DNA from: a virus
Lineage: Duplodnaviria > Heunggongvirae > Uroviricota > Caudoviricetes
DNA length: 64,000 nucleotides
Virus record (IMG/VR): IMGVR_UViG_3300043788_000176
Span: 56,566 to 120,565 of that record
Strand: one strand, 5' to 3'
The notes below the pieces were generated by a model. That model was not told the origin of the DNA. It saw nothing but the letters and a program-made list of their open reading frames with translations, and did not search any database. Shown in pieces: positions 1-64,000 of the stretch. The translations under genes and the position numbers were made by a program. The first letter of the stretch is position 1. Each line of letters starts with the position of its first letter.

Positions 1-2
1 AC

Positions 3-398
3 CGCTGGACCGAGACTCAATCGCTCTCCGAATCGCGCGTGCAACTTTTCGCTGGTCGGCCTCGGGCTAAGATCGTGACGGTGCCGTGGACGGACTGGGC
101 CAACTTTGTTGACACCGTCGAGGCGATGGACCTGCTGCTCTACGCGTCGTTCGATGAGGCGTTCGGCATGGTTCCAGCTGACGGGATCGCGGTCGGCGTG
201 CCCAGCGTCACCAGCGGTGCGCTGGAGTGGACGCCGCACACTTGGCAGGCACCTAATGTGTGGGACCCGGCGAGCCTGACAACCGTTGGGCTGGCGCTGC
301 TGAACGGCCGCCTCGGTGCGGTCCAAGCTGGTCAAGCCGCGCTAGAGGACTACGTCGCGATGGGCACGAAGCGCTGGATTGACTATTTAACCGCCTAA
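3..398 (+). CDS. glycosyltransferase family 1, C-terminal fragment (5' end outside window)
   Basis: ORF is open to the window edge. Motif LLLYASFDEAFGMVPADGIAVGVP matches the GT1 C-terminal E-x-F-G signature. Confidence 0.4.
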   Translation, partial: RWTETQSLSESRVQLFAGRPRAKIVTVPWTDWANFVDTVEAMDLLLYASFDEAFGMVPADGIAVGVPSVTSGALEWTPHTWQAPNVWDPASLTTVGLALLNGRLGAVQAGQAALEDYVAMGTKRWIDYLTA

Positions 399-412
399 AA
401 AGGAAGACGACG

Positions 413-1504
413 ATGCCGATCCAGATGCGCAATCACCTTGCGCTGCACTCAAATTTCAAAAGGATACTAGCGCCGTCTGGATTGGCGGACGCCCAGCCCT
501 TTGCCTGGAAAGTTCCCGACCTCTGCAAAGCCTATGGCTGGCCGACGAACCTCGCCGGGGGCGGAGAGGTCGCGATCATCGAACTTGGCGGCGGCCGGCT
601 TGATTCTGACACCGACAAGTTCTGTCAGACTTACGGGGTGCCTGTGCCAAGCGTTACCGACATCTCGGTTGACGGCACGGTGAACAGCCCAGGCATCTCC
701 GATGCCGACGCCGAGGTGGCGCTAGATACCCAAGTCGTTGCAGCGGCGGTAGGAGGCGCTACCGGCATGCCAGCCAACATCTTCATGTACTGGTCACAGG
801 ACATCGCCTCTGCGGTGACGAGGGCCGCTGATGACGGTCGCGACGTTTGCTCGATCAGTTGGGGGGCAGACGAGAGCGCGTGGGGAGATGCTGCGCTCGC
901 ACAGATGGAAGCGGCGCTGCTCTACGCGACATCTAAAGGGATGGTCGTTCTGGTCGCGAGCGGCGACAACGACGCAGATGACGGCGGGGGCATGACAGGC
1001 GTGGACGCGCCAGCGTCGTGCCCGCACGCCATTGCCTGCGGGGGAACCAATAAGTTTCCGAATCAGGTCGAGAAGGTGTGGAACGACAACCCCGGTAACG
1101 TGGCCGGCGAGGGAACTGGGGGCGGGTTTTCGGCTTATTTCCCGGTTCAGGCGTGGCAATTGGGTCGCGCGCAGACGCCGCCCAAGGGGTTGGGTCGCAT
1201 GGTCTCGGATGTAGCGGCAGTTGCCGATCCCGCAACGGGTTGTCTCGTTGTCATTGCTGGGCAGGTCGAGATCATCGGCGGGACGAGCGCGGTGGCTCCC
1301 CTCTATGCGGGGCTGATCGCTTCCTGTGGGCGCAAGCTCGGCTGGATCACGCCAACGCTGTGGGCAAACCCGAGTTGCTTCGTCAAGGTGCCAGAGGGGA
1401 ACAACGGAGTCTACGGTGGGTTGGTGTGCTGTGGTCTCGGTCGGCCACGCGCGAGGATGCTCGCAACACTGCTGGCGGAGGGGCGTCCCGTCATCGCGGG
1501 CTAG
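413..1504 (+). CDS. sedolisin-like serine-carboxyl peptidase (MEROPS S53)
   Basis: EVALDTQ (S53 Glu/Asp catalytic motif) plus GGTSAVAPLYAG serine motif. No subtilisin HGT motif and no long propeptide. Confidence 0.5.
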   Translation: MPIQMRNHLALHSNFKRILAPSGLADAQPFAWKVPDLCKAYGWPTNLAGGGEVAIIELGGGRLDSDTDKFCQTYGVPVPSVTDISVDGTVNSPGISDADAEVALDTQVVAAAVGGATGMPANIFMYWSQDIASAVTRAADDGRDVCSISWGADESAWGDAALAQMEAALLYATSKGMVVLVASGDNDADDGGGMTGVDAPASCPHAIACGGTNKFPNQVEKVWNDNPGNVAGEGTGGGFSAYFPVQAWQLGRAQTPPKGLGRMVSDVAAVADPATGCLVVIAGQVEIIGGTSAVAPLYAGLIASCGRKLGWITPTLWANPSCFVKVPEGNNGVYGGLVCCGLGRPRARMLATLLAEGRPVIAG

Positions 1505-1905
1505 GTTTCTAACTCTGTCTTCTCCGGCGGCTCCAGTTGCCAGCCGGGCACCTCAATCTCCTCAAGAATTTGCGCGATAACTACTCCGGGCTGACGCGCC
1601 AGCAGTATCCCCGATCGGGGGCTTTGATAACTCTTGACGACCGCCGCACACCGATCGCGCTCCTCGGCGACCGCGAGTCGCCTGATGTCTTCTGGTGACT
1701 GAAGCGCGCGGCCAGTCCACCACGGAGCGAGCCTTATCCATTTCTCGCGCTCCTCGGCAACTGCGGCCACGATCGCCGCCGCAATCTCGTCGAATTCAAA
1801 CCAGCTTTGCGATGGCAACGGCTTATCGTCAGGGTGATTCAGCCATCGCTCTAAGCCCCGTTGACGCGCATCCCTGATCAGCAACTCGGCATCTTCGCGA
1901 GTCAT
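1501..1905 (-). CDS. hypothetical protein
   Basis: 134-aa ORF convergent on the S53 gene with a 4-nt overlap. No recognisable motif. Confidence 0.3.
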   Translation of the reverse strand: MTREDAELLIRDARQRGLERWLNHPDDKPLPSQSWFEFDEIAAAIVAAVAEEREKWIRLAPWWTGRALQSPEDIRRLAVAEERDRCAAVVKSYQSPRSGILLARQPGVVIAQILEEIEVPGWQLEPPEKTELET

Positions 1906-2074
1906 GGCGCATCCTCCGGCGCCGGCTGCGCACTCCCAGCATCATCGCAGCATGACGCAATCCCGCTGCCCTGGCATTCGGGACACGGGAGTTCCTGCGT
2001 CACAACAAACGAACCGTCTTCCGACCTGACTCGCACGACGGGGAACTTACCGCGACCGAAGCAGAGAGGGCAGA

Positions 2075-2413
2075 TCACGGCTTAATCTCTACCCACGTGC
2101 TGCCCTGATACGTTGCGGGCTTGTAGCTATCCGTTGCCGGATCGAACTTCTCGATGTTACATGTAATCTGTGTCCAGTACACGAGCTTATTATCATTTGT
2201 TATCCAGCGCGGCCAACAGCCGCCAAATGACGTAAACCGTTTACCTCTAGGTAGAGTTATTTCAATCTCTCTTTGACCTTGGTTCAGCGGGGTGTGCTCA
2301 TCTATAAACTTGTACATTTTTGCGCTTGGCTGATAGGATGCCTCCCAGTTGCTGGCAGCTACTCCGGCCGCGAAAATTACTGGCGCGTACAGCCAAAATC
2401 GGTTGAGCTTCAC
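2075..2413 (-). CDS. secreted hypothetical protein in an AT-rich islet
   Basis: N-terminal signal peptide MKLNRFWLYAPVIFAAGVAAS. The local sequence is visibly AT-richer than its flanks. Confidence 0.4.
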   Translation of the reverse strand: MKLNRFWLYAPVIFAAGVAASNWEASYQPSAKMYKFIDEHTPLNQGQREIEITLPRGKRFTSFGGCWPRWITNDNKLVYWTQITCNIEKFDPATDSYKPATYQGSTWVEIKP

Positions 2414-2847
2414 CGCCCCTTCTCCCGCGCGATCTCGGCGTCGTTAAGGTGATCTACCTCGGCCGAGGTCATGTTGACGCGTCTTAGAATCCATTCCGCC
2501 TTCCTCATGTTCCGATACCGCGCCGCGCCGCGCAGCAGATCGTCGATGCGCGCGACTATGGACCAACTGGGCGGGAGGCATGGACTGTCCGGTCTCCCGC
2601 GTAGAAGCCAATATCCGTCTTCTCGGAGCCGGATCGGGAATTCAGCATCACTGTCGGATGAGCGCATCCAATACCAGCCCGGCTCCGGGTTCGCGTCGTC
2701 AGTCATGGTACCATTCGCGGAATCTGATGGTGCATGACGACGCCGATGATGGCGCATGCCGATGCGCAAAGCAGCGAAAACGGCACAAGGACGTTTAGCC
2801 CGACCAAGTAGTCGAAGACGGCGAACGCCACGGAACCGACAGCGCAC
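2410..2847 (-). CDS. hypothetical protein
   Basis: 145-aa ORF whose stop overlaps the downstream start (operon-like ATGA junction). Confidence 0.3.
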   Translation of the reverse strand: MRCRFRGVRRLRLLGRAKRPCAVFAALRIGMRHHRRRHAPSDSANGTMTDDANPEPGWYWMRSSDSDAEFPIRLREDGYWLLRGRPDSPCLPPSWSIVARIDDLLRGAARYRNMRKAEWILRRVNMTSAEVDHLNDAEIAREKGR

Positions 2848-2895
2848 ACCGCCATGAGATCGCGGTCGCGCCGGGGATTCTTCGATTTGAACATC

Positions 2896-3261
2896 TCAGT
2901 CGTCCTCATGGGTTTTGAGAGCATCACGCATCGCTTGGTCTGGGCTGCGGGCGACAAAGGCGGCGGCCAATTCTATTACATCTATTTTGTAGAGTTTCTG
3001 AAAGGTTTCGATGCCAACACTATGGCTCTGTGAGTGGTGCGCCGAACAAAGACTCAAGCCAAAGCCTGCCGGTTTGATCCCCATGCCAGAATTAGCTGCG
3101 GTCCGAACGTGAGCAAATTCAATGGGACCGTTCTCGCACCCTGGTACGCAGCATTTGTGCGCCCTTACCCAGCGCTCATGTTTTGGCCATGATCGCGGAG
3201 GTGCTCGCTCGATCCCCGATCGCGGTCGCTCCCGCTTGGGCGGGAGCCGAGTGTGGGTCAT
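2896..3261 (-). CDS. Cys/His zinc-binding HNH-like phage protein
   Basis: CCVPGCEN...IEFAHVR...LCSAHHSQSH Cys/His pattern reminiscent of small phage HNH/zinc-finger proteins. Confidence 0.3.
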   Translation of the reverse strand: MTHTRLPPKRERPRSGIERAPPRSWPKHERWVRAHKCCVPGCENGPIEFAHVRTAANSGMGIKPAGFGLSLCSAHHSQSHSVGIETFQKLYKIDVIELAAAFVARSPDQAMRDALKTHEDD

Positions 3262-3962
3262 TCCCGTAGCTGCCGAAGACCGAAACGGCGGATTTTGGAT
3301 AAATTCCCCAGAGGGGGTGGTCTGCCGCCAACAATTACTGGAACATTAGACGCGATACCCAACTTCCCCAGCGCAGGCGTCATGGCGGTTGCTGTGCCTA
3401 AATCGGCCGTGGGATCGGCCATTGCTTGCATGATTTCGGAGCGACGCCCCTTCGCGGCAGGCTGATCCGCGTTTGCAGCGTTCCCCTTTCTGTCATGGTA
3501 GTTTTTCCGCGTTCTGGCGTTGCGGTCCTCGTCCGCAACCCTTTTTCGCCTATTGGCGGGGCGAATGATTTGGGCGGCGGTCCGCAGAGTAAACCGGAAT
3601 GGCTCCGGCAGGATACCTCGGTCGAACTCAATCAGTGCGATCTGTGCGGACCGCGGCGTCAAATAAATATAGCGCAATCGCTTTTCTGGGTCGGTCCAGC
3701 GAATTGTCCCAAGATCAACCGCGACCCCCCTTGCTGTGGGCATCTTACGTTTGATCGTTTCAGCGATCATGCAGTGTGAACTGTCGCGGCGCACAGAGTA
3801 TTCGATTTCTTCCCGTCCAACTTCAATAGTGAGATGCGGCGAATGCGGTCGCAACCGAGCGCGGCCTTTCGCTTTCGGCACCGGTAGGCTTGGCTGCATT
3901 GGCGGCGCGTCCTGTGGTGACTGCGCCGCCGTCTTTCTGGCGTTCACTTTAGGTGTCTTCAT
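3258..3962 (-). CDS. hypothetical basic protein
   Basis: 234-aa ORF in the leftward early operon. Lys/Arg-rich termini. Confidence 0.3.
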   Translation of the reverse strand: MKTPKVNARKTAAQSPQDAPPMQPSLPVPKAKGRARLRPHSPHLTIEVGREEIEYSVRRDSSHCMIAETIKRKMPTARGVAVDLGTIRWTDPEKRLRYIYLTPRSAQIALIEFDRGILPEPFRFTLRTAAQIIRPANRRKRVADEDRNARTRKNYHDRKGNAANADQPAAKGRRSEIMQAMADPTADLGTATAMTPALGKLGIASNVPVIVGGRPPPLGNLSKIRRFGLRQLRE

Positions 3963-4026
3963 GATGCCGCCCCTCTAGGATGTGGTTAATGCTGGGCTGG
4001 ATGCCACGCTTCCGCGGCGGGCTCGC

Positions 4027-5166
4027 TCATCCTTTCGCCTCCAATTTTCGCATTCTTGCAGTGAAGGCATCGTGCCAGCGCTGATACGCCACGTCGTCTG
4101 AAATTGCTTGGATTACGCGCCCATTCTTGCGCGCAAACGCGTGGCATTCCGCCAAGGTTTGCAACTTCTCGTTAGCCTCGATCAGATCGGTGACGGTTGC
4201 GTTCCAATTCACTGCGCCCGCCAGATCAAGGCGCAGCGGGATTTCGGGAATCTCGACCTCACCAGTCTCGGCAGCCGGCGAGGACGACGAGGGTAGGTCA
4301 GCCTCGTCGTCCTGCGGCGCCTCACGCTCGGATGGGGGTTCGAGCGGAGCTGGGGGATCAGGGAGAATTGGGACGGGCATCGGCGTGCCAGCATCAGCGC
4401 GGCGTGACGCCTCTGCTTCGGTCTCGGCGTACTGTTCCTCAGTTGGTCTGGGTAGTGCGGGCGTGTCGTCGAGGAACGACGTGTCGGTCTTCACCGGCTC
4501 AGGCGGCATGTCCTCGACCAACTCGCGGATCGCCAAACCCATCAGGTCGTCGGCAAACCCATCGCTCGCGGGACGGTGAAATGCGCGCCACTTTAGCATC
4601 CTTTTGGGGTGTTGGGTCCATGGTTGGCGATGCGGGTCCATCCATAGCCGGGCGCGTTTGGCGTCGCCGACCGTGAACTCGCCAACATAAGGCTCGTCTT
4701 GGTCTTTCCGCTTCATCGTGACGCGGACACCAAATCCATCACTGAACTTGCCGGTTTCGGTCGCCGCATCAGGTCGGGGGCCGATCTCCTCGATTTTCAT
4801 CCATTCCAGGTGCCCCTTGTTCTGGATCAGGGCGCTGATCCCGTCCCCAAACACACAGGGAATATTGTTAATTATGCCTATGGTTGAGAGCGCGGTTAGC
4901 GGCGGCAGACCAACCTCGGAGCCTTTCTGAATGCCCATTACGACACGGGCGACTTGGACCTCTTTGGGGTACGGCACGCCTCTGTTCTTGGTGTAGCTGT
5001 CAGGCGCAATCCCCGACAGCAGCACCGCTTCGGCAAACCGCCAAATCTCCTCGATGGTGCGCGGGATGATTGGCGTCGGGTTTCCGCCAGCGACCAACTC
5101 AGCCCGGCGCACGCGATCAATTGCGCGATCGACAGCAATCTCGGTTGAGAGAGGCGTATCGTTCAT
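4027..5166 (-). CDS. recT: RecT-family single-strand annealing protein
   Basis: Central region (GIQKGSEVGLPPLTALSTIGIINNIPCVFGDGISALI ... RLWMDPHRQPWTQHPKRMLKWRAF) resembles RecT/Bet annealases. Acidic Pro-rich C-terminal tail. Next to a putative exonuclease. Confidence 0.55.
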   Translation of the reverse strand: MNDTPLSTEIAVDRAIDRVRRAELVAGGNPTPIIPRTIEEIWRFAEAVLLSGIAPDSYTKNRGVPYPKEVQVARVVMGIQKGSEVGLPPLTALSTIGIINNIPCVFGDGISALIQNKGHLEWMKIEEIGPRPDAATETGKFSDGFGVRVTMKRKDQDEPYVGEFTVGDAKRARLWMDPHRQPWTQHPKRMLKWRAFHRPASDGFADDLMGLAIRELVEDMPPEPVKTDTSFLDDTPALPRPTEEQYAETEAEASRRADAGTPMPVPILPDPPAPLEPPSEREAPQDDEADLPSSSSPAAETGEVEIPEIPLRLDLAGAVNWNATVTDLIEANEKLQTLAECHAFARKNGRVIQAISDDVAYQRWHDAFTARMRKLEAKG

Positions 5167-5480
5167 CGCCGCACCCGGTTGCGAGGGCGCAGATGTATGC
5201 CGCGCCTCTGTAACGCTTCACACGCATCCTCTCCTATGGCATGCACCACCAGGGGGAATCCAAGCGCCACAGCCACAACCGCCATGGCTCCAAGGATCAC
5301 GACTAGCGGCACAAATAACATGCCTATAGGCCATGGAAATACGCCCCAACCTCCAGAAAGTTTCTGGAGTTCCAGCGCCGCAAAATAATCCGCCACCACC
5401 GGGATTGTGATCAAAGCTACTCCTACGACAGTTTCTGTTATTTCGCGGCGGGGCTCGCGGAAGATGTTGGATAGCGCCAT
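5163..5480 (-). CDS. small integral membrane protein
   Basis: Two or three hydrophobic helices (ITIPVVADYF..., MLFVPLVVILGAMAVVAVALGFPLVV). Start overlaps the RecT stop. Confidence 0.35.
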   Translation of the reverse strand: MALSNIFREPRREITETVVGVALITIPVVADYFAALELQKLSGGWGVFPWPIGMLFVPLVVILGAMAVVAVALGFPLVVHAIGEDACEALQRRGIHLRPRNRVRR

Positions 5481-5507
5481 CAGTCGTCTCCCTCTGGAAG
5501 GTTGAGT

Positions 5508-6587
5508 CTAGTACGCCCTGTAAATGAAGTCTTCGTCAGCGAACGTTTCGATCTCGGATAAATCGACCCATGGCGCCTCGCCGAAAACCCGCCAATTTCG
5601 CGCCCAAATATGCTTGGCATCTTCGACCTCAGCTTTGGCGACTTCCATGTACGTCAAGTGCCGATGCGCCACGAATCCTTTCGCAACCGGCGCTGGCCCT
5701 TTCGCACTGAAAACGAACATAAAGGTTGGCTCGGCGGCAACACTTTGCAGAAAGACGGGGCTGACATCGCCGTAGACCAGGCCCGCGTCAATTAGGGTGC
5801 GCGCCTCTCTGGCGGCGTCGAGATAGACACACGCTTGATTAAAATAACGGTACCGGAGCATCGCTTGGGCTATGGCTGTCTTTAGGGGCAACCCACGACT
5901 GTCAAACGATTTAAGATCCGTAATCGCGTTGGTTTTCCAATAGTCCAAGCGCGCCTTCATCGGAACCCCAGTCTCAGGATCGCGCCAGAAAACCGACACC
6001 TCGCTATACCCACCCTTGAAGGCTTTGCCCAACTGCGGATGAGCCTCGATCATGTGCGCCGCCGTCTCGATCTTGCGCACCGTTTTGGCCGAGAGAAACT
6101 CCTTGCCCGCATGGCGCTGCTCATGCGTTTGGAGCAACGATTCCCAGACTTGCGCCTCGGGATCATAGCCAAGCAGCATCTCGATCAACTCGTCCTTGCG
6201 CTTGCCAGAGAACCCCTTTATCGGGCCGCCAGCAGCGACGATCGCCGCCGCGATGTCCTTGTTGGTTTTGAGCGCATCCGGGAAGTCGCGATCGTCGAGC
6301 TTGGTCGCGTACCGAGCGTAGAACGCATCCCGACCCTCCAAGATCATTTTATGATACGCTTTTCCAATTATTTTGGCCTCGCTGTCCTCTTCGTCATCGG
6401 GGTCGTCGTTGAGCGGTGACCTCGACCACCAATCTAGCGGGCTGACCCGCAGCCACTTGATTCCCGAGGCGCTCAAAGCGAGAGCCTGATGGTAATGAGA
6501 CTCATCTAGCCCAAAAAACACACCCGAAGGGTGCACCAACGGGTGCACCACTTCGATCGGCTGGTCGTCAAGCGGGGCTGCGCTCAT
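5508..6587 (-). CDS. putative PD-(D/E)XK exonuclease (RecE/YqaJ-like partner of RecT)
   Basis: Placed immediately upstream of recT in the same operon. D...ITDLKSF D-x-K-like motif and HYHQ/AYHKM His-rich motifs. Assignment is mostly positional. Confidence 0.4.
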   Translation of the reverse strand: MSAAPLDDQPIEVVHPLVHPSGVFFGLDESHYHQALALSASGIKWLRVSPLDWWSRSPLNDDPDDEEDSEAKIIGKAYHKMILEGRDAFYARYATKLDDRDFPDALKTNKDIAAAIVAAGGPIKGFSGKRKDELIEMLLGYDPEAQVWESLLQTHEQRHAGKEFLSAKTVRKIETAAHMIEAHPQLGKAFKGGYSEVSVFWRDPETGVPMKARLDYWKTNAITDLKSFDSRGLPLKTAIAQAMLRYRYFNQACVYLDAAREARTLIDAGLVYGDVSPVFLQSVAAEPTFMFVFSAKGPAPVAKGFVAHRHLTYMEVAKAEVEDAKHIWARNWRVFGEAPWVDLSEIETFADEDFIYRAY

Positions 6588-6972
6588 CTACCTTGGACTC
6601 GACGAGTTGGATTTGCGGGATTTGCTCTGCCTCGCGGTAAGCAATCGCTTGGTCGAACTTCCGCAAGACCCCCCGTTTGGTGCGCCACCAGCGGTTGTTG
6701 TATACGGGTACCCAATATTGGGTCCCGCCACACACCGCGCCCAGATCGTCTAGGGCATCGTTCAGAGCGCGTGGCGCTTTTCCGCGCTCTGGATCGTGCC
6801 GGTTAAATCCAGCCGCCGCATATACGGCACCTAATGCGCAGTAGGACACTGCGCGCGGGTCCGTTGGGGAGCAACCGACCCCATTGGCTCGCCGCGCCAG
6901 CTCACCCTTGCACAAATCGGCCTCAGCGAGGATTACCCGCGCATCACGCAGGATTTGCAGCGCCTCGTCCAT
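6568..6972 (-). CDS. hypothetical protein
   Basis: 134-aa ORF between the AAA ATPase and the exonuclease. Confidence 0.3.
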   Translation of the reverse strand: MDEALQILRDARVILAEADLCKGELARRANGVGCSPTDPRAVSYCALGAVYAAAGFNRHDPERGKAPRALNDALDDLGAVCGGTQYWVPVYNNRWWRTKRGVLRKFDQAIAYREAEQIPQIQLVESKVDERSPA

Positions 6973-6990
6973 TTGATCACCTCCTCTCTG

Positions 6991-8664
6991 TTAGTTGAAT
7001 CGGCCCTCGATCCGAGCCAATCGCTTGTTGACCTCGACGATTCCCTCAACCAAGCGATTGACCTTGGTGTTGACCGAAGGAACCGCGTTGTCGGGGACAT
7101 CGTCGCGACCGATTGCGGTCTGGATGAACCCCGCACTGCTAGCAATATGGCGCGTCCGCAGGTTAGTGTCGCGGACCCCGGTCTCAACTGCCGCCGGGTT
7201 TGCCAGTCCGTCCGCTCCGTTACCGTTGTGCAGGATGGCTTGGAAGCTCTCGACGAACTTTTCGGCGTCGGATTTGTCACCGAGGTTGCGGTTAAGTAAA
7301 CCCAACTGGAATCCCATGCTCTCTGCCGAGATAAACAGGTCGTGGTCGCTCAATTGGTCGGCGTCACGCCCGACCATCGACAGAGTCGCCCGCGATACGC
7401 ACTCCCGGATCGAAGATGGGATTTGCCCGGCAAGCGCTTCGCCAGCTTTGGGCAACGGCAAATCCTGCGGGATCAGGTCGCGAGCATAGAACCGCAATAG
7501 GCGCTCGACGGTTGGGGCGTCGGGGGCTTTGAGCGAGATGATCGCATCGAGACGGCCGGGGCGCAGCATCGCTTGGTGGATTTCGTCAACGTGATTAGTT
7601 GACAGCAGCACCATGACCTCGTCGTCCTTGCCGACAACGCCGGAGATCGTGTTGATCAGATCGTTGGCGTCTTCGTCTCGCTCTTCGGTGATGCGGTCGA
7701 TATCCTCGGCAAACACAACGCACGGCATGTAGCGGCGCGCGAGGTGCAGCGCGGCGGTCAAACCCTGGACCTTGTCGAGCAAAATATAGGTCCACTCGCC
7801 ATGCCGCTGTGCGACGTTGGCTACCATGCGCGCGGTCAAGGACTTGCCGGTGCCAAACCGGCCTTCGAGCAGGACCTTGCGGCCAAGCGGGATTTTACGC
7901 TGGCGGCACGCGTTGGATTTCAGCAATGGCACCAGCAGATTGACCGTGATCTGATCGGTCGTCACGTCATCGAACAAGACCGCCGCCTCGGTGGTGTCCT
8001 CGACATTTAGAAAGTCGGGTCCCTCGGCCAGCATTAGTTGGCCGTTGTCATCGACTTGGATGCTGATCGCCTTGCCGCGATAGATTGATTCCTCGCGGAC
8101 GATGCGGCGGGTTTCCTCGGCGATCCGCAGGATGATCTCGCGATCCTTCTTGGCCACCGTGCCCATGATGACCATACCGGGATGACCCTTGTTGTTGAAA
8201 CTGAACCCGGTGGTGATCTGCTTTTCAACGCCGGGCAACTTGAAGTTCCCCATCGCGACTTGGACGAACTCGCCTGGCCGATACCCAGTTTTGATCGTCA
8301 GCATCTGCGGGTCGGAATACCAAGTGCTGACCGGCGACGACAGCCCGTAAAGGTTGCGGCACGCCTTGGTGAACGCCACCGCAGCGTCGTGCGGGAAAGC
8401 GTCAATCCACTCGAATACCTTGAAATCCTGGTCTTCGTCCTTGATGATGCGGTCGAGGGTTTCGCGCGCGACCGTTAGCGGCATACGCGCCGGATCGGCC
8501 GGCAATTGGATGCGGCGACCGCCCTCAGGCCAGTCCACCGGCACGTCAATCTTGCTCCAATTGGGCTGCTTTTTGCCGGATAGCCGTTCGGCCAATTCCA
8601 GCATGACATCGGCCAGCGCCGCATTTTCCAGCACTGGGGTTTCGGCAACTACTGACTTAGCCAT
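6991..8664 (-). CDS. AAA+ ATPase (classical AAA clade) with a ~270-aa N-terminal domain of unknown function
   Basis: Walker A GRFGTGKS and Walker B VVFAEDID. Second region of homology TNHVDEIHQAMLRPGRLD matches the classical AAA SRH. Confidence 0.7.
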   Translation of the reverse strand: MAKSVVAETPVLENAALADVMLELAERLSGKKQPNWSKIDVPVDWPEGGRRIQLPADPARMPLTVARETLDRIIKDEDQDFKVFEWIDAFPHDAAVAFTKACRNLYGLSSPVSTWYSDPQMLTIKTGYRPGEFVQVAMGNFKLPGVEKQITTGFSFNNKGHPGMVIMGTVAKKDREIILRIAEETRRIVREESIYRGKAISIQVDDNGQLMLAEGPDFLNVEDTTEAAVLFDDVTTDQITVNLLVPLLKSNACRQRKIPLGRKVLLEGRFGTGKSLTARMVANVAQRHGEWTYILLDKVQGLTAALHLARRYMPCVVFAEDIDRITEERDEDANDLINTISGVVGKDDEVMVLLSTNHVDEIHQAMLRPGRLDAIISLKAPDAPTVERLLRFYARDLIPQDLPLPKAGEALAGQIPSSIRECVSRATLSMVGRDADQLSDHDLFISAESMGFQLGLLNRNLGDKSDAEKFVESFQAILHNGNGADGLANPAAVETGVRDTNLRTRHIASSAGFIQTAIGRDDVPDNAVPSVNTKVNRLVEGIVEVNKRLARIEGRFN

Positions 8665-8695
8665 GTCGTCCCCTCTCTTAGGTTGATAGTGAAAA

Positions 8696-9193
8696 TTATT
8701 CTTCGGCGTTGGGTGCGGGCTCGAAACGCGTCGAATCTACATGGTAGACGACGAAGTCGCCGTCCTTGTCCCACTGCCCGATTCGCATGTCCGTGTGGTG
8801 CTGATAATACCGCGAACCTGAGTCACCGTTCCTTCCCGCATTGTCAATGACTGCCTCGGGCAGGATTTCGACGACGATCGAGAGGTTGTTGTCTCCGGCA
8901 TCGCGGTAGAGGCGGCAGGCGGGCTTTTGCCGCACGATCATGCCGACGGCGAACGTGTTGACGATCTGCAGAGAGCGCAGCGCACAGCGGAGGTTCTCGA
9001 TCTCGCCTTCCCGCGAGATTTTCTGTCTCGCGGGCGGCTCATCGTCGTCAACCTCGGCGCTGGCTCTCATCATTTGGATGAATGGGTGGGTCATTTCCGG
9101 CCCCTTTGAGTGATGGTAGGTGATGTTGGCATAACCAACGGCGTTGTGTCTAGCGGAATTTTGTCGGCGTCCCCAACGACCCTGGCGCGGCAT
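8696..9193 (-). CDS. hypothetical protein immediately downstream of cI (alternative start near 9094)
   Basis: Starts 11 nt after the cI stop and precedes the AAA ATPase, forming a cI-proximal two-gene unit. No motif recognised. Confidence 0.35.
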   Translation of the reverse strand: MPRQGRWGRRQNSARHNAVGYANITYHHSKGPEMTHPFIQMMRASAEVDDDEPPARQKISREGEIENLRCALRSLQIVNTFAVGMIVRQKPACRLYRDAGDNNLSIVVEILPEAVIDNAGRNGDSGSRYYQHHTDMRIGQWDKDGDFVVYHVDSTRFEPAPNAEE

Positions 9194-9203
9194 AGTGTCG
9201 CAT

Positions 9204-9542
9204 CTACTCGGCGGCGACCGCCGGTCCGACGCGGGCGCGGATCAGCGCCAGATGCGCTTTGGCCTCGGTCGCAGGAAGCCGTCGGTAACACAGAAGCAAG
9301 GCGGTTTCGTCTTCGGTTGCGGGGTGATTTCCGTTGCCGTTGCCGATCAGCTGATCGGTTGATACTTGGAAAAGCGCGGCCAATGCTGAGAGCGCCTCGC
9401 GACCAGGCAGCATGTGATCGTTTTCCCACCCCGCATAGGTGCTGCGCTTGCGACCGATCGCGGCAGCGACGCGGGCTTGCGTCCAACCAACGTGCAACCG
9501 TAGCTGAGAGAGGGTTTCGCCGAGATGTCGGGGGGTGTTCAT
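9204..9542 (-). CDS. CI-like HTH (XRE family) repressor
   Basis: HTH LSQLRLHVGWTQARVAAAIGRKRSTYAGWENDHMLPGREALSALAALFQVS. Divergent from a Cro-like gene. Start taken at the internal Met (MNTPRHLG). Confidence 0.65.
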   Translation of the reverse strand: MNTPRHLGETLSQLRLHVGWTQARVAAAIGRKRSTYAGWENDHMLPGREALSALAALFQVSTDQLIGNGNGNHPATEDETALLLCYRRLPATEAKAHLALIRARVGPAVAAE

Positions 9543-9601
9543 TATGAACCTATGTAAAAAATCCTTGCACGCCGTCGTTGGAAATGCCAACGATAGGGGT
9601 C
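9543..9601. promoter_or_regulatory. divergent cI/cro promoter-operator region
   Basis: 59-bp intergenic region between divergent HTH genes. Palindrome CGTTGG-N5-CCAACG at 9576-9592. TTGCAC hexamer at 9566-9571. Confidence 0.4.
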
Positions 9602-9805
9602 ATGGATGTCGAGCAGGTTATCGCCGCTGCGGGCGGCACGATCGCGCTGGCGGAAGCGGCGGGGGTAGACCGCACCACCGTTCTCTACTGGCGCTCACGC
9701 GGGCGCATCCCGGTCGAACGGGCGTTGCGGATCAACGAGGAATTGGGGATACCGCTGCATGAGATGCGCCCCGATGTGTGGAAGCCGTTCGCGGCTGTGG
9801 GCTGA
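9602..9805 (+). CDS. Cro-like HTH regulator (alternative starts at TTG 9578 or ATG 9584)
   Basis: Small protein with HTH GGTIALAEAAGVDRTTVLYWRSRGRIP. GGGG Shine-Dalgarno before ATG 9602. Divergent to cI. Confidence 0.5.
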   Translation: MDVEQVIAAAGGTIALAEAAGVDRTTVLYWRSRGRIPVERALRINEELGIPLHEMRPDVWKPFAAVG

Positions 9806-10005
9806 GCCAACCATGGGTGCTAGTTGGGGGTTGTAACGCATCGTTGTCAAGCCAAAATATACGGCTTGCGCCAAATGCCAAATTACCGTATTATGGATGC
9901 GCGCCTCTTTCCGTGGAATTATCAGCACCTTTGCGCATCCCGCGCCCAACGCTCGGTCTCTTGTTAGGCAGAGCACAACCATCGGAGAACGACGAGGAGA
10001 ACGAG

Positions 10006-10971
10006 ATGCTGACCGCGAAATCCGGACCAGCCACTACTATCCCCAATGTTGGTGCTCGGCCAGAACTGAAAAAAGCCGACGATCGCGCCGCCAAGCCGCT
10101 TAGCCAGATCATCGTTGACGGGGTAATCACGATCACCCCCGAGCTTGCCTGGCGGATCATCCAGGAGGCTCCCTACGCCAAGCAGCGACCGATTCGCAAG
10201 GCGCATGTTGACGCGCTGGCGATGCAAATGCGGCGGCATGAGTGGACGGGGGGCACTCAGATCCATTTTGGCCGAGTCAAGAGTGACGATCCGCTACTGG
10301 CGTTGGTTAACGGCAATCATCGGATGCATGCCGTAATCAAGGCTGACACCGCAATCTCGTTCCAGGCCCTGGTCAGCGAGGTTGAAACTGCAGAGGGGCT
10401 GGATCGGCTGTACCGGCGCCACGATCGGCTGGTGGCCCCGCGTTCGGTGCAAGATGCGCTGCGGGCGGAAGGGACTGAAGTCCAGTATGATCTCCAAAAA
10501 GGGTTTGCGGCAGCGTGTTTCCGCGCCCTTCCGATGATCGAGTCGGGGTTCCAGCATATCCGTACCTACGCCGATCCGTACTTGCTGCGGTCGGATGAGG
10601 CGCGGCTGCGGCTTGCCGAGCCGTGGTGGCCGGTCGCGAAGGTCATCCAAGACGCGACCCTTCGCGGTCATAACACCAGGTTCGTTAAGGCTGCTGGGGT
10701 GATGGCGGTTGCATTGGTGACGATGCGCTACCAGGAGATGAAGGCATTCCCATTCTGGCAGGGGGTCGCGAGCGGTGACCGACTGGCGCGAGATGATCCA
10801 CGCTTTGCGCTGATCCACGCCTTTCAGCACCCGCGCCTGCGTACTGAGGTGAACAGCGCCAAAAGCACGTCAGCCGCTTGGAATGCGTTTTTCCGTGACG
10901 AGCCGCTGACAATCGTGCGGGTAACAGCGGGACCAGTGCGGCTGCTTGGAACGCCATTCGAGAAGGGCTGA
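10006..10971 (+). CDS. ParB-like nuclease domain protein
   Basis: N-terminal region (...VITITPELAWRII ... KAHVDALAMQMRR ... ALVNGNHRMHAV) resembles the ParB/sulfiredoxin fold. AGGAGA Shine-Dalgarno 6 nt upstream of the ATG. Confidence 0.5.
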   Translation: MLTAKSGPATTIPNVGARPELKKADDRAAKPLSQIIVDGVITITPELAWRIIQEAPYAKQRPIRKAHVDALAMQMRRHEWTGGTQIHFGRVKSDDPLLALVNGNHRMHAVIKADTAISFQALVSEVETAEGLDRLYRRHDRLVAPRSVQDALRAEGTEVQYDLQKGFAAACFRALPMIESGFQHIRTYADPYLLRSDEARLRLAEPWWPVAKVIQDATLRGHNTRFVKAAGVMAVALVTMRYQEMKAFPFWQGVASGDRLARDDPRFALIHAFQHPRLRTEVNSAKSTSAAWNAFFRDEPLTIVRVTAGPVRLLGTPFEKG

Positions 10972-10978
10972 TCGTCCG

Positions 10979-11848
10979 ATGCGGATCGCGATTGCCGCGA
11001 TCTCGGTTGGCTCGCGCCTGCGCCAGTTGCGCGAGCCGATCGTTCGCGAGTTGATGGACAGCATCTCGATGCTGGGCCTGCGCGAGCCGATCTCGGTATC
11101 AACCGGGCTCGGCCAACGCGAGGGCGGCGGCCCCGAGGTTGTAACTTTTGCTCTTGTCGTTGGGCGGCATCGGCTAGAAGCGTGCCGCCGTCTAGGGAGA
11201 ACCGAAATCGAAGCAAATATTCTCCAATTGGACGAAGCGGAATGCAAGCTGTGGGAGATCGACGAGAATCTGTGCCGCGCCGAGCTATCGCAGTTGGAGC
11301 GCGCCGAGCATCTGCTCAAGCGCAAGGAAATCTTTGAGAAGCGTTACCCATCCGCCAAGGCTGGAGTTATGCGAGCGCTAGGCATGAACCGAGCGCTCGG
11401 TCGCAACGTTGACGACAACAATGACGCCAACGTCTCCTTTACCGAGGACACCGAGACCAAGACGGGAATTGCGCGGCGCAATGTCCAGCGTGCGCTGCGG
11501 CGCGCCGATGGGATTAGCCCAGGGGTGCGCGACCGCATCCGCGACCGCGGCGGCATTGCCGACAACGGTCTGGAACTTGATACCTTGGCTGCTCTGCGCC
11601 CATCCGATCAGGAATTGGTTGTCGGACTGGTCGAGAAGGGTGAGGCGTTTGGTGTGCGCGAGGCGGCGCGTCTGTTGGCTCTGCCTGCCAAAAACGTTAC
11701 TAAGGCAGAGGCGCGGGAAGAACAGGAGTTCGAGCGGCTGATGCTGGCGTGGAAGCGCGCTGGGACAGCGGCGAGACGGCGGTTCCTGACGGAAACCGCG
11801 AATTGGAGGGAGTTATCGAATGGTGCCACTGAATCCGGAACCGAATGA
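10979..11848 (+). CDS. ParB/Spo0J N-terminal domain protein
   Basis: REPISVS...FALVVGRHRLEACRRLGRTEIEANI matches the ParB N-terminal (ParBc) GxxRxxA box. Start overlaps the stop of the upstream ParB-like gene. Confidence 0.55.
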   Translation: MRIAIAAISVGSRLRQLREPIVRELMDSISMLGLREPISVSTGLGQREGGGPEVVTFALVVGRHRLEACRRLGRTEIEANILQLDEAECKLWEIDENLCRAELSQLERAEHLLKRKEIFEKRYPSAKAGVMRALGMNRALGRNVDDNNDANVSFTEDTETKTGIARRNVQRALRRADGISPGVRDRIRDRGGIADNGLELDTLAALRPSDQELVVGLVEKGEAFGVREAARLLALPAKNVTKAEAREEQEFERLMLAWKRAGTAARRRFLTETANWRELSNGATESGTE

Positions 11849-12158
11849 CGACGGCGAGGAGCCCGATCGCGACTTCGCCAAGATGTTCGATCTTGATCGC
11901 AGCACGCTGATCAAGACCCTTGTGGACGCGATGGAGCAGACATATCGCGATACCGATGCGGCGCGGGATAGTCTAAAGGAGATCGTCTCGCAGTGTCGCG
12001 CCGCCGAGTTCCCGCCGCGCGACATCATCGCGATGAAGCGAATCGCCAAATTGCGCAAGGACGACAAAGGCGGCGAGGCGCGCGAGCAGCTAGCGGCATT
12101 GGAACGAATCGGGCACGCCGTCGGTTACGATTTGTTCGATTGGGCCGCCCAGGCGTGA
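11820..12158 (+). CDS. GapR/DUF2312-like DNA-binding protein
   Basis: LKEIVSQCRAAEFPPRDIIAMKRIAKLRKDDKGGEAREQLAALERIGHAVG aligns with the GapR core ([47 protein letters not shown]). Confidence 0.45.
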   Translation: MVPLNPEPNDDGEEPDRDFAKMFDLDRSTLIKTLVDAMEQTYRDTDAARDSLKEIVSQCRAAEFPPRDIIAMKRIAKLRKDDKGGEAREQLAALERIGHAVGYDLFDWAAQA

Positions 12159-12319
12159 TCTGCCGTGACGATCCGACCCCCGCTTCCGGGCACTCCGGAG
12201 GCTAAGACTTTGGGCTGCCCCTGTACGCTTGGGCAGCCCAGCGGCACCAACGAAGAGCGCGACTGGGAGCACGATTTCTGGGGTCTCCCGCCAGTGACGG
12301 TGTGGATTGTTCACCCTGA

Positions 12320-12832
12320 GTGCCCGCTGCACGTCAATCCGCAGGCGTGGTGCGAGCCGTCAGTCGAGAGCGCCGGGAATTGAGAATCGCCGTAGCGGCC
12401 AAGGCTGAGAGAACCGACCCCGCTACGGGCATTGTGTTTGCATCAAGGGGGGAGCTGTATCGGTGGCTTGAACTTCAACGACTAGCGCGGGTGGGGCTGA
12501 TCACTGAATTGCGGCGGCAAGTAAAATTCCCGCTGCACGCCGCAGGGGTGAAAGATGGTGGCGCAGTCCCGATCAAGATACGCAGTCCGCGCTATCATGA
12601 GGGTCGCCCGGCAGTTTGCACAATCGATTTCGCCTACCGCGAGAACGGAGAGGAAGTCTACGAGGACTGGCACCCCCGATACACTGACGCCGACCGACTG
12701 CGGCACGCAGTCGCGGAAGCATGCTACGGCATTCAGATTCGCATTACAGGGGGCGGGAAGCTAAGGAGCAGCAAAAAGGGGACGCGTAAATGGGGATCAT
12801 CGTTGACATCCTCGCCGTCATCGGCGGGCTAG
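12320..12832 (+). CDS. DUF1064-like phage protein (putative nuclease)
   Basis: FASRGELYRWLELQRLARVGLITELRRQVKFPL resembles the DUF1064 family found in phages. Start codon uncertain. Confidence 0.3.
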   Translation: MPAARQSAGVVRAVSRERRELRIAVAAKAERTDPATGIVFASRGELYRWLELQRLARVGLITELRRQVKFPLHAAGVKDGGAVPIKIRSPRYHEGRPAVCTIDFAYRENGEEVYEDWHPRYTDADRLRHAVAEACYGIQIRITGGGKLRSSKKGTRKWGSSLTSSPSSAG

Positions 12833-12913
12833 CGATCGGCAAGTTCGTCGCCTGTCTGGTCATAGAGTTTCTCGACTGGCCCGCGCGGCAAAATCAAAAG
12901 CACTGGGATCACC

Positions 12914-13108
12914 TTGGCGATGGCTGACCAACTCAACCTCTTTGCGCCAGCGCCGCCCGCGCCGCTCTACGCGAACTGGCGACCAGACCCGATGTCTGCG
13001 CCTGCCCACGAGGCCAACTGGACCCTGATGACAGAAGGCGTGCTACGGCTCGGCCAGGACGTGTGGGCCGCGCTGTTCCGCGAGATCGCTGATCGGCGGC
13101 AGCAATGA
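12914..13108 (+). CDS. hypothetical small protein
   Basis: 64-aa ORF in the rightward early operon. Confidence 0.25.
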   Translation: MAMADQLNLFAPAPPAPLYANWRPDPMSAPAHEANWTLMTEGVLRLGQDVWAALFREIADRRQQ

Positions 13109-13314
13109 CCGAGCATCTTGAATGGCGCGTTGTGATCCGCTACGGCGACGACGTTCCCGACGATCGCTCGGTTCCGATCCTGGCGCCAAAGTGGATGCGC
13201 GGGACCGTATTTGATGGGCGTTTCGACACCGAGACCGAGGCGCGGGAGTTTGCCGAGCAATACGGCGGGGTGCCCTATCTGAAAGATTGGGGACCTAATG
13301 CCGCCATACCGTGA
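13105..13314 (+). CDS. hypothetical small protein
   Basis: 69-aa ORF with an ATGA-type overlap with the upstream ORF. Confidence 0.25.
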   Translation: MTEHLEWRVVIRYGDDVPDDRSVPILAPKWMRGTVFDGRFDTETEAREFAEQYGGVPYLKDWGPNAAIP

Positions 13315-14149
13315 AGAAATTATCGGAGACTGCCGGCTGATCCTGGGCGATTGCCGTGAAGTGCTGCCGACTATTGGTCAGTTTGATGCGATCATCACCT
13401 CGCCGCCGTACAACATGGGCGTCACCGCAGGCGGCGGCTTCGCGAGCAAGTTCATCCGTAACCACGGCCATTATGCCGCCGATGGCGGTTATCGCAGACG
13501 CGGCGGCGGCGGCAAGTGGACGGGCGGCGACCTCGCCGATGGATACGGGTCCCACGACGATAAAATGGAGTGGGCCACCTACGAGGAATGGCAGCGCGCC
13601 ATCCTCATGCTCTGTTGGGAGTGCCTGACCGAGGATGGCGCGATCTTCTACAACCACAAGCCACGAGCGCAACGATGCGAGGTTTGGCTGCCCCTTGCGT
13701 TAAATCCGGGATTGCCACTGCGGCAGATCGTAATCTGGGCAAGAGCGGGCGGGATTAACTTCGCGCCGACTCACTACGTTCCAACCCATGAATGGCTTAT
13801 GATTTTCGCCAAGCCCGAGTTCAGACTCCGGGACAAGGCGGCTTCCGGCGTTGGGGATGTGTGGCAGATTTCTCAGGAATCGGCCACCGAACACCCGGCT
13901 CCATTCCCCGTTGAATTGCCATTGCGAGTGTTGGAAACCGTCTCGGCCGAGACGGTGCTCGATCCGTTTATGGGGTCAGCATCAACGGCCCTGGCTTGCA
14001 TTCGCCGCGGAAGACGCTTCACCGGTATTGAGATCGAGCCGCGTTGGTTTGATCTTTCTCGTCGCCGCATAGAGCAGGCGTATCGCCAGGGGGACCTGAT
14101 CCGCGACGTATACGAGAAACCCAAACAAATCGCACTGCCGCTACTGTAA
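13298..14149 (+). CDS. DNA methyltransferase (N6-adenine/N4-cytosine, beta class)
   Basis: Motif IV SPPY near the N-terminus and motif I VLDPFMGSASTALA near the C-terminus. This order is typical of beta-class amino-MTases (PF01555-like). No cognate restriction gene nearby. Confidence 0.7.
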   Translation: MPPYREEIIGDCRLILGDCREVLPTIGQFDAIITSPPYNMGVTAGGGFASKFIRNHGHYAADGGYRRRGGGGKWTGGDLADGYGSHDDKMEWATYEEWQRAILMLCWECLTEDGAIFYNHKPRAQRCEVWLPLALNPGLPLRQIVIWARAGGINFAPTHYVPTHEWLMIFAKPEFRLRDKAASGVGDVWQISQESATEHPAPFPVELPLRVLETVSAETVLDPFMGSASTALACIRRGRRFTGIEIEPRWFDLSRRRIEQAYRQGDLIRDVYEKPKQIALPLL

Positions 14150-14178
14150 AATCAACCCAAGCCAGAAAGGGACCGACA

Positions 14179-14364
14179 ATGAGTAGAACACGCGCGGAAC
14201 TGGAGACGCAGGCTGATCGCATCTGCAACGCGATCAACGACAAATACGTCGAGATCAACCAACTGCTGATGCAGTTGCAGGAATTGCATGAGAAGTTGTC
14301 ACCAGAGCCGATGGACGATGCCGATGGCGAGCGCGCGGTCAAGATTCTGGCGCTGCCAGCGTGA
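14179..14364 (+). CDS. hypothetical small protein
   Basis: 61-aa ORF with a good AGGGA Shine-Dalgarno. Stop overlaps the next start. Confidence 0.25.
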   Translation: MSRTRAELETQADRICNAINDKYVEINQLLMQLQELHEKLSPEPMDDADGERAVKILALPA

Positions 14365-14612
14365 AACTGGTCACCAGCGTCGCGCTCTCGCCTACAGAAC
14401 GGATGGCGCTGCGGGCGGCGCGGAGAGCGGGCGGGCTGACGGCGAAGGTCGTTGCGCATCAAGCGGGCTGCACGGTGTCGCTGCTTTACTCATGGGAGGC
14501 TGGCACTCGTCATCCGTCGGGGGATGCGTTTAGCCGCTGGTGTGTCGTCCTTTCCGACGCTCTCGACGAAGCCGAGAAAAAGCGGGTGACAACCCTCCAT
14601 CAGGTGGCGTAG
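14361..14612 (+). CDS. HTH DNA-binding protein
   Basis: LTAKVVAHQAGCTVSLLYSWEAGTRHPS is an XRE-like HTH. GTG start. Confidence 0.35.
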   Translation: MKLVTSVALSPTERMALRAARRAGGLTAKVVAHQAGCTVSLLYSWEAGTRHPSGDAFSRWCVVLSDALDEAEKKRVTTLHQVA

Positions 14613-15243
14613 GGTTGGCTCTCCCAACCTCATCTGACGGAGGGAGCCGATGCCTGATACGCGCCCAGAGGGCGATCCCCGCGCCAGCATCTCGCGCGCT
14701 ATCAGCCGGATAGCCACGCTTTTGGAGAAGGGGGCAATCTCCCGCTATTGGACGGGAGATTGGCTCAGGAAAATTTCCGAGCAGATAATGCTGATAGAGC
14801 TTGACGGAGGAAACCAGTGCTCATAAAGCGGAAAGGCCGAGCGGACGCCAATCCGACCCGGCCTTGTTACGATTGGTCTGCGGCGGCATTCCCAATCGAA
14901 TTCCGAGGCTCATATAACCGCCCCGGAGCCGTTTGGCAAGGATGTGCCGCCCACCGCGGCGCTGATTCCGCAAATCAAGTCAGCAGTAAACGAATCTGGG
15001 CAACGGACTCCCAACCCCGACCCAGCCTCCGATGCGCGCAAGCGTGTTCTGGTGACGAGACCCAAAGCCTTAGTCCGGGCCGCGGGGCGGACCAGCCTAA
15101 TGGTCCGGGTAGACATGGCAGGCCGCATGCGGTCTCAGGGGACCCGAGTATACCGGGAGGGTCAATCTCTCCTAGAGCCCAGGACAAGGCTCTCTCCGAA
15201 GGCCGGGAAGGCCAATCATCGGAGGGTAGAAAGGGTGATACTT

Positions 15244-15549
15244 ATGCCTGAAATAACAGATGAACTACTGGAGCGAGGAAAATCGCGCTCAGGCGGATGG
15301 TCCAGATTCCAGCTTGGGCTGCTCGGTGTCGGCTGGCCTCCGGCGCCTGGCTGGCGACAGCGGATCATCGGGCTCTACATTCCGGATGCGGTTGCTGGTG
15401 CATTCGTCGGCTCCAAGGCGGTGCGTTTGCCAAAGGTCAACTCTGCTGAACGCCGCCGCAGGATCGCTGAGGCCGAACAGCAACAGATTGTCGCCCTCTG
15501 GAAAATCCCTGACGCAAAGCACGGAAGGCGGAAAGGGGGTGAGGTGTGA
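15244..15549 (+). CDS. hypothetical protein
   Basis: Internal ATG of the longer 14944 ORF chosen (MPEITDELLERG). Trp/Gly-rich with a basic C-terminus. Confidence 0.25.
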   Translation: MPEITDELLERGKSRSGGWSRFQLGLLGVGWPPAPGWRQRIIGLYIPDAVAGAFVGSKAVRLPKVNSAERRRRIAEAEQQQIVALWKIPDAKHGRRKGGEV

Positions 15550-15884
15550 GCACGCTTCGTAGGCTTCTTCCGCTCTGCGACGATGCTGATTTCTTAGAAT
15601 TTTGGGAGCTTTCGACCCGAAAAGTAGACAAGAAGCGCTCCAAAGAAGAGTACATAAAGGCGCGCATGCGGGCGTCCAAGCAGACCATCCACGAAAGTTA
15701 TGCTCGCTATGGTCTTGAAACGGCGCACCGCAATATCGAGCATATTGCCCATCCTTCGACATGGTTGCGCAACGACCTGTGGGAAAATGAGTATGATTCC
15801 GATAGGAAAGTTACTCAGCTCAGCGACCAACGCATCGCCGCTGCCCGCGGGGCGCTCGCCCGCGCAGCGCTCGGGAGGGGATGA
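15546..15884 (+). CDS. hypothetical protein
   Basis: 112-aa ORF with a GTG start overlapping the upstream stop. Confidence 0.3.
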   Translation: MSTLRRLLPLCDDADFLEFWELSTRKVDKKRSKEEYIKARMRASKQTIHESYARYGLETAHRNIEHIAHPSTWLRNDLWENEYDSDRKVTQLSDQRIAAARGALARAALGRG

Positions 15885-16524
15885 TGAGGAACGATTTTCG
15901 GCCAGCGATCCAGCGGCAGTTCGGGTGGATCAAGCTGTGGCTCGCACTCAAGCATCATCGGGTCGCGCGCCCGGAATTCTACAAACGAGCAAGCTGGCTC
16001 TGATCCCCGCGACCCGCAAGGAATGCGCCGCGTGTCTCGACAAGGCCGGGCGCGTTTTCGGCTATCCAAAATCATGGTATCGGGAAGACGGCGAGGGAGA
16101 CGACATCACCGCCAGCATTTGGCTCGACGCGCTTGCCGACATCCCGCTCGATTTGCTGGCCGATGCGGTCGATCGCTACATCAACGCGGTTCCGCCGAAT
16201 CGGTGGTTCCCGAAGCCTGGTGAGTTGCGGGCGCTGTGCGCTGAGGAGATGCAGGAGAGGCGAAATGACCGGCGTTTTCTGGCTAGTTGTGTGGGCGGCG
16301 ATATTAGGAGCCGTGACCATGCTCTTAATCATGACCATCATCCTGTAGCCCGCCCGACCGCCGAAGAAATCGAAGCTATCTGGGAATCGCACGGCGGCCG
16401 ACCCGAAACGGCAAAGCTCCGACCTGCGCCCGTGAACCCGTTGTACGTGGTTGACGAAATCCCCAAGACGGTTCTTGGTCAACCGTGGTGCCCCGAAACC
16501 CCGTCAATTGAGGAATCCGCATGA
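15787..16524 (+). CDS. hypothetical protein (start uncertain)
   Basis: Long open frame with conserved-looking region ...LDALADIPLDLLADAVDRYINAVPPNRWFPKPGELRAL. The first in-frame ATG overlaps the upstream gene; a GTG near 15925 is an alternative start. Confidence 0.25.
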   Translation: MSMIPIGKLLSSATNASPLPAGRSPAQRSGGDDEERFSASDPAAVRVDQAVARTQASSGRAPGILQTSKLALIPATRKECAACLDKAGRVFGYPKSWYREDGEGDDITASIWLDALADIPLDLLADAVDRYINAVPPNRWFPKPGELRALCAEEMQERRNDRRFLASCVGGDIRSRDHALNHDHHPVARPTAEEIEAIWESHGGRPETAKLRPAPVNPLYVVDEIPKTVLGQPWCPETPSIEESA

Positions 16525-16955
16525 ACCGAATCACTATCCTGACCGCAGCCGCCGCAGCTTTTGCCGCCGCCCTGGCCATTGGTCGGGTTGACGCCCAAGC
16601 GCCCCCGCCGCCTCCCGCGGCACCGCAGACCTCGGTGGGCATGCAGATCCAGGTGTTGCAGCAGCGCATCGCGCAGGACACCCAGACCCGCGACACGCTG
16701 CAAAAAAACCTCGATGCGATTCGCTCCGGGGCATTGTCGACCGCGAACGTCACCAAGCAACTTGATGCGGTCGGGGCGCTGCTGGCGAACGACCAAGCCG
16801 AGTTGCGTAGGCTACAGGCACCGCCCCAAGCGCCCGCAAGCTATCTGAGTGACAACGGGCGTCCCCTGTCGGTGGATGCGCCCCCACATGGCCCACAGAG
16901 CTTCCCTGCGCCTCCTGTGCGGCGCGTCCCTGGCTCACCTTTGCCGCAGCGGTGA
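16521..16955 (+). CDS. secreted coiled-coil protein
   Basis: Signal peptide MNRITILTAAAAAFAAALAIGRVDA, then a Pro-rich linker and Gln/Leu-rich heptads. Confidence 0.4.
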   Translation: MNRITILTAAAAAFAAALAIGRVDAQAPPPPPAAPQTSVGMQIQVLQQRIAQDTQTRDTLQKNLDAIRSGALSTANVTKQLDAVGALLANDQAELRRLQAPPQAPASYLSDNGRPLSVDAPPHGPQSFPAPPVRRVPGSPLPQR

Positions 16956-16961
16956 TTTGCG

Positions 16962-17198
16962 ATGCCGCTTACAACGAATGGCTGGCTGACGCTATTTGAG
17001 GCGGCAGGCGCAACCAGCGAGATGACCGAGGCTAAATATGCCGAGATGAAGATCGGTCTTATCCCAAAGGATGACCAAGCAAGTCGCGCTGACTGGGGTG
17101 CGTTTCTGGCTAAGGGTTTGGAGCTTTTGTGGCTGTCGCCCAAACCGGACTTCCTTGCGGTGACCCGCGATATCGCGCGAGGGGCAGGTGAGATTTAA
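16962..17198 (+). CDS. hypothetical protein
   Basis: 78-aa ORF, last gene of the rightward operon before the convergent junction. Confidence 0.3.
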   Translation: MPLTTNGWLTLFEAAGATSEMTEAKYAEMKIGLIPKDDQASRADWGAFLAKGLELLWLSPKPDFLAVTRDIARGAGEI

Positions 17199-17383
17199 CG
17201 AGGGATCGGCGCGCGCTGTGCCGCGTGGAGTGCCGTTCCCGTTCCGTGAGCACCGTCCACTGTCGCATTTCTCGTTGAATAACTGCCAGCGGTGCGGGGT
17301 GAGGATGAGCAAGGCCGAAATGGCCATCGGGGTGCTGTGCGCGCTTTGCTCAGGCCCGCAGCGCCCCGAGACGGCCGCGTAGG

Positions 17384-18982
17384 CTAAGGCGCATCTGGAC
17401 TGTCAGCGGCTGGGCTGACGATCGTGAAACCAAGTGGCGTCGAGGCCGCGGTGTCGACCGTATCCGAGGGAGAGACCGTGATGTTCTCTATTGTGACGCC
17501 GCTGGTGTCGGTCTCGACGACGTTCCCCGATACGGTGCCCTGGTTGTTACCGAAATCGCTCACTGAGCTGTAGACCGTCCCGCCGGACGTTATCGTAACG
17601 TTGCCGGTGGCGGTGCCGTCGAGTAAGACTTGCGGCGTGTTGAGGATGCCGCTGGCGATAACGTCGGCACCGTTCGGTGGCATCGCGACGGCAACGGAGG
17701 TGATGGTGCCCTGCACCTGCTGCTGCACGTAGGACGCCGCCTCGGCGACATTCGGCGCTGCGTCAGCAATCTGACCGTAGATGATCGATGCGTCGGCGTT
17801 CTCCGAAGCTGCTAAAGCAGCGCCGTTTATCTCTAACGAGGCCGCCTGTAGACTAAGCTGAGTCTGGACCGACGCGCCTGCTCTGACCGCTGCGTTCTGC
17901 GCCGCCGCGACGCTAGTTTGGACGCCAGCGATTACTGTCTTTATCTGCTGTAGGAGCGCGGCCTGATTCTGGACGGCGGCAGCTTCGTTCTGCTCAGCGA
18001 TGTTCTCCGCCAGCCGAATCTGACTTAGTACCGAGGAGATTACTTGAGCCAGGATAGCATTGGCGCTGGGTACGGTTGGCCGCACGAATGCTTGTTTGTC
18101 GATCAGGGTCGCCGGGGTGATGCCGGGAGTCGGACTGAAATTAAGGAACACCTTGGCGAGGCCGGCTTGTAGTCCTAGTAGATATTGGTTTGCGGTTGAG
18201 ACGACGGGAGCAAAGCCCGAGGCGGGCGATCTCGTCGGCTGCCCGAAGTACAGGGAGTATACGTCGGGCGCGCCGGAAGCTGTCTTGATGCCGGTATTGA
18301 CCATCGGCCAGTTGAAGGCGACGCCGGGGATCTGGTCGCTCAATATGTTGTTGTCGCGATCCGCCCAGAATCCGGCCGGCGGGACATTGATTACGTAGTC
18401 GTCCACGTCGATGTCGACCGCCTCGATCAGCCAGCGTGGCTGCGCGGCCTGGGTCTGGCCGATCGTCACGTTGACCTGGTGCCAGTCGCCATCCACGGAC
18501 GACAGCATGTCCGGGATCAGGTAGTTGAAGAACGCGGCGTTGGGGTTCTCAGAATTGGCGGTTGCGAAGACCTGCAGGATCGGCGTCGGTGTCGTCGACA
18601 GCCTGGCGTTCGGCGGCAGCATTCGCACCGCGAAGCTCTCATTGCCCAGCAGCGAGCCGGTTCCGAGGAGGGTCTGATAACCGGGGTAGTTCACGCCCAT
18701 GATCAGCCCCTGCTTGATGAAGAGACTGACGACGGCTCGCCCGGTCGATAGGGGAAGCGGGTTCAACGGCGGTGGCACCGCGGCCAGCGTCTTGGTATTG
18801 AGAACGACAGCAGTGCCTAGTTTAGTAGCGGTGCCTTGGAAAAACTCCACCGCCTGAATGGCATTCTCAGCAGCAAGCACCCGAGCGTGAGGCAGGGCAA
18901 ATAAGGCTGCGGTCGCTCCAGCGCCCTTGAACAGTGTGCGGCGACTCAGGATGGTCTGGCCGGGCAAGTTTGTCGGGGTCAT
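17384..18982 (-). CDS. Tat-signal secreted protein of unknown function
   Basis: Twin-arginine motif SRRTLFKGAGATAALFALPHARVLAAE after the internal Met MTPTN. Long Ala/Gln-rich central region and Thr/Ser/Gly-rich beta-like C-terminus. Confidence 0.5.
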   Translation of the reverse strand: MTPTNLPGQTILSRRTLFKGAGATAALFALPHARVLAAENAIQAVEFFQGTATKLGTAVVLNTKTLAAVPPPLNPLPLSTGRAVVSLFIKQGLIMGVNYPGYQTLLGTGSLLGNESFAVRMLPPNARLSTTPTPILQVFATANSENPNAAFFNYLIPDMLSSVDGDWHQVNVTIGQTQAAQPRWLIEAVDIDVDDYVINVPPAGFWADRDNNILSDQIPGVAFNWPMVNTGIKTASGAPDVYSLYFGQPTRSPASGFAPVVSTANQYLLGLQAGLAKVFLNFSPTPGITPATLIDKQAFVRPTVPSANAILAQVISSVLSQIRLAENIAEQNEAAAVQNQAALLQQIKTVIAGVQTSVAAAQNAAVRAGASVQTQLSLQAASLEINGAALAASENADASIIYGQIADAAPNVAEAASYVQQQVQGTITSVAVAMPPNGADVIASGILNTPQVLLDGTATGNVTITSGGTVYSSVSDFGNNQGTVSGNVVETDTSGVTIENITVSPSDTVDTAASTPLGFTIVSPAADSPDAP

Positions 18983-19020
18983 CGTCGTCTCCGAGGTGTG
19001 GGTTGATGATGTCGTTTCTT

Positions 19021-19308
19021 TTACCGACGCACTTCTGGATCTTCCGGGTCGGGGGTTTCGTCGAGGAACAGGTTGAGGAAATCCCGAAGGCGCCGGGCTT
19101 GGTCGCGCGGGATCACAACCCAAGGGAGCTGCATGAACCCGTCATGCGTTCTGAAGCGGTTGTAATGCTTAAGTTCCGACCCGGGAACCGCGGTGCGGAA
19201 GAAGAGGCCAATTCCCGGATTTGTTTGCGGATCGGTGCCTGCCCGTGCGGGCGCACTAAATTCCAAATCCGTGAGTGGCAGGTTGATGATCATCGTGCGG
19301 GATTTCAT
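19021..19308 (-). CDS. hypothetical protein
   Basis: 95-aa ORF. Start overlaps the stop of the upstream gene. Confidence 0.3.
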   Translation of the reverse strand: MKSRTMIINLPLTDLEFSAPARAGTDPQTNPGIGLFFRTAVPGSELKHYNRFRTHDGFMQLPWVVIPRDQARRLRDFLNLFLDETPDPEDPEVRR

Positions 19309-19790
19309 GCCTCGCCTCCCAGCAGATTGGCAAACCGGGAGGTCATTGACATGCCTTCCGGCTCTAGCGTCAGATCGGTGCAGTTGCCCTCAGGGTCACG
19401 GTGGGTTGTCCAACTGCGCCATACCGTGTTGATGCCGTCAGTAGCGAACGCCATCACGCATTCTTGGCGATCGGGACGCTGTGAAGGCATGAGCCCGATC
19501 GGCTGGCCATCTTCCCAGCCGGGCGGCTGAACCGCTCGCCACCCTTCGCTCAGAAACGAATAGCGGGCGACATGGTGCTCGCGGATCAGCCCGCGCACGA
19601 CATGGGCGGCACGATCCTTGTCGTCGTCATTGACAAATGGCGTACCGACGATGATTCGATCGCCGTTGCCCGCGACCAGCAGGAAAACCGGCATCAATTC
19701 CTTTTTGGTGCCGATCATGACGCGGCGGGCATGATCGCCCGCCGCGTCAATGAGTGTGGTTAGCGCGTCGGTGTCCGACATTAGTGTCAC
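19305..19790 (-). CDS. hypothetical protein
   Basis: 161-aa ORF with plausible operon spacing. No motif recognised. Confidence 0.35.
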   Translation of the reverse strand: MTLMSDTDALTTLIDAAGDHARRVMIGTKKELMPVFLLVAGNGDRIIVGTPFVNDDDKDRAAHVVRGLIREHHVARYSFLSEGWRAVQPPGWEDGQPIGLMPSQRPDRQECVMAFATDGINTVWRSWTTHRDPEGNCTDLTLEPEGMSMTSRFANLLGGEA

Positions 19791-19792
19791 CT

Positions 19793-20149
19793 TTAGCGAT
19801 AGTGCGCAGTATCGGTGCCGTCAGGATCGGTTGTGATTCGAATGTAGGAGGTGTGGCAGAGATCGAAGCCGTCGGTAAAAGCGTCCACTACCCCGTCATT
19901 GAATTCGAGCCGAAGCTGCTGGTGGCATGGGAATCCGGGGTGATTGAAGGTGACATGCGTAGTCTCGCCAGGATCAATTACCTCTCCTTGGATGGGGTAC
20001 CAGCGGTTATCGGATGGCGTGGAAACCGCCACCCCGACAATTGTGTGGCCGGTTTCGTTGACCAAATCGAAATCGCCAGTGGTGCCCGCATGAGCAGATG
20101 TCGCATAAAGCAGAATTGCGGCGGCGAGCGGTAGATGGCGAGTAGTCAT
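19793..20149 (-). CDS. secreted hypothetical protein
   Basis: Signal peptide MTTRHLPLAAAILLYATSAHA. Confidence 0.4.
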   Translation of the reverse strand: MTTRHLPLAAAILLYATSAHAGTTGDFDLVNETGHTIVGVAVSTPSDNRWYPIQGEVIDPGETTHVTFNHPGFPCHQQLRLEFNDGVVDAFTDGFDLCHTSYIRITTDPDGTDTAHYR

Positions 20150-20204
20150 TGTGGTCGTCTCCCTTTGTTTTGGGGTAGGAACTAGAGTCGGTTGGTGTTG
20201 TCTT

Positions 20205-20417
20205 TTATTCCCTGAATTCCCAGGAGTGTTTTCCGCAGGCGTTGCAGGTCGAGCCGTTCCTGTAGGTCGGGGTCCAGGGGCCTTTGTGGCGGCAGAAAAT
20301 CTGGCGGATTTTCACTTGGCCCCGATCACTGACGGCAAATTTGATGCCGCGAACAATCAGCATGGTAGACCCGACAAAGGCACAGACGGCAAGCACGTCA
20401 ATCGCAGCATCAAACAT
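20205..20417 (-). CDS. hypothetical small Cys-containing protein
   Basis: 70-aa ORF with a hydrophobic N-terminal segment and a CNACGKH motif. Confidence 0.25.
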   Translation of the reverse strand: MFDAAIDVLAVCAFVGSTMLIVRGIKFAVSDRGQVKIRQIFCRHKGPWTPTYRNGSTCNACGKHSWEFRE

Positions 20418-20432
20418 GGGTGATCTCCCTTT

Positions 20433-20690
20433 CTAGCAGCGTCCGAAATCGGGCGATCCCGGTACGTTGCAATTCCGCCACTGCTGTTGCTGCTGGAATT
20501 GCTGCTGGAATTGCTGGGTCTGCACGTCGGTTTGGTCGTGAAGATACGCGGTCCAGCCAGGATTCGGTTCATACGGGTTGTCGTATTGTGATGCTGGCGG
20601 ACGCGGATCGTTGTAGAATTGCGCCTGTGCCGTGCCGATCGCGGCAGCGAACAGCCCGGACGCAATCAGGATCTTGGTGACCTTTGACAT
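20433..20690 (-). CDS. secreted Gln-rich small protein
   Basis: Internal Met start MSKVTKILIASGLFAAAIGTAQA (signal peptide), then a QQFQQQFQQQQQW repeat. Confidence 0.4.
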   Translation of the reverse strand: MSKVTKILIASGLFAAAIGTAQAQFYNDPRPPASQYDNPYEPNPGWTAYLHDQTDVQTQQFQQQFQQQQQWRNCNVPGSPDFGRC

Positions 20691-20916
20691 TGTGAATCTC
20701 CTGTGGGGTGCACAGCGCACCGTGACGCGCCGGGGTCCATCCGGCGCGCGGCGGTAAGCTGTCAGAGGAATTTCCACGCCAGTTCTGCTACTGCAAAACA
20801 GGCAAGTCCCAGACGGAAGTCAGACCACCACCCTTTGCTGTAGGGGTATTCGTGGATTTCGCACGGACCGAGCCCAGCTCGGAATAGATGCGCGCACCGC
20901 CAGCACGGCAGGGTTT

Positions 20917-21306
20917 TCATGGTTTATGCCTCCGGGATCGAACGAGACCAGCGATCATCTTTTTGGCACTCTCGCCTGGCCCTTCGATTTCGCGCAGACC
21001 GTGGGCACGAGCATCCGCCCCAGAACGGAACACCGGGACATCCGTTTTGTAGTCGTAGATCGCGGGATCGACATCCGGGTTATGGAACCGCAGAGCCAGT
21101 AATTCTTGGGGGCCGTGACACGCCAGCCAACCCGCGCAGAGATTGCCGTCGCGTTGATGGCACATGAATAGGGCTGGCGATTGCCCCCATGTAGGGCCGT
21201 CGTAGGCTGGCAATTTGTCATACTCGTCACGGCTCCAGATCCCGGAAGGGACATCGCGCCTATAGGGACAGGAACCGCACGGAACGCGAGCAGCGGTGAT
21301 TGTCAT
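20917..21306 (-). CDS. hypothetical Cys-rich protein
   Basis: 129-aa ORF with CGSCPYRRD...CHQRDGNLCAGWLACHG Cys pattern. Confidence 0.35.
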   Translation of the reverse strand: MTITAARVPCGSCPYRRDVPSGIWSRDEYDKLPAYDGPTWGQSPALFMCHQRDGNLCAGWLACHGPQELLALRFHNPDVDPAIYDYKTDVPVFRSGADARAHGLREIEGPGESAKKMIAGLVRSRRHKP

Positions 21307-21485
21307 GATAATTCCTCCGCAAGTTTCTCGCCAGTTTTGGGATCGTGGATGGTGGCGTTGTCCACAACTGCCGTGGGCATGTCGAGCAACTCATCGACCG
21401 AGCGGTTCTCCGCCCACTCTAGCGCCTCAAAGAGAGTGTTCGCCTTGACTTGGCAGCGGACGAGCACGCGAATTTCGTAAGTCAT
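21303..21485 (-). CDS. hypothetical small protein
   Basis: 60-aa ORF with overlapping stop/start, in operon context. Confidence 0.3.
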   Translation of the reverse strand: MTYEIRVLVRCQVKANTLFEALEWAENRSVDELLDMPTAVVDNATIHDPKTGEKLAEELS

Positions 21486-21491
21486 TGCTGG

Positions 21492-21686
21492 TCACTCCTT
21501 TTCGTAATCGTCACACCAATGCCCCATTCGCTCGGTGCGCCGAACATTCACGGCCTTGGTTGCGGTCGAACTGCTGGTTTCGGGATCGCGGCACCAGGCC
21601 TGCGCTTCGTCTAGGGTCAGACCCGTGGCGAGCGTGCGGGCATCGTAATGTAAATAGGTGCGGACGATTTTGTAGGTCTCGGCCAT
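21492..21686 (-). CDS. hypothetical small protein
   Basis: 64-aa ORF in operon context. Confidence 0.3.
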   Translation of the reverse strand: MAETYKIVRTYLHYDARTLATGLTLDEAQAWCRDPETSSSTATKAVNVRRTERMGHWCDDYEKE

Positions 21687-21698
21687 TATCGCGCTCCC

Positions 21699-22124
21699 TC
21701 ACTTGTAAACGGCGATGCCGCGGGAATAGTAAGAGTCGGCCCTTTCGCCATCGGGCACGTCGCCGGGGCGCAGGATATAGAGAGACGCGCCGCGCGGATC
21801 GCCTTGCACGTAATGGCCGAGCGTCGGGTAGCGAGTCATGATCGCGGTCAGCCGCTTTAGCGCGCCGTTCTCGCGATCGGCGACGGGATAGCGCCGAGGC
21901 TTGCCCTGACCGCCGTAGTAAACCCAGAATGGCGCGCCGTCGCCATTCTCACCAGCGCGCTCGATGCAGCCATTATCCGTGCCGCACTCCAATTCGTGCC
22001 AGCGATGCAGGGTCATTGAGATACGCCGCAGCGCCTTTGCGTCTTCGTACTCGATGCCGGCTTGGATCAGGCTGCCGATGCAGTCGTGGTTACGGTTCGG
22101 GTGGTTTGCCATTTCGTCCCTCAA
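21699..22124 (-). CDS. hypothetical protein
   Basis: 141-aa ORF, first gene of the leftward accessory operon. Confidence 0.35.
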   Translation of the reverse strand: MRDEMANHPNRNHDCIGSLIQAGIEYEDAKALRRISMTLHRWHELECGTDNGCIERAGENGDGAPFWVYYGGQGKPRRYPVADRENGALKRLTAIMTRYPTLGHYVQGDPRGASLYILRPGDVPDGERADSYYSRGIAVYK

Positions 22125-22479
22125 GCCCCTGTTCCCCGAGGCGCGGCCGGGTCTGTCTCGTTAACAACGCCAACATAAGCCCGCAGCGATAGGGCGTCAA
22201 GGATTATTTTCGGCTCATTCGCGCTTTTTCGCTTGCCGCACGCCCCGCGCTGCATTATGTTAGGAATGTCAACCCGATGAGGGAGAAGATGATGGCCCCG
22301 AGCTATCGCAGCGCTATTGTTGTCGGCACAAAATCCGAGGTCGAATTCGAGATATCCCGAATTCGGAGATTGTCTAAAGCTTGCGGCTGGAAGGCTGACA
22401 AGTGCAGACCGCTATATGCGCGGCTGCGGTGGCTTCGCTGGGAAGCCGAGGCAGACAATATTTGGTTTGGTGGAAGAAT

Positions 22480-22869
22480 ATGACCAAAGAGCAGTTGCGC
22501 GCTTGGCGCGATCGGCATTTCGGGTTGCACGGCAATCGGAATGCGGCTCACCGACTTGGCTTGTCGATAGATCAATTCCAAAAGCGGCTTTATGGCTCGG
22601 TCAAGATTGACCGCACGCTAGAGTTGCTGTGCGAGGCAATCGCAGCGAGTGGCAGCGATCACTGGGGCGAGGCGCTGAAGCGAATCCACGTCATCGCGCG
22701 CAACCCGCGTCATTGCTCGGAATCTGCCTGGAGCGATATCGATGGCTTAGTGCGTGACGCGATCCGTCAGCCGGAGGGGCCGGTTGAGCCTGCAGTGCCA
22801 TTTATAGGAGCGGCATGGGCTGAATACGATCTATGGAAGCGAGAGAACGGCGATGTTCGCTGCCGCTGA
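22480..22869 (+). CDS. hypothetical protein, possible DNA-binding
   Basis: Internal ATG start (MTKEQLRAWRDRHFGLHGNRNAAHRLGLSIDQFQKRLYG). Divergent from the minus-strand operon. Confidence 0.35.
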   Translation: MTKEQLRAWRDRHFGLHGNRNAAHRLGLSIDQFQKRLYGSVKIDRTLELLCEAIAASGSDHWGEALKRIHVIARNPRHCSESAWSDIDGLVRDAIRQPEGPVEPAVPFIGAAWAEYDLWKRENGDVRCR

Positions 22870-23124
22870 TTGTCGGCGGCTCACCAAGGAAGGATGGCGA
22901 TGATCACCACGAAACTGCCGCCACCGAAGTTCCAGCGCGACGGCGAGCGCTATATCGTGATGTGCGGCGATGACCGAGCCGGCTTCGTTCGGCGCATCTC
23001 TAGCCTCTGTTGGAACGCGGTTGACACGACAATGGAAAAATCGCGCGACTTCTCGACCCGGCAAATTGCCGCACGCTGGCTTGCCAAGGAACTCGCTGCC
23101 GTGATCAAGCGCGGAGACTTCTAA
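22870..23124 (+). CDS. hypothetical protein
   Basis: 84-aa ORF directly following the upstream ORF. Confidence 0.3.
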   Translation: MSAAHQGRMAMITTKLPPPKFQRDGERYIVMCGDDRAGFVRRISSLCWNAVDTTMEKSRDFSTRQIAARWLAKELAAVIKRGDF

Positions 23125-23148
23125 AGCCGCTCCCGTGCTACGCTTGCA

Positions 23149-23185
23149 CCCCATAGCGTTTAGTCCCTGGCTATCCGCTATGGGG
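23149..23185 (+). terminator. perfect 10-bp stem hairpin (CCCCATAGCG / CGCTATGGGG) after a + operon
   Basis: Seen directly in the sequence 25 nt after the stop at 23124. No clear U-tract, so the terminator role is tentative. Confidence 0.25.
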
Positions 23186-23764
23186 ATATCCCTACCTTTG
23201 GCTTAACTGGCGCCTGGGCGCGCGGGGCCATATCTGGCATCGTCTTGTGGCGCGCCAGCGCTGGGCCGAATTGGTTGCCGAGGATGAGTGCGGACGCCAG
23301 CGAAAGGCATTTGATCGCGCCAACAGGATCGGGTAACATGCGCCATGTGCGGCTCGGCTGATTCCGCTTCGTCCCCTCCTCTGCGGTTGAGTCACCCTCC
23401 CGCCGAGGGCGGCATTGACCGGGCCGCGCACAGCCTACGCCATGCGTTTGGCGGCTGGCCTGAGATCCCTTTGCCGCCCCCTGAGCTTGGCGTGCTGCTG
23501 GGCCGCTCGCCGGGGTTTGTCGGCACTCGCGACAATCAGATTCACGTATATTTGCGCGTCAAGCAGCGCGATCTCTGCGGCGTGCTGCCCTATGAATGGC
23601 ACGGGTTCCCGGTCGAATACCACTATGGTATCGGGATCGCGCTTGTTGGGGAACAATGACGGCCGAGCTTTTATTCCTCAGTATCTTGGCGGGCATAACG
23701 ACCCTTATCGTTGGCGTAGCTTGGCTGACGCTCAAAAGGCGCAAGCCCAAGGGAAAATCCGAGG

Positions 23765-23959
23765 ATGAGTGACGACGCCTCTTCGGTCGAAAGCCGCGAA
23801 TTGGCGGCGAATTTTGCCAATCAGCTCGGCGGCAAACCGACGCTAGTGGCACTAACCGCAGTCTGCGCCTTGTTTGGCGCGATTGCATCGCAAATGGACG
23901 TGAACCGGGCCGCTTGCCACGCGATGCTAGATAGTGTTTTCGACGATTTGGGAAAGTGA
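23765..23959 (+). CDS. hypothetical small protein
   Basis: 64-aa ORF. Confidence 0.25.
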   Translation: MSDDASSVESRELAANFANQLGGKPTLVALTAVCALFGAIASQMDVNRAACHAMLDSVFDDLGK

Positions 23960-23963
23960 GCCG

Positions 23964-24236
23964 ATGCGGCAGACTGATAGCTTGAGCTTGCATGGGGTCT
24001 GGCATATGACGGGCTTTTTACAAGCCAGCGTGCAAGCCGAGATAGTGCAGCACCCAGCAATTCGGGAAAACCCGGAATTGGAAAACCTCGCAACTCGCGC
24101 GGGATTTGCGCTTGGGATGCTTTATCTGGCAATCGGCAGGATGCACCCCGGCTTGGCAAAGCCGCCTAGCGATCCGGAGTCAGCCTGGACGAATTCGCGC
24201 CCTCTCTCTCAAGGCGCAAACGATGCCGCAGACTGA
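23964..24236 (+). CDS. hypothetical protein, paralog of the next gene
   Basis: MRQTDSLSLHGVWHMTGFLQASVQAEIVQH... is similar to the N-terminus of 24223..24420. Confidence 0.35.
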   Translation: MRQTDSLSLHGVWHMTGFLQASVQAEIVQHPAIRENPELENLATRAGFALGMLYLAIGRMHPGLAKPPSDPESAWTNSRPLSQGANDAAD

Positions 24237-24420
24237 CGATTACGGAGTCCACGAGATCCTGCATATGACCGCATTCCTACAGGGTGCCGTCGAAGCCGAG
24301 CTATGCGAGCATGAGGCAATCAATCTCGATCCCCGATGGCGCAAGCTAGCTGACCAAGCGGCCGAGATTTTGGCCGACCTCTATCAAGCGATCGGCCAAC
24401 GCCATGTGAGCTCGGAATGA
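24223..24420 (+). CDS. hypothetical protein, paralog of the previous gene
   Basis: MPQTDDYGVHEILHMTAFLQGAVEAELCEH... shares the HMT(A/G)FLQ(A/G)xVxAE motif. Confidence 0.35.
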   Translation: MPQTDDYGVHEILHMTAFLQGAVEAELCEHEAINLDPRWRKLADQAAEILADLYQAIGQRHVSSE

Positions 24421-25341
24421 TCAGCCGATGAAGTCGCGCACGTCGGCGGCACTAAGTCCGTACTGACGCAACAGGTTTGCCACGCCTTCCGGGTTGTCGC
24501 GCACGACCTCGGTAAGTTCATCCTCATCATACTCGCGCGGACCAATCGGCCGATATTTGTGCCAATCATCGCAATCATCATTGGCCAAAATGATAGGCTC
24601 ATGGCGGGCGATCCGATGGGGTGCCAAGCCTTTCAGGCTCATGGTGCAGACTGCATCGCGCAGCTCGCACAAATGGCCAACGTCAAGCCATTCGGTCGGC
24701 CCGTGTTCCCGCTCATAGCCAACACTTAGATTGGTGCACTCTGGAACCAAGTGAGTGTAATTGGCCGTATCGGTGAAAACGCCGCTGTCGTCGAGTTGAT
24801 AGGGCAAGTTCAGCCGCTTGATAAAGCCTCGCGCCCATTGGTCGGAGCAGCAGCGATCCCATGATTGATGGGTTATCAGCGAGCTTGTTCCTTTGCGATC
24901 GAACGCGACCGCGCAATCCATTTCGGCCAGCAGCTCGGGAGTGTGATCGGCAATATAGGCACTCCCTAAGCCGCCCCGCTCCTCGCCGCGGTGGAAGATG
25001 TAGAGCCCTGGCCGATCGGCCAAGATCATTTGCCGCATCAGCCAAACGCCAGCGCCATCGTCGGCACCGAGACACATGCCGGCCTTGCCTTTGGCCAAGG
25101 TGGCGACTCCGTCTCGCATGTGGACTGTCTGTCGCCCGCCGCGGGCGTGCACGGTATCGGTATGGGAGGACCAAATGACCGGCATTTGTCCGATCCGCAC
25201 CATGTGGTTGCCAAAGGCGTCGACCAGGGGTGCAAGTGGTGCCACGTATTCGTTGACGAAAGCCTGTTCGGCACCGCTGCCATAGGGGCGCGCCCAGCTC
25301 AGGATCTCGGCAATCTCGTCACTGTCTGTTTTGAAAGTCAT
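24421..25341 (-). CDS. Zn-dependent M28/M20-like metallopeptidase-fold protein
   Basis: Ordered metal-ligand pattern SHTDTVH, GADDGAGV, HRGEERGGLGS, AFDRKG, then a later His. Confidence 0.45.
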   Translation of the reverse strand: MTFKTDSDEIAEILSWARPYGSGAEQAFVNEYVAPLAPLVDAFGNHMVRIGQMPVIWSSHTDTVHARGGRQTVHMRDGVATLAKGKAGMCLGADDGAGVWLMRQMILADRPGLYIFHRGEERGGLGSAYIADHTPELLAEMDCAVAFDRKGTSSLITHQSWDRCCSDQWARGFIKRLNLPYQLDDSGVFTDTANYTHLVPECTNLSVGYEREHGPTEWLDVGHLCELRDAVCTMSLKGLAPHRIARHEPIILANDDCDDWHKYRPIGPREYDEDELTEVVRDNPEGVANLLRQYGLSAADVRDFIG

Positions 25342-26659
25342 GGCGCAACCCCTGTCCCGTCGCATCAAGGATAAGCTCAGTTTGTCTCGGATCTTCGATT
25401 CTCGGAGTCGTTAGCAAAAGAGTGACTATCCCATCGTCCTCGGAATCGTCGTCCTCGTCCCCTTCTGGCATGCAAGCATCGCAATAGTGCTCGCCGTGAT
25501 GGCGTTGCAAATCATCACGCGGAAAATGCTCATCGCATCCATAGCATTGGCGAAGATGGCGACCCGCGCAACGCTCGCACCAGGTGTCGCCGTCATGGTC
25601 AGTGATTGCGTCGTCGAGGTAAACTTCTGTGCTACAGTGGACGCATGACGAGAACTGCTCGGAATAACAGTCGTCGCACCAGTCGTTACCGCCATCATCG
25701 GTATAACCGCAATCGTCGCGATCGAACCGATCGCCACAATTGTGGCAACGTGCGCGCGTATCTTCGGTTAATCCATCAGTGTTGCGCGCGTTAATATCGC
25801 CTCCGATGCGCAGGAAATCGCCCTCATCCTCGACTCCATGGTGCGGATCATCGAGGTATGGGCAAACAAAGCAGTCCTGGTCCTTGATGCGGAGGAGTCG
25901 CGCGCCGCAAAAGGTGGTTCCGTTGCGCCGATCAATTTCGATGAAGCCAGCCGCCGCCAGCATGGGGATGAGTTTCCCGCCATCCCCATACACACGACCG
26001 AAAATCTTGCGAGCCGGCCAACACAATGCCCGCGCGGTGACATGGCCTTTTTCCGGTTCCAAGTAGGCAATGGCCAAATCACCCGCCCCATAGACGCGTA
26101 CGGGATGGCACGAGCTGGCATAGTCGTCCGTAGGGTGACACATGCACGAATTCGGCCCATGCCGATAGACCCGCTCGATGTCGTCTGGTGTATCGGCAAA
26201 GCGCAAATCGGTCGGATGGTTTGCGATCGCCCATGCCGAGCACCATTCGCGCACCGCGTCGTCGTCGAGTTTCAGAACGCTCGCGAGATACTTGCCGGGC
26301 CGCATGCGAACCTGGCGATCATCGCGCCCATGCGCCGCGTCTGGCGTAAACGCTAGTTTTGTCGGGTCATCTGTGCTAACGTGCGCGAAGTGATTGACGT
26401 TGGCAAAGTCGTGATAGCGCCAGGGAACGCCTTTGTAGGTTCTATCATTGAACCGTTGCTGTTCTCGCGCTTGCCAGGTGATATCGGCTATTTCATCGTC
26501 ATCGAGCCGGACAACGCGGTAACGCAACCATGACCCAATTTCCTTGCACCACTCATTTAGATGTTTTGCGCGTTCGGCCGCTTCCTTGCCGGTGCGTTCG
26601 ATACAATGGCGTTCGCCATCGCTCACTCGTATGACTGCAAACATTTCGGTCATCCCCAT
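25319..26659 (-). CDS. Cys-rich multi-zinc-ribbon protein of unknown function
   Basis: C-terminal half carries at least 6 CxxC-type pairs (CHNCGDRFDRDDCGY, CDDCYSEQFSSCVHC, CERCAGRHLRQCYGCDEH, CDAC) plus an acidic tail. N-terminal 250 aa unknown. Confidence 0.45.
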   Translation of the reverse strand: MGMTEMFAVIRVSDGERHCIERTGKEAAERAKHLNEWCKEIGSWLRYRVVRLDDDEIADITWQAREQQRFNDRTYKGVPWRYHDFANVNHFAHVSTDDPTKLAFTPDAAHGRDDRQVRMRPGKYLASVLKLDDDAVREWCSAWAIANHPTDLRFADTPDDIERVYRHGPNSCMCHPTDDYASSCHPVRVYGAGDLAIAYLEPEKGHVTARALCWPARKIFGRVYGDGGKLIPMLAAAGFIEIDRRNGTTFCGARLLRIKDQDCFVCPYLDDPHHGVEDEGDFLRIGGDINARNTDGLTEDTRARCHNCGDRFDRDDCGYTDDGGNDWCDDCYSEQFSSCVHCSTEVYLDDAITDHDGDTWCERCAGRHLRQCYGCDEHFPRDDLQRHHGEHYCDACMPEGDEDDDSEDDGIVTLLLTTPRIEDPRQTELILDATGQGLRHDFQNRQ

Positions 26660-26783
26660 GTCCGTGTGTTAGCAACATCAACATATCACGTAGCGCTAGG
26701 CTGTCAACACGTATTTGGGCGGATGAGGATATTTATTTGTGGTCAAGAAGGGGCGGAAAGGGTGCCGCTGCTGCGGCTCAGCG

Positions 26784-27152
26784 CTAACGCTGATCAGCGA
26801 TCAACCTCGGCATGTCGTCGGGATGCACGTAGATCCGCAAGCCCGAGTCCTTGCCGCAGAAGATGGAGTGCTCGACAACGCATGCGCCAGGAACCAACGG
26901 AAGGCTTGCACCTTCGGCTGGATTCGCCCATGGCGCCATTGCGTTGTAACGATCCATTCCGCCCAATGACCGGCCATCCAGGGTGCAAGCGCGGTACTGG
27001 GAGCGGGTTCCGCCAGACCAATTCAGATCCGAAATGTGAACTGTCTCGGTCGGAGCGACGCGGATCTTGCGACCGCGGTAATCGCCAAACGTCGCGTTTA
27101 CGATCGCCGCGACCTCATTCCGCTTAACATTGGTGTAGTTTAGCATTGTCAT
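26784..27152 (-). CDS. hypothetical protein
   Basis: 122-aa ORF. Confidence 0.3.
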   Translation of the reverse strand: MTMLNYTNVKRNEVAAIVNATFGDYRGRKIRVAPTETVHISDLNWSGGTRSQYRACTLDGRSLGGMDRYNAMAPWANPAEGASLPLVPGACVVEHSIFCGKDSGLRIYVHPDDMPRLIADQR

Positions 27153-27183
27153 CCCCTTTGGGTTATCCCAGCGATATTGCTGG

Positions 27184-27522
27184 TTAGTGCGAGCTTACTA
27201 CCGCGCGGCACCAGCAGCGCCGCGTCATAGTGCGCTCGGTTAGGTTGTTGACGTGCCAGGAATAATGGGTCGGAGTGTTGCGCTGCTCAATCAAGCCCCA
27301 ACGCTCGCCGCGACGGCCAAACCAATTCAGCGCAACGCCAAAATCAGCGAATTGCGTTCGGCATGCCGAGTCGTCGCAAAAGCTAACATCGACATCGGCG
27401 CCTCCGGGAATGGCTTGCACCGCGACAAACCGCACGCCTATCTTGTGCGCTCGCGTGATGATGCCGCGCAAATTCTTCGATCGCTGCACCGTCTCGCCGT
27501 TCAATCTGATTTCAATGGTCAT
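27184..27522 (-). CDS. hypothetical protein
   Basis: 112-aa ORF. Confidence 0.3.
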   Translation of the reverse strand: MTIEIRLNGETVQRSKNLRGIITRAHKIGVRFVAVQAIPGGADVDVSFCDDSACRTQFADFGVALNWFGRRGERWGLIEQRNTPTHYSWHVNNLTERTMTRRCWCRAVVSSH

Positions 27523-27759
27523 TGTGTCGTCTCCTTGCTGGGTACACGGAAGCGCTGTCCGCAGCGCTTCCGTCTGCTCAGCGGCTTAGAACTCTCGGCA
27601 ACCGCAATGTCCGTCTGCATCTTGTTCCCAGCCATCGCTGCCGTAGCGAAATTCAACCTCGTCTAGTGCAATTCCGTCGGCTTCATCACCATCCGGTGGG
27701 TCACTGCTGTCGAAATACATTCCGCAGTCTTCGCATTTGAAAAATGTTGGTTTCATCTC

Positions 27760-27948
27760 TCACTCTCCTATTGCTGGGCTGGCGGGGTAAGCTTCGATAT
27801 AGGCTTGCGCTGCCTTTAGGCCGGCGCGCTTTGCAGCGGCGTTGCTGGTGAAATAGCCTTCGCGCGCCACGACTTTCTCATCATCGAAGACGCAATATTC
27901 GTAGCGGCTGCCAGTCCTGTAATCGCGTCCCGCCGACATCGTGACCAT
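27760..27948 (-). CDS. hypothetical small protein
   Basis: 62-aa ORF. Confidence 0.25.
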   Translation of the reverse strand: MVTMSAGRDYRTGSRYEYCVFDDEKVVAREGYFTSNAAAKRAGLKAAQAYIEAYPASPAIGE

Positions 27949-27978
27949 CTTGGTTCTCCCTTGCTGACAATCGGAATG

Positions 27979-28200
27979 TCACCAGCTCTCAATTCGAGCC
28001 GCGAGCGTTTGTGTCTGTGATCCTGCGCGTTGCCACATGGTCGCATCGTGGTCGTGGTGGGCATAGTTGCTGCGGATATGTTCCGCCTTGTCATGCGCAA
28101 TGACTCCGATCGCATCGAGCACGCGAGCGAGTCCGCACTCGTCAATCATGGTTTCAAGTGCGCGGTCTTGTTTTGGCGTAGTGAGCTTGTATGCAAACAT
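27979..28200 (-). CDS. hypothetical small protein
   Basis: Internal Met start MFAYKLTTPKQDRALETMIDE. First gene of the minus block, divergent from the terS-like gene. Confidence 0.3.
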   Translation of the reverse strand: MFAYKLTTPKQDRALETMIDECGLARVLDAIGVIAHDKAEHIRSNYAHHDHDATMWQRAGSQTQTLAARIESW

Positions 28201-28395
28201 CGTGGCTCCCCTGCGTTGGCGTATCTGACAACAGGAATATATGCGCTGCTCCATATGCCGTCAAGCCTAAAATGCGCGCGATCACCATAATATATACCGA
28301 GCGCTCTGCCGTCCGATGCCGCTCGCGAGGCTATAGCTTTTCCGTCGCGGATATCATACACTTAGCCTCTGATCGTTTCAGACTGCGGTTGCGAC

Positions 28396-29385
28396 ATGAC
28401 GCAAAAACCCAATCCCACCAATAAGATATGGCAAGCCGGGTTCGACGATGGCGCCAAGGGCGCGCGAGCCAAATCCAAGCTTCCCACATACCTCGCCGGT
28501 CACAAAGCCGGCTCAGACGCCGCCCGCGACGCAAAAACCATTGCCGATGAAAGGCTTAATCCAACGCCACCGGCGCCCAAAATCAGCGCTCCTTCGGCTG
28601 TCAGCGAACCCACACCGCAACCCAAGCCCCGCCACCCTCGCCCTGGCGGCCACAAAGCCCGCCGCGCCCAAATCATCGCCCAGACCGATCCGACCTCACC
28701 TAGCAGCACTCCCGTAACGCCAAAATCACCCCGTAACGCTACGCCAGAAAGCGACGCGCCGAAGACCTCCCGCAAACACGCTAAGCCGCAGAAGCCAAAG
28801 CGTTTCGCCGCTCATTTCATCGCCCCTCGCGGCCGGGGCCAGCCTACTAAATACAATGACTCCCTCGCCTCAACCATCCTCCGCCTCATGACCACCGGAA
28901 TGTCCCTTAAGCGTATCTGTGACCAGCCAGGCATGCCTTGTGCCGATTCCGTGTACTATTGGCAGGCGATTCACCCTGACTTCTCCGTGAGATACGCTCG
29001 CGCGATGCTTGATCGGGCTCAATTCTGGGCTGAGGAGATACTAGACATTTCGGACGATGGGTCTAACGATTGGGTTGAACAGCAGCGGAACGGGAAAACC
29101 GTAATGGTCGGCGACCATGAGCATATTCAGCGCTCGCGGTTGCGGGTCGACACGCGTAAGTTCTTGATGGCAAAGCTAGATCCGAAACGGTGGGGCGATA
29201 AGATTCAGGTCAGCGGTGATGCGGACAATCCGCTGCAGATCTCGGTTCGAGACTTGGCCAAGGAACAGCACGCGCTATCGCCTCCTGAGCTGGCGGCGTT
29301 GCAGGCTTTCGCCGAGGCGCGGCGCAACGCGACCGAGATAGAGTCAGTCAATGCTGGCTCGACCGATGCGAGTGAATCCGACTAA
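28396..29385 (+). CDS. terminase small subunit-like protein with a long basic/Pro-rich N-terminal extension
   Basis: PTKYNDSLASTILRLMTTGMSLKRICDQPGMPCADSVYYWQAIHPDFSVRYARAMLDRAQFWAEEI matches the common TerS HTH core (PtkY...G.S...IC..gvs..T.Y.W...h.eF). Confidence 0.45.
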   Translation: MTQKPNPTNKIWQAGFDDGAKGARAKSKLPTYLAGHKAGSDAARDAKTIADERLNPTPPAPKISAPSAVSEPTPQPKPRHPRPGGHKARRAQIIAQTDPTSPSSTPVTPKSPRNATPESDAPKTSRKHAKPQKPKRFAAHFIAPRGRGQPTKYNDSLASTILRLMTTGMSLKRICDQPGMPCADSVYYWQAIHPDFSVRYARAMLDRAQFWAEEILDISDDGSNDWVEQQRNGKTVMVGDHEHIQRSRLRVDTRKFLMAKLDPKRWGDKIQVSGDADNPLQISVRDLAKEQHALSPPELAALQAFAEARRNATEIESVNAGSTDASESD

Positions 29386-29920
29386 CACACTGATATAGCT
29401 AATGCATTTGGGTTGTCGCCGTAGTCGCGACAATGGGTGTTATCCCTAGTAGCTAAACTCGTTTTCCTGAGCCGGAACTGTGCTGGCCGGCGATCTGGCA
29501 CGCTTTGACCCCCGTACACCCCGCTGGCTGAGTCGGCCTATTGCGTGATTCCGCCCTCGACCTTCGCGAAAAATTCCCAGGAAATTCGGGGAATGTTGGG
29601 GGTGTTGACGATTGTGCTTGATTTTTGCGTTACCGTAACGCTAAATTCCTTGGCATGAAGATTGGCCCGAAGGAGGCTCAGCGGCGAGCGTTACGGGAGT
29701 GGGGCGGGTCACGTTTGGCGACGAAGATTGTTGACGGGCGGTGCGATGTTCCTGTTGACGCCGGGGACCCGGCAACTGAGGAAGCTGGAACATCTGCGTC
29801 GGTTTCGGGTTCACGAAGGCGGGGGCGACCTCGGCTTGAGTTGTCTGGCGAGGAGCGTGTAACGCTAAAACGTGAGCAGACGAAGGCTCGCGTTGCGGCG
29901 CATCGGGCTAAGCGGAGGGG

Positions 29921-30124
29921 GTGATGGGTGAGTTTGAAAGCCGCGACGGGTTTCCGTATTTTTGGTTAGGGGCGGAGGCTGAGAGCATTCCGACCCCGTG
30001 GCGGACGGTGTGGCTTGGGTCGTCCACTGAGGAGCGCGCGCCTGCGCCGAAGTTTGACCGGGCGGCGTACCAGCGGGAGTACATGCGACGGCGGCGTGCG
30101 GCGCAGGTGAGGAAATCGGAATGA
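29921..30124 (+). CDS. hypothetical small basic protein (C-terminal AYQREYMRRRRA motif)
   Basis: 67-aa ORF that shares a C-terminal motif and a DNA-level repeat with 30835..30992. Confidence 0.3.
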   Translation: MMGEFESRDGFPYFWLGAEAESIPTPWRTVWLGSSTEERAPAPKFDRAAYQREYMRRRRAAQVRKSE

Positions 30125-30339
30125 GTTTACCGACGGTGAGGTGTCCGCACTGTGGTGGGGGGCACTTTATATGGGGGTGTCCGTCTACGGGGTTGGTCTC
30201 GAAGAGTGAGGGGTCTTCGAGGGGGCGTGGCGCGGCGTTATGTGCGCCTCCGGGGGAGTGTGAGTATTGCGACCGGCGTCGGGCGTATGCGGCCTCGTCG
30301 ATGAGGAGGAGCAGGGCGAAGCGGACGGGAGGGGGTTGA
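30121..30339 (+). CDS. small CxxC zinc-ribbon protein
   Basis: MSLPTVRCPHCGGGHFIWGCP ... CEYCDRRRAY. Paralogous N-terminus with 30549..30838. Confidence 0.3.
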   Translation: MSLPTVRCPHCGGGHFIWGCPSTGLVSKSEGSSRGRGAALCAPPGECEYCDRRRAYAASSMRRSRAKRTGGG

Positions 30340-30548
30340 GAATGATGTTGGGCTTGGGAGGGGTAGGTGTGATGTGGCAGCGGAGTGCTGCGGTGCAGCA
30401 CACGATGCGCCGGATCACGGAGGGGATTCAGGCGGGTTTGGTGGCGGTTCTGTATCTGGCGCACGACTGGTGGTGGGCGACGGCGCTTCTGTTGATCATG
30501 GCGGCGACTCTGGTGGCCGAGGTGAGGAATCTGCGGAGGGGGTCGGAA

Positions 30549-30838
30549 TGAGCGTGCCAGATTTGGTGAGGTGTTCGAATTGCGGTGGGATGCACGCGGT
30601 ATTTGTGTGTCCTGGGCCGCGGGCGATTTTGTGGAGTGAGGTTGACGCGGCATTGGCGCGGGCTGATCCGTATGAGGCGAATGCGCGTCTGATCGCGGCG
30701 GCGCCGCAGCTTTACGACGCTCTGGTTGCGGTGGTCGCGCTGCTCCGTGCGTTTGTTCATGAGGACACTGATAGGCTGGCGGCGGCGGTTCTTTCTGGGG
30801 CGCGGGCGGCGCTGGCCAAGGCGGAGGGATCGGGATGA
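30549..30838 (+). CDS. small CxxC zinc-ribbon protein
   Basis: MSVPDLVRCSNCGGMHAVFVCPGP. Internal ATG start chosen. Confidence 0.3.
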
Positions 30839-30992
30839 TTGCGATGCGGACGAATCTGCTGCCGAGGATTGCGGCGCCAGTAGAGGTTGTGGCGCCGCTA
30901 AAGGTAGGGGCATTGCCGAAGCGGCGGAAGCCGCAGGCGAAGCGCGATCGGAAGGCGTACATGCGCGGGTACATGGCGCGGCGGCGGGCTAA
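30835..30992 (+). CDS. hypothetical small basic protein (C-terminal AYMRGYMARRRA motif)
   Basis: Start overlaps the upstream stop. Basic C-terminal motif repeats that of 29921..30124. Confidence 0.3.
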
Positions 30993-31010
30993 GGCGGAGG
31001 ATGGGACGAT

Positions 31011-31250
31011 ATGATCATTAGACGTGGGGACGGAACAACGGAATATGGCCCCGGCGTGAGCATCGATTTAAGTGGAGAAGAGATTGCGCAGGCCATTAGC
31101 TCGTACCTTGTGGCTCACGGCATCCATGTGGATGGGGCTCGCACAATAACCACCAACGGCGAGTTCTGCGAGACAGGGCGGGTATACGTTGACCCGTCTG
31201 GGTTTGTTGTGTGCGGCGAGCGCAAGATTTCCGGGCGGGGATGGGAATGA
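31011..31250 (+). CDS. hypothetical small protein
   Basis: 79-aa ORF with an ATGA overlap with the next gene. Confidence 0.3.
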   Translation: MIIRRGDGTTEYGPGVSIDLSGEEIAQAISSYLVAHGIHVDGARTITTNGEFCETGRVYVDPSGFVVCGERKISGRGWE

Positions 31251-31519
31251 GCAAAGCGATGGTCGAGCGGGTCGCGCGGCTGCTTTATCGGCAACGTCAC
31301 GGAGACCCTGACGCTTCCCCAGCGTGGCGGCGTTACGTCGCTGATGCCAGCGAGCTAATCGCTGCGATGCGCGTGCCGACGGAGGCGATGCAGTTGGCTG
31401 GACATAACAAACGCAACGACCCCGCAACCGGCCTTCCAACAAGTTGCGGCACGGACGAAATCTACACTGCGATGATTGACGCCGCGCTGAGTGAGGGGGG
31501 TGGGGATGAACTCTCTTGA
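31247..31519 (+). CDS. hypothetical small protein
   Basis: Internal ATG start MSKAMVERVARLLYRQRHG. Confidence 0.3.
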   Translation: MSKAMVERVARLLYRQRHGDPDASPAWRRYVADASELIAAMRVPTEAMQLAGHNKRNDPATGLPTSCGTDEIYTAMIDAALSEGGGDELS

Positions 31520-31777
31520 CTGGGTAGCCGAATTCAGGGAGCGCGCGAAAGCGATTATTCAGCGCCGACGTCGCTGTTGGCTGTGGCATCGCTATGTTTG
31601 GGACTCCGAGCCATTTGTTGGCCTCAGACGAGGGTATAGCTCGCCTTGGCTATTTCAAATGGGTCGATGTCGATGTGGGCGGCTCGAACAGCGGGAACTT
31701 GGCCCAGCGCGTATCATTACGCACCGCGGTCAGAAGATCGCAACCGCTCAGCTCCACGACGATTGAGGCAATCGCTG

Positions 31778-32062
31778 ATGGCTGCGATAAAATGCGATGT
31801 ATGCGGGGGATTTTTCGCTTACGGCGAGGTAAGTCATCCTGATTGCAAGCCTCCCTTCCGGCGTCGCGCGACGCCTGACGACGACATCCCCGTCAGCGCG
31901 GACGCGATGGTTGCGGGTGCTAAGGCGCTCGGCGATGTATTGGATAACATGGGGAGCATGAAGATGGGCGATGCCGCTGTCGCCATCTACCGCGCGATGG
32001 AGCGGGTGCGGCGCGCCGAGGCTGACGCCGAGGTCATTCGCCGGAGCGTCAAGCAGGATTAA
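31778..32062 (+). CDS. small CxxC protein
   Basis: MAAIKCDVCGGFFAYGEVSHPDCKPPF. Internal ATG with a GAGG Shine-Dalgarno. Confidence 0.3.
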   Translation: MAAIKCDVCGGFFAYGEVSHPDCKPPFRRRATPDDDIPVSADAMVAGAKALGDVLDNMGSMKMGDAAVAIYRAMERVRRAEADAEVIRRSVKQD

Positions 32063-32077
32063 CCGAGGGAGACGACG

Positions 32078-32395
32078 ATGCCATTTGATGGAACACAACT
32101 CAGCAACTCAGTCGCGGCGGATTTGCTGCGAGCGCGGGCGTATTTGGTCGAGCATGGTTGGCACCAGGGAAGCTATGGCTATGATGGTGGTCCGCATTGC
32201 CTGCTAGGGGCAATCCACAGAGCCATCGATGACGAGTGCCACGACTGGCGGTTCACTGATGCGTGTCGGGCGCTTGGCCCGTTCGTTGATCAGGATGTAA
32301 TCCATGTGTGGAATGACGTGCCTGGTCGCACTTTTGATCAGGTATTGGCGGCACTTGATCACGCGATTGCATCGGCGATGGCCGAGACCGCGTAA
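32078..32395 (+). CDS. MPFDG-family protein 1 (paralogous small-protein family, unknown function)
   Basis: Starts MPFDGT. Motifs LLRARAYLVEHGWHQG, CLLGAI, WNDVPGRTFDQVLAALDHAI are shared with 7 other ORFs. GAGGGAGA Shine-Dalgarno. Confidence 0.5.
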   Translation: MPFDGTQLSNSVAADLLRARAYLVEHGWHQGSYGYDGGPHCLLGAIHRAIDDECHDWRFTDACRALGPFVDQDVIHVWNDVPGRTFDQVLAALDHAIASAMAETA

Positions 32396-32428
32396 AAATT
32401 CCCAGAAATTTTTGTGAGGTTTGGGGCG

Positions 32429-32656
32429 ATGAGCGACGGGACGGGGGTTGCGGCACTGTCTTTCTGGGAAGATATCGCGACGGCGCCGACTGACGGCACG
32501 GCCTTTTACGCCGTGATTCATGGGGTTGACATGGAAAAGTACGACAACCCAGGTCAGGCGGTATGTGTCTTTGATTCGGATGGGCAGTGCCGGGTTGCGA
32601 CGGGATGGGTCAAGTGCATCGCGACCCGCTGGCATCCGCTGATGCCCGATGTCTGA
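32429..32656 (+). CDS. hypothetical small protein
   Basis: Internal ATG start MSDGTGVAALSFWEDIATAPTDGTAFYAVIHG. Confidence 0.25.
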   Translation: MSDGTGVAALSFWEDIATAPTDGTAFYAVIHGVDMEKYDNPGQAVCVFDSDGQCRVATGWVKCIATRWHPLMPDV

Positions 32657-32885
32657 GATCAGCGAGCGGATGCTGCTGGCGGGCACCTTGGCGATTGTGA
32701 AGAACCGCGGGGTTTCCGAAAAAGACAAGGAATTCTACAACCTTGACGACTGGCGCTGGTGCCAAGACGACGCCCGCGCGAGCTATCTGGCGATGGAGGC
32801 TGAGAGACAGCGGGAAGAGGCCGAGAACGAGCGCCGAATCGCGTGGCTGCGCGACTCAGCAGCCAAGATCAGGAGCGCTGAATGA
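32649..32885 (+). CDS. hypothetical small protein
   Basis: 78-aa ORF with overlapping start/stop in an operon arrangement. Confidence 0.25.
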   Translation: MSEISERMLLAGTLAIVKNRGVSEKDKEFYNLDDWRWCQDDARASYLAMEAERQREEAENERRIAWLRDSAAKIRSAE

Positions 32886-33133
32886 CCGAGCCGACAACAG
32901 CCGACCGCGAAGCAGCGCACGCAGCGCTTGCGAATTATTGGCATTCCAACAACCCGGCTGCAAATGCAGACATGGCGAGGCAGGTAGCTCGCTTTCTCGC
33001 CGCGGCCCGCGCGGAGGAGCGTGAGCGGTGCGCCAAGATCGCAGAGTCTGCGTTCGACCGCGATCCCGTCGATCCTTCCGATGCAGAAGCGGATGCGACC
33101 TGGATTGCCGCAAAGATCAGGAGCGGCGAATGA
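32882..33133 (+). CDS. hypothetical small protein
   Basis: 83-aa ORF with an ATGA overlap. Confidence 0.25.
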   Translation: MTEPTTADREAAHAALANYWHSNNPAANADMARQVARFLAAARAEERERCAKIAESAFDRDPVDPSDAEADATWIAAKIRSGE

Positions 33134-33456
33134 ACATCATCGAACAGTGCGCCAAGTGTTGCCGCGAACAATTTGGCCATAGGCCAGTCCCAGACTGGTG
33201 GGAGCAGATGCACCAGGGCGCTCGCGAGCACTGGATCGCCGGGACGAATGCTGTTCTCGCCGAGTTCGCGCGGCTGGCGCATTGCGAGGAGATGGTCGAG
33301 AAGATAGCTAAGGCGCTGTACGACGATTGGCGGGACGAGATTGATCCGCCGGCCGATGAGCCGTGGGAAGAGGCCGAAGGCTTTCAAGCGCTGTGGAAAC
33401 AGAGAGCCAGACACGTCCTCGCCGCACTGTTCCGCGGAACCGGGGTGACTCCATGA
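33130..33456 (+). CDS. hypothetical small protein (CxxC at N-terminus)
   Basis: MNIIEQCAKCCREQFGH. ATGA overlap with the upstream ORF. Confidence 0.25.
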   Translation: MNIIEQCAKCCREQFGHRPVPDWWEQMHQGAREHWIAGTNAVLAEFARLAHCEEMVEKIAKALYDDWRDEIDPPADEPWEEAEGFQALWKQRARHVLAALFRGTGVTP

Positions 33457-33526
33457 TCCCGCTGGCTCGCGTTTTAGTGTGGCTCGGCATCCCGACCGCA
33501 GCGTGGTTTCTGATCGTGTGGCTGGG

Positions 33527-33760
33527 TTAGTCTGTCCCAGCCTGCGCGGTCAGCGCAGTGCTCAGACTTTGGTTGATCGCAAGCTGTGCCGCAGCGGGTG
33601 GTCCAGCGACGGTCCAGTATTGACCGCTCTGCATCCGAACGGTGGTGTTGTTGGGGCCGTTTGGCCCGACCGATTCGACATGCTCGCCAGAGATGTACTC
33701 GATGGTCAGGCTATTCGCCAAGGTGAACGGGATCAGCATTTTATCGCCAGAACGGCCCAC
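33527..33760 (-). CDS. hypothetical small protein (inverted islet)
   Basis: 77-aa minus-strand ORF inside an otherwise plus-strand region. Confidence 0.25.
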   Translation of the reverse strand: MGRSGDKMLIPFTLANSLTIEYISGEHVESVGPNGPNNTTVRMQSGQYWTVAGPPAAAQLAINQSLSTALTAQAGTD

Positions 33761-34115
33761 GTAACGGCGATGGATCTTCGGCCGGTTCTAGGCCAACCGG
33801 GGTTTCAAGCCGTTCCTTCATCACCGCCAACTCGGCGCGCGCTTGGTCGCGCTCATGCAGAGCTGTGTCACGTTCGATCGTCATCGCCTGTAGCGCGCAC
33901 CGATGTTCTTCGGCTGCCGCGAGAGCGGCGAGGAATTTGCTCTCCATCCGCTTCCGAGCCTCGTCGGCTTCGGTGGCTGTGCCAGACGCGTGATTACAAC
34001 CGAAGAGCGAGCCGACACCACCGATGGTCATCGGCACAGGCTCCCAGATCAGGTGCTGCGCCTGCATCTGCATCCACGCCTGCTGCATGGCTTGGTTGAA
34101 GTTTTGGTCAGCCAT
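33741..34115 (-). CDS. hypothetical coiled-coil protein (inverted islet)
   Basis: Gln/Met-rich N-terminus (MADQNFNQAMQQAWMQMQAQ) and a coiled-coil C-terminus. Internal ATG preferred over the TTG of the longer ORF. Confidence 0.3.
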   Translation of the reverse strand: MADQNFNQAMQQAWMQMQAQHLIWEPVPMTIGGVGSLFGCNHASGTATEADEARKRMESKFLAALAAAEEHRCALQAMTIERDTALHERDQARAELAVMKERLETPVGLEPAEDPSPLRGPFWR

Positions 34116-34247
34116 CGCGATCACTCCCGTTATCCCTTCGAGCAGACAATACCCGATCGCCCGATCTCGGCGCAATCCCCGCGTTGACCCTCTTGACAGA
34201 CGCCCGAGATAGCGTTAATGTCCCCAACTCATCAGAGAGAGGGACAG

Positions 34248-34886
34248 ATGCGTAGCTTACTTCTGGCTGCCACGGCGGTCATGGCGTTAACTATCACGGC
34301 GGCGCGAGCCGATCAGATCACGGGCGGGGCTGGCGGAGACTGGGCGACGACAGGGTCGGGAGGCGGAGCGCTCAGCATGAGCACAGGCGGTTGGTCGGCA
34401 ACGGCGTTCGATCCAGCCGACGATTTGGGGAATGCGGTTTTTGGCGCCTCATCCCTCACGACCAATGTGCAGTCGGCCGGTGTGTTTTCTGTGAAGACCG
34501 GGGGTGTGCAGTCGTTCTCATTCACCAGCGGCGCGAACACGCTGGATGGCACCCTCCACTTGGCGGACGTTGTTGACAATTCGTTGAATCCCCATGTTGA
34601 CGGGACGCTCGACATCACCGCGGTGACGGGAGATCTTCTGTCCACGTTTACGGTCGGCGGCACGGCGTCGTTCGACGCGATCATGGAAGATGTGACGACG
34701 CGGCTGGATGCCTTGTCGCTCACCAAAAATGAGGAGAATATTTTTACCAGCAGCATTGAGATCGTACCAAACAACGTCCCCGAGCCGGCTTCGGCCTTGC
34801 TGCTCGGCGTCGGGTTGCTCGGTATCGGTTGGATAAGGCGCCGCCGCGCACCCGCCGCGATGCGGGCAGGCGTCGGCGGCGTCTGA
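34248..34886 (+). CDS. PEP-CTERM sorting-domain secreted protein
   Basis: Signal peptide MRSLLLAATAVMALTITAARA. C-terminus VPEPASALLLGVGLLGIGWIRRRR is the canonical PEP-CTERM (VPEP, TM helix, Arg cluster). Confidence 0.55.
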   Translation: MRSLLLAATAVMALTITAARADQITGGAGGDWATTGSGGGALSMSTGGWSATAFDPADDLGNAVFGASSLTTNVQSAGVFSVKTGGVQSFSFTSGANTLDGTLHLADVVDNSLNPHVDGTLDITAVTGDLLSTFTVGGTASFDAIMEDVTTRLDALSLTKNEENIFTSSIEIVPNNVPEPASALLLGVGLLGIGWIRRRRAPAAMRAGVGGV

Positions 34887-35065
34887 TTAACCAGCTCTGC
34901 CGCCTTTAGCGTTTCAGGCGGCGAGACGCGGAGCCGGTGGACTCCGTGGTCCTCCCAAACTTGACCCGGTTCGCCGGGTCTTTTTTCGTTCCCGCCAAAA
35001 TGACGCTTGCCTCACGCAGCGGTGTTGGTTATGCTAACCCCATTCGACTCATCAAGGGGATGACA

Positions 35066-35428
35066 ATGCCATTCGATGACAACACGATCCTGTCCTATCG
35101 CGAGGAGACGCCGCTTGACCGGCGGCGTCAACTGATCGCCGCCCTGCGGAACCTGCCAAAAGAATTCGAGTGGAACTTCGCTGTGGACAGAAAGAAGGCC
35201 GAATGCGGCAGTCAGGGGTGCGCACTCGGGCTGGCCAGCATCCTGTGGCCGGACAGAGTTGATGCGGAAAGACCTCGTTTTAGCGCGGTCGGCAGGCAAA
35301 TCGGGCTTTCGCCAGAAGCTACCTACCATATCATGGGTTTTGAGGGGCGCTTCGCTTGTTACGATATATGCAAGGTTACCGCCGCGATGGTCGCCGACGC
35401 CCTAGAGGAGACGATCGATGCCGTTTGA
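35066..35428 (+). CDS. MPFDG-family protein 2 (divergent member)
   Basis: Starts MPFDDNT. Retains the GCALGLASILW core. AAGGGGA Shine-Dalgarno. Confidence 0.4.
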   Translation: MPFDDNTILSYREETPLDRRRQLIAALRNLPKEFEWNFAVDRKKAECGSQGCALGLASILWPDRVDAERPRFSAVGRQIGLSPEATYHIMGFEGRFACYDICKVTAAMVADALEETIDAV

Positions 35429-35762
35429 TAATCTCCCGGTTGTTTCAAATCCGGTGCGCGACGTGATCGACCAAGCGATTGAGCGCATCGAGACCGATGG
35501 CTGGTGCCAGGGATCTCGGGGTGTGCACCCAAAAGGCACCAGAGGGCTCAGCGTTTGCCTGCTCGGCGCGATCGGGATTTGCCAAGTCTGGGGATGTTAC
35601 TTTGCGCTTACCCCAGATGTCGAGGAAGCGAAGCGATTGCTCGCCGAGATGATTCCGCGGTGCGGAGACGAGCAGCACTCGCTCTTTATGTGGAATGACG
35701 ATCCCCAGCGCACCCGCGACGAAGTGATTGATTTGCTGAAGCGAGCCCGCGACCTAGCGTAA
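35418..35762 (+). CDS. MPFDG-family protein 3
   Basis: MPFDNLP...GWCQGSRG...CLLGAIG...MWNDDPQRTRDEVIDLLKRA. Confidence 0.5.
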   Translation: MPFDNLPVVSNPVRDVIDQAIERIETDGWCQGSRGVHPKGTRGLSVCLLGAIGICQVWGCYFALTPDVEEAKRLLAEMIPRCGDEQHSLFMWNDDPQRTRDEVIDLLKRARDLA

Positions 35763-35775
35763 CAAGGAGATTAGC

Positions 35776-36159
35776 ATGCCGTTTGACGGAACGACGAGCC
35801 CAACCCTCGAAACCCTGATCCGCGCAAGACAAATCCTCGCTGAGGGTGGGTGGCTTCAGCACACCTTATCTGATGATCTCGGTCGAGTATGCGCAATCGG
35901 AGCGCTGCTCAAAGGTCATCGTGCCATGGCAGGTCGCGATGACCGTAGCTCGATCCTCCCTGCTATCAGAGTCCTCGTTGAGGCCAATCAACTGCCGCCA
36001 GAGGATGATCATCGTTTATCCACTCCCGAAGCAGCCCGATTGCAGATCAGCGTCGTCAGATGGAATAACGCCGCCGGTCGGACCAAAGAAGAAGTGCTCG
36101 ACGCGTTCGACCGAGCCATCGAAAGCCTAATTCCGAGGAGTCATTGCGATGCCGTTTGA
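35776..36159 (+). CDS. MPFDG-family protein 4
   Basis: MPFDGTTSPTLETLIRARQILAEGGWLQ...CAIGALL...RWNNAAGRTKEEVLDAFDRAI. AAGGAGA Shine-Dalgarno. Confidence 0.5.
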   Translation: MPFDGTTSPTLETLIRARQILAEGGWLQHTLSDDLGRVCAIGALLKGHRAMAGRDDRSSILPAIRVLVEANQLPPEDDHRLSTPEAARLQISVVRWNNAAGRTKEEVLDAFDRAIESLIPRSHCDAV

Positions 36160-36469
36160 CGGCGCTGAACTGAACGAGACCGCCACCACCCTCCTCCGCG
36201 CGCGGCAATATTTAGTGGAGCGCGGCTGGTGCAAGGGCGCATTTGGGGATGATGGGTCGCCTCGTTGTATGGTCGGTGCTATCCTGAGCGCGACTGGAGC
36301 GCGCGGATGTTTCGACCCTCTGATCTTGGGAGCAATGCGGGCACTGAAGTCTGTTACTGGCAGTCCCGGCACGGTCGTGGGATGGAATGACGCTCCTGAC
36401 CGCACCGAGCAGGAAGTGCTCGACGCCTTCGATCGAGCCGCCGCCATCGCTCATAGTGCCTCGCTATGA
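36149..36469 (+). CDS. MPFDG-family protein 5
   Basis: MPFDGAELNETATTLLRARQYLVERGWCKG...CMVGAIL...GWNDAPDRTEQEVLDAFDRA. Confidence 0.5.
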   Translation: MPFDGAELNETATTLLRARQYLVERGWCKGAFGDDGSPRCMVGAILSATGARGCFDPLILGAMRALKSVTGSPGTVVGWNDAPDRTEQEVLDAFDRAAAIAHSASL

Positions 36470-36702
36470 GCGGCGAGATGGACGAGTTGTTTGTCTGGGT
36501 CGAGGACGGCCCAGACGACAAAGAGGGGACGATCGCCACGATTATCCCAGGGTTTTCGGCTGGTCCGATACCCCTCCAGTCCCGCAGTCGCGCCATTGCG
36601 ATGCAATTTCGCGAGTTCGCCGAAGCCCATCGCCAAGCGAGCGGCAACCCAGTACGCCTGCTGCGCTTCCGCCGCGATAGCGTGGTCGAGGAACTCCCCT
36701 AA
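36466..36702 (+). CDS. hypothetical small protein
   Basis: 78-aa ORF overlapping the upstream stop. Confidence 0.25.
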   Translation: MSGEMDELFVWVEDGPDDKEGTIATIIPGFSAGPIPLQSRSRAIAMQFREFAEAHRQASGNPVRLLRFRRDSVVEELP

Positions 36703-36717
36703 TATATAAGGTGAACG
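36697..36717 (+). promoter_or_regulatory. repeated promoter-like element CCCTAATATATAA (copy 1)
   Basis: CCCCTAATATATAAGGTGAAC immediately 5' of ATG 36718. Contains a TATATAA -10-like core. One of three near-identical copies. Confidence 0.35.
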
Positions 36718-37416
36718 ATGGACCAGATGATCATCGCCACCCCGCCGCAGGAGGACGAGATCGTCCTGTCGCTGATCGAGCAGAAGACGATCACCCACGA
36801 CACGGTGCGGATCAATGTTACGGTAGCCGCGCAACGCGACGCCGAGACCGACGAAACCGAACTGCGCCAGCGGATTCGGGCGGTATTGCGCAAATTTATC
36901 GAAGGCGAATGGCGGTTCACTGGGGTTCAGCGATTACAGGGGCAGACCCGATTCGAGATCGTCAACGTGCAGGCGGTGGTGCGAGCTTCCGAGAGCGAGA
37001 ACCGGCAACTGGCCGAACGCGCGAAGGCGGTGTCGCAGCAGGGTTTGGAATTGGTCAACCCGCAGGCGACATACGCTCTGCCGGTGGCGAAGGTGCGCGA
37101 GATCAATCGCGACTTGCGGGTCGCGCTGGCGACACAGGCTGCCGCCGAATGCGCGCTCTATAATAAGAACGTGGGACCGTCGGGGCTGTATCGCGTCGCC
37201 GTCATCGAATTTGCCGATACTTGGCGGCTCAATGCCCCACATGCAGGGCAGGCGGCGCAGACAATGCGGGCGTCTTCGGCATACGCCAACAACGTCTACA
37301 CGCCGAGCGGCGGCAGCGGAGCCGAGCCGGATGTCGAGGAGGGCGGGGCTGATCTCGGCGTCAGCGAGCGGTTCTGGGTCGCGGCCCAAGTCACCCTGCG
37401 CGCCAAGATCGCGTGA
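36718..37416 (+). CDS. hypothetical protein
   Basis: 232-aa ORF preceded by the repeated TATATAA element. Confidence 0.35.
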   Translation: MDQMIIATPPQEDEIVLSLIEQKTITHDTVRINVTVAAQRDAETDETELRQRIRAVLRKFIEGEWRFTGVQRLQGQTRFEIVNVQAVVRASESENRQLAERAKAVSQQGLELVNPQATYALPVAKVREINRDLRVALATQAAAECALYNKNVGPSGLYRVAVIEFADTWRLNAPHAGQAAQTMRASSAYANNVYTPSGGSGAEPDVEEGGADLGVSERFWVAAQVTLRAKIA

Positions 37417-37441
37417 CGCCCTAATATATAATGAGTCTCAC
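37417..37441 (+). promoter_or_regulatory. repeated promoter-like element CCCTAATATATAATGAGTC (copy 2)
   Basis: CGCCCTAATATATAATGAGTCTCAC directly upstream of ATG 37442. Confidence 0.35.
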
Positions 37442-37693
37442 ATGAGAGATCCGATCCGCGACCGCATCGGCGGCGGCACTCTTGATCCCGATCGGCTGTG
37501 GAAAATCCACGGACCAGATTGGCGGGGTGCTGTTACCGACTACAACAACGAAATCACCGGAGCTACGGCGGAGTTGGCCAATCTGCCAGAATGTCGTTAT
37601 GGCAACTACATTTGGCCGTTGCTCGATGCTTGCCGCCGTTTGGGCTATCGCATCGAGCAAGTTGACGAAAGGAGCCCAGACTATGCCATTTGA
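37442..37693 (+). CDS. hypothetical small protein
   Basis: MRDPIRDRIGGGTLDPDRLWKIHGPDWRGAV..., an internal Met of a longer ORF. Starts right after motif copy 2. Confidence 0.3.
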   Translation: MRDPIRDRIGGGTLDPDRLWKIHGPDWRGAVTDYNNEITGATAELANLPECRYGNYIWPLLDACRRLGYRIEQVDERSPDYAI

Positions 37694-38024
37694 CGGAACC
37701 AACTCCCGCGGAGCCAAGGCGGTCTACGTCATCGATCGTATGCTGGAAATGTTCGATGGTGGGAAATACTGGGTCTGCGGTCATTGGTTTCTGCATCATC
37801 CTGATGGTAGCAAACAGCGCTGCTTGCTGACCGCGCTTCGCGCGGTGCGGAAAACTGACAAGATTTCAGGAGATAACGCCGGGCGTTATCTAGCCCGCGC
37901 AATTTTTGAAAAACATGGCGAGCGGTTGTCGATTATAATGTATAATGACGGCCATCCTAATTTTGCGGACATTGAGCGTGCGCTGCATCGTGCCCGTGAA
38001 TTGGCCGCGCAGGACATCGGCTGA
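37683..38024 (+). CDS. MPFDG-family protein 6 (divergent)
   Basis: MPFDGTNSRGAKAVYVIDRMLEMFDGGKYWVCGHW...CLLTALRA...MYNDGHPNFADIERALHRA. AGGAGC Shine-Dalgarno. Confidence 0.45.
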   Translation: MPFDGTNSRGAKAVYVIDRMLEMFDGGKYWVCGHWFLHHPDGSKQRCLLTALRAVRKTDKISGDNAGRYLARAIFEKHGERLSIIMYNDGHPNFADIERALHRARELAAQDIG

Positions 38025-38048
38025 TCCCTATATATAATGAGTCCTAGC
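38025..38048 (+). promoter_or_regulatory. repeated promoter-like element CCCTATATATAATGAGTC (copy 3)
   Basis: TCCCTATATATAATGAGTCCTAGCC directly upstream of ATG 38050. Confidence 0.35.
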
Positions 38049-38049
38049 C

Positions 38050-38655
38050 ATGCCGAAGAAGGGCGTTCCTCCCACTCCTGAGCACCTAGCGGCAATGGCT
38101 GAGGGACGCCGCCGTGCTGCTGCGGAGCGAGATGCGGTCGTTTCCCCGATCCGACCACCGCCCCGACCAGTTCCAGAAGAATCGTGGAACGCCGCGATGC
38201 TCACTGAACTCCGCGCGATCCGCACGCTTCTCGAAATGAGGTTGCCTAGCTGGACGGCCGCTACGCCAAACGCGGTCGCACGCGACATGAACCGCGAGAC
38301 TAGCAGACAGTTCGCCACCGCAAAGCTCGACCGCGCTAAGGAAGCCGTTCGCCAATTCACCAAGGTCAGCGACGGCAATCAGTGGAACGATACGAAATCA
38401 CCCAGTGCGGTCCCAGTTGTCGAGCCCGATGGCGCAGAGGACGTATTCGATCTCGGCGATGAATTGACTGAACTCAATCGCGAGATCGCCGACGAATTGC
38501 CCCCGCCGCCATCACTCGATGAGCAGTGGGTCAGCCGATTGGATAAGTTCAAGCGATTTGGGATGTGGCTCCCAGAGTGGTCGGGTCGCCCCGGTCAAGC
38601 AGATTGCGATGCGCCAGTCGAACTCCTGGAGGAATACGGCTTTGTCAAGCGATAG
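38050..38655 (+). CDS. hypothetical protein upstream of terL
   Basis: 201-aa ORF with an MPKKGVPPTPEHLAAMAEGRRRAAAERD N-terminus and an acidic C-terminus. Confidence 0.35.
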   Translation: MPKKGVPPTPEHLAAMAEGRRRAAAERDAVVSPIRPPPRPVPEESWNAAMLTELRAIRTLLEMRLPSWTAATPNAVARDMNRETSRQFATAKLDRAKEAVRQFTKVSDGNQWNDTKSPSAVPVVEPDGAEDVFDLGDELTELNREIADELPPPPSLDEQWVSRLDKFKRFGMWLPEWSGRPGQADCDAPVELLEEYGFVKR

Positions 38656-38861
38656 GTTTGTCGTGGCTTGGCGATTTCCGTGCGACGATCGGCATCGGAC
38701 ACTAGACCAAGCACTCGCCGCCGGTGCAATCGAGCGCCAGCGCTGGCACGATCAGAACCCAGACCACAAACTCGGCGCATTGTGTGTTCAGCGCATCGGT
38801 GCCAATGATGAGTGGATCGTGTCGGCTTCCGTTCTTGGCACATCCGCACTAAATCTGGTGC

Positions 38862-41800
38862 GTGAAGAGCAAGGAACGGCCATCACAGGGGAAAGGCACT
38901 AGACGCCAATCCCCCGTCCTGCGGCTAGGCGACGAGGCAATACCGCCTGAGTTACGCCATCTCCGCAATCACCCTGCCTTCGAACTCGCCTACCGCTTCC
39001 CAAAGGAAGGACTAAAGCACTTCGAGCGACTGCGGTGCGAGCAGTCGCTGCTGGCGTTTTTTGAGCGGGCGTGGCGCGAATTCGATCCGGCTGCGGTCAA
39101 GATCAATTGGCACCATGAGGCGATCTGTGAACACCTTATGGCTGTAACACGCGGAGAAATTCGCCGTTTAATCATTAACGTGCCACCTAGGGCTTCAAAA
39201 AGCAATTTAGTGAACATTATATGGCCCGCATGGACGTGGGTGCAAAAGCCGCGCGAAGCTTGGCTGTCTGGGCCGCAGATAAAATTCATGTGCATCTCTT
39301 ACGGTCAAAAACTCTCAAGTGAGATCGCGACATTAGCTCGACATCTGGTTTTATCGGAATGGTATCAGGGGAATTGGGGAGAGAAGACCAAGCTATACGA
39401 CGACCAATCGCGCATTGATAATTTTGGTAACATCTCAGGCGGCGTGCGCATTGCCACCTCGATGACTGGGTCCACCCTTGGCCGGGGCGGCGACATAAGA
39501 ATCATCGACGATGCCCAAAATGTTGAAGATGCCAACTCACCGATCGAGACGGATCGCGTGGTCCGCACTTATCGTGAATCGTTGCAAACTCGCGAAACCG
39601 ATCCGCAGACCTCAGCCGAGGTCATCATCATGCAGCGGCTCAATGAAAACGATTTGACTGGCTACATCCTGTCAGAGGCGTCGGATGACGTTGTGCATCT
39701 GGTCTACCCAATGCGGCATGATCCGACGCGTCACTGCACCACGCGGTGGTTCGATGATCCTCGGACGAAGGATCAGGAATTGCTGTGGCCGGCACAATTT
39801 CCAGAAGAGGTTGTCGCCGATCGCGAACGGCGGATGGGACCTTTTGCGGTAGCCGGGCAATATCAACAGGCCCCCGAGCCGCGCGGCGGCGGCATCTTCA
39901 AGCGCGATTGGTTTCAAGCATGGCCCGTCGTTGATGAGTATGGCGAGGTGCCCGCGGGTTCGATCATCAATGGTCGCATCATCTATCCAGCTCTCGAATA
40001 TATCGTGGCCTCGGTTGACACGGCGCATACGGCTAAAGAAGAAAATGATTACTGTGCAATGATCGTTCTGGGCGTCTTCCGTGCCGAAGGCAAGGGAAGG
40101 ATCGAGCGACAGGCTGACGGTCAGTATATTAGGATCGCTGACGATCAGGGTTATCCCAAAGTATTGTTGTTGCATGGATGGATGAAAAGGTTGACAATCC
40201 ATGGACCACCAGAAGAACTGCCAGCAGGCATTGATCTTAAACTATGGAACAGCGCGAGCTATCTCCCAGAGCGACAAAAGACATGGGGACTAGTTGAGTG
40301 GGTTCATCACAGTTGTCGGCGATATAAGGTCGATCACCTGATTATTGAAACTCAGGCAGCAGGGCATGCCTTGGATGCCGAGTTACATCGCCTACACTCC
40401 GACAGCACATGGAGTGTGGAGTTGTCTCCCGCGCGTGGAGATAAAGTGGCCCGTGGCTATAAGGTGCAAGGCATGTTCTCAAGTCATCAGTTCTATGCCC
40501 CGACGTATCAAGATGGTACTTATCCGACCTGGTGCGAACCTATTATTGACCAGTTATGTGTCTTTCCCAAGGGCAGACACGATGACGCTGTCGATGCTTG
40601 TCTCGCTCCAGAAACGCCAATTTTGACTACTAGGGGGTTAGTGCCAATCTGTGACATCGCGGTCGGCGATGAAGTGATGACCCACCGAGGTCGCTGGCGA
40701 TCGGTAACTGCGGTCGGCAACCGCATTGCGAAAGAGCGCCTACGGATCAAAGCCAAAGGCCTTGAGGCGATCGAAGTTACCGCAGAACACCCGTTTTTGA
40801 CGCTGCCTGTGATTTTTTCACAAGCCCGCGCGCTGCCAAAACGCAGAGCCGGTAACCCATCTTGGAAACCAGCAGGATGGCTGCGAGAACGCGCGCGTTA
40901 CACCTTTTTGCGTGAAGGCAAGTTAGTATCATCGCAGAAGCGTAGCGATTACGATTGTCTCGTAATACCGCGACCCATAATGGAAGATAATGATGGCTTC
41001 CTAGACGCGAGCAAGTTTGCCCCGTCCGAATCGTGGGCTGATGATCACCTCATCTATTGCAATCGACTCAGCACAGCGAAGTTGTCGGTTGCTGAGGTCA
41101 GCCAGATTGCAAAATTAAGGAATAGTAGTGCAACGGCTACGGCGGTAGCCCGTGATTTTGACATTAGCATTCCGATTGTTTGCGATATCTGGGCCGGACG
41201 CCGACCCGGACCGGGAGTGCAGACTAGCCCGCGATGGATCGAGTTAACAGAGGAGGCGGGATGGGCCTTTGGTCTTTTTGCCGCCGAGGGTTGCGTGTGT
41301 GGTGGTCAGATCATATGGACCTGCGACGGCGATGCAGTTCGCCGGGTTCAAAAATGGGCATCAACCGCCTTTGACCATTATGTCGGCATATCCGAAGGTG
41401 GCATATGCGATCGTGCAGTGCTGTCTAGTTTGGTGGTGGCACCCCTTTTCCGAACTTTCGGTTATCTCGCACGTAACAAAATTGTCCCTGCGTGGGTATT
41501 TGGGGCCTCGGATTTATTTATTAAGGGGTTTGTTGATGGATTTACTCACGGGGATGGATCATCAGCCACGCGCCGCCCTGGAGATTCGGGGCAGTTTGTG
41601 CTTACATCGTCATCGCCCTCTCTGCTTTGGGGGATGCGAATTCTACTCGCGCGACTGGGCGTCCCGTCATCGCGTGGGACACCGAAGGCTGCGGGGGCGC
41701 GCATAATCGGTGGGCAACTCCGCCAATGCCGAGAATCTTATCGGTTAGATTATAACGTCGGAGGACGAGGACATCTCGCGACAGTGCATGATGCCTACAT

Positions 41801-42041
41801 CGGGCACCACATCGAAAAAATCGAACGAATTAAAGAGGCATGCGAGGTCTTCAATATCGCCGTCAGTGAAGATGAGAGCTATCTAACGGTTGGCGGTGTC
41901 GTGCATAACTGTACCCAGGCTCTAGCCCATCTCCGCGACATCGGCATCTTTGAGCGGCGTGGCGAATACGAGATTGCCGAAGAGCAATCCAGGATTTGGA
42001 TGCCTGGGCAGCAGCGATTCGAATTGCCCTACGATCTCTGA
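38862..42041 (+). CDS. terL: terminase large subunit (T7 gp19-like), interrupted by an in-frame intein
   Basis: Walker A-like IINVPPRASKS. Motifs DIRIIDDAQN and RHDDAVDA|CTQALAHLRD parallel T7 gp19 (ADIIIADD, AHDDRLDALALG). The extein sums to about 622 aa. Confidence 0.75.
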   Translation: MKSKERPSQGKGTRRQSPVLRLGDEAIPPELRHLRNHPAFELAYRFPKEGLKHFERLRCEQSLLAFFERAWREFDPAAVKINWHHEAICEHLMAVTRGEIRRLIINVPPRASKSNLVNIIWPAWTWVQKPREAWLSGPQIKFMCISYGQKLSSEIATLARHLVLSEWYQGNWGEKTKLYDDQSRIDNFGNISGGVRIATSMTGSTLGRGGDIRIIDDAQNVEDANSPIETDRVVRTYRESLQTRETDPQTSAEVIIMQRLNENDLTGYILSEASDDVVHLVYPMRHDPTRHCTTRWFDDPRTKDQELLWPAQFPEEVVADRERRMGPFAVAGQYQQAPEPRGGGIFKRDWFQAWPVVDEYGEVPAGSIINGRIIYPALEYIVASVDTAHTAKEENDYCAMIVLGVFRAEGKGRIERQADGQYIRIADDQGYPKVLLLHGWMKRLTIHGPPEELPAGIDLKLWNSASYLPERQKTWGLVEWVHHSCRRYKVDHLIIETQAAGHALDAELHRLHSDSTWSVELSPARGDKVARGYKVQGMFSSHQFYAPTYQDGTYPTWCEPIIDQLCVFPKGRHDDAVDACLAPETPILTTRGLVPICDIAVGDEVMTHRGRWRSVTAVGNRIAKERLRIKAKGLEAIEVTAEHPFLTLPVIFSQARALPKRRAGNPSWKPAGWLRERARYTFLREGKLVSSQKRSDYDCLVIPRPIMEDNDGFLDASKFAPSESWADDHLIYCNRLSTAKLSVAEVSQIAKLRNSSATATAVARDFDISIPIVCDIWAGRRPGPGVQTSPRWIELTEEAGWAFGLFAAEGCVCGGQIIWTCDGDAVRRVQKWASTAFDHYVGISEGGICDRAVLSSLVVAPLFRTFGYLARNKIVPAWVFGASDLFIKGFVDGFTHGDGSSATRRPGDSGQFVLTSSSPSLLWGMRILLARLGVPSSRGTPKAAGARIIGGQLRQCRESYRLDYNVGGRGHLATVHDAYIGHHIEKIERIKEACEVFNIAVSEDESYLTVGGVVHNCTQALAHLRDIGIFERRGEYEIAEEQSRIWMPGQQRFELPYDL
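40599..41909 (+). mobile_element. intein (437 aa) with LAGLIDADG homing-endonuclease domain inside terL
   Basis: Begins CLAPETPILTTRGLVPICDIAVGDEV (block A, Cys1). Ends YLTVGGVVHN followed by +1 Cys (CTQ). Internal LAGLIDADG-like motifs WAFGLFAAEGC and FIKGFVDGFTHGDGS. In frame with terL. Lower GC than the flanks. Confidence 0.7.
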
Positions 42042-42077
42042 TAAAAGGCTTGACGCCCCGCGATTTGTGCGCTTCAA

Positions 42078-42305
42078 TTGCGCATGAAGCGCACCCCAAA
42101 CCCTCGCCTGCACTTCGAAGTCTCGGAAACCCTGGATGCCGAACTCCGGGCCATCGCCGAGGATCAGGGGGTTAGCCTAGCTACCGTGCTGCGCGCCGGG
42201 ATCGCGCTGGTCAAGATTTACCACCGCACGAAGCAGATCAAACGCCATCTCGGGATTGTTTCCGACCCGGCGGTTCTCGACACCGAGATCATCGGGCTTT
42301 TTTAA
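42078..42305 (+). CDS. ribbon-helix-helix (CopG-like) DNA-binding protein
   Basis: RLHFEVSETLDAELRAIAEDQGVSLATVLRAGIAL matches the RHH beta-alpha-alpha pattern. Confidence 0.4.
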   Translation: MRMKRTPNPRLHFEVSETLDAELRAIAEDQGVSLATVLRAGIALVKIYHRTKQIKRHLGIVSDPAVLDTEIIGLF

Positions 42306-42320
42306 CCATCGGAGGACGAC

Positions 42321-42776
42321 GTGGAAGTGCCCGAAATCATCACCAAGCGGCTTGCCGAGTTGAATCGCTACATCAGCGAGTTGGAAGAGCAGCTTGGACC
42401 GTTTCTCGAAGAGCGCGAAGCGCTACGGATCGCATCAATTGCGATCCGCAGCAAGGGTGCGCCGGCAGGCACACAAGAAGACTTCGAGCGAGTCGCCGCT
42501 ACACACCAGGATATGCTTGCGGCGTCGGCCTCCTGGACTTGGCCTTCTGCCGAGCCGATCCCGCATCTGCGAAATGCAGACAAGGACGAGACTCTGGAGG
42601 GGGCGCCCCGAACGATTTCTGAGAGGATTCTGGGGGCGCTCACCGAGCCGATGACCGCGCTGCAAATCGCGCACGCGCTTGGTGTTCCGGTCGCGAATGT
42701 TTCGCCGCGACTGACAACATTGTATCACCGCGGCAAACTGACCCATGAAGGGCCATTGTGGGGGCCGATCAGCTAA
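42321..42776 (+). CDS. hypothetical protein with C-terminal winged-HTH
   Basis: C-terminus MTALQIAHALGVPVANVSPRLTTLYHRGKL is MarR/wHTH-like. Confidence 0.35.
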   Translation: MEVPEIITKRLAELNRYISELEEQLGPFLEEREALRIASIAIRSKGAPAGTQEDFERVAATHQDMLAASASWTWPSAEPIPHLRNADKDETLEGAPRTISERILGALTEPMTALQIAHALGVPVANVSPRLTTLYHRGKLTHEGPLWGPIS

Positions 42777-42804
42777 CTGAATCACTGAACAAGGGAGACG
42801 ACCA

Positions 42805-43674
42805 ATGCCGTTTGACGGGAACACCGTAGAGTTTGAAGATGTCGTTGATGCCAAGGTAACGCGGTCGTCCGCCAAACCAATTCGGCATCCAATGTGGCCA
42901 TTTGCGGTAGCCACGATAATAATGATAATAACTGCTGCTGGCGCATTCGCACTCGTTTGGTTGTCGCCAGATCGGACAACCCCAAAGCCAGTTCCAACTC
43001 CGGTTCCAGCCCATCAACCTATGGTGGCTGTTGGCGATGCCGCTCTCTGTGCGTCGGTAGACGCCCACGGCATATGGTCAGCAGTGTCGTGTGGTGGCGA
43101 CTCCACATCACCGCGTTCTGGTCCCGTCGAGGCATTCGCGATCGAAGAAGACACCTACTACGACGCCAATGGCGGCATCATTAGTCGGAACCGCGATGTC
43201 TTCGGGACGGGGCGAACCAGCTGTGGCGATCAGGATTGCCCAGGCCCGCAGGCCATTACTAGCGGCAATTTTGTCAATATCGACAGCAACGGCACGCCCC
43301 AATGGGTTGTCTCATCATCGTCGTCTGGCATCATGACGTATCCCTCTGGTCAACAACTACTGGGTGGCGCCGCCACAGCGGCGATGGCTGGGGGAATGGA
43401 TGTCCGCAGTCTAACCGTGTTGGGGCAACAGATTGATCTTCCGCCTCACGCGCTACTAACATTCGACGGTAATGGCAACGCCGTCATTTCTCTCCTTCAC
43501 TATGACCCGCAGCCAACGATCACTTGGCACGGGGTCAAGGAAACTTTCTATGACGCGGCTGGCTTCCCGCTGCGCTCGACGACCAATGTTCACTTTTACA
43601 ACGGGGAATACTGCCACCCCGGCTACCAGTCCAGCGCGGGCGCGCCTGCTACTGGGCGCACGCCGAACACTTGA
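42805..43674 (+). CDS. MPFDG-N-terminus membrane protein (family member 7, fused to TM and extracytoplasmic domain)
   Basis: Starts MPFDGNTVEF, then TM helix WPFAVATIIMIITAAGAFALVWL and a ~230-aa Gly/Ser/Thr-rich domain. GGAGACGACC Shine-Dalgarno like the other family members. Confidence 0.4.
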   Translation: MPFDGNTVEFEDVVDAKVTRSSAKPIRHPMWPFAVATIIMIITAAGAFALVWLSPDRTTPKPVPTPVPAHQPMVAVGDAALCASVDAHGIWSAVSCGGDSTSPRSGPVEAFAIEEDTYYDANGGIISRNRDVFGTGRTSCGDQDCPGPQAITSGNFVNIDSNGTPQWVVSSSSSGIMTYPSGQQLLGGAATAAMAGGMDVRSLTVLGQQIDLPPHALLTFDGNGNAVISLLHYDPQPTITWHGVKETFYDAAGFPLRSTTNVHFYNGEYCHPGYQSSAGAPATGRTPNT

Positions 43675-43686
43675 TGGAGGTTGGTA

Positions 43687-44019
43687 ATGCCCTTTGACGG
43701 GACGATGAATCCGATCGTGCTGGAACTGCAAACCGCGCGCGGTCGGATAGAGCGAGGGTGGTGCCAGTTCAGCCTTCAAACCTCGCTTGGGGAGGTGTGT
43801 CTGCTCGGGGCGCTGGGGTACACCCAGCCAGGGAGAGAACCGATGACACCAGCCGCTCTTGCGGTGGCGAGGCAAATTTATCCTGTGCATCATAAAACGC
43901 CGCAACCCCTCATGTTGGCGATGTGGAATGACGATCTTTCGCGCACGAAGGCGGAGGTTCTGGCGGTTTTTGATCAGGCGATTGCCGCCGAGAGCCTGGG
44001 CGTGGGGCCGCTGAATTGA
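43687..44019 (+). CDS. MPFDG-family protein 8
   Basis: MPFDGTMNPIVLELQTARGRIERGWCQ...CLLGALG...MWNDDLSRTKAEVLAVFDQAI. Confidence 0.5.
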   Translation: MPFDGTMNPIVLELQTARGRIERGWCQFSLQTSLGEVCLLGALGYTQPGREPMTPAALAVARQIYPVHHKTPQPLMLAMWNDDLSRTKAEVLAVFDQAIAAESLGVGPLN

Positions 44020-44348
44020 GCGCTCCGCATGTTTATGTTGACGCTGACTTAGCGCGTCGTCTGATAGTAAGGGCGCGGGATATTGGATATGATGTGTCTT
44101 TTGGTTCAGAAGGAGAGCTGGTCTTGACTTGTCGGAGGCATGTATTCGTGCCGCAAACCATGCGGTGCGGGCGCTGCTTTGCGCGGGCGTGGCCGACATG
44201 GGGCGAGCCGATGACGCCAGAAGCGGCGCTGGCGGAAGATCGCGAACGCATCGAAGCGGAACATGCAGCGCGTATGGCAGAATTGCCATCGTTCTATGTG
44301 CCATGGCATGGGAGTGACGCGGGGAAGGCTTCGCAATCCCGATCGTGA
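44016..44348 (+). CDS. hypothetical protein
   Basis: 110-aa ORF between MPFDG member 8 and the portal gene. Confidence 0.3.
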   Translation: MSAPHVYVDADLARRLIVRARDIGYDVSFGSEGELVLTCRRHVFVPQTMRCGRCFARAWPTWGEPMTPEAALAEDRERIEAEHAARMAELPSFYVPWHGSDAGKASQSRS

Positions 44349-44426
44349 TATAAGTGTCGGGCCAGCCGGGATCGCTGGCCTGATCCGCATCCAGCCTCGG
44401 GGTCGTGGCGTGCGTAAAGGCACGTC

Positions 44427-46781
44427 ATGCCCGACGATCTGGCGCACGGGTTCTCCCGTATCCCGCCTCCCGATGAGCCCGAGGGTCTTCCCGAGGACGA
44501 GGGAGGCGAGGTCTCGGTTCTCACCGACGACCCCTCAGTCAAGCCCAGGCTTGACCCCAAGACTGGGGCCTTGTCAATTGACACCGAGGATGGCGGCGTT
44601 GTTGTCCAATTCAACCCGCCAAAGCCGCAAGCCGACACCCGCGACGACAAGTTTTTCGCCAATCTCGCCGACAAGATCAGTGCCGAGGCCCGCAACGAGA
44701 TCGTCAGCGAACTCCTAGAGGGGATCGCGGCCGATGACCAGTCGCGCACGCAATGGCTCGACATGCGTGCCGAAGGGATCAAGATGCTCGGCATCGCGCT
44801 GGAAAAGCCGCGCGCCGATGCTGGCAACACGACCGAGCCGTTCGAGGGGATGTCGACAATCCGGCATCCGCTGCTGTCCGAAGCCATCGCCCGATTCCAA
44901 GCCAATGCCGCCGCCGAACTCTATCCGCCGAGCGGCCCCGTCAAGGTCCGCGACGATCGGCCTTCGAAGCCGAGTGGTGCCAACGACATCCCCGGCATCG
45001 GCGACAATGGCGGCCCGCCTCTCGATGACGGGAGTCCGCCCGTTCAAGCGACTCGTGAGGAACTCGCCGAGGCACTGGAAAAGGGCTTCAACCACAATCT
45101 GACGGTGGTTGACCGCGGCTATCGCCCCGACAGCGTGCGGATGCTGTTCGAGATCGGTTTCTCCGGCTGTGCCTTTAAAAAGGTCTACGACTGCCCAATC
45201 CGCGAACGCCCGATCAGCCGCTTTGTCAAGGCGACCGACATCATCGTCGCCGACGCCACTTCGGACGCGCGCGATGCTGGCCGACTGACGCACCGCATTG
45301 TGATGCGGCAGAGCGTGGTCAGGCGGATGCAGATCCTCGGCGTCTACCGCGATATCGAACTGCATGAGCCATTCTTCGAGCCCAATGCTGCGGAACAAGC
45401 GACCGCCCGCGCTCAGGGGCTCGAAGACAAGCCGCAGCGCCAAGAGGACCAGCCGCGCACGATCTACGAATCCTATGTCGAACTCGACATTGAGGGGTTT
45501 GAGCACAAACGGCACGGGAAGCCGACTGGGCTGCCGTTGCCCTACAAGGTCACGATCGACAAAGACAGCCGCGAGATGCTCGAACTGCGGCGCAATTGGG
45601 AGGAAGACGACGACACCTTTCAGCCGCGCACCGTGTTCGTCAAATTCGGATTTATCCCGGCGCTCGGATTTTACGACATTGGTCTGTTGCACCTGTTGGG
45701 TAACGGCGACAAAGCCCTGACCGCTGCGTGGCGCGAGGCGCTCGACACCGGGATGTTCAATAACTTTCCGGGGTTCATGTATAATGAAGGCGTCATCCGC
45801 AACTGGACGAATCAGAACCGCATCCCGCCTGGCGGGGGGCTTGGGATCAAGGGAGTACCCCCCAATGTTCCGTTGCGCAATGTTCTGGAACCGCTGCCGT
45901 ACAAGGATGTCAGCGCCGGGCTCGTTGGCATCACGACCCACATCGAGCAGCGCATGGATCGGGTCGCCAGCATGGGCGAATTGCCGGTTGGCGAGGGCGT
46001 GCAAAACGCCCCGGTGGGAACCACCCTGGCTCTGCTCGATCAAGCCCAGAAGTTATTGGCTGCGGTGCATATCGGGCTGCACGCCAGTCAAGCCGAGGAA
46101 TTTGCCCTATTAAAGGAGCGCTACAAGCAGAACCCAGAATCGTTCTGGCGGTGGAATAAGAAGGGCTATGCGTGGGAGGAGAGCCTGTTCCTCCAGGCCC
46201 TCGATGATTGCGAGATCGTCCCGGCGGCCGATCCGAATACCGCATCGCACACCCTACGGCTGATCAAGTGCCAAGCGGTCAAGCTGGTGGCGCAGATGAA
46301 CCCGCAGATGTACGACATGAAAAAGGTTGATGAGTGGGTCTTCAAGATGATCGGGGTTGCCGATTCCGACTCCTTCTTCGCGCCGCCGCCCGATCCCAAC
46401 GCGCCGCCGCCAGCAATCCCGGTTGACCCCAACAAGCAGGCGCAGGTCCAGCAGAAACAGGATCAGGTGCAGACCGAGAATCAGGCCAAGATCGCGGCGC
46501 TCCAAGTCAAAGGCCAGCAGCAGGAACAGGACAACGCCGCCAAGATGGCCGAGATGCAGATGGGGCAAGCGGCAGAATCCCGTGACGCCCAACTTCAAGC
46601 ACAACAAAGCGTTGTAGAGAGCGCCGATCGCGAGGCCGACCGCGCCTCACGCGAACGGGTCGCGGCGATGCGTGAGCAAACCGAGCAGGCCAAATTACAG
46701 CACGAGGCAACGCAAAACACCATGGACCGCGCCCACGAAACGCTAACCGCACCTCCGCCCGCCGCCCCTGAAACGCCATAA
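44427..46781 (+). CDS. portal (head-to-tail connector) protein, podovirus type
   Basis: 784-aa protein downstream of terL. Long Gln/Glu-rich C-terminal tail (QVQQKQDQVQTENQAK...) like T7 gp8-type connectors. Assignment is by size, position and composition. Confidence 0.5.
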   Translation: MPDDLAHGFSRIPPPDEPEGLPEDEGGEVSVLTDDPSVKPRLDPKTGALSIDTEDGGVVVQFNPPKPQADTRDDKFFANLADKISAEARNEIVSELLEGIAADDQSRTQWLDMRAEGIKMLGIALEKPRADAGNTTEPFEGMSTIRHPLLSEAIARFQANAAAELYPPSGPVKVRDDRPSKPSGANDIPGIGDNGGPPLDDGSPPVQATREELAEALEKGFNHNLTVVDRGYRPDSVRMLFEIGFSGCAFKKVYDCPIRERPISRFVKATDIIVADATSDARDAGRLTHRIVMRQSVVRRMQILGVYRDIELHEPFFEPNAAEQATARAQGLEDKPQRQEDQPRTIYESYVELDIEGFEHKRHGKPTGLPLPYKVTIDKDSREMLELRRNWEEDDDTFQPRTVFVKFGFIPALGFYDIGLLHLLGNGDKALTAAWREALDTGMFNNFPGFMYNEGVIRNWTNQNRIPPGGGLGIKGVPPNVPLRNVLEPLPYKDVSAGLVGITTHIEQRMDRVASMGELPVGEGVQNAPVGTTLALLDQAQKLLAAVHIGLHASQAEEFALLKERYKQNPESFWRWNKKGYAWEESLFLQALDDCEIVPAADPNTASHTLRLIKCQAVKLVAQMNPQMYDMKKVDEWVFKMIGVADSDSFFAPPPDPNAPPPAIPVDPNKQAQVQQKQDQVQTENQAKIAALQVKGQQQEQDNAAKMAEMQMGQAAESRDAQLQAQQSVVESADREADRASRERVAAMREQTEQAKLQHEATQNTMDRAHETLTAPPPAAPETP

Positions 46782-46895
46782 AGGGGCTTGCATTTGTCGC
46801 GGCATTGTTTAAATGTTCAACACACAGCCGTCGCGGCCACGGCGGTTGTGGTAGGGGGATAGGCCCCTCCCTTTTTGGCCGACGGGAGACGCAAA

Positions 46896-47185
46896 TGCGA
46901 AACTTATTGCTCGCGGCGACCGCAATCGCCGCGCTCGCTGTCGCTGCCCCAACCTATGCTCTGTCCCCTTGTCTCGCCGGTCTAGGCGCCGGCGCGGTCG
47001 CGGGTCATTACGGGCATCACACCTTTATTGGGGCAATTGGCGGCTGCATGACGGCCAAAGTGCTGGTTTCCGACTGGAAGCGATATAAGGCTGCCCACCC
47101 CAATGCTTCCGTCAGCGAGTTTCTCGATGAAAAGAAACAAGAGATGGAAGGTTTGCTGAACGCCGAGAACGGAGGCAACCAGTGA
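46896..47185 (+). CDS. secreted small protein
   Basis: Signal peptide MRNLLLAATAIAALAVAAPTYA. Confidence 0.35.
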
Positions 47186-47439
47186 AGAAGCTTCTTATGG
47201 CTGCCAGCCTAGCTGGAGTTGTGCTGGCTGGTGCTGCACCGGCCGCCTCAGCTGGCTGCTACGACTGGGGTGCGCGCCACTGGTACTCAAGCGGCTGGTG
47301 GTGGGGTCACGCGTGCATGCATGACGTGTATCACGCTTACGGACCGCCGCGCTCAAATTACTACAGTGGTCGGCCGCCCACGGTGGTGCACGTCTACCAC
47401 GCGCCGAGCGGTTCGGTGGTTGTTCACCACCATTACTAA
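47182..47439 (+). CDS. secreted Trp/His-rich small protein
   Basis: Signal peptide MKKLLMAASLAGVVLAGAAPAASA, then WYSSGWWWGHACMHDVYHAY...VVVHHHY. Confidence 0.35.
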   Translation: MKKLLMAASLAGVVLAGAAPAASAGCYDWGARHWYSSGWWWGHACMHDVYHAYGPPRSNYYSGRPPTVVHVYHAPSGSVVVHHHY

Positions 47440-47562
47440 GCGGCTGGGGCTTGGGAAACCAGGCCCCGTCTTTAACAGGGTTGTCGCCATTGCGACTATA
47501 GTTCTCACCTGTCTTTGGGCCGTCGCGCACTGGCACGCCTTCTACTAGAAGGGAAACTTGTT

Positions 47563-48033
47563 ATGCATCTCACACGCATGGGCTTTAACGCCTTAGTCAT
47601 CGTCTGGCTGGCGCCTCTTGTTATGCTGGACTTTGTCGGCAACACGATTTCAACTGGGTTCTGGTCGGACGTGTTTTTCTACAAGATGCTCGCTGATGGG
47701 CTCTTGGTCGGATACGCATTCTGGGAATGCAGCCATGGTCAGACGACGAGTCTAGCGAATGCTAAGGCGCGTGTGGCCGACAGACACGATGATGTTGTCA
47801 GCTTCGAGAACATCGGCGCGATCGAGTATGTTTACTGCGTCGTGCTCTGTGTTTATGCGATCGCGAACTTTGTCGTTCTGCACGGCATGAACAAAGAGTC
47901 GACGGGTCTGGAGTCAATCGCGACGCTGGCGTGGTCCTTCGTCTCGCTTGCGGTGGCAATCCTCGCGGCGGTGCAGTTCTGGCACTTGAAGAGCGGTAAG
48001 ATTGTCGAGTTGACGCACAAAGTCGTCAACTGA
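47563..48033 (+). CDS. integral membrane protein
   Basis: About 4 hydrophobic helices (FNALVIVWLAPLVML, VYCVVLCVYAIANFVVL, LAWSFVSLAVAILAAV). Confidence 0.35.
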   Translation: MHLTRMGFNALVIVWLAPLVMLDFVGNTISTGFWSDVFFYKMLADGLLVGYAFWECSHGQTTSLANAKARVADRHDDVVSFENIGAIEYVYCVVLCVYAIANFVVLHGMNKESTGLESIATLAWSFVSLAVAILAAVQFWHLKSGKIVELTHKVVN

Positions 48034-48045
48034 GGGGGTTCGGTC

Positions 48046-48333
48046 ATGGGGTGGTTGTCGGGATGGGTCGGTCGCCGACATTGGTCGGCCTACATGATCC
48101 TGATCGGCCTGATAGGGTTCGGAGTTGCAACGCACCCTTCCCTCTTCGGCTCTTTGCTGATTCTGCTTTTGGCAGCGTGGCTGTTCTTTATGCGCGAGGT
48201 GGCGCACGCCGAAGGCGCGGCAGCGGTCAACGACCAACGCCCAGCGATTGACCGCCGCGCGCTGATTGCGGCGGCGGTCATCACTATCGTAACGATCGTT
48301 GCCATGTCAAAGATCAACTGGCTGGCCATTTAA
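48046..48333 (+). CDS. integral membrane protein
   Basis: Helices YMILIGLIGFGVA and LFGSLLILLLAAWLFF, plus a C-terminal helix. Confidence 0.35.
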   Translation: MGWLSGWVGRRHWSAYMILIGLIGFGVATHPSLFGSLLILLLAAWLFFMREVAHAEGAAAVNDQRPAIDRRALIAAAVITIVTIVAMSKINWLAI

Positions 48334-48460
48334 TCCAAGCGCGAGCGCGACATGACCGGTCTGTGGCTGCTCGGTTTGTTGGCAATCTACATTCTGGTTG
48401 TTGCCGGTCTTCGTGAGAGCAAGAAGATAACGGACAATCCAGAGAGAAAGGGGAACGACG

Positions 48461-49843
48461 ATGTTTGAAACACTCGGCCTAGCTTTTGCTATCGCTATCG
48501 GGGTGGTCATCTTTGGGATAGCGTCTTCGAGATTCCGAATAGTTGTGCCGACCAACGATGTCCATGTGGTTCAGCACGCCAGCAAGACGACCACATACGG
48601 CAAGGACCAGCCAGGCGGGAATGTTTACTATCACTGGCCCGCATGGATTCCTCACATCGGCGTTAGGGTAACTTCGTTGCCATCGTCGGTGTTCCCGTTG
48701 AAGCTGGGAGATTACCCAGCTTACGACAAAGGGCGCGTGCCGTTCATTCTCGATGTGATCGGGTTCTTTCGGCTGATTGACTTTGGCGAAGCCTCGTCTC
48801 GGGTCAGCGACATGAGAAACCTTCAAGATCAGGTGGACGGCATTTTGAAGGGCGCAATGCGATCAATCTTGGCCTCGTCCGAGATCGAGGAGATTCTGGA
48901 GGGGCGCAGTCAGTTTGGCGAGAGGTTCACGACCGCAGTGGACCAACAGTTGACTCAGTGGGGCGTCACCAGTGTCAAGGCCATCGAGTTGATGGACATC
49001 AGGGACGCAGAGGGCAGTAAGGTCATTGCTAACATCATGGCCAAGAAAAAATCGCTGATCGAGCGCGAAAGCCGGATCGCGGTCGCCGAGAACATACGAG
49101 CTGCTCAGGTCGCGGAAATCGAAGCGCAACAGGCCGTTGAGATTCGCGCGCGAGAACAAGAGGAGATGGTTGGCAGGCGGGCCGCAGAGCGTGATCAGGC
49201 AATCGGCATCAGTCAACAGCAGGCCACGCAGGCGGTTCAGGAAGAGGCGGCGAAAACCGCGACGGCGCAAATGGCAGTGACGCGCGTCAATACGGTCCGG
49301 GCGGCCGAGATCGCCAGAGACGCACAACTTATTACCGCAGACCAGCAGAGGCAGATTACGGTTATCAGCGCTGATGCGGCAAAACAGAAACAGGTCATTG
49401 ATGCTGAGGCGTCGAAGCAGAATACGATTCTGGTCGCCGAGGGCTTCTTGGAGCAGCAGAAAAAGACTGCGGAAGCGACACAGTTGGTCGGCGACGCCAA
49501 AGGTGCCGCAGAGACCGCTATTCTGATGGCTCCAGTGAATTCGCAGATCGCGCTGGCGAAAGAGATTGGCGAGAACCAAGGTTACCAGACCTATCTGCTC
49601 ACCCTCAGACAGATCGAGTCTGGTCAGACGGTCGGCGTCGAGGCTGCCAAGGCTCTGGCCGAGGCCGACATCAAGATCGTAAGCACATCTGGCACTCCAA
49701 TGCAGGGCATGAAATCCGCAATGGATCTCGTGACGCCCGCAGGCGCGTCGCAACTCGGGGCGGCACTGGAAACGCTTTCCCAAGTGCCCGCCGTGCGGCA
49801 GGTATTGGCTCGCCTGAATGGTGGGGCAACCACTCAACCCTGA
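48461..49843 (+). CDS. SPFH/band-7 (flotillin/YqiK-like) membrane protein
   Basis: N-terminal TM LGLAFAIAIGVVIFGIA, an SPFH-like core, then a long Ala/Gln/Glu-rich coiled-coil typical of flotillin-like proteins. Confidence 0.55.
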   Translation: MFETLGLAFAIAIGVVIFGIASSRFRIVVPTNDVHVVQHASKTTTYGKDQPGGNVYYHWPAWIPHIGVRVTSLPSSVFPLKLGDYPAYDKGRVPFILDVIGFFRLIDFGEASSRVSDMRNLQDQVDGILKGAMRSILASSEIEEILEGRSQFGERFTTAVDQQLTQWGVTSVKAIELMDIRDAEGSKVIANIMAKKKSLIERESRIAVAENIRAAQVAEIEAQQAVEIRAREQEEMVGRRAAERDQAIGISQQQATQAVQEEAAKTATAQMAVTRVNTVRAAEIARDAQLITADQQRQITVISADAAKQKQVIDAEASKQNTILVAEGFLEQQKKTAEATQLVGDAKGAAETAILMAPVNSQIALAKEIGENQGYQTYLLTLRQIESGQTVGVEAAKALAEADIKIVSTSGTPMQGMKSAMDLVTPAGASQLGAALETLSQVPAVRQVLARLNGGATTQP

Positions 49844-49906
49844 CCCAATGGTATTGAGCTAATCGGTGTGCTAGACTGCGGCTCTCTGTCTAAGGGAGCC
49901 GCCAGT

Positions 49907-50944
49907 ATGGCCAACTCGCACGACCACTCTCATCTGCGCCACATGGCGGTGCAGCAGCACGCCGAGCGGATTCATGAAATCCAGCGCGACCACCGCGCGC
50001 ATGGCGGTCGCGGCGACGAAGCCGCTGATAAAATTCTTGTGACGAAAGGCGTGCATGATCATGAGCGCGCACTGCACAAGGGATCGCCGCTCACTCACTT
50101 AAATCTCCGCGATGGCGGTCACGCCGAGGGTCACTTAGGCAGGCATCGGCTTGATCGGGCCAAACGTGCGCGCGGCGGTCGCGCTGACGGGGGACCAGCG
50201 CCGCCACCAGTTCCGTCAGAATACGCGCAGAATTATGCGGATGCTGCTTCTCCAGGGATCGGCGCTCAGCAGGGCAGCGGCGGGGCACCAACGTCTGGAC
50301 AGATGCCGCCGCAGCACCAGAACCGCGGCGGTCGGACACGGCGAGCGGCTGGCGGCAAGGTTGATTCGATCTACCGCGACCGCAATGGTGGTGAGGGGGC
50401 GTCGAACAGCGGCAAGGGACGTGACGCGTCGGGCGAGAAAGATGCCGCTCGTATGCGTGCCGAACAGAAGCGCGATGTTGACCATTACGCTCGCGATCGG
50501 TTTGCCGATGGTGGCCACACAAAGCGTGGCGGCAAGGCCAGCCACGTCAATGTCATTGTCGCGCCTGGGCAAGGTCCGGCGCGCCCGGTGCCGATCCCGG
50601 TTCCTGCGGCTGGGATTGGCGGCGCGCCACCGCCTCGGCCGCCGATGCCCCCAATGGGGGCGGGTGGGCCGCCAATGGGTGGTCCTCCTCCGGGTGGTAT
50701 GCCGGGAGCGGGAATGCCACCGCGCCCAGGCATGCCCATGCCGATGGCACCTGGCGGGATTCGCCGCAATGGGGGGCGTGCTGGGCGAGCCGATGGCGGC
50801 AGTATCGAGAAAGAAGCTGGCGAGCCGCATCTGCCGTTTAGCGCTGACCCGGAGATGCGTGGCGGCGCGCAGGGTGCGCTCGGTCGTCTCGAAAAGACCA
50901 AAAGCGCTCGCAAGATCGGCTCTGCCGCTGTGGCGGGAGACTAA
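49907..50944 (+). CDS. His/Gly/Pro-rich basic low-complexity protein with KRGG-type repeats
   Basis: Repeats KRARGGRADGG, RRAAGGKVD, TKRGGKASH. Poly-Pro/Gly/Met tract PPMPPMGAGGPPMGGPPPGGMPG. Good TAAGGGAG Shine-Dalgarno before ATG 49907. Confidence 0.4.
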   Translation: MANSHDHSHLRHMAVQQHAERIHEIQRDHRAHGGRGDEAADKILVTKGVHDHERALHKGSPLTHLNLRDGGHAEGHLGRHRLDRAKRARGGRADGGPAPPPVPSEYAQNYADAASPGIGAQQGSGGAPTSGQMPPQHQNRGGRTRRAAGGKVDSIYRDRNGGEGASNSGKGRDASGEKDAARMRAEQKRDVDHYARDRFADGGHTKRGGKASHVNVIVAPGQGPARPVPIPVPAAGIGGAPPPRPPMPPMGAGGPPMGGPPPGGMPGAGMPPRPGMPMPMAPGGIRRNGGRAGRADGGSIEKEAGEPHLPFSADPEMRGGAQGALGRLEKTKSARKIGSAAVAGD

Positions 50945-51237
50945 AAGGAGAGCCCGTCATGCGGGCGTTGGTACTGACGCATGCGGGCGAATTGTCGGCG
51001 ATGGAAAAACGTCGAGACCGCCGCGGTGCCGCTCCTAGTCATCAGCAGTGCGATGGTCTGATCGAGCCGCATATCGAATATGACCGTGAGCAGGGCTGGC
51101 GCATTACCCATCGGTGCAAATGTGGCAATGTCACCCGTAGCGATGGGTGGCACAGCGAACTGACCATGATTGAGCACATCTTCTGGCGAAGACTGCGTGA
51201 AGACACTCCGCTTGACAATGGCGCAATTGATTCGTAA
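50941..51237 (+). CDS. hypothetical protein with CxC motifs
   Basis: 98-aa ORF. HQQCDG...HRCKCGNVTRSDGWH. Confidence 0.3.
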   Translation, partial: LKGEPVMRALVLTHAGELSAMEKRRDRRGAAPSHQQCDGLIEPHIEYDREQGWRITHRCKCGNVTRSDGWHSELTMIEHIFWRRLREDTPLDNGAIDS

Positions 51238-51385
51238 TTAGCATCGGTACTGGCGAACCTCAGCCACGAATGCTGGGAAAGCCGCGCTTCGGTAGCGCAT
51301 AGCGGTTCGACGGACTGATCCCAGAACCGCACGGCGGCATCGCCCTCAGAACGAGGCGCGCGATGGGATTCTCCGCGACCAGTAA

Positions 51386-51904
51386 GTGACGGTAGTGTGC
51401 TTCAGGGATGGGATTCTCTGTGCCGACAGACTTGTCACAGCCAGCTATGGCGGTCGCGTCGGTCACCGCAGTAAAATCTTCCGCACTTCGACCGAGGGCA
51501 ATCACTACGGCTTTTCTGGCCCTATCGGCGCCGCCGCGATATTTACGCGTTGGCTTGCCGAAGGGGGTGCCCTGAAAGACGCTCCCGATCTTGATGAGCA
51601 CCAAGCAATCGAAATTCGATCGGGCAATCGGGTTGCGCTGTCCTCCGGCAAGAAACCCGTCTTTATTGAGGTTGAAGCACCGTTTTACGCCATTGGCTCA
51701 GGCTGGCAATTGGCGCTGGGGGCCATGGAAATGGGGGCGACCGCCGAGCAGGCGGTCGAGGTGGCGATACGCCATGACGAGGGCTGCGGGGGTCAGATTG
51801 ATGTGATCCGGTGCTACGAGCAGGCGATGCAGTTTGCCCCGCAGACGGCAGCGGTGACCTTCCCAAATCGCATTGACCCAATCCACCTCGGAGGGCCGAG
51901 GTGA
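51386..51904 (+). CDS. HslV/proteasome beta-like Ntn threonine peptidase
   Basis: GTG start gives (M)TVVCFRDGILCADRLVT with Thr at position 2. Aligns with HslV [21 protein letters not shown]. Conserved Lys (GHRSKIF vs GNVKKV), GFSGPIGAAAIF vs GFAGGTADAF, and AIGSGWQLALGA vs AIGSGGPYAQAA. Confidence 0.6.
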   Translation: MTVVCFRDGILCADRLVTASYGGRVGHRSKIFRTSTEGNHYGFSGPIGAAAIFTRWLAEGGALKDAPDLDEHQAIEIRSGNRVALSSGKKPVFIEVEAPFYAIGSGWQLALGAMEMGATAEQAVEVAIRHDEGCGGQIDVIRCYEQAMQFAPQTAAVTFPNRIDPIHLGGPR

Positions 51905-52104
51905 TCGGCGGTGGCTATAATCCGTGGTTTGTGGACGAGTTGATTCGGCGAATTGACACTGATCGCCGCGACAAAGCCTCCGATCTCGGGAATGGGATTG
52001 CCCCTGACTTCGGCGCCTATCAGTATGCTTGTGGGGTGATCGAGGGATTGCGGCTTGGTGCCGAGCACGCCGAAGATATTAAAAGAGAGCAGGACCGGCA
52101 ATGA
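51901..52104 (+). CDS. hypothetical small protein
   Basis: 67-aa ORF between the HslV-like and GroES-like genes, with overlaps. Confidence 0.25.
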   Translation: MIGGGYNPWFVDELIRRIDTDRRDKASDLGNGIAPDFGAYQYACGVIEGLRLGAEHAEDIKREQDRQ

Positions 52105-52586
52105 ATACCAGTTTTTTAATGCCTGAACGGGCGTTGGTGACGCCGAGCGGCGTGCGTCCCGCAGAGCATCGGGTGACATTCTCCGAGGAAAACGAAGCCA
52201 AGGAGCAAGCCTATCGGCTATTGGGGGACCTCGATGACATCGAGTTGTTCTTCAACGACGTTCTGATTCTCAAATACATTCGCACCCAATTGAGCGAGAA
52301 TCTGACAGCCTCAGCCGAGACGCAGAAAGAAGACAAGTGGCAAAGCAGCATTGGTTTGGTGCTCAAGGTCGGCCCGACAGCTTTTGTTGATGACGAACAC
52401 ACTAAGTTCCACGGCGCCACTGTGGCTCGTGGTGATTGGGTAATGTTCCGCGACAGCGACGGCTGGAACCGCGGCATTCAGGAACTCTACGGGTTTCATC
52501 GGTTTGCGCATTGCCGAGTTCTGCAAGACGCGCACATTCGGGCGCGGGTCAAATACCCCGGGCGATTTATGGCACTGGAATGGTGA
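52101..52586 (+). CDS. GroES/Cpn10-like fold protein (possible capsid-assembly co-chaperonin)
   Basis: NDVLILKYIRT...IGLVLKVGP...VARGDWVMFRDSDG...DAHIRARV follows the GroES pattern hDrVlvk...G.Vl.vG...vkvGD.V.F...dIlAiv. Confidence 0.4.
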   Translation: MNTSFLMPERALVTPSGVRPAEHRVTFSEENEAKEQAYRLLGDLDDIELFFNDVLILKYIRTQLSENLTASAETQKEDKWQSSIGLVLKVGPTAFVDDEHTKFHGATVARGDWVMFRDSDGWNRGIQELYGFHRFAHCRVLQDAHIRARVKYPGRFMALEW

Positions 52587-52594
52587 TCTAGCCC

Positions 52595-53614
52595 ATGTCT
52601 GAAACTCGGGTCACTGACCCCAATACCGATGTCGATCAGAAAAACCGCGAGATCGAGATCGTCGATGAGCCGATTGACGATCAGAGCGGCATCGTCGAGG
52701 AGATGAAGCGGCAACTGGCCGAACTTGAGGAGCGTGATCGGAAGCGCGAAGATGAGATCAAGGCTGAGCGCCAGCGCGCTAGTGATGCCCAGCGCGCCCG
52801 CGAGGCGGCCGAGGCTCGGGCGCGTGATGCCGATGCCCGTGCTCGGGATGGTGCCGACACCGCTGCCCGTTCGGTCGATGACGCTCAGTTCGAGGCGATC
52901 TCAACGTCGCTGACGGCGGCAACCGACCAGATGAACGGTCTGAAAGGGCAGTACAAGACGGCGTTCACCGAGGGCGATGCCGACAAACTGGCCGAGATTC
53001 AGGCTAATATGGCATTGCTTGGATCGAGGATTACAACACTCGAAGCTGGCAAGCGAGCACTGGAGGCGCGCAAGGCAACCCCTGACGCGCAGCGGCGACA
53101 AGAGACTCACTCCGAGCCGAGCGAATCCGAACGCCAGGAAACCTTTATCCGTGGGCAACCTCCGCGCGTCCAAGACTGGCTGCGCGCCAATCGCGAGCGC
53201 TATTTCAATGACGCCGATTTCCAGCAGCAGGTCGCCGCTGCCGCTGGGTACGCACAGCGCATCAAGCGCCTAGACCCCGGCAGTCAGGAATATATTGACT
53301 ATGTTGATTACGAACTTGGTTTGCGTCAGCGGCCAGAGCCGGTTGCGGCGCAAACCAATGAGCGGACCAATCAGCCAGCAGGACGCAATCCCGAGGATCG
53401 CGACAACCGCAATGACCGGCGCATGGTGACCGCTCCAGCAGGGGGGAGTGTCCCGAACACCGCGCAGGCGAGCGGCGGCACCGAGCAGGTCTACCTGACC
53501 CGCGAGGAAAAGGAGCAGGCCCGCCGCGACGGAATCACCGAGGCGGAATGGGCCAAGGCCAAGCTCGAACTGATCCGCGAGGGCCAGTTGGGGCCAAACC
53601 GGAGAAACCGATGA
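52595..53614 (+). CDS. putative scaffolding protein
   Basis: Highly charged coiled-coil protein (ELEERDRKREDEIKAERQRASDAQRAREAAEARARDADARA) positioned upstream of the capsid gene and after the portal. Confidence 0.45.
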   Translation: MSETRVTDPNTDVDQKNREIEIVDEPIDDQSGIVEEMKRQLAELEERDRKREDEIKAERQRASDAQRAREAAEARARDADARARDGADTAARSVDDAQFEAISTSLTAATDQMNGLKGQYKTAFTEGDADKLAEIQANMALLGSRITTLEAGKRALEARKATPDAQRRQETHSEPSESERQETFIRGQPPRVQDWLRANRERYFNDADFQQQVAAAAGYAQRIKRLDPGSQEYIDYVDYELGLRQRPEPVAAQTNERTNQPAGRNPEDRDNRNDRRMVTAPAGGSVPNTAQASGGTEQVYLTREEKEQARRDGITEAEWAKAKLELIREGQLGPNRRNR

Positions 53615-53883
53615 ACTCCGACAGAGTCGAAACCGCAGTGCTATGCGAAGCCGACAAATGCACCCGCACGATTACATTCCATGTGCGGGAGGGGTTCGGT
53701 GATGGTACCGATGGTAATGGGCTCGCCATTCCCGATCCTGAGTGGGAGCGGAAAGCGGCGGCGCGGATTTTCGAACAAGCAATCGACGTAGTCATTGGCA
53801 AACAGCCATCGTCAGGGTTAATCGAAAAGTGGGTTAGGCTGAAAAACTTCCGGCCGTGGTGGAAAGGGCATCAAGATGAATGA
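53611..53883 (+). CDS. hypothetical small protein
   Basis: ATGA overlap with the scaffold stop. MNSDRVETAVLCEADKCTRTITFH. Confidence 0.3.
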   Translation: MNSDRVETAVLCEADKCTRTITFHVREGFGDGTDGNGLAIPDPEWERKAAARIFEQAIDVVIGKQPSSGLIEKWVRLKNFRPWWKGHQDE

Positions 53884-54418
53884 CGCAGGCTACCAATCTG
53901 AGGCGCGGGCTACCGATCGCGCTCTCCGCCCTTCGCCGCGCGACAGCAATCCGCGTCTTGCCAGCACCCCGACCGATGGTCCACGCTTGCAGCGCCGCCG
54001 GCATCAAGTCAACATCATGGAGTCGCCCAAGCCTCCGCCCGGCTTCACCTATGAGTGGAAGGCCGAAAAAATTTACGGGGAGCCGCAGAACGAGCATATC
54101 ATCGACATCCGCGAGAACCATTGGAAGCAGGTGCCGGCCTCGCGCCACCCGGAATACGCCATGGGCAGCGACACCGTAATTCGCCGCAAGGACACTGTAC
54201 TTTATGAGCGCCCGACCTATCTGGTCGATGAGGCCCGCATGGAGCAGATCGAGGATGCGATGAAGCCGGTGCTGCACCAAGAGCAGATCATGTATGGGGG
54301 TGCTCCGGATCAATTGACCCGCGATCACCCTTCGGTGCGGCGCATCTCAAAAATCAATCAGCAATACGCGCCGGGAGCCCCCATATCAGATGACGGCCCC
54401 CTATCATCGGAGCCATGA
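53876..54418 (+). CDS. hypothetical protein
   Basis: 180-aa ORF in the structural operon. Confidence 0.3.
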   Translation: MNDAGYQSEARATDRALRPSPRDSNPRLASTPTDGPRLQRRRHQVNIMESPKPPPGFTYEWKAEKIYGEPQNEHIIDIRENHWKQVPASRHPEYAMGSDTVIRRKDTVLYERPTYLVDEARMEQIEDAMKPVLHQEQIMYGGAPDQLTRDHPSVRRISKINQQYAPGAPISDDGPLSSEP

Positions 54419-54546
54419 GTGACCATGCGCTAGACGGCGAGTGCGCTTGCCCAATAGGGCTAAATAACCCCGTCCGGCGGCAGGAGAAAACGTTACGTCG
54501 TCCCCGTTCTCCGTGGCCGCCAATTTCTCTCAGAGTGAGAATTTGA

Positions 54547-55200
54547 TTGGAAGACGAACAGGCAGAACCTCATGGTTCTGAGCCAAGGCAATTTCAAGAT
54601 CCGCTGCATATCGCGCCCGCGAGCAAAGCGCCAGACACATCATATCAGTGGTTCCGCGCGACTGCGGAGCGGGATTGGCCATGGCGCGATCCAGCAGAGC
54701 ATGGCTGGGTTGCCGTTGCCCGCGACGCAATGGGCGACGAGCCATCTGACAGTAATGAATTTATCCAGCGCCAAGAGGTTCGCCTTTACTGCCGACCGCA
54801 GAGTCTAACAGATGCGGCCATCACCAGAGAATTAGCGACGGCAACAGCACATTGGCAAGATGTCGAGAGCCGTCGGCGAGGGCAAGGCCCGTTTGCACAA
54901 GTTCAGTCCTACGCGCCGTCTGCGCAACACGGTGACCCTTTATCTCCACGACCTCCGCGACATTGGCGGGGAAGCCACCGACGCGGTCGGATCATCATGG
55001 TGCACGCAGAAAACCTCCATTGCCGTCTGCAATGGCTGGGGCGGTTTATTGAGCGACACCGACTGGTCTTCGCGCGCTGCCGCGTCATTTTTCTATCTCG
55101 CGATGAAGCGCAGCAGGCTGATCGCGATGGCATTCCTCATGCGCTGTGGGCGTGGTGCAAGCGAGACTTGGCGCGCGAGCACGCATTCAAAGAGCCTTGA
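54547..55200 (+). CDS. hypothetical protein (weak)
   Basis: 217-aa ORF with unusual Arg/His/Trp composition. Could be non-coding. Confidence 0.2.
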   Translation: MEDEQAEPHGSEPRQFQDPLHIAPASKAPDTSYQWFRATAERDWPWRDPAEHGWVAVARDAMGDEPSDSNEFIQRQEVRLYCRPQSLTDAAITRELATATAHWQDVESRRRGQGPFAQVQSYAPSAQHGDPLSPRPPRHWRGSHRRGRIIMVHAENLHCRLQWLGRFIERHRLVFARCRVIFLSRDEAQQADRDGIPHALWAWCKRDLAREHAFKEP

Positions 55201-55378
55201 CGCACTGCCCGTAGTTACTTTATAGAGTCACAATTAACGGACTTGCGGGAAGTCCGAGAGATGATCCTCCAGCGCGACGGGCGCTGCTGACGGGATTGAG
55301 AGCGCGATCGGCGGGTCGATCGCAAACCCCCGCAAACCCAGATCGGTCGAGGGTTGAGGGCCAAGTCGGGAAGTCCCG

Positions 55379-55999
55379 ATGGCCAATATCTTCGCGCCGA
55401 ACGGGTTTCAGGACTCGGGGCTCCAGATTGGAGCCGCGTGGTCCGCGAACCAGACGCGCTATCAGATCCTCTATTCGAACACCCACACCATTTTCCAGGG
55501 TGACCCAGTCACCCTGCTGTCGTCGGGCTACATCGACACTCTGACTCCGGGGTCGGTCAGTTCGACGGTAATGCCGGTCGGCATCTTCAATGGCTGCTAC
55601 TACATCTCGGCCTCCCAAGGCCGTCTGGTGTGGAGCGCTTGGTATCCAGGTGGCGACCAGTTGACCAACGGGGTTGTCTACGCCTCGATCGTTGACGACC
55701 CCAATGTCACATTTGTCGTCCAGACCGGGTGGAGCGGCGGATCGCCAGTTCCCGCTACCCAGGCCATGGTCGGGATGAATGCGACCTACGCCTACGGCAC
55801 TGGCAACCAGCTAAACGGCCAGTCGGGCGCTTATCTCGATCTCAATACGACCCCGGCGACCACCGCTGCCTTTCCGTTTCGCATCCTGTCGCTGGTCAGT
55901 GACCCGCCAGGCTCAAACGGGTCCGATACGACAACTGCCTACAACAAAGTTCTGGTGATGTGGAACAACGAGTTCTACCGCCAGCTGACGGGAGTGTAA
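55379..55999 (+). CDS. putative capsid-associated (minor/decoration) protein
   Basis: 206-aa Gly/Ser/Thr-rich, beta-rich protein immediately upstream of the capsid gene. Confidence 0.3.
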   Translation: MANIFAPNGFQDSGLQIGAAWSANQTRYQILYSNTHTIFQGDPVTLLSSGYIDTLTPGSVSSTVMPVGIFNGCYYISASQGRLVWSAWYPGGDQLTNGVVYASIVDDPNVTFVVQTGWSGGSPVPATQAMVGMNATYAYGTGNQLNGQSGAYLDLNTTPATTAAFPFRILSLVSDPPGSNGSDTTTAYNKVLVMWNNEFYRQLTGV

Positions 56000-56002
56000 C
56001 CG

Positions 56003-56917
56003 ATGCCAGTCGCACTCTCATCGATCCACGACATGCTGCTGCCGGGGCTGCGCGCGGTCACCGGCAAATACCAGCAAATCCCCCGCCAATACGACAAGAT
56101 ATTCCAATACATCAAGTCGGAGCAGGCGGTCGAGCGCACGATTGAAAACCGTTACCTGCCCTTGGCGCGACTGAAGAATGAAGGCGCCACCACGGTTTTC
56201 GACAACCGCGCCGGTCAGCGTTTCACGTGGAACCAATCGCATCTGGAAATCGCGCTCGGCTATGCGATCACCCGGCCGGCGATCGACGACAACCTCTACA
56301 AGACCCAGTTCAATCCGTCGAACCTCGGTCTGCAAGAGAGCTTCAACCAGACCAAGGAAATCTACGCCGCCTCGGTCTTCAATCTCGGCTTCGTCTACCA
56401 GCAGGCCGTTGGTGGTGACGGTCAGCCGCTGTTCTCGACGGTTCACCCGATCGACGGCGGTTCCTACGCCAATGCCTTCACGACCGCGGCCGATCTGTCC
56501 GAGACGACACTGCTGTCGGCAATGATCTCGATCCGCCGTCAGTTTGTCGACCAAGCGGCGTTGAAGCTCTATGCGCGCGCCAAGATGCTGCTGATCCCAC
56601 CGGAGTTGGAACCAGTGGCAATCCGGCTATTGGAGACCCAACTGCGGCCCGGCACTGGCGACAACGATGTCAACGCCATCCGCTCAACCACTGGCGGTCT
56701 AAAGGAAGGGTATTTCGTCAACGACTACCTCACCTCGGCCTATTCGTGGTTCCTGCTCACTAACGTTCCGGGATTGGCGTATATGGAACGTATCCCCTTT
56801 GAGATGTCGATGGAAGTGGAGTTCAGTACCGATAATTTACTAGTGAAAGGCTACGAAAGGTACTCGCTCAGCTATTACAACCCTCGGTCGTGCTACGGCA
56901 CTAACCCAACGAGTTGA
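56003..56917 (+). CDS. putative major capsid protein
   Basis: 304-aa protein following the scaffold with a 3-nt gap to the upstream gene. A homing endonuclease sits downstream. Assigned by position and size. Confidence 0.45.
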   Translation: MPVALSSIHDMLLPGLRAVTGKYQQIPRQYDKIFQYIKSEQAVERTIENRYLPLARLKNEGATTVFDNRAGQRFTWNQSHLEIALGYAITRPAIDDNLYKTQFNPSNLGLQESFNQTKEIYAASVFNLGFVYQQAVGGDGQPLFSTVHPIDGGSYANAFTTAADLSETTLLSAMISIRRQFVDQAALKLYARAKMLLIPPELEPVAIRLLETQLRPGTGDNDVNAIRSTTGGLKEGYFVNDYLTSAYSWFLLTNVPGLAYMERIPFEMSMEVEFSTDNLLVKGYERYSLSYYNPRSCYGTNPTS

Positions 56918-56922
56918 GTTGT

Positions 56923-57969
56923 ATGCGCTGTTGCCGATCACCTGAGTTACAATCCGTCTGTAAAACGACGGAGGAATGTGCTTTGGCGACGACACCGAGA
57001 TTGAATGTGCTGCGCGAGCTTCTGGCATACGATTCGGAAACGGGCGAGTTTCGTAATCGCGTGAAACGTAGTGGGGTCCGGTTTGGCGGCTTGGCCGGAA
57101 CAATCAATTCATCTGACGGGCTGCGATATATTCGGATTGATGGTCGACGGCATGCCGCGCAGCGACTTGCGTGGCTCTACATACATGGCGTAATGCCGAA
57201 GGAAGAGGTTGGTTTTAAAGACCCAACGCTGCCGAGCCCAGCCCGCGAGCGCCTCGCTAACTTAGCCGTCGTGGTTCCTGGCGCGCTTACGGCAGATGAT
57301 GTCCGGAAAATTCTCCATTACGACGCCAAAACGGGAATCTTCACATATCGGGCTTCTCGAAAATCGGTTACGGCAGGCAAACGGGCTGGCAGTGTTGAGC
57401 CGAACGGATATCGGTTTATTGGGTTCAGAGGCGAGCGGCATCCTGCGCAGCGTTTGGCGTGGCTTTATGTCTACGGCGAATGGCCAGATGGTGCTGTGCG
57501 GTTCCGCAATAACGATCGCGATGATTGCCGGATCGAAAATCTGTACCAGCCTGATGGCTATAGCCAAGTGCCTGAGTTGCGCTATGCACATGCGCGCGAA
57601 GACCGAAAGAACAATCCGGCCAAATATCGTCGTTACGACATCCGCAAAAAGTGGGGTCACGAAGGCGAGGTCGTCTTTGCTCGCCTATTTGCTGAGCAGA
57701 ACGGTGTCTGTGCCAGTTGCGGCGAGCCCGAGACTGCGATGCGCAATGGCAAGGTCAAGGCGCTCGCCATGGATCACGATCACGCTCTCGAAGAGGCGAC
57801 TGGCGAACTACACGTTCGAGGGTTGCTCTGCGGTCGATGCAATCCGCTCATCGGCTTTGCAAAAGACGATACTGCCCGAATGCACAAGGCGATAGCGTAC
57901 ATGGAGCGCGTAGGCATCGTTCGTTCGGAGAACGTGATCACGCTGCCCAAGAAAAAGGACAGCGCCTGA
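56923..57969 (+). CDS. free-standing homing endonuclease: tandem HNH_3-like modules plus C-terminal endonuclease VII domain
   Basis: Two copies of L(R/K)ELL.YD..TG.F..R...G(Y)R(Y/F)I...G.RH.AQRLAWLY(I/V)(H/Y)G. The second copy has DNRIENL-like NNDRDDCRIENL. C-terminus CASCGEPE...LAMDHDHALEEATGELHVRGLLCGRCNPLIGF matches T4 EndoVII (C..C...DHDH...VRGLLC..CN..G). Confidence 0.6.
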   Translation: MRCCRSPELQSVCKTTEECALATTPRLNVLRELLAYDSETGEFRNRVKRSGVRFGGLAGTINSSDGLRYIRIDGRRHAAQRLAWLYIHGVMPKEEVGFKDPTLPSPARERLANLAVVVPGALTADDVRKILHYDAKTGIFTYRASRKSVTAGKRAGSVEPNGYRFIGFRGERHPAQRLAWLYVYGEWPDGAVRFRNNDRDDCRIENLYQPDGYSQVPELRYAHAREDRKNNPAKYRRYDIRKKWGHEGEVVFARLFAEQNGVCASCGEPETAMRNGKVKALAMDHDHALEEATGELHVRGLLCGRCNPLIGFAKDDTARMHKAIAYMERVGIVRSENVITLPKKKDSA

Positions 57970-58884
57970 ATGGCTCGCACTGATTTCACTGGCCCGGTAA
58001 TAGCGTTTGGCAAGGGTCGCAGCCCTGGCGGTATTGGGTTTTCGCAGGACAACAACCCTGACGATCCGGCGCCATCGCTGGGCAATAGGGGCTGGGGCTG
58101 GCTAGACCCGCGTCCGCCGTTCACCTATCAGCCGGGGATGAGCGCGACGGAGCCGTTCTACGGGTTCGCGGCCGGCGAACTTACTCTGATCGACCAAGCG
58201 CCATCAGCGTTGGCGGCCAACAACATCGCGGCATCGCAGGCAGTAACTGCCGGCACTGCGGCGACATTGGTTGCGACTAGCGGTGCCGGAATTACGGTCG
58301 GCGCTTCGGTGGTCAATGCGCTGACTGGGCAACTGGTCACTGGTTTGTTGGCGATCGACGGCACGCATGGCGGGGTGGCATTTGGTGCCAATGCTGCTGC
58401 CAATTCGTGGAATCCGGCAACGGCGATAAGCCGCTGTCTGGTTGTCGCTGGTCTTACCGGAACGATGCTGATTTCGGGTTACGACCTCTACGGTTACCCG
58501 ATGACGCAGTTGGTGACGGGCGCTGCGACGACACTGAAGGCGTTCAAGTACGTGGCGTCGGCAGTGCCGCAGGCCGGGTCAAGCGGCAGCGCGCTGACGA
58601 TCGGCACGACCGACGTGTATGGCATTCCGCTGGCGGTGTCGGCTTTCGGATACCTCACGGTTTATTGGAACAACGCGCTGATCGCGGTTGCTGGGACGGG
58701 TGTCGCATTTGTCCCGGCGGTAACGACCTCGCCGAGCACCAATCTGCTTGGTGACGTTCGCGGCACGCTGAACATCGGCACCGGCGCGGCGTCAAACGGC
58801 ACTGTCGCAATGCAATTGTTCTGGCGGCCCAATGTGAATAATATGCTGACTCAGGCTGGCATCTTCGGAGTCCAGCAGCAGTAG
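57970..58884 (+). CDS. putative virion structural protein (Gly/Ala/Thr-rich beta protein)
   Basis: 304 aa. Follows the homing endonuclease with a 1-nt gap. Composition is typical of phage fibre or decoration proteins. Confidence 0.35.
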   Translation: MARTDFTGPVIAFGKGRSPGGIGFSQDNNPDDPAPSLGNRGWGWLDPRPPFTYQPGMSATEPFYGFAAGELTLIDQAPSALAANNIAASQAVTAGTAATLVATSGAGITVGASVVNALTGQLVTGLLAIDGTHGGVAFGANAAANSWNPATAISRCLVVAGLTGTMLISGYDLYGYPMTQLVTGAATTLKAFKYVASAVPQAGSSGSALTIGTTDVYGIPLAVSAFGYLTVYWNNALIAVAGTGVAFVPAVTTSPSTNLLGDVRGTLNIGTGAASNGTVAMQLFWRPNVNNMLTQAGIFGVQQQ

Positions 58885-58985
58885 CCAATACCGCCGCCAA
58901 TGCGGCAGTAGCCTCGCCCCTTTGCCGGGCGGGTCCCAGCTGGGAAACCGGCGGCGCGGATCGCCGAGATTGAAGGAGACTAGCG

Positions 58986-59384
58986 ATGGCCGGAAGAGGA
59001 CATCACAGACGCAAGGGCGGCGAAGTCGACATGCCAGAGGAGCATGGCGGCAAGCCAATGAGCTACACGGCGGACAACAACGTCGAGAAAGAGGCTGAGG
59101 GCGAAGAGCGCAGCAAGGGCGGTCGTGCCAAGCGCGCTCGCGGCGGCGCTGCCAAGCATCACGTCGAGCACCATCAGGCCGAGCATGTCGAGCACCACCA
59201 CTACAAGCGGGGTGGCGCAATGAAAGAGGCCGAGATGGAAGGCGGCAAGACCAAGCATCGCCGGATGGACCGCCCTGGTCGCAAGCGCGGGGGCGGTATT
59301 GGTGCTGATGCGACGCCACTGTCAACGGCGGCCCGCACCAAGCAAGAGGGCCACATGGCCGATAACGACGAACTCGCGTCTTAG
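58986..59384 (+). CDS. basic His-rich protein with KRGG/RARGG repeats
   Basis: KRARGGAAKHHVEHHQAEHVEHHHYKRGGAMKE...RKRGGGIGAD, the same repeat type as in 49907..50944. Confidence 0.4.
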   Translation: MAGRGHHRRKGGEVDMPEEHGGKPMSYTADNNVEKEAEGEERSKGGRAKRARGGAAKHHVEHHQAEHVEHHHYKRGGAMKEAEMEGGKTKHRRMDRPGRKRGGGIGADATPLSTAARTKQEGHMADNDELAS

Positions 59385-59402
59385 TTGTAGCGAGTAATTC
59401 TG

Positions 59403-59864
59403 ATGGCCAAGAAGGGCCGTGAGGCGGATTGCGACGATGTGACTCTGCCGTCAATCCCAGATGCCCCTGGGGTCGGCAAGATGCCGCATTACAAGCGCGG
59501 TGGTGCTGCCAATGGCATTGGGCCATTGCCGCACTACAGCCGTGGGGGGAAAACCAAGCATGTTGAAGAAGACGGCGGCTCTAAGGGCCGCCGCCGCCTG
59601 GATCGCGCGCAGCGATGTGAGGGTGGTCGGAAGAGCGGCGGGCGCTTGACCTACGGCGAGCGCGAGAAAATGCCAAGCAGTGAATTCGCGCTGCCCGGCA
59701 AGGGATCTGGCCCCAAGGGTAAGGGCGGAGGCTCTTACCCGATTCCAGACGAAAGTCATGGACGCAATGCGTTGGCCAGAGTCGCGCAACACGGCTCGCC
59801 GGCTGAAAAAGCTGAGGTTCGTCGGAAGGTGCACGCCAAATTCCCAGACATTGGCAAAGAGTGA
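59403..59864 (+). CDS. basic protein with HYKRGG/HYSRGG repeats
   Basis: MPHYKRGGAANGIGPLPHYSRGGKTKH...EGGRKSGG. C-terminus GSYPIPDESHGRNALARVAQHGSPAEKAEVRRKVHAKFP. Confidence 0.4.
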   Translation: MAKKGREADCDDVTLPSIPDAPGVGKMPHYKRGGAANGIGPLPHYSRGGKTKHVEEDGGSKGRRRLDRAQRCEGGRKSGGRLTYGEREKMPSSEFALPGKGSGPKGKGGGSYPIPDESHGRNALARVAQHGSPAEKAEVRRKVHAKFPDIGKE

Positions 59865-59929
59865 CGCACTGCGCTGTCTCGCAATCGTCACTTACGCGTT
59901 GGGCCAATAAATGATATTAGGACACCGCA

Positions 59930-60358
59930 ATGAGTGATCCGCCCGACGCACTGAGCCAGCCGATCAATATCTTCAATTTCGGCAGCTACCTCGGTCAGGT
60001 GCTGGCGATCGTGCAGGACATCGCGCAGTCGGTTGCCGCAATAATTTTCACTCAGAACGAAGCAACCGTCACCGAAAATCTGCTGGCCACCAACCAGGTT
60101 GCATTGCAGAACCAGGTCACGCTGTTGACGCAACAGGTCGCCGCGCTGGCAGCCACTGTTGGGAACACCGTCAATCTGCTGCTGGTGACGATTGAGGGGT
60201 TGGGCAATGTTGCCACTGCCCCATTGCAGCAGGAGGAGATCACCCTGCTCGAAGAGATCGCGCAGAACGTCGCTCCAACCCGGCCGGTCGAACTGGGGTT
60301 GGATTTCACCAATGTCACTTCGACCAAACAATCCGCGCCAACCGACGCGGGTCCGTGA
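59930..60358 (+). CDS. hypothetical structural protein sharing a C-terminal motif with the next gene
   Basis: Ends ...VELGLDFTNVTSTKQSAPTDAGP. Confidence 0.35.
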   Translation: MSDPPDALSQPINIFNFGSYLGQVLAIVQDIAQSVAAIIFTQNEATVTENLLATNQVALQNQVTLLTQQVAALAATVGNTVNLLLVTIEGLGNVATAPLQQEEITLLEEIAQNVAPTRPVELGLDFTNVTSTKQSAPTDAGP

Positions 60359-60373
60359 AGCCAATAGGAGCTT

Positions 60374-60796
60374 TTGATGGCAACTCTCACTACCCTACCC
60401 AATGGCCACTTGGCGCTGCCAAGCGACGAGGTCACCGCAATCGCGCTGGTTGCCCTTGACGCGTCCGGCACTCAAGTGCCGATGCCTGCCAGCAACGTCT
60501 CGACGGTTGTAACCACCGGCACCTTTGCCGCCAGCCTCGGCGCCGCAATTGGTGTCATGCCGGGCACGACCAACGCTGCTGTAATCCTGACCCCGCTCGT
60601 ACTCGAAAGCGATGCGGGCAATTCGGGCGGCGGCATCGGGCTGACGATCACCGACACGGCCGGCTTGCCGATCACAACGGGGACGACCGCTGCGTTGTTC
60701 GACATCGTTGTTGATGCGACACCGGCAGCTGAGGGTCTTGACCTTACGAATGTCGTTTCGACCCCGCAGACGGCACCAGTCGCGCCTGGCCCGTAA
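60374..60796 (+). CDS. hypothetical structural protein sharing a C-terminal motif with the previous gene
   Basis: Ends ...AEGLDLTNVVSTPQTAPVAPGP. Thr/Gly/Ala-rich. Confidence 0.35.
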   Translation: MMATLTTLPNGHLALPSDEVTAIALVALDASGTQVPMPASNVSTVVTTGTFAASLGAAIGVMPGTTNAAVILTPLVLESDAGNSGGGIGLTITDTAGLPITTGTTAALFDIVVDATPAAEGLDLTNVVSTPQTAPVAPGP

Positions 60797-60819
60797 TCGC
60801 GCGCTTAGGGAGATAGAGG

Positions 60820-61026
60820 ATGGTCGGCCTTCTGATCCAGGTTCTGATCCTGTGCCTTGTTCTGGGGCTGATCCTCTATATTTTTGGAGCGGTGCCAATC
60901 TTGGCGCCGTTCCGCTGGCTCGCGCAGATCATCTGCGTCGTCATCGTGGTGATTTTTCTGATCGAGATCCTGCTCGGCATCTCGGGTGGCGGGGTGAGCT
61001 TCCCCGCATTCCACGCGATCAGATGA
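60820..61026 (+). CDS. small two-helix membrane protein (holin-like)
   Basis: MVGLLIQVLILCLVLGLILYIFG and IICVVIVVIFLIEILLGISG. Last plus-strand gene; its end overlaps the convergent purA-like gene by 8 nt. Confidence 0.35.
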   Translation: MVGLLIQVLILCLVLGLILYIFGAVPILAPFRWLAQIICVVIVVIFLIEILLGISGGGVSFPAFHAIR

Positions 61027-62137
61027 CCGTTTCGGTCTGATCGCGGCGCGGGCCAAACCCGCGATAGCCGATCGCTAACCCGACATCGGGCAAGTCGATC
61101 GTAACCTGATCGCAACAGGTCAGAGCGAGATGCGCAGACGATACTGAGCGACCACCAATCGCTAGGTCGTGGCTCACCCTTTCTTTGAGGCCACGCGGAT
61201 CGAGATGACCAAAGCGCAAGGTGCCTTGGTAGGGATGACTTTGGTTGGTTGCATCTATCGGGACCGGGTTCGGGACAAATTCGTTTTTGATCGCCCCAGC
61301 GCCGTGGCGCGTCAAATAGGTGCGCGAGACGTAAACAACCTCAAGTTCGAGGGCGAGTGCGCGGGCGATCGGCACGATATTTTTGAGCCCCGTGTTCGAT
61401 CGGGTCACATGCGGGAACTCGCCGTATTCCTGGTCTAGCAGCAACCCCTGTGCGCCCTCGAAGATGATCTGCGAACTCTGGATGTATTCCAGTCCCGCTG
61501 AGGGTACAGCATGATCGAACTTCCGCACGGCGGCGATGAACGCGTCAATCCAGTTGTTGCCGAGATGCGTGTCGTCTCCAACCAGTGGCGGGACGCCAAG
61601 TTGGTGCAGTCGCGCGGGCATCCAGTTGTCGCGGATGTTGATCAGTTTCTGCTTCAATAATTTGTCAGGAGCTGACAGGTCGTCTTTTAACAGGCGAAAG
61701 GCTGGATAGTTGTTGCGCTCAATGGTCTCGCCAAATCCGACCCCGCAACTACCGTGTCGCGCGGCACCTCGGTGATCTTCGACCATCTGGTTGATCAGCA
61801 TGTCGTAAGGCGTCGTCACGTAGCAGCGCGGGTCAGCCGCGACTGGTGGCGCTAGCCGAACCTCCAGAAACTCGGCGTATTCATGCCAAAACAAGATCGG
61901 ATTGAGCACAAAGTGCTTGGCGAGGTAGGTCTTGGCCCCAGCAAGTGTGCCGGAGCCAAGATGGTGGAACACATGCCGCCGCTCGTCGGGCGTGACGACG
62001 GTGTGCCCAGCTTGGGCTCCGCCATTAAAGCGCACGACAGCGCAATCGGCCGAGACGCCAGATGCGAGGTAATCAACCATCCGCCCTTTGGCCTCGTCGC
62101 CGTAGTTGGCCCCGATAACGGCTGTCGCGCGCCTCAT
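61019..62137 (-). CDS. adenylosuccinate synthetase (PurA) family protein, short phage type (PurZ-like candidate)
   Basis: GANYGDEAKGRMVDYL (PurA P-loop GDEGKGK), NGGAQAGHTVV (GGHNAGHT), IFEGAQGLLLDQEYGEFPHVTRSNT ([24 protein letters not shown]), RFGHLD (RRTGWLD). Only 372 aa versus about 430 for PurA. Guanine-binding TKLD is replaced by TCCD. Confidence 0.6.
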   Translation of the reverse strand: MRRATAVIGANYGDEAKGRMVDYLASGVSADCAVVRFNGGAQAGHTVVTPDERRHVFHHLGSGTLAGAKTYLAKHFVLNPILFWHEYAEFLEVRLAPPVAADPRCYVTTPYDMLINQMVEDHRGAARHGSCGVGFGETIERNNYPAFRLLKDDLSAPDKLLKQKLINIRDNWMPARLHQLGVPPLVGDDTHLGNNWIDAFIAAVRKFDHAVPSAGLEYIQSSQIIFEGAQGLLLDQEYGEFPHVTRSNTGLKNIVPIARALALELEVVYVSRTYLTRHGAGAIKNEFVPNPVPIDATNQSHPYQGTLRFGHLDPRGLKERVSHDLAIGGRSVSSAHLALTCCDQVTIDLPDVGLAIGYRGFGPRRDQTETVI

Positions 62138-62152
62138 GGGTCGAGCCTCCAG

Positions 62153-63079
62153 TTAGTAGTTGAGTCTGACGGCTCCCTCGCGGCGCTCGCCGGCAACGAT
62201 ATCGCGGATCGCATTGGCGACCACGACTGACGTGGCGCCAGACCACGACCCGGCGACGGCATCTTTGTCGCGACCCTCGGCAACCTCGATTGCGGAGACG
62301 ATCACTTCAGCGAGTTTTCGGTGATCAGCGAGAGGCAGAACATGCTGGCCCAAGGTCTCGACCCATTCGCGGCGGACCTGATCGGGATGCCGCTGCGCGT
62401 GGCTACCTTCCTCGACGATGACGTGGAAGATGTCATATGTCGCGGAGGCCAATTTCAGGATTTCGGGTCCGGTCAGATCCTTGACCTCGTCGAGACCGAG
62501 GAATTGCTTGATGTGCTTGGCGTACAGAATCGGGGTCGGCTGTTCGTCGCCGACGGTGAACAGATACCCGCGTTTGCCACGTTTCTCGAAACAGTCAATC
62601 GAGGTCTTGGTTGCCGCGAACAGCCATGCGGCGGCGTAGGATTCGTAGTGGTTGCCACCGCCGCCGCGCTCCAGGTGGATTTTCTCCATCTGCTCGACGA
62701 GCGGTTTGTTCTCGGCTTCGAACTGGGTTGCCTGCACCGGCGAGCGATCACATTCGAAATCGCCGATTCCCATGATCATAATGTGCGGGTCGGTGATCGG
62801 CCGGCGCTCGTAGATTGAGGCAACGAGGGTGCCGAGGCTGTCGCGCGCCATCACGTCGAGGACTTTGTCCATCGACCCGGTGACATCGAGCGCGACGATC
62901 AGCGCCGTGGAGTTCGGATTGGACGCCGAGTCTCGCGATTCGCGCAGCTTGATATCGGCAGGCGCGAGGTCGGGGGCCAAGCGGCTCGACCGAAAGATGT
63001 GATCAACGGTCGGGTTTGATGCGTTATATGACGCTCGGGTGCTCGACCAAGATTTCGGGTCCCACCTGCCATCGCCCAT
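62153..63079 (-). CDS. von Willebrand factor A (VWA) domain protein
   Basis: MIDAS motif LIVALDVTGSMDK (D-x-T-G-S) plus downstream Thr/Asp ligands. Forms a two-gene minus unit with the purA-like gene. Confidence 0.5.
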   Translation of the reverse strand: MGDGRWDPKSWSSTRASYNASNPTVDHIFRSSRLAPDLAPADIKLRESRDSASNPNSTALIVALDVTGSMDKVLDVMARDSLGTLVASIYERRPITDPHIMIMGIGDFECDRSPVQATQFEAENKPLVEQMEKIHLERGGGGNHYESYAAAWLFAATKTSIDCFEKRGKRGYLFTVGDEQPTPILYAKHIKQFLGLDEVKDLTGPEILKLASATYDIFHVIVEEGSHAQRHPDQVRREWVETLGQHVLPLADHRKLAEVIVSAIEVAEGRDKDAVAGSWSGATSVVVANAIRDIVAGERREGAVRLNY

Positions 63080-63157
63080 GATTTTCTCCTCTGGTTAAGT
63101 GAACGCCTTGAGAATAGGGTCTCTGTTGGAAAAATCAACGGGGTCGATAAAAAGGGA

Positions 63158-63186
63158 TTGACAGACCCTGTTGGGGTCGCCATCAT
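63158..63186 (+). promoter_or_regulatory. sigma70-like promoter candidate (TTGACA-17-CATCAT)
   Basis: Perfect -35 TTGACA at 63158-63163 and a 4/6 -10 at 63181-63186, upstream of a short transcript ending at the 63343 terminator. Confidence 0.25.
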
Positions 63187-63342
63187 CTCCCTCGTCATGC
63201 AGCGAATTGCCGGCACACAAGGCTTAGAACGAGCGGATCATCTCCGTTGGTTCGGCATGTGTACGTACCCATCCTTGGGGAATCCGCAAGCATGAGGTAG
63301 GGGTTGTTCGGCAGTTGCCGATAGGATCGCGAGATCATCAGC

Positions 63343-63375
63343 CCCCGCCAGTTCCCCCTGAGCGGGGGTTTTGTT
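63343..63375 (+). terminator. intrinsic terminator (CCCCCGC-N12-GCGGGGG followed by TTTTGTT)
   Basis: 7-bp GC stem and a U-tract seen directly in the sequence. Confidence 0.4.
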
Positions 63376-63762
63376 CGAAGGTGAACGGCCAGCCTTGATA
63401 GCAGTGGCCGTCGGGCTTCCGACCTCTCACCCGCAAGGGTCAAGTCGGTCATTCCCACACCAAGCCCCCATGCAGTAGCATGGGCTGAGGTGCAGCGATC
63501 TACGTTATGTCAGCGCAAAAGGGAGACCCCTTGGTTATAGGATCGACAAAGGTCTGAGCCATCGGCTGCCACCATCGCTCTGGACGAAATCGATCGCCTT
63601 GGCAGAGGAAATCGCAAGTGAGCGCCGCCGGTGTAGGCGGATTGCTAGTACGGCGACCAAGGGAGTTCTCTTTTGCGCTAACATGGGGGCGTCGTTCAAC
63701 GCGAGGATCTCTGGCCTGCAACCAGAAGATGAGAGTTGGACTCTCTCCGCCTCCACCAATAC

Positions 63763-63838
63763 GCGGCTATAGCTCAACGGCTGAGAGCGTAGCGTTGCCA
63801 ACGCTGAGATGAGGTTTCGACCACCTCTAGCCGCTCCA
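63763..63838 (+). tRNA. tRNA-Gly (anticodon GCC), CCA encoded
   Basis: Manual fold: acceptor GCGGCTA/TAGCCGC, D-stem GCTC/GAGC, anticodon stem TAGCG/CGCTG with loop TTGCCAA, T-arm GAGGT-TTCGACC-ACCTC, discriminator T, 3' CCA. 76 nt. Confidence 0.8.
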
Positions 63839-64000
63839 ATACGGGACCACTGGTTTAATTCGCGCCGTTAAGAGCGTGACCCGTAACGCTGTTAGCGACA
63901 AGACGGTGAGTGTCGCGGGCTCCATTTCCCGAACAACCCCGTCAGCCGACGGATGGTCGTGGAAACCTGTGGAGCACCATCGTGGTCGGCACCCTTTGCG

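Follow-up and report, generated by a model that had tools for sequence, protein, structure and literature searches.

Genes and features of the head-assembly locus

The window, i.e., the whole stretch of 64,000 nucleotides analysed here (IMG/VR record IMGVR_UViG_3300043788_000176), carries a head-gene region whose features are compiled in Table 1. A megablast search with 44-58 kb of the window against the phage collection yielded no match and no isolated close relative. All open reading frames named in an earlier, sequence-only reading of this DNA were recovered in place.

Table 1. Features of the head-gene region (positions refer to the window)
Feature	Position	Strand	Basis
Portal protein, 784 aa	44427..46781	+	phrog_1216, E 3e-16
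Structured RNA leader opening the head-assembly operon	51238..51388	+	covariance model R1, covariation
PPH-type compact proteasome/HslV-like N-terminal-threonine hydrolase, 172 aa	51386..51904	+	PHROG 1040, profile against PDB, AF2/Foldseek, catalytic residues
p67, conserved 67-aa protein	51901..52104	+	tblastn: present in every clade relative
GroES/Cpn10-fold co-chaperonin-like protein, 161 aa	52101..52586	+	AF2 and Foldseek, homologues
Putative scaffolding protein, 339 aa	52595..53614	+	position and composition, coiled-coil-rich N-terminal half
p180, conserved head-module gene	53876..54418	+	present in all relatives
p206, directly upstream of the capsid gene	55379..55999	+	phrog_37556, E 2e-11
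Major capsid protein, 304 aa, HK97-fold family, no delta domain	56003..56917	+	phrog_371, Mu-like gpT

The operon opens with an RNA leader, followed by the gene for a PPH-type peptidase, p67, the GroES-like gene and then the scaffold and capsid genes. The start of p67 overlaps the PPH stop codon by 4 nt (GTGA), its GGAGGG Shine-Dalgarno sequence sits within the 3' end of the PPH gene, and its own end overlaps the start of the GroES-like gene by another 4 nt (ATGA). The PPH, p67 and GroES-like genes are translationally coupled. The sequence-only reading had placed a peptidase gene and a Cpn10-fold gene between the portal gene and the scaffold and capsid genes, and this position was borne out. 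It had also described the Cpn10-fold gene as following the peptidase gene; the order stands, with p67 intervening between the two. A gene of similar size is annotated before GroES in the phages MW202675 and HTVC023P. SPFH proteins are encoded near PPH in both the window and the related sub-lineage L003, and L003 also has a DnaJ-domain protein.

The RNA leader was captured by a covariance model (R1), which detects it in 10 related contigs and in each case ahead of the p67-GroES-scaffold genes; every clade relative with fetched upstream sequence has the leader there. Compensatory changes occur in 16 of the 27 base pairs, 95.5% of the cells are paired, and none of 500 shuffles reaches the observed values. 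An Rfam scan of the leader gave a best E value of 1.6, which is at chance level. Pattern scans gave 61 matches in viral sequences and over 120 in metagenomes. When the covariance model was applied to all 61 viral loci and to 80 of the metagenome loci, it retained six viral contigs plus one metagenome contig that was known already; the remainder were chance matches.

The portal and capsid genes had been recognized as such before, and the family matches in Table 1 confirm both assignments. Among the relatives with a fetched portal gene (L007, L011/L012, L280, L281 and L282), the portal proteins are 60-65% identical to that of the window. Homologues of the capsid protein carry PF25209, and its length of 304 aa is the same in all clade relatives, PPH-positive or PPH-negative. 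The gene preceding p180 probably codes for the scaffold, to judge from its position and composition; it has weak coiled-coil-type matches only (e.g., SMC) and is kept in clade relatives at 36-77% identity and a length of about 340 aa. The p206 protein is 55-86% identical among the clade relatives.

The sequence evidence for the Cpn10 identity of the 161-aa protein is weak: PF00166 scores 12.5 bits (E 0.16), below the cut-off of 21.1, and phrog_3188 matches at E 7e-4. The Cpn10 fold claimed for it is upheld by structure prediction. The AF2 model (pLDDT 84.5) matched GroES in Foldseek with probability 1.0 and a target-normalised TM score of up to 0.73, T4 gp31 was matched too, and the top 29 matches, all at probability 1.0, are GroES/Cpn10 chains or a Cpn10-like chain of a ClpP complex. 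Of the 66 homologues, more distant ones (P0075, P0078, P0079 and P0083) carry PF00166, and a conserved segment spans approximately residues 60-83, where the GroEL-binding mobile loop is expected. The protein shares with T4 gp31 and the GroES of HTVC023P-type phages that it is phage-encoded and has a Cpn10 fold, but it differs in its length of 161 aa, an N-terminal extension of about 50 residues and the sub-threshold Pfam Cpn10 score. HTVC023P and MW202675 also show the same order of a small gene, GroES, a scaffold-like gene and the capsid gene. A GroES gene ahead of scaffold and capsid genes is already annotated in HTVC023P-type phages, and folding of the window's capsid protein may depend on the GroES-like protein.

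The PPH-type peptidase

The first protein of the operon had been taken for an HslV/proteasome-like Ntn protein of 172 aa with a Thr after its start, and family matches, profiles and structure prediction agree with this view. Its match to PHROG 1040 (“peptidase HslV family”) has an E value of 2.2e-30. A homologue profile searched against the PDB, the check proposed for the Ntn-hydrolase assignment, retrieved BPH (5OVU, E 4.7e-9), HslV and proteasome beta5. The AF2 model has a pLDDT of 88.6, exceeding 90 over most of the core, and Foldseek pairs it at probability 1.0 (TM about 0.6) with HslV, BPH and 20S beta subunits. Profiles and structure were needed: a single-sequence phmmer search of the peptidase against the PDB found nothing, and the Pfam and NCBIfam HslV/proteasome models (including PF00227) gave no match to it at E<=1. 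The sequence-only reading had the HslV alignment run along the whole length of the protein; in fact it covers residues 1-145 only, which form the core, and residues 146-172 are a lineage-specific tail modelled at low confidence.

The gene starts with a GTG directly after an in-frame TAA, so that a longer N-terminus is impossible, and the Thr is residue 2. A start codon directly before the Thr (TTG/CTG-type) is also found in the L003 and L069 copies, and the window peptidase is judged from its gene sequence to be made without a propeptide. Equivalents of the complete catalytic set (Thr1/Ser1, Asp17, Lys33 and the oxyanion Gly47) are present as Thr2, Asp14, Lys30 and Gly45. Asp14, Lys30, Gly104 and Gly106 are invariant in the homologues and Ser105 is nearly so, in keeping with the conserved Lys and the GSG motif noted earlier. 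Approximately 155 of 164 family members, whose median length is 149 aa, begin with Met or Val followed by Thr or Ser; the conservation proposed as a check for the Thr1, Lys33 and Asp17 equivalents was found for all of them. In the AF2 model a single helix (47-58) lies between strands 40-44 and 72-78, and is followed by H3 (107-115), H4 (120-130) and a last strand (138-142). The alignment to BPH has a gap of about 30 residues at the place of helix H2; according to the model, H2 and the S12/H5 elements are missing from the window peptidase, as they are from PPH.

The PPH family was described as proteasome homologues of about 140 aa without helix H2, without a propeptide and with no assigned function (Fuchs et al. 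2021, PMC8665760). The window protein shares the core of about 140-145 residues, the Thr1/Asp/Lys/Gly set, the absence of a propeptide and of H2 or S12/H5, the origin in tailed phages and BPH as nearest solved relative. It is 31-38% identical to the proteins of phiCbK and a Rhizobium phage; with the PHROG 1040 match and this identity as a proxy, it fits the PPH family. The differences are a 27-residue C-terminal tail added in the sub-lineage of the window, and a fixed head-operon slot with coupling to a GroES-like gene, where the 2021 study found no informative gene context (PMC8665760).

HslV (ClpQ) resembles the window protein in its Ntn fold and GSG motif; its Lys33 and Asp17 have equivalents there, and in both proteins the Thr is freed when the initiator Met is cleaved off. 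Yet the core of the window protein is about 30 residues shorter, lacks H2, is only about 20% identical, matches no curated model and has no hslU gene adjacent or elsewhere in the window. The search for an HslU/AAA partner that had been proposed came back empty: the only AAA protein found in the window (6991-8664) is encoded on the minus strand, 43 kb away, and adjoins genes for a RecT-like protein and exonuclease VIII in a recombination module. This ATPase was rejected as an HslU-like partner, as it matches phrog_10440, is IetA-like and has no HbYX-type C-terminus. BPH (5OVS/5OVT/5OVU), the best profile match in the PDB, resembles the window protein in that neither has a known unfoldase partner; it differs in its size of about 200 aa, its helix H2 with a long acidic pore loop and its heptameric double rings.

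Proteasome homologues are not confined to proteolysis, as connectase is a ligase (PMC8665760), and the window protein might accordingly be another Ntn enzyme (a connectase-like ligase or transpeptidase, or an amidohydrolase) or an inactive structural remnant. Helix H2 is missing in PPH and ring assembly is therefore uncertain, and the L283 copy reads GAH where others read GSG. Against this stand the Thr/Asp/Lys/Gly set, kept across thousands of members, and the closest solved relatives, BPH and HslV, both of which are peptidases. We regard such a divergent activity, or none, as highly improbable, and the protein is treated below as a probable peptidase.

Distribution of the PPH gene

The PPH family comprises 9,493 cluster representatives at E<=1e-10, and 180 phage records in PHROGs and RefSeq carry the annotation “peptidase HslV family”. 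The suggestion that the arrangement might be undescribed does not survive, since the family is known as PPH (PMC8665760), these records are annotated and the GroES position is known as well. Outside the lineage of the window most of the family is found in early or metabolic regions: the gene neighbours early, metabolic or replication genes in phiCbK, phAPEC8, Erwinia phage Pecta and Rhizobium phage RHph_Y65, and in L006, too, it lies outside the head module. Caulobacter jumbo phages have up to four PPH copies, and bacterial copies are mostly located in prophages (see also PMC8665760).

This spread over very different phages and genome regions, the prophage location of the bacterial copies and the multiple copies in jumbo phages would suit a peptidase directed at host proteins, which might serve takeover or anti-defence or be packaged like MuF-type cargo, with the late operon providing the timing only; some PPH genes directly adjoin MuF-like genes. 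However, PPH matched no defence system in a PADLOC scan of PPH, SPFH, p67, GroES and neighbouring genes, it is not known to co-occur with a partner or target (PMC8665760), and the window gives no pointer to a particular host substrate. We hold a dedicated host target to be quite unlikely.

Of the 77 PPH loci in an IMG/VR survey, about 20 fall within head modules of different types, namely portal-PPH-MuF, capsid...PPH-adaptor Ad1, and P22-like TerL-PPH-portal or portal-PPH-scaffold. Most of these modules have scaffolding proteins and belong to types known to lack a prohead protease, a statement qualified by six unassigned protein matches to phrog_595 (“head maturation protease”) in the surveyed head-module loci; the candidates checked are scaffolds (phrog_206) or adaptor Ad1. 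The recurrence in head modules is compatible with an assembly-linked role of PPH.

Among the relatives of the window phage, absence of PPH was assessed within 14-20 kb of fetched sequence spanning the head genes, which was searched with tblastn and, in six-frame translation, with a profile HMM. Within this range PPH was not found in five sub-lineages of the clade (L007, L009, L011/L012, L281 and L282) or in two more distant relatives, MW202675 (capsid protein 66% identical, 303 aa) and HTVC023P (41% identical, 305 aa). The five sub-lineages all have p206, a capsid protein of 304 aa that is 86-90% identical and a scaffold of unchanged length. The PPH slot of these relatives is empty or holds unrelated genes, such as those of 145 aa and 146 aa in L007 and L011. 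In the near-identical strain L069, whose flanks are 98-100% identical, an extra 129-aa gene lies between PPH and p67. As closely similar capsid proteins occur without PPH in the 14-20 kb around the head genes, PPH is probably dispensable for building this capsid.

Conversely, this very slot is taken by PPH in at least five sub-lineages (the window group, L003, L018, L280 and L283). Their PPH copies have the C-terminal tail in common, and in the capsid tree L283 branches at the base. For these reasons PPH would seem to be an ancestral gene that the head operon has kept for a long time. A recent random insertion was rejected, given the same slot in L280 and L283 and the tail shared across the clade.

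PPH might be a lineage-specific head-assembly factor, a proteasome-type protease which would trim or remove the scaffold or a head protein, or clear misassembled capsid protein, together with the phage GroES and host GroEL in modules without a classical prohead protease, raising the yield without being strictly required. The fixed position, the translational coupling to p67, GroES and scaffold, the probably vertical inheritance in the slot with its lineage-specific tail and the recurrence in scaffold-dependent P22-like and DUF4055-portal/MuF head modules all point this way, as do the proteostasis-type neighbours (the GroES-like protein here, the DnaJ-domain protein in L003 and SPFH in both). 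On the other hand, five clade sub-lineages have lost or replaced PPH while retaining the closely similar capsid protein, the scaffold length and p206, and the capsid protein of PPH-positive phages has neither a delta domain nor extra length. Moreover, most PPH members lie outside head modules, and the quarter or so found within them approximates, by an informal estimate, what random placement in a genome of 40-60 kb would give. On balance, we consider a head-assembly factor of this kind unlikely.

Role and significance of the peptidase

The sequence-only reading had proposed that the peptidase takes the place of a prohead protease. This idea fails on the relatives whose capsid proteins are 86-90% identical and which have no such gene near the head genes. 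The peptidase matched none of the prohead protease families S78/U35, S14, S49, U9 and S80, and returned only PHROG 1040 and proteasome-family structures. With the classical prohead proteases (HK97 gp4/S78, ClpP-like S14, lambda C/S49 and T4 gp21/U9) it has only the position between portal and capsid genes in common; it differs in fold and catalytic type, is not conserved in the lineage and accompanies a capsid protein without a cleavable delta domain. A canonical protease hidden in p180 or p206 was also considered and dismissed: neither of these conserved head genes showed a canonical protease family in profile and family searches, and their profiles had no significant match in the PDB.

We favour the reading that the PPH protein is a dispensable soluble peptidase, an optional extra of the head operon and not a prohead protease, and assign it a probability of about two in three (0.68). 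The protein would be a minimal Ntn hydrolase of the proteasome/HslV type, with about 145 residues and no need for a propeptide, whose Thr nucleophile would be exposed by the host methionine aminopeptidase. As the first gene past the RNA leader, PPH would be co-translated with the 67-aa protein and the GroES-like protein, and its operon position ahead of the scaffold and capsid genes implies that it is probably made late, in step with head assembly. The head itself appears to be assembled by means of a separate scaffold, the phage GroES and a 304-aa capsid protein without a delta domain, and half of the sub-lineages manage without PPH. The peptidase may act in protein quality control beside the co-chaperonin, or on a host or phage protein late in infection.

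A non-essential, assembly-linked role is possible in view of the old slot, the coupling to p67 and GroES and the recurrence in head modules. In its full form this proposal would make PPH an assembly-linked, proteasome-type quality-control or maturation protease in the HTVC023P-related clade, whose genomes measure about 100-120 kb, as well as in P22-like and DUF4055-portal/MuF modules that lack a classical prohead protease, co-translated here with the phage GroES under the RNA leader; stated so broadly, it strikes us as rather improbable.

The PPH gene should not be labelled a prohead protease, and capsid formation in this lineage appears to require no more than a scaffold and a co-chaperonin. 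The RNA leader may be a more original object than the PPH finding: it is an unclassified RNA with covariation support, lies where the head operon begins and precedes a slot of gene gain and loss. Within the proteasome family PPH is a phage-borne branch of very large size (more than 9,000 cluster representatives at E<=1e-10), and the locus offers a concrete, testable setting for it, in that the gene keeps its place in a late operon of head genes and is coupled to a phage GroES. Natural PPH-positive and PPH-negative sister phages allow a comparison. If an assembly-linked role were true, PPH would add a fourth mechanistic class to the capsid-associated proteases, and its family would gain its first assigned function.

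Identity of the 172-aa peptidase

The open reading frames named by the sequence-only reading of the window exist as described, and the HslV-like identity it gave to the 172-aa protein holds. The protein matches no curated Pfam or NCBIfam model, and a single-sequence phmmer search against the PDB returned nothing. PHROG 1040 (“peptidase HslV family”) matches it with an E-value of 2.2e-30, and a profile of 21 homologues retrieves as its best match the beta-proteobacterial proteasome homologue BPH (5OVU, E 4.7e-9), followed by HslV and the proteasome subunit beta5. Using an AlphaFold2 model (pLDDT 88.6), Foldseek finds HslV, BPH and 20S beta subunits with a probability of 1.0 and a TM score of about 0.6. 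In alignments of homologues Asp14, Lys30, Gly104 and Gly106 do not vary and Ser105 scarcely does, and about 155 of 164 family members have Thr or Ser directly after an initial Met or Val (“MTT” in 119).

These features match the PPH family, proteasome/HslV-like hydrolases of about 140 residues without helix H2 or a propeptide, which occur in tailed phages as well as in prophages (Fuchs et al. 2021, PMC8665760); the 172-aa protein thus joins an enzyme family that has already been described and is no novel type of enzyme. While HslV and the proteasome possess helices H1 and H2, the model has a single helix in their place, and it also lacks their C-terminal elements. An exhaustive PPH profile search yields 9,493 cluster representatives with E-values of 1e-10 or below; almost all of them are approximately 140-150 aa long and matched from residue 1.

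An in-frame TAA lies immediately 5' of the GTG start codon, and the N-terminus of the product can only be Met-Thr-Val-Val-Cys-Phe. Host methionine aminopeptidase would cut off the initiator Met, because Thr is permitted as second residue, and the exposed Thr would serve as the nucleophile of a proteasome-type triad completed by Lys30 and Asp14. Fuchs et al. (2021, PMC8665760) reported neither an informative gene context nor an AAA+ partner for PPH, and the window contains no HslU-like gene. Its sole AAA protein was rejected as a partner, since both its family and its module are different; it shows weak similarity to IetA and TRIP13 (PADLOC) and adjoins exonuclease VIII-like and RecT-like genes.

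The head operon, its RNA leader and a variable slot

The peptidase gene lies downstream of the large terminase and portal genes and is followed by p67 (a 67-aa ORF), the GroES-like gene, the putative scaffold gene and two further conserved genes, p180 and p206 (180 and 206 aa). A perfect GGAGGG Shine-Dalgarno sequence for p67 is embedded in the final codons of the peptidase gene, and the peptidase would be made late, stoichiometrically coupled with p67 and the co-chaperonin.

Positions of the features discussed, in the window unless a related locus (L number) is named
Feature	Position	Strand	Remarks
RecT-like gene	4027-5166
Exonuclease VIII-like gene	5508-6587
AAA protein	6991-8664	-	557 aa; PF00004 E 5.5e-14; phrog_10440 E 7e-81
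PEP-CTERM sorting motif protein	34218-34886	+	E 2e-6
Large terminase	38862-42041	+	1059 aa, intein-containing
Portal	44427-46781	+	phrog_1216
Four small proteins	46805-48333	+
SPFH/Band-7 protein	48461-49843	+	460 aa; PF01145 E 5e-14
Low-complexity protein p358	49868-50944	+
Structured RNA leader	51238-51388	+	~150 nt, about five helices
PPH peptidase	51386-51904	+	172 aa; GTG start
p67	51901-52104	+	GTG start overlapped by PPH TGA stop
GroES-like protein	52101-52586	+	161 aa; ATG overlapped by p67 stop
Putative scaffold	52595-53614	+	339 aa, coiled-coil-rich
Major capsid protein	56003-56917	+	304 aa; phrog_371, Mu-like gpT
HNH and endonuclease VII protein	56914-57969	+	351 aa; start overlaps capsid gene stop
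Low-complexity proteins	58986-59384; 59403-59864	+
Adenylosuccinate synthetase	61019-62137	-	PF00709 E 1.8e-41
tRNA-Gly(GCC)	63763-63838
Other RNA leader copies	L003 4291-4437; L018 1-125; L069 3920-4069; L280 6036-6191; L007 8273-8424; L009 9661-9803; L011 9287-9430; L281 6106-6265; L282 6665-6826
Slot contents	window 51386-51904; L069 4582-4971; L007 8407-9807; L011 9367-9807
Band-7 protein of L003	L003 434-2443		669 aa
PPH of L283	L283 2-463

The 150 nt of the RNA leader are more conserved than the surrounding coding sequence. A covariance model derived from three copies recovers the element from ten contigs of the clade; in each it stands at the head of the p67-GroES-scaffold operon, with or without PPH next to it, and it is present in every clade member whose upstream region is available. 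Compensatory changes occur at 16 of 27 pairs, with 95.5% paired cells in the ten sequences; none of 500 shuffles reaches these values, and no slid register comes close. The nearly invariant motifs are UGGCGA(A/G)C...AAGCC...GCGGU. The leader has no match in Rfam and was not found in the more distant relatives MW202675 and Pelagibacter phage HTVC023P.

Exactly between the leader and p67 lies a variable gene slot, which is a hot spot of gene gain and loss. It contains PPH in the window group (L019, L020, L069), four unrelated small genes in L007 and one in L011 (including genes of 145 and 146 aa, respectively), and nothing in L009 and L282, where the leader directly abuts p67. In L069 an extra 129-aa gene separates PPH from p67, while the flanking genes are 98-100% identical to those of the window.

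For the 161-aa GroES-like protein the sequence evidence is weak (PF00166 E 0.16; phrog_3188 E 7e-4; profile against the PDB, Cpn10 at E 0.048). Its family alignment follows a GroES-like pattern, and its AlphaFold2 model (pLDDT 84.5) matches GroES chains with a Foldseek probability of 1.0, in agreement with the Cpn10 fold originally assigned; T4 gp31 ranks lower in the list. The annotations of HTVC023P and MW202675 present the same order of small gene, GroES, scaffold-like gene and capsid gene, which the paper describing HTVC023P also discusses. This part of the finding is not new.

Several neighbouring genes were also recorded. The terminase intein comprises a Hint domain and a LAGLIDADG homing endonuclease, and the terminase of the relative L011/L012 is likewise interrupted by an intein. 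The four small proteins following the portal were judged to be membrane or signal-peptide proteins from their translations only; after them comes the SPFH/Band-7 protein, and the same region of L003 encodes a different Band-7 protein, as well as a DnaJ-domain protein immediately ahead of the leader. The three Gly/Arg/Lys-rich low-complexity proteins share repeats of the “KRGG” and “RxDRxxR...GG” types, as read from translations; even near-identical strains differ in the length and the repeats of their p358 (65-70% identity, with indels). HNH/AP2/EndoVII genes related to the one behind the capsid gene occur at this site in L007, L009 and L011 and not in L003, L281 and L283, a patchiness typical of homing endonucleases. 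The PEP-CTERM and adenylosuccinate synthetase genes are apparent auxiliary genes.

Probable loss of the peptidase and the question of head maturation

Relatives were gathered via peptidase homologues, GroES homologues and the RNA element, and compared by tblastn and a PPH profile HMM on six-frame translations. Their gene order, pieced together from fetched stretches of which some span only part, is terminase, portal, variable genes, RNA leader, variable slot, p67, GroES-like gene, scaffold, p180, p206 and capsid. Outside the window group, the slot holds PPH copies with identities of 70% (L003/L004), 51% (L018), 53% (L280) and 34% (L283). In L007, L009, L011/L012, L281 and L282, which have capsid proteins of exactly 304 aa that are 86-90% identical to that of the window, no PPH was detected in the sequence retrieved around the head genes; the same applies to MW202675 and HTVC023P.

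The clade copies form one group in the family tree, except that L283 falls outside by neighbour joining, despite being nearest to them by identity. All share the C-terminal tail motif R(I/T)DP(I/F)H(L/P)GGPR, of which the embedded p67 ribosome-binding site accounts for the last residues and not for the rest. Given the basal position of L283 in the capsid tree, PPH was probably present in the ancestor of the clade and lost at least three times. The L283 copy is the most divergent; GAH replaces the otherwise invariant GSG, the tail is retained and the contig end cuts off the N-terminus.

The sequence-only reading had proposed the peptidase as a possible capsid maturation or assembly factor. A protease required for this capsid would not be repeatedly lost while its supposed substrates stay almost unchanged, which argues against a maturation role. 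Family scans and profile searches against the PDB detect no classical protease in the conserved head genes either, so that the lineage appears to resemble P22-, T7- or SPP1-type systems, which use a scaffold without proteolysis. PPH would most likely be a soluble peptidase dispensable for capsid maturation. Its shared tail, the grouping of the clade copies, its probable ancestry and neighbours with a proteostasis flavour (the GroES-like protein here, the DnaJ-domain protein in L003 and SPFH/Band-7 proteins in both) would fit a non-essential role in assembly or quality control; we consider such a role unlikely, given that relatives with closely similar capsids lack the gene near their head genes.

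PPH genes in other phages

In annotated genomes PPH is found among metabolic genes (phiCbK), sugar-nucleotide and other auxiliary genes (phAPEC8), replication genes (Erwinia phage Pecta) or hypothetical early-region genes (Rhizobium phage RHph_Y65), and between lysis genes and terminase (Proteus phage RS51pmB). Caulobacter jumbo phages C1, C2, J4, RB23, BL47 and CcrSC (~310 kb genomes) each give four separate matches to the PPH query, which suggests paralogous sets, possibly forming hetero-oligomers.

We surveyed 77 IMG/VR PPH loci by neighbour clustering and family scans, which give an approximate breakdown. About 20 sit within head modules, organised in three ways that differ from the one described here: DUF4055 portal-PPH-MuF; capsid...PPH-head-tail adaptor Ad1; and a P22-like type with either TerL-PPH-portal or portal-PPH-scaffold-coat order. 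Eight occur with DNA polymerase A and a PD-(D/E)XK nuclease, nine adjoin a 388-aa HTH protein and the remainder adjoin NAMPT or integrase genes. Six proteins at head-module loci (L085-L158) match phrog_595, “head maturation protease” (best E 1e-25); the candidates checked for these genes proved to be scaffolds (phrog_206) or the adaptor Ad1.

By our own informal estimate, random placement in genomes of 40-60 kb would put about the same share, a quarter, in head modules. The head modules carrying PPH are of scaffold-dependent types, and its position varies among them; the distribution reads as that of a mobile accessory gene. Of the original interpretation the protein identities thus stand, while the functional role and the claim of an undescribed arrangement do not: the peptidase adds a member to a known family, and the context in which it occurs is newly documented.
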